Position numbers and translations under genes: made by a program. Below the pieces are notes generated by a model. It had not been told where the DNA came from. It saw only the letters and a program-made list of their open reading frames with translations, and did no database searches. Shown in pieces: positions 1 through 25,348 of a stretch of 25,348 bases of DNA. The stretch is from a virus. Lineage: Duplodnaviria; Caudoviricetes. Every line of letters starts with the position of its first letter. The stretch's first letter is position 1. The DNA is taken from the IMG/VR virus record IMGVR_UViG_3300024291_000025, positions 1 to 25,348 of that record. The stretch is one strand, 5' to 3'.

Positions 1-1
1 A

Positions 2-310
2 GATCAAGAAGTTTTAGATAAGCTAAATTCTGATGGAGTAGAGTTTGAAGTTGATAAAGAAGATTTATATAAATTACCTTCCTTAAGTGTTAGATGGAAT
101 TGGGAGATAAGAAATATCAAAAGGATAAAAGTATTAAATGAAACTAAATCCGGAAAGTCTGTAGATATAGAAATAGAGACTTGCAGTAATCAATATGATT
201 ATGAAACGTCTGAAACTGTCTTTAAAACTAATGTAAGAAAATTTGAAAGAGTAAGAAGAGATAAAGTTGATTCTCTTGTTACCTGGAATAGAGAAAAAGT
301 CATAAGTTAA
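2..310 (+). CDS. 3' part of a hypothetical protein (truncated by window start)
   Basis: Open frame from base 2 (DQEVLDKLNSDG...WNREKVIS) to TAA at 308-310; not in the ORF track because the start lies outside the window. Confidence 0.8.
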   Translation, partial: DQEVLDKLNSDGVEFEVDKEDLYKLPSLSVRWNWEIRNIKRIKVLNETKSGKSVDIEIETCSNQYDYETSETVFKTNVRKFERVRRDKVDSLVTWNREKVIS

Positions 311-338
311 TATTTATTGTTGTTTTAATTAGGGTTAT

Positions 339-363
339 GGGGGTTAACCGCCCCCTAAACTTT
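339..363 (+). terminator. possible intrinsic terminator hairpin
   Basis: GGGGG(339-343)/CCCCC(351-355) stem after the stop of the first gene; the T tract is weak. Confidence 0.35.
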
Positions 364-384
364 CCGGAAAAGACTTACTTAATT

Positions 385-446
385 AGTTGGATCCTATTAG
401 AATATTTCGTATATTTAGATATATTAATTAAACAATAAAGGTTATG
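385..446 (+). promoter_or_regulatory. early promoter plus leader cassette, copy 1
   Basis: AGTTG-N18-CGTATATTTA followed by ...AAACAATAAAGGTTATG; resembles the Bacteroidota -33 TTTG / -7 TAnnTTTG promoter. Confidence 0.75.
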
Positions 447-737
447 ACAAAAACACAATTAAAAAAACAAGAGTTAAAAAAAGTACTAACGTATGTAGAA
501 AGTACTTTTGATTTACAAGATTTAGAAAGAGACAATCAGTACTTTACTTTTAGTACAGCCTTTAAAGGGTCTCAATTAACAGGTCAAATCGATACTAGAG
601 GGTTTGATGTATCTATAGAGCAGAATTTTAATCTAGTAGGTACAGGTTGGTCAAATGACGAACGTGCTACTGCTGCTCATGCTTCACAATTGGAAAAGAA
701 GATGAATGAAATGATTAGGACTTTTATAGGGTCCTAG
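444..737 (+). CDS. hypothetical protein (97 aa)
   Basis: ORF directly behind the conserved promoter and GGTTATG leader. Confidence 0.8.
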   Translation: MTKTQLKKQELKKVLTYVESTFDLQDLERDNQYFTFSTAFKGSQLTGQIDTRGFDVSIEQNFNLVGTGWSNDERATAAHASQLEKKMNEMIRTFIGS

Positions 738-798
738 TTGTTTCCTATCATTATTTTTCGTATATTTAGATATATTAATTAAAACAATAAAGGTTATG
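736..798 (+). promoter_or_regulatory. early promoter plus leader cassette, copy 2
   Basis: AGTTG-N18-CGTATATTTA; 757-798 is identical to 406-446 apart from one extra A. Confidence 0.75.
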
Positions 799-1305
799 GT
801 AAATTTGACAAGTAAAGAGATTAAAGGTTATTCTAATAACAAACTAGCGATGAGCGAGACTAATGATTGTTTCGTACGAGCTTTAGCTGCTGGATTTGAT
901 ATTAATTATAATAAAGCTCACGAGTTAGCTAAAGAGAGATTTAAAAGACCTAATAAGAAAGGAACTAGAAATCATCACATTATAGAGCAGATGGCTTTTA
1001 TTGAGAAGGATGGTCTAAAGATAAATGGAGTAACGGCTTCAGTTAAAGTATTGTCCGGTTTAGATATCAAGAATAGATATAAGCTTAAAGGAGAGATAAT
1101 AGATAGAAAGAAGACTGTTAAATCTTTCATTAAAGATCATCAGAAAGGAACTTATATCGTTACCGTTAGCAAGCATGCATTTGTTGTTAAAGATGGTAAC
1201 TTAATCGATAATTTTGGTGAGGAGTTTAGACCTACTAGAAAGGTAGATGGAGCTTATAAGATTAATGTACCGGAAAAGACTATCCAATTATCTCTTTTTA
1301 ATTAA
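796..1305 (+). CDS. hypothetical protein, possible Cys-His-Asp (papain-like) fold
   Basis: 169 aa ORF with motifs NDCFVRALA and HAFVVKDGNLID. Confidence 0.6.
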   Translation: MVNLTSKEIKGYSNNKLAMSETNDCFVRALAAGFDINYNKAHELAKERFKRPNKKGTRNHHIIEQMAFIEKDGLKINGVTASVKVLSGLDIKNRYKLKGEIIDRKKTVKSFIKDHQKGTYIVTVSKHAFVVKDGNLIDNFGEEFRPTRKVDGAYKINVPEKTIQLSLFN

Positions 1306-1311
1306 GGAGGT

Positions 1312-1376
1312 AGTTGGTACTTACAATTATATTTCGTATCTTAAGGTATATTAATACTAAAACAATAAAGGTTATG
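1312..1376 (+). promoter_or_regulatory. early promoter plus leader cassette, copy 3
   Basis: AGTTG-N18-CGTATCTTA ... AAACAATAAAGGTTATG. Confidence 0.7.
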
Positions 1377-1658
1377 ACTAAACAAGATTTTTTAGAAGGT
1401 AAATCATTTTCATTAGATGGAGATTACAGCAAAACAACTACATACAAGTATAGAGGAGGTAGTGTAGAGGCTTTAGAAAGAGAGTATAGAATGCATAATG
1501 ATATAGATAATGTATTACTATCAGACTCTATATACAATATAGATAAGATAGGTAATAAGATGATCCATCTATATACTTTTCTATTAGGTAAAAAGATAGT
1601 AGATAAGATAAGGTATGAAGATATGGTAGAGTATATTAGTCAAGGAGAGTTAGTATAG
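1374..1658 (+). CDS. hypothetical protein (94 aa, start revised from 1314)
   Basis: The GGTTATG leader places the start at ATG 1374 (MTKQDFLEGK); the track's upstream extension runs through the promoter. Confidence 0.8.
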   Translation: MTKQDFLEGKSFSLDGDYSKTTTYKYRGGSVEALEREYRMHNDIDNVLLSDSIYNIDKIGNKMIHLYTFLLGKKIVDKIRYEDMVEYISQGELV

Positions 1659-1853
1659 AATATAGATACCATATTAAGAAGTGAGTCCGGCCAAGTGCCG
1701 GATTCCTTATATCATCTAGACAGCAGTCTGATGTAAGTCTTATATAACACTGACAGTATTGTTCCCTATAGCGGCGTGAGAGCCGTAGTGACAGCCATAC
1801 TAGGTAGTATATCTCTCATAGATTTTGAGTATATAGGGGTATATATGTATATA

Positions 1854-2027
1854 TTAAGTATCTTTAGCGTCCTTAATCGAAGTAAGTATAACAGGTATAC
1901 TAATGAATATTACTACCATAAAGTGTGTCCAATTGCTATCCTCAGGATGAGCCAATAAGGTAACCCCTACATAGAATTGTAATAGAATAACTAATACGTA
2001 AATAATGCCTTTGATTTCTTTCTTCAT
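1854..2027 (-). CDS. small two-helix membrane protein (57 aa), not in ORF track
   Basis: MKKEIKGIIYVLVILLQFYVGVTLLAHPEDSNWTHFMVVIFISIPVILTSIKDAKDT; preceded on the minus strand by the same promoter cassette. Confidence 0.75.
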   Translation of the reverse strand: MKKEIKGIIYVLVILLQFYVGVTLLAHPEDSNWTHFMVVIFISIPVILTSIKDAKDT

Positions 2028-2085
2028 AACATAACCGTTTTTTGTTTATATAATTAATATATGAACTTTTCGGTTAATAAACAAC
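2025..2085 (-). promoter_or_regulatory. early promoter plus leader cassette, inverted copy
   Basis: Minus strand reads GTTG-N18-CATATATTAA ... AAACAAAAAACGGTTATGTTATG. Confidence 0.65.
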
Positions 2086-2275
2086 ATATTCGTAAAAAAT
2101 AATTTTGCAATTTTTTCGCTATATAGGGGTGTTTCTAATATGTCAATGACCTTTTAGTATTCTTTTGGACCTATACTATGGAGGTTATATATAGACGTAC
2201 TTACAGTACTGGTAGCTTTATGGTGCTTTGTATAATACTAAGATATGAACTATTTATTGTTAAACCTACTAGATA

Positions 2276-2707
2276 GTGCATAAATTAGACCCACATACTT
2301 TATTTTCAATCTTTGAGAAAGGAGATGAAGAGATATATAGAGAGAATGATGTAGAGGAACTCTTAGATAACCCTTATGTTTTGATAGGAATGGTTGTTAC
2401 AGGAGTAGAAAACTTCTATATGATAGATAAGATGTATACGTTAAAGCATGAAGAAGAGTATGGCAGAGTGAGAGAAAAGGTTAAGCTTAAGTACTTTAAC
2501 AAACTATGTAGGTATTTAGATAGAGTTACACCCTTAGAGATGGAAGTAGCCTACTCAATCGGTACAGATTATGAGTTAGATAGAGCTATACAGGCTATGA
2601 ATGATATCTTATTCTTTTTTGAAAACATAGAGATGTATGAAAAGTGTGCTAAAATAAAGCAATATACCGACCTTTTACTTAATAAAAAGTTGCAAACTCT
2701 AGTTTAA
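2276..2707 (+). CDS. hypothetical protein with C-terminal UVR-like motif
   Basis: 143 aa, GTG start, TATTTAT at 2251-2257 upstream; C-terminus FENIEMYEKCAKIKQ. Confidence 0.7.
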   Translation: MHKLDPHTLFSIFEKGDEEIYRENDVEELLDNPYVLIGMVVTGVENFYMIDKMYTLKHEEEYGRVREKVKLKYFNKLCRYLDRVTPLEMEVAYSIGTDYELDRAIQAMNDILFFFENIEMYEKCAKIKQYTDLLLNKKLQTLV

Positions 2708-2720
2708 TTTCGTATATTAA
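2688..2720 (+). promoter_or_regulatory. early promoter copy
   Basis: AGTTG-N18-CGTATATTAA followed by AAAACGGTTAT. Confidence 0.7.
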
Positions 2721-2747
2721 CTATATAAAACGGTTATATTATATATT

Positions 2748-2939
2748 ATGTTAGAATTTCTATTATACTACAGTTCAGTAGGGTTTATCTTATCAATTAT
2801 TTTAAATATTACGTTATGGGCATTGCATAGACCTTCTTTAAATGCTATAGAGGTTATTGCCTGTACTATATTATGGCCTACAACAGTAATTACTTTACTA
2901 AATACTCTCAACGGCGAACAGGAGGAGATAGAAGACTAA
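2748..2939 (+). CDS. small membrane protein (63 aa)
   Basis: Two hydrophobic segments and an acidic tail. Confidence 0.7.
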   Translation: MLEFLLYYSSVGFILSIILNITLWALHRPSLNAIEVIACTILWPTTVITLLNTLNGEQEEIED

Positions 2940-2957
2940 AATAAAAAAACAAAGGTT

Positions 2958-3575
2958 ATGTTAACAGATACTATTACATTTGAAAAAGCACTACAATTAG
3001 AAGGAGAAGGAAAAATATTTATATTTGATTCCGGAGATAATAAAGAATACCATGAAAGAGCTAAAGAGTGGCAGAATAATTTTATTCAACTACGAACCAA
3101 AGCCCGTCATGTATCTTCTCAGAACATCGCCCAGCACTTCAATGCACGATACCTTATAGAGAAACGTTCAAAAATAAATAACTATACTTTTGAATGGAAA
3201 TACCTTAGAGCAATTGAGAATACCAGCACTGATAGTACTGTACAAGACTCTGTAGAATACGTATATGCTCTTACTAACAAAGGATACCCTAATCTGGTTA
3301 AGATAGGTATGACAAGAAATACTCCTGAACATCGAGTAGGACAGATTAATGGTACCGGTACTGTAGATTTATGGGAGGTTAAATTTGCTTTGCCTGTAAG
3401 GCCTGAATGTGGTATGAAAGTAGAACAGCAAGTACATAAGTATTTTCAAGAAAAACGTCTACATATCAAACACCACAACGATAGAGAGATGTTTAAGATC
3501 GATATCTTTACTGCAATGGATAAAATAAGGGAGATAGGTTCTATATTCCAAGCAGGACAACCTAAGATGTACTAA
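2958..3575 (+). CDS. T5orf172-domain (GIY-YIG superfamily) protein
   Basis: C-terminal half YVYALTNKGYPNLVKIGMT...PEHRV..IN...EQQVH...REMF; AAAGGTTATG leader. Confidence 0.8.
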   Translation: MLTDTITFEKALQLEGEGKIFIFDSGDNKEYHERAKEWQNNFIQLRTKARHVSSQNIAQHFNARYLIEKRSKINNYTFEWKYLRAIENTSTDSTVQDSVEYVYALTNKGYPNLVKIGMTRNTPEHRVGQINGTGTVDLWEVKFALPVRPECGMKVEQQVHKYFQEKRLHIKHHNDREMFKIDIFTAMDKIREIGSIFQAGQPKMY

Positions 3576-3578
3576 AAA

Positions 3579-3657
3579 CCGCGGCGCAACTTCGCGCGTC
3601 TGCGCGGCGAGCTTCGCTCTTTGCCTCCTTTACCTACCCCACCTGCCCTTTTTCTTT
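3579..3657. other. GC-rich structured intergenic element (terminator or ncRNA?)
   Basis: CCGCG(3579-3583)/CGCGG(3603-3607) stem, GAGC-TTC-GCTC hairpin, then a pyrimidine tract. Confidence 0.45.
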
Positions 3658-3663
3658 AAAAAA

Positions 3664-3718
3664 AGTTGGTTACTAACATATATTTTCGTATATTAATACT
3701 ATAAATAAAACGGTTATG
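3664..3718 (+). promoter_or_regulatory. early promoter plus leader cassette
   Basis: AGTTG-N18-CGTATATTAA ... AAATAAAACGGTTATG. Confidence 0.7.
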
Positions 3719-4237
3719 AAATATTTTAAATTACTTTTACTAATTACCCTTGCTACTACCTTAGCTTGTACCGAAGAAGATACTCGTCCCTCCTTATGTC
3801 TAGATGGCTTTTGTGATGGTATGTTATCTATTCCATATACAAAGGATAGTAACGGTTATTACCATGTAGACTTAAATTTTGAAGGGGATTATCTACCTAG
3901 GTTTTCTATCTTTGTAGAGGCTGATGATGTTGATCCATTTTATTACTATAATGATATTGGGGTTGTTCAATCTGCTTTCGAATCTAGTAGTTATTGGGTT
4001 ATGAATAACGGAGTAGAGGTTGATATTGTACAGGAAACAACTATATACCTTAATAACTCTCCAGATAACACAGAGTATGTTCCTTCAATTGCAGGAAGAA
4101 AGTGGGGAAAAAGAATAGTAGGACCTATTCCTAATGAATTTATAGGGGATACTATAGTAATTAGAGCAGAAATATATTGGGATGGCGGTTCAAACTCATC
4201 TTCTCAACTGTTTGAAGAAAAATTTATTATAGAATAG
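3716..4237 (+). CDS. predicted lipoprotein
   Basis: Signal peptide MKYFKLLLLITLATTLA-C followed by acidic TEED. Confidence 0.7.
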   Translation: MKYFKLLLLITLATTLACTEEDTRPSLCLDGFCDGMLSIPYTKDSNGYYHVDLNFEGDYLPRFSIFVEADDVDPFYYYNDIGVVQSAFESSSYWVMNNGVEVDIVQETTIYLNNSPDNTEYVPSIAGRKWGKRIVGPIPNEFIGDTIVIRAEIYWDGGSNSSSQLFEEKFIIE

Positions 4238-4330
4238 TTGCTATTCCGAATTTTTTTATATACCTTAGTATTATTATTAAGATAAAGAAGATATTATTTT
4301 AAAATAAATAAATTATTAAATAAATATTAT

Positions 4331-4504
4331 ATGAGATCTAAACAATCAATAAGTAATAAATTAGATAATATAGAATCACGGTTAACTAACTTAAAGTATA
4401 CATTAAGTATTAATGATAGAGCTGCTTCTTATTCACATCTAAAAGAAGTTTCATCTATAATTTCCGATATAAATACACTACTTAACAGAGAAACACAAGA
4501 TTAA
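4331..4504 (+). CDS. small helical hypothetical protein (57 aa), not in ORF track
   Basis: MRSKQSISNKLDNIESRLTNLKYTLSINDRAASYSHLKEVSSIISDINTLLNRETQD; stop lies 1 nt before the next ATG; GTTG-N20-TACCTTAG promoter variant at 4237-4268. Confidence 0.7.
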   Translation: MRSKQSISNKLDNIESRLTNLKYTLSINDRAASYSHLKEVSSIISDINTLLNRETQD

Positions 4505-4505
4505 T

Positions 4506-5240
4506 ATGTTAACAGCAGAGCAAATACAAAAAAACTACGATAAACATCTTAAGATAATTAACCATTATCTAGAAACTAATAGAGCTGTACAATGTCACAA
4601 TATGATAAAACATATGGAGGATACCTATGTCATGGCTCCTGCTAGTGGTAAGACATGGTATCACAATGCTTTTGCTGGTGGGTATGTAGATCATGTTAAT
4701 AGGGTTGTAGAATTTGCTATAGCTCAACACAACCTTTATGAGAAAATGGGTGGAACTGTAGACTATACTCAAGAGCAATTAGTTTTCGCCGCCCTCTTCC
4801 ATGATTTGGGTAAAATAGGAGATGGAGACCGGCCAAATTATATACCTCAGACTGATAAATGGAGACAAGATAAGCTTTCAGAAATGTATACTTACAATCC
4901 AGATTTAGATTTTATGCTTATCCCAGATAGGTCTCTATTTATTTTACAGAAATTTGGAGTAAGAGTAGATCAAAAAGAGTTTTTAGGTATCAGATGTCAT
5001 GATGGAGTGTTTGATAAGGCAAATGAAGCATACTTTTTTAGTAATGTTGAATCTTCTAGACAAAAAACAGCATTAGTATCCGTTTTACATACTGCAGACT
5101 TCTTAGCTTCTAAGGTAGAATACGATATGTGGAAAGCAGCTGGAGGAAGCACAACTTCAAAAGTTAAAAAAACATCAGCTTCTACTGGTAGAAAGGTAAA
5201 TTCTTCCGAAGGCTTATCTAAAATGCTTAAAAATCTATAA
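4506..5240 (+). CDS. HD-domain phosphohydrolase
   Basis: HNAFAGGYVDHV, ALFHDLGK, CHDG and LHTAD motifs (YhaM-like HD arrangement). Confidence 0.85.
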   Translation: MLTAEQIQKNYDKHLKIINHYLETNRAVQCHNMIKHMEDTYVMAPASGKTWYHNAFAGGYVDHVNRVVEFAIAQHNLYEKMGGTVDYTQEQLVFAALFHDLGKIGDGDRPNYIPQTDKWRQDKLSEMYTYNPDLDFMLIPDRSLFILQKFGVRVDQKEFLGIRCHDGVFDKANEAYFFSNVESSRQKTALVSVLHTADFLASKVEYDMWKAAGGSTTSKVKKTSASTGRKVNSSEGLSKMLKNL

Positions 5241-5243
5241 AAT

Positions 5244-5543
5244 ATGTTGGTAACTATAATAATTCTTTCTATATTAATAATTATACTAGGGGTTGCCCTA
5301 CGTAACCTACTGATTAAAGTAGAGAAGTACGAAGATGTCACTGTGAATCAGACAAGCTACCTACAGAATATATCAAATCTAATTACAGATTCACAAAAGC
5401 ACCTAAAGAGTCTTGACGAGCGTGGAGTTTTCAAGTCGGATGATGAGGTCGGTTATTTTTTTGAACAACTAAAAAAAGTGCAAGAAGAACTAAACCGCTA
5501 CATGCTCCCAGAAAACTATGGCAAGAAAGAAAGCAAAAGCTAA
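5244..5543 (+). CDS. membrane-anchored hypothetical protein
   Basis: N-terminal hydrophobic helix, then a helical region with FKSDDEVGYFF. Confidence 0.75.
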   Translation: MLVTIIILSILIIILGVALRNLLIKVEKYEDVTVNQTSYLQNISNLITDSQKHLKSLDERGVFKSDDEVGYFFEQLKKVQEELNRYMLPENYGKKESKS

Positions 5544-6222
5544 TTACTTTACTTCAGAAACAGAAGAATACATAAAAAAATACAATGTATCAGTAGATCC
5601 AGAATATAGGGCTGATATTTTTACAAAACATATTTACCTTCCTTTTTACAAGCTAGCAGAGAATATTATACATACTTTTAAGTTCTACTACACAGATGTA
5701 GAACGTATTGAAGACCTAAAACATGAGGTAGTTTCTATGTTATTGGAAGAGAAGATAATGAAATTTGATCCCGACCACGGTGCTAAAGCTTATTCCTACT
5801 TCGGTACAATTGTTAAGCGTTGGTTAATTAACTACAACAATAAAAACTACAAAAAGCTAAAACAGGTAGGTTCTTTCGATGATATGGAGGAATCTTTCGA
5901 AGGTAGTATGAATGTGAAACTTCCCGGAGGAATTACATTAAGCCAGTTTTTAGATATGTGGGTTGAGAAAGCTTACGACAAAATGGATGATTTATTTAGT
6001 AAAGATAGTGAGAAAAGGATAGCTGATGCTGTACTAACCATATTTAAAACAAGAAACGATTTAGATATATTTAAGAAGAAAGCACTCTATATCTACATAA
6101 GAGAGATGACTGATTGTGAGACACCCCACTTAACTAAAGTGATCTCTATTCTGAAAGATGATTTTTACAGTATATACTTTAAATACCACGAAAAGGGCAG
6201 GATCGTAATAAAAGATATATAA
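5518..6222 (+). CDS. phage RNA polymerase sigma factor (possibly late, T4 gp55-like)
   Basis: Sigma region-2-like EDLKHEVV...KFDPDHGAKAYSYFGTIVKRWL; lies just before the structural module. Confidence 0.65.
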   Translation: MARKKAKANYFTSETEEYIKKYNVSVDPEYRADIFTKHIYLPFYKLAENIIHTFKFYYTDVERIEDLKHEVVSMLLEEKIMKFDPDHGAKAYSYFGTIVKRWLINYNNKNYKKLKQVGSFDDMEESFEGSMNVKLPGGITLSQFLDMWVEKAYDKMDDLFSKDSEKRIADAVLTIFKTRNDLDIFKKKALYIYIREMTDCETPHLTKVISILKDDFYSIYFKYHEKGRIVIKDI

Positions 6223-6224
6223 TC

Positions 6225-6231
6225 TATTTAT
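6225..6231 (+). promoter_or_regulatory. putative late promoter motif TATTTAT
   Basis: Same motif precedes genes at 2276, 6242, 8642, 18037 and 23649. Confidence 0.55.
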
Positions 6232-6241
6232 TATAAAAGAT

Positions 6242-6607
6242 ATGGATTCAGATAAAGAAATATTTAACGGAAAGAAACTATCTGACCTTTTTGAAGAGAT
6301 TTATACTAACTCAAGAGAGACAAAATCTCAAGTAAAAGGATTGATTGGTGAGCTTAAACCACTAATAGAGAATATAGGAGATGCAACTCTCCTTGTTCCT
6401 ATGATTAAAGAGTATATGGAGATCGGTGTAAAGAATGATGAACACTTAATTAAACTAGCAACGGTAATACAGAGGTTAGAAGCAATTCAATCAAAAGGAG
6501 GAGATGGAGATATGTTCGACTTCTCTGAACTGCAAGATTTATTAGAGGAGCAGGAGGTTGTAAAAGAAGAATTAGTAGAGAAACCAGAAGAAGATAAAGA
6601 AGAGTAA
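6242..6607 (+). CDS. hypothetical phage protein (121 aa)
   Basis: Helical protein with acidic tail; stop overlaps the next start (TAATG). Confidence 0.8.
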   Translation: MDSDKEIFNGKKLSDLFEEIYTNSRETKSQVKGLIGELKPLIENIGDATLLVPMIKEYMEIGVKNDEHLIKLATVIQRLEAIQSKGGDGDMFDFSELQDLLEEQEVVKEELVEKPEEDKEE

Positions 6608-7788
6608 TGGGATTTAATACTTCATTAAACAGTTTAGTATCATCTAGAGGAGGTAACAGTAACACTAAATCTTCTAGAAACAGTACAGTATTCGGAAGAG
6701 TAGTAGATATTATACTGGATGAAGAACATCCTGAATATAAAAATAAAGGAGGCGGCCTATCAATCAATGGAGTATTCTACAAACCTTTAGGAAAGTACCA
6801 AAAAGAAATAATCCCCAATAGTCTTCCGTTTGCTTTACAGAGTAGTTCTCAAATAAAAACAGTACCCGTAGTGGGTGAGATAGTAGAAATAAAATCAATG
6901 CCAAACCTCTCTACATCTACTTCTGAAAATACAAATCAAAAATACTATACATCAATAGTCAATACCTGGAATAATCCCAACTCTGGAATATACCCTGATT
7001 TAGTTAATAATTCAAACATAGACCTATCTTCAGGAGGAGCTTTTAAAGAACTCCCTACTGTCAACCCAATTAGGTCAACACCTGGAGATGTACAGATAGA
7101 AGGTAGACAAGGGCAATCCATCCGTTTTACAGGAGGTAAAGGATCAGGTAACCCTTGGGTAAATGACGAAAATATAGGTTCTCCTGTAACTATAATAAGT
7201 AATGGACAGTCGGAAACAGAAGAAGGATACACAACACTAGAAGAGAATGTAGATGAAGACAGTTGTTCGATATACTTAGTAGCTGACCACCAAATTCCTC
7301 TAACCCCTGCTAGTGAAAAAAGAGATTCTTACGATGAGAATCCTACTAAATCAAATCAATTCAAAGGTAATCAAATACTATTCAACGCTGATAGAGTCTA
7401 CCTAAATGCAAAACAGGAAGATATTCAACTATCAAGTTTCAAGTCAATAGGATTGAATACAGAAGGTTCAATCAATATAGATGGTTCATCCTACCTGTGC
7501 TTAGATGCTCCTAAAATGTTTTTAGGAAAAAAAGCTAGAACATCAACAGATAATAATAGAGAACCTGTATTACTTGGAAATCAGACAGAAGCATTTCTGG
7601 AAAATGTTCTAAACCTATTACAGGGAATGGCTAAGGATATGGCAAGAGCAAAAACAATTAAAGGACACCCTATTCCGAGTATTAATAAAAGAGGGAAACA
7701 AGCACAACCAGTCATACGTCAGTTAAAAAACCTAATTAACCCTAACGGGCAATCCCAACTGAAGTCTAAAAAAGTATTTACAGAATAA
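6607..7788 (+). CDS. putative baseplate hub/spike protein (gp5/gpV-like)
   Basis: OB-fold-like N-terminus (GRVVDI...PVVGEIVEI) and beta-rich C-terminus (GDVQIEGRQGQSIRF, EPVLLGN); upstream of the gp25-like gene. Confidence 0.5.
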   Translation: MGFNTSLNSLVSSRGGNSNTKSSRNSTVFGRVVDIILDEEHPEYKNKGGGLSINGVFYKPLGKYQKEIIPNSLPFALQSSSQIKTVPVVGEIVEIKSMPNLSTSTSENTNQKYYTSIVNTWNNPNSGIYPDLVNNSNIDLSSGGAFKELPTVNPIRSTPGDVQIEGRQGQSIRFTGGKGSGNPWVNDENIGSPVTIISNGQSETEEGYTTLEENVDEDSCSIYLVADHQIPLTPASEKRDSYDENPTKSNQFKGNQILFNADRVYLNAKQEDIQLSSFKSIGLNTEGSINIDGSSYLCLDAPKMFLGKKARTSTDNNREPVLLGNQTEAFLENVLNLLQGMAKDMARAKTIKGHPIPSINKRGKQAQPVIRQLKNLINPNGQSQLKSKKVFTE

Positions 7789-8624
7789 TGGCTTTATCAT
7801 CACAAATATCAGCTATAGTAGCAGGTCAGATAGGTAGTATCGAAGGAGAACTAGAAGCTAAAATACAGCTTGAAGCTAATAAAATGTTAGGGAAGTTCTC
7901 AAACCAATGCCCAGATAGTAAAGCATTGGTAGGAATAATTAACACAAAGAATAACCTACTATCAGGAGTAAACAACTTTCAAAAAAGATCCAATAAATTT
8001 CTTAAATTAGCAAGAAACTTAAGAAGGGCGATTAGAGCAGCAAAAGCTATACTAAGGTTCCTTAAAGTAAATCCTACACCAGTCGCTACTGGAATACCAC
8101 CAAGTGATTATGGAGGATTAATATCAGCTAAAACAGCTGGAAATTTAACATCTTTAGCAGACAGGCTTTACAATATACGGCGCTTACTAGAAAATTTAGA
8201 CGGAGATGTTTCTTCTATAGAAGACTTAGTAGCAGGAGTAGGACCGAGTTTAAGCAATATTAAAGAGGTTCTCTCCAATGTAAATGATAAAGCAGAACAG
8301 TGTATAGAGGATTTATCATCTGGTATGAAAACAGATGAAGAAAAGAAAGCGTTAAGAGAATTACTAGATAAAATACAACCTCTAGAGAATACCGGCTCAG
8401 AAGGAACTCCTAATGAGGACTACCTTTTTAAATCGGATTCAGGTAAAGCCTATAAGCTTGCAATAATAGAAGATACTAAAGGAGATGGACCTGTTCCAAG
8501 AAGATTAGCTGTAGCAAAAGATAACCTAGGTGTAATAGTACTTAGAGGACAGCCATCATTTAGCTCCGATACAGCAGTACTCCTCGCAGAATTAAAATTT
8601 AGAATAAACAACCAACTTCCATAA
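7788..8624 (+). CDS. hypothetical protein, probably virion-associated
   Basis: 278 aa ORF translationally coupled within the baseplate operon. Confidence 0.7.
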   Translation: MALSSQISAIVAGQIGSIEGELEAKIQLEANKMLGKFSNQCPDSKALVGIINTKNNLLSGVNNFQKRSNKFLKLARNLRRAIRAAKAILRFLKVNPTPVATGIPPSDYGGLISAKTAGNLTSLADRLYNIRRLLENLDGDVSSIEDLVAGVGPSLSNIKEVLSNVNDKAEQCIEDLSSGMKTDEEKKALRELLDKIQPLENTGSEGTPNEDYLFKSDSGKAYKLAIIEDTKGDGPVPRRLAVAKDNLGVIVLRGQPSFSSDTAVLLAELKFRINNQLP

Positions 8625-8630
8625 ACTAAC

Positions 8631-8638
8631 TATTTATA
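8631..8638 (+). promoter_or_regulatory. putative late promoter motif TATTTATA
   Basis: Motif fills a 17-nt intergenic gap. Confidence 0.5.
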
Positions 8639-8641
8639 ATT

Positions 8642-9064
8642 ATGAAACTCGATCAATTAAGAAACATCATACGAGAAGAAGTCAGATCAGCTGTTAAGGA
8701 AGAGTTACAAGAAGTAATGAACGAAGCAGTTAAAGCAGCAAGTACACCAACATTTACTGCTGCTCCAGGTAAGGCAATTCAAGTAGAAAAACAAACACCT
8801 ACATCAACTAATCCATTAATGGAGATGTTAGAGCAGACAAAAGCAAGTATGTCACCTGAAGAATATAAAAATATATACGCAGGAACATCAGATATGGTTC
8901 AAAAACCTAATTTTGCAACATCTATGGCTAACCAAATGGGAATGACACATTCTAACGGTAAAGCTCCAGGCTTAGATATATCTAAGTTTGATTTTGTACA
9001 AAAAGCAGGTTCAGTTTATAATAAGTCTATAGAGAAAGATAAGCAAAAACACGGAGTAGCATAA
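8642..9064 (+). CDS. hypothetical protein (140 aa)
   Basis: N-terminal MKLDQLRNIIREEVRSAVKEEL helix. Confidence 0.75.
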   Translation: MKLDQLRNIIREEVRSAVKEELQEVMNEAVKAASTPTFTAAPGKAIQVEKQTPTSTNPLMEMLEQTKASMSPEEYKNIYAGTSDMVQKPNFATSMANQMGMTHSNGKAPGLDISKFDFVQKAGSVYNKSIEKDKQKHGVA

Positions 9065-9066
9065 TT

Positions 9067-9477
9067 ATGGCATTTAATAGCAGAAGAATTAATCCATTAG
9101 ATTTACAACCAAGAAAAGCGATAGGAGTATCCCTACCTCTATCAGGACAAGCTGTATTTAATTCAACATACGTTACAAAAGACGCTATTAGAACAAACCT
9201 AATTAACTACTTTCTTACAGGGCAAGGAGAACGGTATATGAACCCAAGCTTCGGAACAATACTTAGGAACTTAATGTTCGAAAATATAAACCAAGGAATG
9301 GTGGATAGAATTAAAAATACAGTTAGAGCTGGGTTATCTGAATATTTTCCAACAGTAGTACCTGTAGATTTTAGAGTTGAAGCTGAACCAGATTCAAACA
9401 TAGTTACGTTATTACTTAAATATGCTATCCAGAATACAAACATTGAAGATGAGGTAGTAATAAATTTTGAACAATAA
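9067..9477 (+). CDS. baseplate wedge subunit, gp25/GPW-like
   Basis: AIRTNLINYFLTGQGERYMNPSFGTILRNLMFE signature. Confidence 0.85.
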   Translation: MAFNSRRINPLDLQPRKAIGVSLPLSGQAVFNSTYVTKDAIRTNLINYFLTGQGERYMNPSFGTILRNLMFENINQGMVDRIKNTVRAGLSEYFPTVVPVDFRVEAEPDSNIVTLLLKYAIQNTNIEDEVVINFEQ

Positions 9478-11303
9478 TGGCAGAAATTAGAGATATAAAA
9501 TACGTAGCAAGAGAGTTTTCGGATTATAAGCAAGAATTAGTAGAGTTTGCGAAAAACTACTTTCCAGACTCATACAACGACTTCTCACCAACATCACCTG
9601 GAATGATGTTTATAGAAATGGCTGCCTATGTTGGAGATATCCTTTCATTCTACCAAGACACCCAACTTCAAGAAACTTTCCTACAATACGCTAAAGAACC
9701 TGGTAACCTATACTCAATGGCTTATATGATGGGATATAGACCTAAAGTGACTAATGCCTCAGAGGTAGAATTAACAGTATCTCAAAACATCGGTGCAAAT
9801 CCTACAACAAACGAACCAAATTGGGACCAGGCACTAGTAGTTAGCGAAAACACAACAATAACTTCAACCGCTAAAGGACGAGCAAATTTCTTTATAGAAA
9901 ATAAAATTGATTTTAATTTTTCTAGTTCCTACGATCCTACTGATATTGTAATAAGTCAAATTACTGCAGGAATACCATCAGAATTTACTTTATCAAAAAA
10001 AGTAAAAGCTTTTTCAGGAACAGTCAGGTCAACATCTCAAACGTTTTCAACAGCAGAGAAGTTTACAACAATAACGATAGAAGATTCAAATATTATTGGA
10101 GTATTGGATATTACAGACGATACTAGTGATGATATGACTACATGGTATGAAGTACCATATTTAGGACAAGATAGTGTGTTCATAGAACAAACAAATATAA
10201 ACTCAGACATAGATAAAGTCCCTAACTCTATACTATTACAGAAGGTTCCTAAGAGGTTTGTATCTAGGTTTAATTCCAATGGCCACTTAGAAATACAATT
10301 CGGTGCAGGAACAGTAGGAGCAGATGATAATACATTTACACCAGACCCTACTAATGTAGGAATGGGAACTTTACAAGGAATATCAACAATAGATAGAGCA
10401 TACGATCCATCTAACTTTCTATACACCGGTACATACGGATTAGCACCTTCTAATACAACCTTAACAATAAGATACATAGTAGGAGGAGGGGTTGAAGCTA
10501 ACGTACCTGCTAATACATTAACAGGATATAACGCAACAGTAACAGCAGTTGATAATGAATATGAATCAACTTTAAGCTTTAATAACTTACTTGCAGCTAC
10601 AGGTGGAAAAGATGGCGATACAATCGAAGAAATACGTCAAAACACTCTTAGAGCATTTTCAGAGCAAAAAAGAACCGTGACCCTTCAAGATTATACTGTT
10701 AGAGCACTCTCTTTAGACCCTAAGTTTGGTACTATAGCTAAAGCATTCGTAACACACGATGAACTAAACAGCACAAAATCCTCAACAGATTCAATTATAG
10801 ACAGTAATCCATTAGCGTTATCTCTGTACGTTCTAGCATACAACAACGATAAACACTTAATTACAGCAACTGAAACACTAAAAAATAACTTAAAGACGTA
10901 TATGGCATATTATATGCCGTTAACAGATGCACTGAATATAAAAGATGCATTTGTAGTAAACATAGGAGTTAATTTTGACATACTAGTAAGACCTAATTTT
11001 AATAGTAGGGACGTACTCCTAAAGTGTAATAATGCACTTCAAGACTTCTTTAAGATAACTAAATGGAACATAAATCAACCTATTAACGTATCTACAATAT
11101 ACAGCTTATTAGATAAGGTAACAGGTGTACAGACAGTTAGTAAGGTAGAAGTAGTAAACAAACAAGGAGGTAAATACTCAGAGTACGCTTACGATATAAA
11201 AGGAGCAACTAGAAATAACGTTATATATCCATCGTACGATACAATGATATTTGAATTAAAATATGCGAACGAAGATATAAAAGGAAGAACAACAGTATTA
11301 TAA
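9477..11303 (+). CDS. baseplate wedge protein, T4 gp6 / baseplate J-like
   Basis: EFSDYKQEL...YNDFS...GMMFIEMAAYVGDILSFYQD, AATGGKDGDTIEEIR and RTVTLQDY motifs; follows the gp25-like gene. Confidence 0.85.
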   Translation: MAEIRDIKYVAREFSDYKQELVEFAKNYFPDSYNDFSPTSPGMMFIEMAAYVGDILSFYQDTQLQETFLQYAKEPGNLYSMAYMMGYRPKVTNASEVELTVSQNIGANPTTNEPNWDQALVVSENTTITSTAKGRANFFIENKIDFNFSSSYDPTDIVISQITAGIPSEFTLSKKVKAFSGTVRSTSQTFSTAEKFTTITIEDSNIIGVLDITDDTSDDMTTWYEVPYLGQDSVFIEQTNINSDIDKVPNSILLQKVPKRFVSRFNSNGHLEIQFGAGTVGADDNTFTPDPTNVGMGTLQGISTIDRAYDPSNFLYTGTYGLAPSNTTLTIRYIVGGGVEANVPANTLTGYNATVTAVDNEYESTLSFNNLLAATGGKDGDTIEEIRQNTLRAFSEQKRTVTLQDYTVRALSLDPKFGTIAKAFVTHDELNSTKSSTDSIIDSNPLALSLYVLAYNNDKHLITATETLKNNLKTYMAYYMPLTDALNIKDAFVVNIGVNFDILVRPNFNSRDVLLKCNNALQDFFKITKWNINQPINVSTIYSLLDKVTGVQTVSKVEVVNKQGGKYSEYAYDIKGATRNNVIYPSYDTMIFELKYANEDIKGRTTVL

Positions 11304-11304
11304 T

Positions 11305-12438
11305 ATGGCAATTTACAGAATATTTCCAGAGAAAGACACATTCATATATACAGAGCAACTAACAAGTAATGCTGGTAAAGATGAAATAATAGAAATCGCA
11401 GGGTACCCTGGAACCTTAGATGGTACAGGACAAGCAAGTCGAATATTAACTAAATTCTCTAGTGAAGAAATAGACGATATAATACTAAATAAAGTCACAC
11501 CAGCAGCTCTAAACTCTATGAGCTCTAGTATCAAACTATACCTTGCTAGCGCAACAGAACTACCCGTAGAATACACCTTATACGCATACCCAATACACAC
11601 TAACGGCTCATCAGATTGGGATAACGGTACCGGGAAATTCGGTGATATACCTATAAATTTATCAGGAGCAAATTGGACTTATAGAAAAGCTAATTTACAA
11701 GCATCTTGGAATACATCAAACTTTACTCAATATACGACAGCATCTTTCATTGAAGGAAAAGAAGGAGGAGGTAACTGGTATACAGCATCTAACGGAGAGT
11801 CAATGGAATTTTTCCAATCTCACAGTATGTCATCAACACATGATATGGATATAAACGTTACACCTGCTATTAAACAGATGTACAGTTCTGATTTAGAAAA
11901 CAAAGGATTTATAATTAAGCTTCAAAAAGAATACGAACACAGTGTAGATTCAGCTATAAAACTTAAATACTTCGGTAAAGATACTAATACAATTTACCCA
12001 CCCGTATTAGAATTCGGTTGGGATGATAGGGTGTTTGACCAGGGTACGTTACCTTTATTAGATACCGATATGTCTGTAATTGACGTAAAAAACAACAGAG
12101 GTGAATACGCAGATGTAGGAAAACAGAGATTTAGAATTACAGCTAAGCCTCAATATCCAACTAGAACTTTTACAACATCATCTGTATACCTTAACAACTA
12201 CGTACTACCTTCAGCATCGTACTGGGGATTGAGAGATGAAAACACAGAAGAAATGGTAATTGATTTTAGCACAGATTTTACTAAGATTAGTTGTGATCCT
12301 GAAGGATCCTTCTTCGACATTTACATGGATGGGTTGCAACCTGAGAGATTTTATCGTATATTAGTAAAGACAGAGATTAAAGGCAGTGACGTTGTGGTAG
12401 ATAATCGTAATATCTTTAAAATTGTACGAAATGGCTAA
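11305..12438 (+). CDS. virion structural protein, possible DNRLRE-like beta domain
   Basis: IFPEKDTFIY...SRILTKF...NKGFIIK...PVLEF pattern; position in the baseplate module. Confidence 0.5.
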   Translation: MAIYRIFPEKDTFIYTEQLTSNAGKDEIIEIAGYPGTLDGTGQASRILTKFSSEEIDDIILNKVTPAALNSMSSSIKLYLASATELPVEYTLYAYPIHTNGSSDWDNGTGKFGDIPINLSGANWTYRKANLQASWNTSNFTQYTTASFIEGKEGGGNWYTASNGESMEFFQSHSMSSTHDMDINVTPAIKQMYSSDLENKGFIIKLQKEYEHSVDSAIKLKYFGKDTNTIYPPVLEFGWDDRVFDQGTLPLLDTDMSVIDVKNNRGEYADVGKQRFRITAKPQYPTRTFTTSSVYLNNYVLPSASYWGLRDENTEEMVIDFSTDFTKISCDPEGSFFDIYMDGLQPERFYRILVKTEIKGSDVVVDNRNIFKIVRNG

Positions 12439-12769
12439 GGAGAGAGTAAGAATAGAAAAGCAGTCATATAAAAGAAGACAAATACGTACTTCTTTAGATA
12501 CAGAGTTTAACACGTTTAAAGAAGAAGTAGAAGAAGTAGACTTAGATACAGTAGAGGAATTTTTTAGACTTTACGATAAACTATTCTTCTCTATCCCTGT
12601 AGATGGTGAAAATAACTCTCATACATACATATTGGAAAAAAGTTCGGAATTAACAGATTTTGATAAAAATACCGATGATATACAGCCACTACTTGACGAA
12701 ATAACACAGCTTAGGGAACAACTTTTAGATGCTAATCAACAAATTTTTGATTTGCAAAATCAATTATAA
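12431..12769 (+). CDS. hypothetical protein with C-terminal coiled coil (start revised from 12422)
   Basis: ATG at 12431 overlaps the previous stop; IQPLLDEITQLREQLL heptads. Confidence 0.75.
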   Translation: MAKERVRIEKQSYKRRQIRTSLDTEFNTFKEEVEEVDLDTVEEFFRLYDKLFFSIPVDGENNSHTYILEKSSELTDFDKNTDDIQPLLDEITQLREQLLDANQQIFDLQNQL

Positions 12770-12772
12770 TAT

Positions 12773-15700
12773 ATGGTAGAGATAAAATATAATATATTCG
12801 AAATAGATTCAAACAATCTACTAAGATTAGATGTTGTCTCTGACGAAAACTTAAAAAGCTACTTAGAAGAAGTTACAGTACCGGGTACTTTTATACCAAA
12901 TGAGGATTTTATTGAACTGTCTTACTATACGTTAGACAATACACAGCTCCTATCTGTAAACAACTATACTAGGTACTCGGTATTATCAGGTGACTCTAAA
13001 ACATCAGTTCAGGGTAACTCAGAAATAGCAATAGACCCTTTAGAAGATTATAAAATATACTACAACGATAGTTCAGAAGTTAAAGCCCTCTACCATTTTT
13101 TAAGAAATCCCTTTAGAGTACAGGATACAGATTCAACATTCTCTATAGAAAGCATTTCCCCCGATAGGACAGAGCTAAGACTTATCCCTATAAGTTTAGG
13201 AGCTACAACAGTAAACCAACTAACTAGTAAATTAGAAGATAGGTTAGAAAGCTCTACCTATAATTTAGACATACATCTATACAGTAATGATGACATATTT
13301 TACCCAATTGTAAATGTAGGGTATAGGGACTTTAGAGGTACAACAGCAGTAGTTGTTAAATTAGCGGATCCTATCCCACAATCAGTTAAGGTATATAGTG
13401 TGTTTTCTATCGTAGAGAAAATATCTAATTCATTAGCTTTTGAAATTAACACAACTCTAACAGAAGAGACTCCACCAGTACCGACCCTTAGAGGTGCGAA
13501 CTTTAATATAGGAGTAGGTGAGCAGACAAATGAAGCATCAGAATACTTTAACTACAACGAGTTATTTAGTTTTCCTACAAATAATAGCAATAGGGAATTA
13601 AACTCTCTATTCAATGAAAAAGGAGCAGAACTTGGATTAGACTATTCGGAATTCAATAATTTTATCAATTTCTCATCAATAGAAGAGAGACTTAGAAACT
13701 TTAAATATAAGATTGATTTAGTCGAATCTTATCAAACAAGTTTGGATATAATAAATTCAACTGGAAATACATACAATGTAGGAGGTATAACAGGTAGTAG
13801 AGATTATTATGAAAACTTACTAGACGGAATAGTGAATAACTTTGACCACTATGAGAGAAGCCTATACTACGAAAGTGGCTCTAATTCTTGGCCAAAATCA
13901 AATAACACTAAACCATACAATAACCAACAATCATCAACACCAGAATCAACAACCTGGTACTCTGCTAGACTACAAGAAGCAGTGTTATACGATGCTCGAA
14001 ATCCAAACATACTTACCAATACTATTCCCTCGTACCTGAAGGAGGATGCAAGTAACGACCCGTACAACTTATTTATCAATATGATTGGTCAACATTTTGA
14101 TAACTTATGGGTATATACAGATGCAGTCTCAAAGAAATACGATAACGATAATAGACTAAATAGAGGGGTATCAAAAGACTTAGTAGAGGAGCTACTTAAA
14201 AATTTCGGGATTAAACTATACACTAGTAATAAATCAGCAGAAGATTTATTTAAGTACTTTATTGTGAATTCCTACGATATTAGCGATGAATATTTACCAT
14301 CAGGAATTATAGATTCAGGAGAACAGCCTTTATCTCAAAACGATTACCAAAAAGAAATATATAAGAGAATTTACCACAACCTACCAATTCTTCTTAAAAG
14401 TAAAGGAACAGAAAGAGGTTTAAGAGCATTGATAAACTGTTTTGGAATCCCTTCTGATATACTAAAAATTAAAATTTTCGGAGGACAATCGGCTTTAGAT
14501 TTACCTTATTTTGGAGGAGAGCAAGCTTGGACAGGTTCAATAGGTAAAATTAGGTTAGATAATACAGGTAGTATCGTAGAAGGAAACACACTATCTTACT
14601 ATACCGGCATAACAAGAGGAGACAGTAAATATACACAAGACCTACACAGAATTGAAGTTGGATTTTCCCCTTCTGATAATATGGATGCATATATCGTCTC
14701 TCAATCAGCAGTTTTATTCCCTGATAATCCTTTTAACATAGATGATTACATAGGAGATCCTAGAGGATATATCAGCAACATCTACCCTGATTTATACGAA
14801 TACTCTAAAATCATATTTGAAAATGTAGATTCATATGATTTAAAAGATTTTGTTAGGTTAATAAAGTTTTTCGATAACGTAGTTTTTAGAATGATCAAAG
14901 ACTTTGTTCCTGCAAGAGCAGTAACAGATACAGGTATAATTATAAAACCTCACCTACTAGAGCGATACCACGCCAAATCACCGGTTATGACATGGACAAG
15001 ACCGGAATATAGCGGCTCTATAGATACAGCATTTATCTCCGGTTCTAATGCAGGAGCATATAAAAATATAGGTATAGGATCTTACGGGAGTTTATTTAAA
15101 AGAGAATCATCAACAAGAGCTGCAAACGTTATTCAAACACCTAGAGGAAAGTATAATCGATTTGATAAAACTCATGAGGAACCGAAATTTAACGGCGAAC
15201 TTAAAAGAGCTAACATTAGAGTAACAGACGGAGAATTAAACAGAGATAATCCATTTAAGAATCTAAAATACCCTATAGTAGAGTACACAGTTCAATTTCA
15301 TAAAGATCCCGCCGACGATCTATGTTACCTAAATACATCACCCCTTGATCGCTTTCCTTTAAACCCACAAGCACCATCTGCCAATACATACCCACTTCCT
15401 ACACTGTTTACCAATGTATCAAACATTATAGACTTTAACATATTAAGGGACGGTACCGTAACACAGGTACTAGGAAGTAATGTAAGTTACGATTTTACAA
15501 ACAACAATCAATATTCGCAATACGAAATAATAGAGGTAAATGCATTCCACCCAACTATAGTAGGTTGTGAGAATACAAGGGAGGTAATATTAGTAGTATG
15601 TGATTTAACTTTTCTTGCAGATCAACTGCCGATAACACTTACACCAGATCAAAGTTATAACTTTACAAATGCAATACAAACAAGTGTTAACGAAACATTA

Positions 15701-16672
15701 GAATACACTCTCGGCGGTATAACGATACCTAACCCAAGTAACCATATAATCAACTTCGACGACTACGATAATAATTCAACTATAACACTAACTGTTAAAG
15801 ATATAAACGATCCTATAGGGTGTATTGTAACCGCAGATTTTATCTTTAGTAACTGTATACTTACAAGTCTCTACCCTAAGGCATTTGTAATTCAAGGAAA
15901 TCCACCTTATATTACCCCTCCTTTTACTTTCGCCGGAGTAACTGAAAATACTATTTTTGAATTTAGAGTAATATGGGATAACACTAGTGTATTTATATCT
16001 AATGCCCTACCACCTTTTGATGCAAATAGATTCAGCGGATGGGTACCTTACGGAGAAAACGTAGCAATTCCTGCTACATCTCTAGAAGATATAATAGATA
16101 CTAATTTCTATTCAGGAGTTAATAATGTTGTAGAACACACCGGAGCATCGCCTGATGTATACGAATATACATTTACAGGTATACAAGCCCATATTGACAA
16201 CAATAGTACCCATAGTCGATTCCATAAGTTCCGTGTACAGTTCAGAGCAACATCACCAGGTAACAACTGTACAACAATCTCACAGAACCTCCACGTACTA
16301 AGCGGCACTGCTACAAACACAACTACCGAATACTATGAAATAATAGATGCATTTTATGCTCCTACTTCAGCAGGAACTAATCAACAAAATAACAGTATAT
16401 GCTGTGAAAACAACAACGCACAGATCTATTTAGGTTACTATCAAACACTAGCAGCCTGTTATAACGATGCTGACGCAACTACAGGAATACCTACTCAAAA
16501 ACCTTACTCTTCACCACCGACCGCTGCTGGTGAGTACGGCACTCTTGCCCCACAAGGGTACTACACTACAGGTAATAAGTATTGCCACTGGTCTTTAACT
16601 GGAGGAGGTACTAATGGATTTTGGGGGGATGTACGAAATTGTACAAATACAAATAATCAATTTTGTAATTAA
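12773..16672 (+). CDS. large baseplate wedge / tail-associated structural protein (1299 aa)
   Basis: LLKSKGTERGLRALINCFG motif typical of gp7/P2 gpI-like wedge proteins; Cys- and Thr-rich C-terminal domains. Confidence 0.6.
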   Translation: MVEIKYNIFEIDSNNLLRLDVVSDENLKSYLEEVTVPGTFIPNEDFIELSYYTLDNTQLLSVNNYTRYSVLSGDSKTSVQGNSEIAIDPLEDYKIYYNDSSEVKALYHFLRNPFRVQDTDSTFSIESISPDRTELRLIPISLGATTVNQLTSKLEDRLESSTYNLDIHLYSNDDIFYPIVNVGYRDFRGTTAVVVKLADPIPQSVKVYSVFSIVEKISNSLAFEINTTLTEETPPVPTLRGANFNIGVGEQTNEASEYFNYNELFSFPTNNSNRELNSLFNEKGAELGLDYSEFNNFINFSSIEERLRNFKYKIDLVESYQTSLDIINSTGNTYNVGGITGSRDYYENLLDGIVNNFDHYERSLYYESGSNSWPKSNNTKPYNNQQSSTPESTTWYSARLQEAVLYDARNPNILTNTIPSYLKEDASNDPYNLFINMIGQHFDNLWVYTDAVSKKYDNDNRLNRGVSKDLVEELLKNFGIKLYTSNKSAEDLFKYFIVNSYDISDEYLPSGIIDSGEQPLSQNDYQKEIYKRIYHNLPILLKSKGTERGLRALINCFGIPSDILKIKIFGGQSALDLPYFGGEQAWTGSIGKIRLDNTGSIVEGNTLSYYTGITRGDSKYTQDLHRIEVGFSPSDNMDAYIVSQSAVLFPDNPFNIDDYIGDPRGYISNIYPDLYEYSKIIFENVDSYDLKDFVRLIKFFDNVVFRMIKDFVPARAVTDTGIIIKPHLLERYHAKSPVMTWTRPEYSGSIDTAFISGSNAGAYKNIGIGSYGSLFKRESSTRAANVIQTPRGKYNRFDKTHEEPKFNGELKRANIRVTDGELNRDNPFKNLKYPIVEYTVQFHKDPADDLCYLNTSPLDRFPLNPQAPSANTYPLPTLFTNVSNIIDFNILRDGTVTQVLGSNVSYDFTNNNQYSQYEIIEVNAFHPTIVGCENTREVILVVCDLTFLADQLPITLTPDQSYNFTNAIQTSVNETLEYTLGGITIPNPSNHIINFDDYDNNSTITLTVKDINDPIGCIVTADFIFSNCILTSLYPKAFVIQGNPPYITPPFTFAGVTENTIFEFRVIWDNTSVFISNALPPFDANRFSGWVPYGENVAIPATSLEDIIDTNFYSGVNNVVEHTGASPDVYEYTFTGIQAHIDNNSTHSRFHKFRVQFRATSPGNNCTTISQNLHVLSGTATNTTTEYYEIIDAFYAPTSAGTNQQNNSICCENNNAQIYLGYYQTLAACYNDADATTGIPTQKPYSSPPTAAGEYGTLAPQGYYTTGNKYCHWSLTGGGTNGFWGDVRNCTNTNNQFCN

Positions 16673-16691
16673 TAAAAGTAAAGATAGATAG

Positions 16692-17975
16692 ATGACAGAA
16701 TCAATATTTATAGCACTACATGCAAATCAAGGAGTTAATGTCCTTAACATACCTGGAAGACTACACCTAAACGTTAACCCAGTTGATATTAATAATTCAA
16801 ATGAAGGGATAATAACTAGTGTAATCGTACACGTAGTAGCAGAGTCAGTAGATGGAAGCACAAATAATAGCTCCGGTCAGTTAAATATCGAATCTGTACT
16901 AGAACAGGTAGAAACAATAGAATTTAATTTTAATGAAAACCATTATACGTTAGAGATAATAAGTACAACATTTTACCCCACAGGTAATCCATTCTTCTAC
17001 TTTACAATAGACCCAGTATATATAGAAGATATATACGATGCTGCTGCTTATGAAGCTAGTATAGAAAACGTAACGTTCACCCCTTACTTAGCTGACTTAG
17101 ATTTTGGATTTAGCGACTCCAATCCACTATTCAGTAACGCTTCAGAACAGAGAGAATCAATACGTATAATGGAATCTAATAGATCTGATTCTACAGTAGT
17201 ACCTAGTAATATTGACGCGCTATTGGATGAAAAAGCCGATAAAGCAACTGTACAAGATTCACTTTATTACGATACCGGTTGGTCAAATAGCAGGTACAAA
17301 GGTTCAAAAACATCTCCTACTGATAACGCAGGAATAGATCCAGCACTATCTGGACGAAGTTTTAAAGGAGAAGGCTTTTCAATAGAGACTACAACAGATT
17401 ATATATGTCAATCCGATAATAGGTTACAGCAGGATTTTTTCCATGATGGTAACACACAGTTACCAAGGTTTACATTAGGTGATACGGCAAATGAAAACGG
17501 TATTCTAACTGGTATAGCTTCTGTAGCTATACAACAGCTTGCTGGTGGAACAGAAGGAAACCCGCAAGCTGATACTACTATAAATCATACAGAAGTAGAA
17601 GAAGGAGTTATACTACCCGGAGATCTACTAACGCTAAACCCATATGGTACAATTACTCCTGTAGAGCATATGCTAGTAGTGTCGACTGGTCCAACTCTAA
17701 CCATAGTTATAAGAGATATATTTAACGCAAGAGTACCGCTAATACTAGGAGGTACCTTTCCTGATTACCAACCAGGAACTATAATACATAAAATTAGCAA
17801 GTACAATATATTTAATATAGAGCAATCAGGACAAGCTAGACTGAACAGCGTTGGAACTCAAAGAATTTATATTGAAGGAAATAATTCAATCATTAATACC
17901 AACAAAGAAGGTGTTTTAGTATCACAAAGCTTCTGCCCGGTATTTATAAACTATGTAGATTCACCTAACGGGTAA
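16692..17975 (+). CDS. hypothetical structural protein (427 aa)
   Basis: Long acidic, beta-rich ORF within the tail module. Confidence 0.7.
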   Translation: MTESIFIALHANQGVNVLNIPGRLHLNVNPVDINNSNEGIITSVIVHVVAESVDGSTNNSSGQLNIESVLEQVETIEFNFNENHYTLEIISTTFYPTGNPFFYFTIDPVYIEDIYDAAAYEASIENVTFTPYLADLDFGFSDSNPLFSNASEQRESIRIMESNRSDSTVVPSNIDALLDEKADKATVQDSLYYDTGWSNSRYKGSKTSPTDNAGIDPALSGRSFKGEGFSIETTTDYICQSDNRLQQDFFHDGNTQLPRFTLGDTANENGILTGIASVAIQQLAGGTEGNPQADTTINHTEVEEGVILPGDLLTLNPYGTITPVEHMLVVSTGPTLTIVIRDIFNARVPLILGGTFPDYQPGTIIHKISKYNIFNIEQSGQARLNSVGTQRIYIEGNNSIINTNKEGVLVSQSFCPVFINYVDSPNG

Positions 17976-18008
17976 AAAAGTATAAACCGATAAAACATTA
18001 ATATTAGA

Positions 18009-18016
18009 TATTTATA
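18009..18016 (+). promoter_or_regulatory. putative late promoter motif TATTTATA
   Basis: Intergenic, 20 nt before ATG 18037. Confidence 0.5.
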
Positions 18017-18036
18017 TAATATACAACAAATAAAAC

Positions 18037-18696
18037 ATGGGATATTTAGATAATTCAATAGTAACTGTCGATGCTATATTGACAAAAAAAGGTAGAGAAC
18101 TACTTGCAAGAGGAGACGGCTCTTTTAAAATCACACAATTCGCACTTTCTGATGATGAGATTGACTATACACTATACAATCCAGACCATCCATTAGGATC
18201 AGCTTACTACGGCCAAGCAATAGAAAACTTACCATTATTAGAAGCATTTCCTGATGAAACTCAGATAATGAAATATAAACTTACTACCCTACCAAGAGGA
18301 ACTGCAAAACTTCCAATACTAGATATAGGTTACACAGCTATAAGATTAAAGCAAGGAGCTTCTTTAGCAATTACCCCACAAACTCTCAACTACTTAGGTT
18401 CATCCCAAACCTTTGAAGCAGGAGGATATGTAGCAATCATTGCAGATGCTAGAGTTCTTCAAACATATAACGGTGTTGGAATTAACACACCAGAAGCTGA
18501 AAGACTTAATTCAACTACTACCCTAGGTACTAATGTATCTAAAACAGTAATAGGAACATCAATAAACATAACAGGAACTACAATCAACACTTTATTTGCA
18601 GGTCAGACTTCTCTTCAAACAACAATAACAGTGATAGGAAGAGATTCTGGAGCTAGAGTAACAGTACCATTAACGATTGTAAAAGTAAATAACTAA
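18037..18696 (+). CDS. baseplate/tail-fibre attachment structural protein
   Basis: AILTKKGRELLA...ITQFALSDDEIDY resembles the N-termini of tail-collar/fibre-attachment proteins. Confidence 0.5.
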   Translation: MGYLDNSIVTVDAILTKKGRELLARGDGSFKITQFALSDDEIDYTLYNPDHPLGSAYYGQAIENLPLLEAFPDETQIMKYKLTTLPRGTAKLPILDIGYTAIRLKQGASLAITPQTLNYLGSSQTFEAGGYVAIIADARVLQTYNGVGINTPEAERLNSTTTLGTNVSKTVIGTSINITGTTINTLFAGQTSLQTTITVIGRDSGARVTVPLTIVKVNN

Positions 18697-18702
18697 TAAG
18701 AT

Positions 18703-19722
18703 ATGTCATTTAAAAGATTAGACCCAGAAGATATTTCTATAAGTGCAGAATCAGTAGTAGCACCACTATGGTCAACAGATACTAAGTACCTAACAACATT
18801 TCATACAGCATCAGGACAGGTAGCTGGAAATACAGGTAATTACTTTTACGAAGTATATGAAAATAACCCTGCAGGAGATGTGCCAGCAAACGTGCAGTTT
18901 GCTATAGCGTACGGAAATAAGAACGGCCTTGGCTCAGCACCCTATACATCAGGAGGACAATCAGTATCGGGAAAATCTCCTTCATCAACAATTTACGGCC
19001 AATACAGAAATTTAATATTTGGAGATGAAGAAACAGGATTTATATTCAACACAGTTGAATCAGATTCTATTTATGTAATAAGCGTAGATAGAGCAAGGTA
19101 TAAAGAAAAACTGCTACCCGGTTCTTTTAATTTACGATTACAGAAAACTGATAACAGTGCACCACTTAACTTAACCGATAACAGTAAAGACTTAACGACA
19201 GTATCTTATGTAGATGCAGGAAGAGTTTACGATATAGTAGAAGGGTTTGACGGTAGTGCAACATCAGGAACAGGATATTCAACAAATAACGGAAGCTACG
19301 GAAAATTTCTACCTGATGTAGGTATTATAATCCTAAACGGAGAAGCGCTACAATCAAATTCAGGTATAAGTATAGATCATAACACTGGAGTAGACGGATC
19401 AGGAACACCAAACCTACAGCACTTTTATAACGCTATTGAATTTGGAGCTAGTAGCTCTCTTCAATCAGAAGAAACTATATCATCTAATTACGTATTTGTA
19501 AGAGTCCGAAATAGTGAATTTAACTATACTACCAATCCATCAAATATTACAAGCTCAGGAGAGTTAAGGCATAATATTATGATCAATACTCCCCAAGCAT
19601 ATATCACAACAGTAGGAATGTATAATGATAATAACGACTTACTAGGAGTTGCTAAACTTTCAAGACCGCTCCTTAAAGACTTTACAAAAGAAGCCCTTAT
19701 TAGAATTAAACTTGATTATTAA
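18703..19722 (+). CDS. virion structural protein (paralog 1)
   Basis: C-terminal EFNYTTNP...YITTVGMYNDNNDLLGVAKLSRPL..RIKLDY. Confidence 0.6.
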   Translation: MSFKRLDPEDISISAESVVAPLWSTDTKYLTTFHTASGQVAGNTGNYFYEVYENNPAGDVPANVQFAIAYGNKNGLGSAPYTSGGQSVSGKSPSSTIYGQYRNLIFGDEETGFIFNTVESDSIYVISVDRARYKEKLLPGSFNLRLQKTDNSAPLNLTDNSKDLTTVSYVDAGRVYDIVEGFDGSATSGTGYSTNNGSYGKFLPDVGIIILNGEALQSNSGISIDHNTGVDGSGTPNLQHFYNAIEFGASSSLQSEETISSNYVFVRVRNSEFNYTTNPSNITSSGELRHNIMINTPQAYITTVGMYNDNNDLLGVAKLSRPLLKDFTKEALIRIKLDY

Positions 19723-19725
19723 TGA

Positions 19726-21402
19726 ATGAGTGCTTACAAAAAACTAAATCAACAAGATGCGTATATAACTACCTACACTGCCCGCAAATCGTGGATAGCA
19801 AGTGGGAGTCAATATAGGGAACTAGGTATACAGAATATCGTAGGTTTATCCGGCTCCGGAGTATATATTCCGAAAGATGCAGATATAACATATGGTGGAA
19901 ATGTTTCTAATTCTGGAAGCACTGCGTACAATAAAAGACTAGTTTACGAAAGTAACCAGCACCTATACTTTAGCAGCTTCAACGATTCAGTTCTTACAAC
20001 TTCGTCATCTTACGAAAACTACTTACAATCTTCTTACGAAGTAAGTGGTTCTAGGCATTTAGATAACAGGATAGCTATTTTTTCTCTTCCTAAAGAAATG
20101 TACGGAATACATATAGATCCGTTTTCTATTTCAATAACGCCAGATTTCCTAGCAGGAACAGGTGGTTCGGATGGCTTTGATAATTACGTAGTCAATAACT
20201 ACAGCACCGAAGAGGGTGTGGATTCTTTTGAAACTGAAGTAAACCTCTATATTGAAAATACAGATTTTCTATTTAGTTCAACAGGTGCAACTTGTGCATT
20301 TCCAACAGAAGACTACTTAGAAGAAGAATCAACCTATGTAGATGAATCAACACCTGCAGGAGGAGAATATCTAGATAACATAGATACTACACAGAAAAAC
20401 TGTAATGAGATAGTAGACGATGGAGAAGGTAGGCTATATTTTAAATACTCATCTCCTAGATACTACGTCGGTAATGTAATATATCCACACGGTCAAATAA
20501 TAATAACCGATACAGTAGTAGCTATGTACTACAACCACTACTTTGACGCTGTGTTGAGATGGAAGTCTACCTTACCTATATTCACTCATAACTATCACTG
20601 TAGGATAAAAAGTGGGGAATTTAACCACACTTTGAACAGAACAGCACTAACAGGAACTGACGGACAAATTGCAGATAATATATCAGGCTCATCCTTTAAT
20701 CCATATATAACTTCTATTGGACTATACAACGACAGTAACGAACTAATAGCAGTTGGTAAAATGGGACAACCGCTCCCAAAATCACCAGAAACAGATACAG
20801 TTATATTAACCAAGTTTGATATGAATTTTGGTGTTAACAGACTACCGGAAGGATATATCATACCTACAGTCGTAGAAGAAGAAGAGGATGATACACCGGT
20901 ACTAGACTGTACTTATAACTTTGTAGTACAAAATGCAATATACGAAACAGGAGAAAGTGTTAGAAGAAGCTTTAAAAAACCAAGAGCAAAAGGTAAGAGA
21001 AGATTAACAGATAACGGTAGCTATAGGTTATATAGAAGAAAATACGCATTTGATCCTCTAGGGACATACCCAGCTAGCATAGAAATAGTAAAAGACTATA
21101 ATAACCCAGTAGGTAACGGCTTTATTAAATTGGAAAAAGAAGAGATGAATAACTACAACAGAACTATGTGTTATACGGATATTAAAGTAGATAAGTACAT
21201 ATCTCCATCGGGGGTAATAACTTACGAATACGACTTCTATAACTACAACCCAGGTGAAGATGCAATAAATCCTAGCTCAACATACCCAGTCGTAAGGTAT
21301 AGATCAATACCAGGTAGATCAAAACAATTCTTTAAGGATATAATAGAAGACTATTTATTAAGAAACGAACTACCTTGTGTTTTTCCAATAGTACAAGCAT
21401 AG
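19726..21402 (+). CDS. virion structural protein (paralog 2, C-terminally extended)
   Basis: EFNHTLN...YITSIGLYNDSNELIAVGKMGQPL..TKFD followed by about 190 extra residues. Confidence 0.6.
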   Translation: MSAYKKLNQQDAYITTYTARKSWIASGSQYRELGIQNIVGLSGSGVYIPKDADITYGGNVSNSGSTAYNKRLVYESNQHLYFSSFNDSVLTTSSSYENYLQSSYEVSGSRHLDNRIAIFSLPKEMYGIHIDPFSISITPDFLAGTGGSDGFDNYVVNNYSTEEGVDSFETEVNLYIENTDFLFSSTGATCAFPTEDYLEEESTYVDESTPAGGEYLDNIDTTQKNCNEIVDDGEGRLYFKYSSPRYYVGNVIYPHGQIIITDTVVAMYYNHYFDAVLRWKSTLPIFTHNYHCRIKSGEFNHTLNRTALTGTDGQIADNISGSSFNPYITSIGLYNDSNELIAVGKMGQPLPKSPETDTVILTKFDMNFGVNRLPEGYIIPTVVEEEEDDTPVLDCTYNFVVQNAIYETGESVRRSFKKPRAKGKRRLTDNGSYRLYRRKYAFDPLGTYPASIEIVKDYNNPVGNGFIKLEKEEMNNYNRTMCYTDIKVDKYISPSGVITYEYDFYNYNPGEDAINPSSTYPVVRYRSIPGRSKQFFKDIIEDYLLRNELPCVFPIVQA

Positions 21403-21455
21403 CATGATTAACAGTAAAACTAAAAAAAAAGAAAAAAAATAATGAAATAAAAAAC

Positions 21456-21681
21456 AGTCCAGAATAAACTGGGTGAATTGCTGGGAAATCTTTAGAGCTC
21501 TAACTACCAAAGCGTAACAATGTTAGAGATTAGACAATCAGCAGCCAAGCTACAAGCCATCTTGTAGAAGGTTCAGAGACTACTGGAGGGAAAATGGGTT
21601 CCCTTAATAACCAGAATTAGCGCCCAGCAGGAGTAATCCTGATGATATAGTCCGATCTTTATGGAGACATAAAGCTAACAG
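21456..21681 (+). ncRNA. group I intron ribozyme (IA-like), ORF-less, with apparently permuted splice-site order
   Basis: Elements P AATTGCTGGGAA 21476-87, Q AATCAGCAG 21536-44, R GTTCAGAGACTA 21571-82, S ATGATATAGTCC 21642-53. Helices: P3 CTGGGTG 21469-75/CGCCCAG 21621-27; P5a CTCTAAC/GTTAGAG; P6a CTACAAG/CTTGTAG; P7 GACTA/TAGTC; P7.1 CTGG..AGGGAA/TTCCCT..CCAG; P8 CAGGA-GTAA-TCCTG; P9 CTTTATG-GAGA-CATAAAG; candidate omega-G 21681. Confidence 0.93.
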
Positions 21682-21765
21682 TAATGAGAGCAGGCAGACA
21701 ATGGGCCTAAGAAACTCTACCGCTGGAAACATAAAGAAACGCAAAGCTACCGAGTCGCACTGGAT
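21682..21765 (+). other. predicted back-spliced 84-nt exon (circular RNA) with a stop-free frame
   Basis: Lies between candidate omega-G 21681 and CTGGAT (21760-65), which pairs with IGS GTCCAG (21457-62) ending in a U-G wobble. Confidence 0.6.
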
Positions 21766-21790
21766 TAACACCATTACAATAAAAAAATAA
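21701..21790 (+). CDS. short ORF spanning the exon (29 aa in linear form)
   Basis: MGLRNSTAGNIKKRKATESHWINTITIKK*; becomes endless if 21765 is joined to 21682. Confidence 0.45.
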   Translation: MGLRNSTAGNIKKRKATESHWINTITIKK

Positions 21791-21794
21791 AAGA

Positions 21795-23612
21795 ATGAGT
21801 ATAGTACTTAGAACAAACAAAGGATCAGCTTTGACTTATGATGAGATGGATAGAAATCAATCTCAATTTTTCTATTCAAGCTCTAAGTCCCCGGATGGTC
21901 TCAAACTGAGACTACACTACACTGGAAGTGATAACTTAGATACAACAGAAGACTACGGACCAACAAGGTACCATGAAGTATCCTTTCCCTTATTTGAATC
22001 AGAAATACCCGACTCCAATGTAGCAGGAGATAATACCCAGATACAGTTTAATGATAACGGGAATTTCGGAGCTGACTCTGTATTTGTGTTTACTGATAAT
22101 AACCATTCCGTAGGTATTGGGACAACTACTCCCCTAAAGCGGTTAGACATAGTAGGAGATGGAGCAAGAGGAGGAAATATAGCACTAAGAGGTAGTGTGA
22201 ATCACGAAGGAGAAATACAATCACTTGCAGGTATTGAATTTTATAATGGAAACACAGACGCAACTCTCTTAGGAAAAGTAGGTAGGTTAGAGTATATCGA
22301 TAGCGATTTTGCAGATGATATATTTATACATTCAGGTGATCATAATATCAGCTCTGGATTTGTTCCAGAACCAAACGATCCAAGATCTGTTCATATATCC
22401 TTAGGAAGAACAACTCTAAGTACAACCCCAGCAAACCGCATTGGAGCGACATTTAAAAGAATAGGTAGCAGTCCTTATATAACCGTAGGAATAAACAATA
22501 CAGATTCTATATTAAATTTATCAGTAGTAGGAAATAACGGTATAGGAATATCCCATACTAACACAGCTACCAACGATCATTCGAGACTTAAATCGATAAA
22601 ATCAAATAACTCATACTTCCTGCAGGAAACGGCACTGGGACTAAGAAAATTGCTACCACATCAATCAATTGCTGAAGGGTTGGAAATTAGCTCTCCAAAT
22701 ACAAGCAATGGAGGTAATGTACTAATGGTAATAAACACCGATTCAGAAGCTAAAGAAGGATTCAATATAATTACAACCCAAAACTCTTCTGCACCTAATG
22801 CAACAGTGCTAGCTACCTTTCAAGCATCCGGTAAGGTAGGTATAGGTACTAATTTTCCTGCACATACAGGATTAACAATACAGGAACAGCTTTCTATTAA
22901 AAGTTTAACAGAATCTGACCCTCTTACAGAAATTAGTAGAACACTAGTTGCAGATTCAACCGGATTAGTTAAAGAAGTTGTTGCAGCACCAGTACCAAAA
23001 GGAGGTATTATAATGTGGTCAGGAGCTACGAATGCTATACCAGAAGGATGGAGACTTTGTAAAAATGGAGTAGGAGAGGTAAATGGTGTAACTGTACCTA
23101 ATTTATCTAATAAATTTATAATAGCATCTAGTAACAGTACTGGAACTCCAACTACAACAATACTAGGTACAGGCGCAACCTCTACAGGTGGAAGTAATAC
23201 ACATAATCATGGAGGTAATACACAAAATACTACATTAACATTAAGTCAAATACCTGCACACGATCATATACCTGATACAATGCAAGGAAGATTTAGACAC
23301 CTTACTGCATGGGTACACCCAAGCCTTGATGGAGCTACTGGAGGTTCTGGTACTAACACTAATACAATATACGGAAACTTAGTAGACGGTGTAGGAAATA
23401 CAGGTACATCTTTTGATGATAACGCAGGAGGTGAAGGTGCAGAGATTATATCACAAATTGCCTTCCCAGGACCACCAAACGGAATTTCATCCATTAGCAA
23501 CATGGCTATTAAATCAGAAGGAGGCAACGCTGCTCACAAACACGTTATAGATGCAGCTTCAAATATACCTCAGTTTTATGCTTTAGCATATATAATTTAT
23601 GTGGGAGTGTAA
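21795..23612 (+). CDS. tail fibre protein with tail-collar domain
   Basis: VGIGTTTP/VGIGTNFP repeats; VPKGGIIMWSG..IPEGWRLC..VPNLSNKFI collar; HNH/HDH/HKH motifs; YALAYII terminus. Confidence 0.8.
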   Translation: MSIVLRTNKGSALTYDEMDRNQSQFFYSSSKSPDGLKLRLHYTGSDNLDTTEDYGPTRYHEVSFPLFESEIPDSNVAGDNTQIQFNDNGNFGADSVFVFTDNNHSVGIGTTTPLKRLDIVGDGARGGNIALRGSVNHEGEIQSLAGIEFYNGNTDATLLGKVGRLEYIDSDFADDIFIHSGDHNISSGFVPEPNDPRSVHISLGRTTLSTTPANRIGATFKRIGSSPYITVGINNTDSILNLSVVGNNGIGISHTNTATNDHSRLKSIKSNNSYFLQETALGLRKLLPHQSIAEGLEISSPNTSNGGNVLMVINTDSEAKEGFNIITTQNSSAPNATVLATFQASGKVGIGTNFPAHTGLTIQEQLSIKSLTESDPLTEISRTLVADSTGLVKEVVAAPVPKGGIIMWSGATNAIPEGWRLCKNGVGEVNGVTVPNLSNKFIIASSNSTGTPTTTILGTGATSTGGSNTHNHGGNTQNTTLTLSQIPAHDHIPDTMQGRFRHLTAWVHPSLDGATGGSGTNTNTIYGNLVDGVGNTGTSFDDNAGGEGAEIISQIAFPGPPNGISSISNMAIKSEGGNAAHKHVIDAASNIPQFYALAYIIYVGV

Positions 23613-23627
23613 TAAGAATATAAAAGA

Positions 23628-23635
23628 TATTTATA
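23628..23635 (+). promoter_or_regulatory. putative late promoter motif TATTTATA
   Basis: Intergenic, 13 nt before ATG 23649. Confidence 0.5.
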
Positions 23636-23648
23636 ATAAAAATATATA

Positions 23649-25348
23649 ATGGCAATACCGGGATTAACATATAGGATAGAAAAAGAAAGTTCTTTGACCC
23701 ATCTTGAGATGGATAATAATTTTAGATCAGTTATCTATTCTGGTTCTATTCACGATAGTGGAACTACCCTTCACTTACATTACGATACTGCTGTAGAAGA
23801 TAAAATCATAATACCCTTAGGAGCAGCATCAGCAGGATTTACTATACTAAATAATACAAACGATAATGTATTGACTGCAACAGGTCAAACAGCAACTCTA
23901 CAAGGAGAATCGGGATTAAAATTTAGCTCTCCAAACAGTTTACTTACTTTAATAGGTAGAGCATCCATTGATGATGGATTCGGTAATGTTATACTAGGTG
24001 CTGGAGCAGGTGATAACCTAACCAGTGGAGATGGAGTGAAAAACGTACTAGTAGGTAGAGACTCTGGAACTATAGTAGATGGAAATAGAAACGTAGCAGT
24101 AGGGTATAGATCACTATTCAGTGCAGATGGACTTGATGATTCTGTAGCAATAGGAGAACTAGCATTTAGTACATTAATATCCGGAGCAAATAATGTAGCA
24201 TTAGGACGACAAGCAGGATCAACATTAACTGCAGGTAGCGGGAATATATACATAGGAAATGGAGCTGGTCCAGTTTTCAGTAGTACACAAAGTAATAAGT
24301 TGTATATAAACAACCAAGCAAGTAATGTACCTTTAATTCTTGGAGACTTTAGTACAGGAACAGTAGTATTTAATTCTACAGTATCAGCCTCTTACTTTAG
24401 TGGTTCATATTATGGAGATGGTTCAAACTTAACAGGATTAACAGCAACATCAGAATGGGACGGTACTAGAGATGGGGATGGTGAAATAACCGGTTCCTTC
24501 ACAGTATCAGGTTCAAACGTTATCGTAGACTTTACAGCAGTAGAAGCTATATCAGGCTCAATATTCTCTGGGTCGTTCTATGGAGATGGAAGTAACTTAA
24601 CAGGAATAACAGCAGACTCATTTCCATACACTGGTTCAGCAAGGATATCAGGAAGTTTAAGAGTAGATGGACCTGCTCAAATAACAGGGTCATTCACAGT
24701 AAGCGGTTCAAGCCCAGAAATATACCTGAAAGGAGACACCTATATTGACGATAACATACGTATAAAAAATATAGCTGAACGTGCTTTCGGTATCGGAGTA
24801 AAAGCATTGAATGAATCTAACGCTAATGAAGGAATTGCTATAGGATTTGAATCAGGAGTAAGAGCTAGAAGTAACAGTACCCTTATTGGAAATTATACAG
24901 GGTATAACGCCGGTAATAGTTCGACATTCGTAGGTCAAGGAGCTGGAGCTACTATAGCCGGTAAATATAATACAGCTATTGGTGCTAATACCTTACAAGG
25001 ACAGGAAGGAAAAGGAGACAAAAATACAGCATTAGGATATGATGCAGGAAACGCTATTCTAAGCGGTAATAGGAATACCGCTATTGGATATCAGTCTTTA
25101 TATAACCATCCAGACGGTAACCACAATACTGCTATAGGTTATCAAGCTCTATTTTACCTAGACTCCAAGTTTGACAATAATACTGCAATAGGAAGTAATG
25201 CAGGTGAGTTAGCCAAAGGAAACGGAAATGTATTTATCGGATATAAAGCAGGACCTCAATCAACCGGTACTGTAAACCTTAACGATAAATTATATATTAA
25301 CAACGAGCAATCTAATACTCCATTAATAAAAGGAGATTTTAATTTAGG
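23649..25348 (+). CDS. tail fibre / adhesin-like protein with YadA-like head repeats (truncated by window end)
   Basis: Open from MAIPGLTYRIEKESSLTHLEMDNNF to the window end; many NTAIG/NVAVG/NVFIG repeats, two YGDGSNLTG and two KLYINN..SN.PLI.GDF motifs; not in the ORF track because it has no stop. Confidence 0.85.
   Translation, partial: MAIPGLTYRIEKESSLTHLEMDNNFRSVIYSGSIHDSGTTLHLHYDTAVEDKIIIPLGAASAGFTILNNTNDNVLTATGQTATLQGESGLKFSSPNSLLTLIGRASIDDGFGNVILGAGAGDNLTSGDGVKNVLVGRDSGTIVDGNRNVAVGYRSLFSADGLDDSVAIGELAFSTLISGANNVALGRQAGSTLTAGSGNIYIGNGAGPVFSSTQSNKLYINNQASNVPLILGDFSTGTVVFNSTVSASYFSGSYYGDGSNLTGLTATSEWDGTRDGDGEITGSFTVSGSNVIVDFTAVEAISGSIFSGSFYGDGSNLTGITADSFPYTGSARISGSLRVDGPAQITGSFTVSGSSPEIYLKGDTYIDDNIRIKNIAERAFGIGVKALNESNANEGIAIGFESGVRARSNSTLIGNYTGYNAGNSSTFVGQGAGATIAGKYNTAIGANTLQGQEGKGDKNTALGYDAGNAILSGNRNTAIGYQSLYNHPDGNHNTAIGYQALFYLDSKFDNNTAIGSNAGELAKGNGNVFIGYKAGPQSTGTVNLNDKLYINNEQSNTPLIKGDFNL

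Follow-up and report, generated by a model that had tools for sequence, protein, structure and literature searches.

A stand-alone group I ribozyme of a marine tailed phage, opened at the P1 loop, that likely closes a short exon into a circle

The window, the whole stretch of 25,348 nucleotides that was analysed, is a fragment of a large tailed phage and carries on its + strand a stand-alone group I ribozyme opened at the loop of P1. The ribozyme most likely cuts after U21765 and closes 79 bases into a circle, a reading to which a probability of about 0.92 was assigned. It is real and likely to be active in vivo. It has a group I fold but is not a conventional intron: the 5' splice site lies downstream, and the flanking open reading frames (ORFs) are whole. 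The source phage is marine, and seawater RNA libraries contain the exact back-joined sequence.

Baseplate and tail families flank the ribozyme on both sides, and the product of the 339-aa gene two upstream of it showed 64% identity to a protein of Flavobacterium phage vB_FspM_immuto. An Rfam search of the whole window returned a single match, to the group I family RF00028 at 21439-21674 (81.2 bits, E 1.7e-19; family cut-off 50). Relatives in the ribozyme family scored 76.6 to 101.2 bits against the same model. Group II families (D5, D6, branch point) gave no match at E values up to 1, and the group I model covered the entire stretch. Core helices were assigned from the sequence and the group I consensus. 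The catalytic core occupies 21469..21653 in the Rfam alignment and lacks P2. It comprises P3 (21469-75/21621-27), P4 (21479-84/21538-43), P5a and P6a, P7 (21576-82/21648-53), a P7.1 extension (21583-21614) and P8, a 14-nt hairpin (21628-41), all on the + strand. The G-binding pair of P7 is G21578-C21652, with a bulged A21577; G21578 and C21652 were invariant in 26 of 26 variants. A P9 hairpin with a GNRA loop follows at 21657-74 (+), within an element spanning 21654..21686 in which P9.0 is putative. An invariant bulge of P7.1 (21603-21608) was seen by eye to be complementary, in many variants, to four to seven letters at or just past the cut (21764-21780), a possible additional tertiary pairing.

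Two late genes, ORFs 19726-21402 and 21795-23612, flank the ribozyme; both are intact, and the interval separating them encodes nothing of 60 aa or longer. The preliminary description had placed a complete group I core between two intact genes, with no homing endonuclease and no interrupted host gene; the whole ORFs, and the score above cut-off in the group I model search that it had suggested, agree with that account. The downstream ORF (21795..23612, +) is a fibre-like tail gene that begins downstream of the cut and was assigned to PHROG 5795 (tail protein, E 1.8e-17). The A-rich stretch at 21766..21794 (+) would form the leader of the released downstream RNA, presumably with a G added at its 5' end. 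Empty-site relatives were also found, in which the same two neighbouring genes occur without the ribozyme.

The internal guide sequence, AGTCCAG (21456..21462, +), forms the 3' strand of P1 and ends 6 nt before P3 (21469), with G21457 as the wobble partner. The substrate strand of P1, CTGGATT, is at 21760..21766 (+), and the 5' splice site lies between U21765 and U21766. A U.G wobble in P1 marks the 5' splice site of group I introns. The seven pairs between these two segments were as first described. So too was the upstream region, said to hold only an A tract and no local P1: within 100 nt upstream, pairing with the guide reached at most 4 of 6 positions, against 6 of 6 downstream. The guide hexamer alone was not enriched in the window (10 seen against 8.9 expected). 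Full guide matches occurred only three times on the + strand of the 25,348 nt, and about 0.014 would be expected within 120 nt of the core. The case rests on covariation and on the RNA data rather than on this count. A second guide-matching site, at 22354-60, was considered and rejected, a site at that distance being found in only 2 of 29 variants.

Only P3, P7.1 and the 3' end served to define the family, with the target unused, and its members came from pattern and protein scans and phage BLAST. The resulting 103 hits, many of them the same contig repeated, were reduced to 29 distinct variants, with four partial hits excluded. The best downstream guide partner matched at 5 or more of 6 positions in all 29. 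P1 pair -1 was U.G, pair -2 was A-U and pairs -3 and -4 were G-C, each in 29 of 29 variants. Pair -5 was Watson-Crick throughout the 29 (U-A 15, A-U 8, C-G 5, G-C 1); shuffling gave a mean of 10.8, and none of 10,000 shuffles reached 29, in a test that ignores kinship among variants of which 26 are close kin. Pair +1 was also Watson-Crick in 29 of 29 (U-A 26, C-G 2, A-U 1), a count reached by 1 of 10,000 shuffles with kinship again ignored, and pair -6 was Watson-Crick in just 14 of 29. Although the shuffles are blind to kinship, the presence of four kinds of pair at -5 and of three at +1 requires at least five double changes. Covariation of guide and downstream site in homologs, proposed at the outset as a check, was thus found at -5 and +1. 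In the conventional relative L324, the guide G likewise lies 12 nt before P3 and the substrate letters are identical, within an ordinary local P1 hairpin; the guide register is therefore fixed independently. For P10, nothing beyond one pair was found.

Among the matches listed, 20 runs contain part of the stretch, 9 of which are on record as RNA. Seven runs were examined (X1, X2, X3, X4, X5, X6 and X10), all as assembled contigs that carry no strand information. A back-joint from 21765 to 21687, recorded as 'goes back 79', was present in X1 and X5, two of the four runs tabulated together (X1, X2, X4, X5), at depths of 16.7 and 3.6 respectively, and no letters were shared by the two sides of the joint. 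X1 and X5 belong to different studies, though maybe to one campaign. X2 and X4 showed no such joint in that table, and their uncovered parts prove nothing. In a second table (X1, X3, X6, X10; 20-kb stretch) it was listed in no run, even X1; since that table omits the known X1 joint, it is unreadable as absence, for X3 and X6 included. The X5 record is 109 nt long and comprises 21727-21765 followed by 21687-21756; its last 30 letters repeat its first 30, which makes a closed cycle (79+30). X10, from a third study (2021; RNA type presumed), holds a record of 109 nt that opens with 79 letters identical to 21687-21765; its depth is 24.6, against 3-5 for neighbouring pieces. From its length and its first 79 letters, we infer that this record is a closed cycle as well. 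The DNA contigs examined contained a single linear copy of the stretch.

As the RNA joint lands at 21687, omega-G at the 3' splice site is G21686 (+) and the circle is 79 nt. G21686 was invariant in 26 of 26 aligned variants, and G21681 varied among relatives. The same 3' end signature was found at 91 distinct loci, and those outside the family mostly entered coding-like sequence right after the G, as judged by eye. The preliminary description had put the cut after U21765 with P1 opened at its loop, which is upheld by the covariation and by a contig back-joint leaving exactly U21765. Its junction, CTGGAT joined to TAATGAG, implied G21681 as omega-G and proved wrong: the joint lands on 21687, and G21681 is not conserved. 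Because the true junction is 21765 to 21687, primers for the earlier one would miss it. The 84-nt circle with an endless reading frame that G21681 would produce was rejected on the same grounds. Seven forward joints were listed elsewhere (window 5574-24828), all with 'between: not known' and short sides of 20-44 nt; they probably come from other organisms.

In group I splicing, guanosine attacks at the 5' site and the freed 3'-OH then attacks at the 3' site. In the phage, late transcription would start near 21361, and the guide would pair with 21760-66, a step to which the covariation lends support. By group I chemistry, guanosine would attack after U21765 and free the tail-gene RNA with an added 5' G. 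The 3'-OH of U21765 would then attack at G21686, consistent with the junction present in RNA contigs. Finally, a stem between the circle ends may displace the guide and make the reaction one-way.

Contigs cannot tell a circle from a tandem copy, and the junction might have arisen with no circle at all, from splicing between two transcripts (which would give a linear doubled exon), as a reverse-transcription artefact or by DNA duplication. This was judged very unlikely: the two sides of the joint coincide to the letter with the U.G site and the invariant G and have no letters in common, the record in X5 runs back into itself with no linear entry or exit, and the examined DNA contigs carry one linear copy. 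An ordinary intron with its 5' exon far upstream or on another transcript would be extremely improbable. Guide-matching sites do occur at 895 and 6720, and relatives with long P1-loop inserts exist. However, the flanking ORFs are whole, the covariation points to the downstream site, the back-joint in RNA contigs contradicts a distant exon, and the complete immuto_2-6A genome has one group I match only.

The back-spliced exon (21687..21765, +; 79 nt) has a G+C content of 0.49, and its ends can pair. The end duplex was calculated at -9.1 kcal/mol, a strength reached by 4 of 200 shuffles; among the 24 circles of at least 35 nt, 19 had an end duplex stronger than the mean of their shuffles. As the end stem overlaps the P1 substrate strand, it would push the circle off the guide. 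Across variants, circle length ranged from 17 to 80 nt and was not tied to a multiple of three, and G+C was 0.44-0.67 against about 0.35 for the genome. In 13 pairs, identity was 0.91-1.00 in the core; it was 0.52-0.96 at the third codon positions of the following gene and 0.39-0.84 in the circles, and identical cores carry unrelated circles. Selection appears to act on catalysis but not on the circle sequence.

In circles of 77-79 nt, a short helix (window 21720-21750) with two compensatory changes between variants was seen by eye, and these changes suggest that this subfamily keeps an internal fold. The circle resembles the c-di-GMP-I aptamer. A riboswitch was therefore considered; no Rfam family matched the circle at E values up to 10 in a search of the linear stretch 21675-21800. 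Coding circles were rejected: lengths are not tied to three, and the 79-nt circle has stops in every frame when read round.

A TATTTAT motif at 21352..21360 (+) is likely to be a late promoter for the ribozyme transcript. In 28 of 29 variants the motif occurs no more than 200 nt upstream of the guide. It was overall no commoner than chance in the window, and of its 16 copies on the + strand, 5 are followed by an ORF start after 11-28 nt. RNA contigs started at 21361-21379 in X2, X4, X5, X6 and X10 (a weak hint, the RNA type of X10 being presumed), and contigs in X1 and X3 ran across the motif. At window 5518-6222, a weak Sigma70_r2 match (E 0.024, below cut-off) marks a candidate late sigma factor for TATTTAT.

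Two subtypes of the ribozyme were distinguished. The gene-linked subtype comprises 26 variants, with circles of 41-80 nt and, in 26 of 26, the ATG of the gene 24-30 nt past the cut. The stand-alone subtype comprises three variants (immuto_2-6A, L365 and L393), in which the guide lies 3-5 nt past the TATTTAT motif and the predicted circles are 17-19 nt, that of immuto_2-6A being 18 nt. The first of these is carried by the cultured Flavobacterium phage immuto_2-6A and has a terminator after the predicted cut. At L250:2988-3122, an annotated 44-aa hypothetical gene (immuto26A_226) overlies the ribozyme core and is probably no gene.

The C-terminal domain of ORF 19726-21402 (20890..21402, +; approximately 170 aa) is linked to the ribozyme. 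A profile search, with most members already in the profile, placed the domain (120-190 aa) upstream of 28 of the 29 variants; the matches of L365 and L393, neither of which belonged to the profile, were weak (E 1.5e-3 and 1.7e-6). Assessment was possible at 23 of 33 syntenic loci: 8 (four distinct variants) carry the ribozyme together with an extension of about 185 aa at the C-terminus of the upstream protein, and 15 carry neither. Two complete relatives lacked both. The partner domain was fused to different proteins or stood alone, as the separate ORF immuto26A_225 in immuto_2-6A. In the gene-linked subtype, TATTTAT lies in the last codons of the domain, so the link between domain and ribozyme is explicable without any binding. 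L068 is the sole variant without the partner domain (725 nt upstream), yet it keeps the motif-bearing last codons.

The partner domain was analysed with 18 cluster representatives and gave no Pfam or PDB-sequence match. Its structural model (pLDDT 74) had no Foldseek match in PDB or BFVD, an absence that does not prove a new fold. The best VIA match had a Z of 3.6 and an rmsd of 3.6 over 83 aligned positions, and the top Atlas score was 0.87 with low recognition, which is a lead only. No loci were found for the distant domain homolog P0017.

Loci L255, L284 and L407 hold P2-less introns in ribonucleotide reductase genes, with an ORF in the P1 loop, very short 3' domains and a P7.1 extension in common with the window ribozyme. 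We take the P1-loop ORFs to be LAGLIDADG-like or endonuclease-like, and the conventional phage introns discussed here are presumably subgroup IA-like. The S-PM2 psbA intron was among the phage BLAST matches. L324 carries its conventional intron (approximately 1310-1545) close to a gene start, and in L127 the guide of a conventional intron also matches a site in its own 3' domain (5.5/6). At L253:1018-2152, a conventional group I intron that carries an ORF on the reverse strand interrupts the T-loop of a tmRNA-like gene; the tmRNA-like call was made from the tag frame and exon ends, and ARAGORN did not call it. In L253, a helix of about 10 pairs also joins the segment before P3 to the segment after P9, at the place of the permuted P1 and without a U.G, and is a possible evolutionary link to that P1.

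A total of 126 distinct viral group I cores were sampled, of which 72 were assessable and 54 were not; 7 of the 72 had a downstream guide match and none looked permuted when inspected, in a rough screen that would miss most forms with P2. Four pattern hits came from bacterial and archaeal genomes, two of them conventional introns and two without a core. A single origin of the permuted form was not rejected (p-AU 0.133). In the tree, two stand-alone copies grouped with conventional introns.

Among putative roles, RNA processing was ranked first, tentatively and at clearly less than even odds. The circle would then be a disposable linker, and the lasting products would be a cut-free downstream RNA and a ribozyme with an emptied guide. 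The stand-alone subtype, with its terminator after the cut, is a misfit with this role. Its copies have a promoter-like motif, in immuto a terminator, and no gene to process, which argues for the circle as the functional product, a stable, small, structured late RNA handled by the linked domain as decoy, ligand or virion cargo. Such a role is conceivable but doubtful. In X10 the circle record exceeds its flanks in depth, and in X5 it forms an isolated cycle; the circles are G+C-rich (0.44-0.67) in a genome of about 0.35, 19 of 24 have an end duplex stronger than the mean of the shuffles, and the domain co-occurs with the ribozyme. However, both the sequence and the length of the circle vary, even where cores are identical; the depth of contigs is an unreliable measure, and rolling-circle reverse transcription favours circles; and the domain link may merely reflect the promoter motif in the domain's last codons.

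It is unlikely that the ribozyme is a relic, a conventional intron left without its upstream exon that acquired a mimic downstream and is kept without benefit. The P7.1 extension of conventional P2-less relatives (L255, L284 and L407, with an endonuclease-like ORF in the P1 loop) fits such a descent, as does the absence of the ribozyme from many syntenic phages and two complete relatives, but conservation of the core exceeds that of third codon positions nearby, P1 has stayed paired through at least five double changes, and the ribozyme, accompanied by the same partner domain, appears in three or more gene contexts. Release of the circle might also mature a pro-ribozyme, whose core, with an empty guide and a free 3' omega-G, would cut or recombine RNAs at NGGAU in trans. 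This was considered quite unlikely. The two subtypes have a single product in common, the matured core; guide positions -1 to -4 are the same in all 29 variants while the circle varies; and the stand-alone guide lies 3-5 nt past the promoter-like motif, as in an engineered trans-splicing ribozyme. Against this, no trans product was seen, pairing with the guide is weak at -7.4 kcal/mol, the + strand of the phage itself contains 25 partial sites, and invariance of the guide may reflect shared descent.

A broader, speculative proposal, to which little confidence is attached, is a dedicated phage ribozyme-protein system. A late promoter-driven, non-intron ribozyme would yield a variable circle and a guide-emptied active core, and a co-travelling virion-protein domain of new fold would bind, chaperone or package one of these RNAs. 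Because cultured immuto_2-6A carries a stand-alone copy, the question of why circle-making ribozymes persist becomes directly testable by genetics.

In a literature search that covered mainly the main text of openly accessible papers, no report of natural P1-opened or phage group I back-splicing was found, and PMC10085705 contained no passage on group I introns. The preliminary description had known of no described natural phage group I equivalent. This stood for the phage and P1-opened forms, but coral mitochondria offer a described case of group I back-splicing in nature (PMC6545197). In the papers searched, the P1-opened, gene-free layout occurs solely as a laboratory design.

The conventional phage introns L255, L284, L407 and L324 resemble the window ribozyme in core, lack of P2 and 3' end signature, the first three also in the P7.1 extension and L324 in guide register. 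Unlike it, they have an upstream 5' splice site and restore a gene. Engineered self-targeting and splicing (STS) group I constructs (Lee 2023, Cui 2023; reviewed in PMC11394858) place a guide at the 5' end, the cargo after omega-G and an NNNNNU target at the 3' end of the cargo, and give a circle; the P1 helix alone is reported to be sufficient. The phage ribozyme has the same order of guide, core, omega-G, cargo and NNNNNU target, as had been recognised when its topology was likened to engineered circularisation constructs. In contrast to the STS designs, which are laboratory constructs based on Tetrahymena (PMC11394858), it is natural and phage-encoded, spans approximately 230 nt from guide to omega-G and has neither P2 nor added antisense arms. 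It is a natural version of the engineers' scar-free circular RNA layout, with junction evidence in vivo at contig level. Its core is compact, its circles are unrelated and of 17-80 nt, and it seemingly needs only a P1 of 5-7 pairs; these properties make it a candidate circularisation tool.

ND5-717 of corallimorpharian mitochondria is a natural case of group I back-splicing in which a permuted precursor gives a circular exon RNA (PMC6545197). It is opened by a giant P8 insert in a circular genome, the circle is 2.1 kb and the ND5 gene is restored. The phage ribozyme is alike in that the back-splice joint was found in contigs, with circularity deduced from the closed-cycle records; it differs from ND5-717 (PMC6545197) in having a contiguous core, an opened P1, a circle of 17-80 nt and no gene restored. 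Lariat-capping ribozymes are group I-derived and process the 5' end of a downstream mRNA, branching in one step (PMC8637638). The phage ribozyme is likewise a group I-derived RNA that would act on a downstream mRNA 5' end, but two-site ligation was seen, and the downstream gene encodes a tail protein and no endonuclease.

Closest in biology are the circularly permuted group II ribozymes, which are described in PMC8637638 as stand-alone and ORF-less, with reversed splice sites less than 100 nt apart and a small circle as product; their role is given there as not known, and the associated gene is likewise without known function. The phage ribozyme shares the stand-alone, ORF-less form, the reversed splice sites at a distance below 100 nt, the small circle and the associated gene. 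The group II ribozymes use branching chemistry and have their splice sites inside the ribozyme (PMC8637638), whereas the phage ribozyme has a group I fold and a circle outside its 3' end. Group I introns thereby gain a counterpart to the permuted group II ribozymes.
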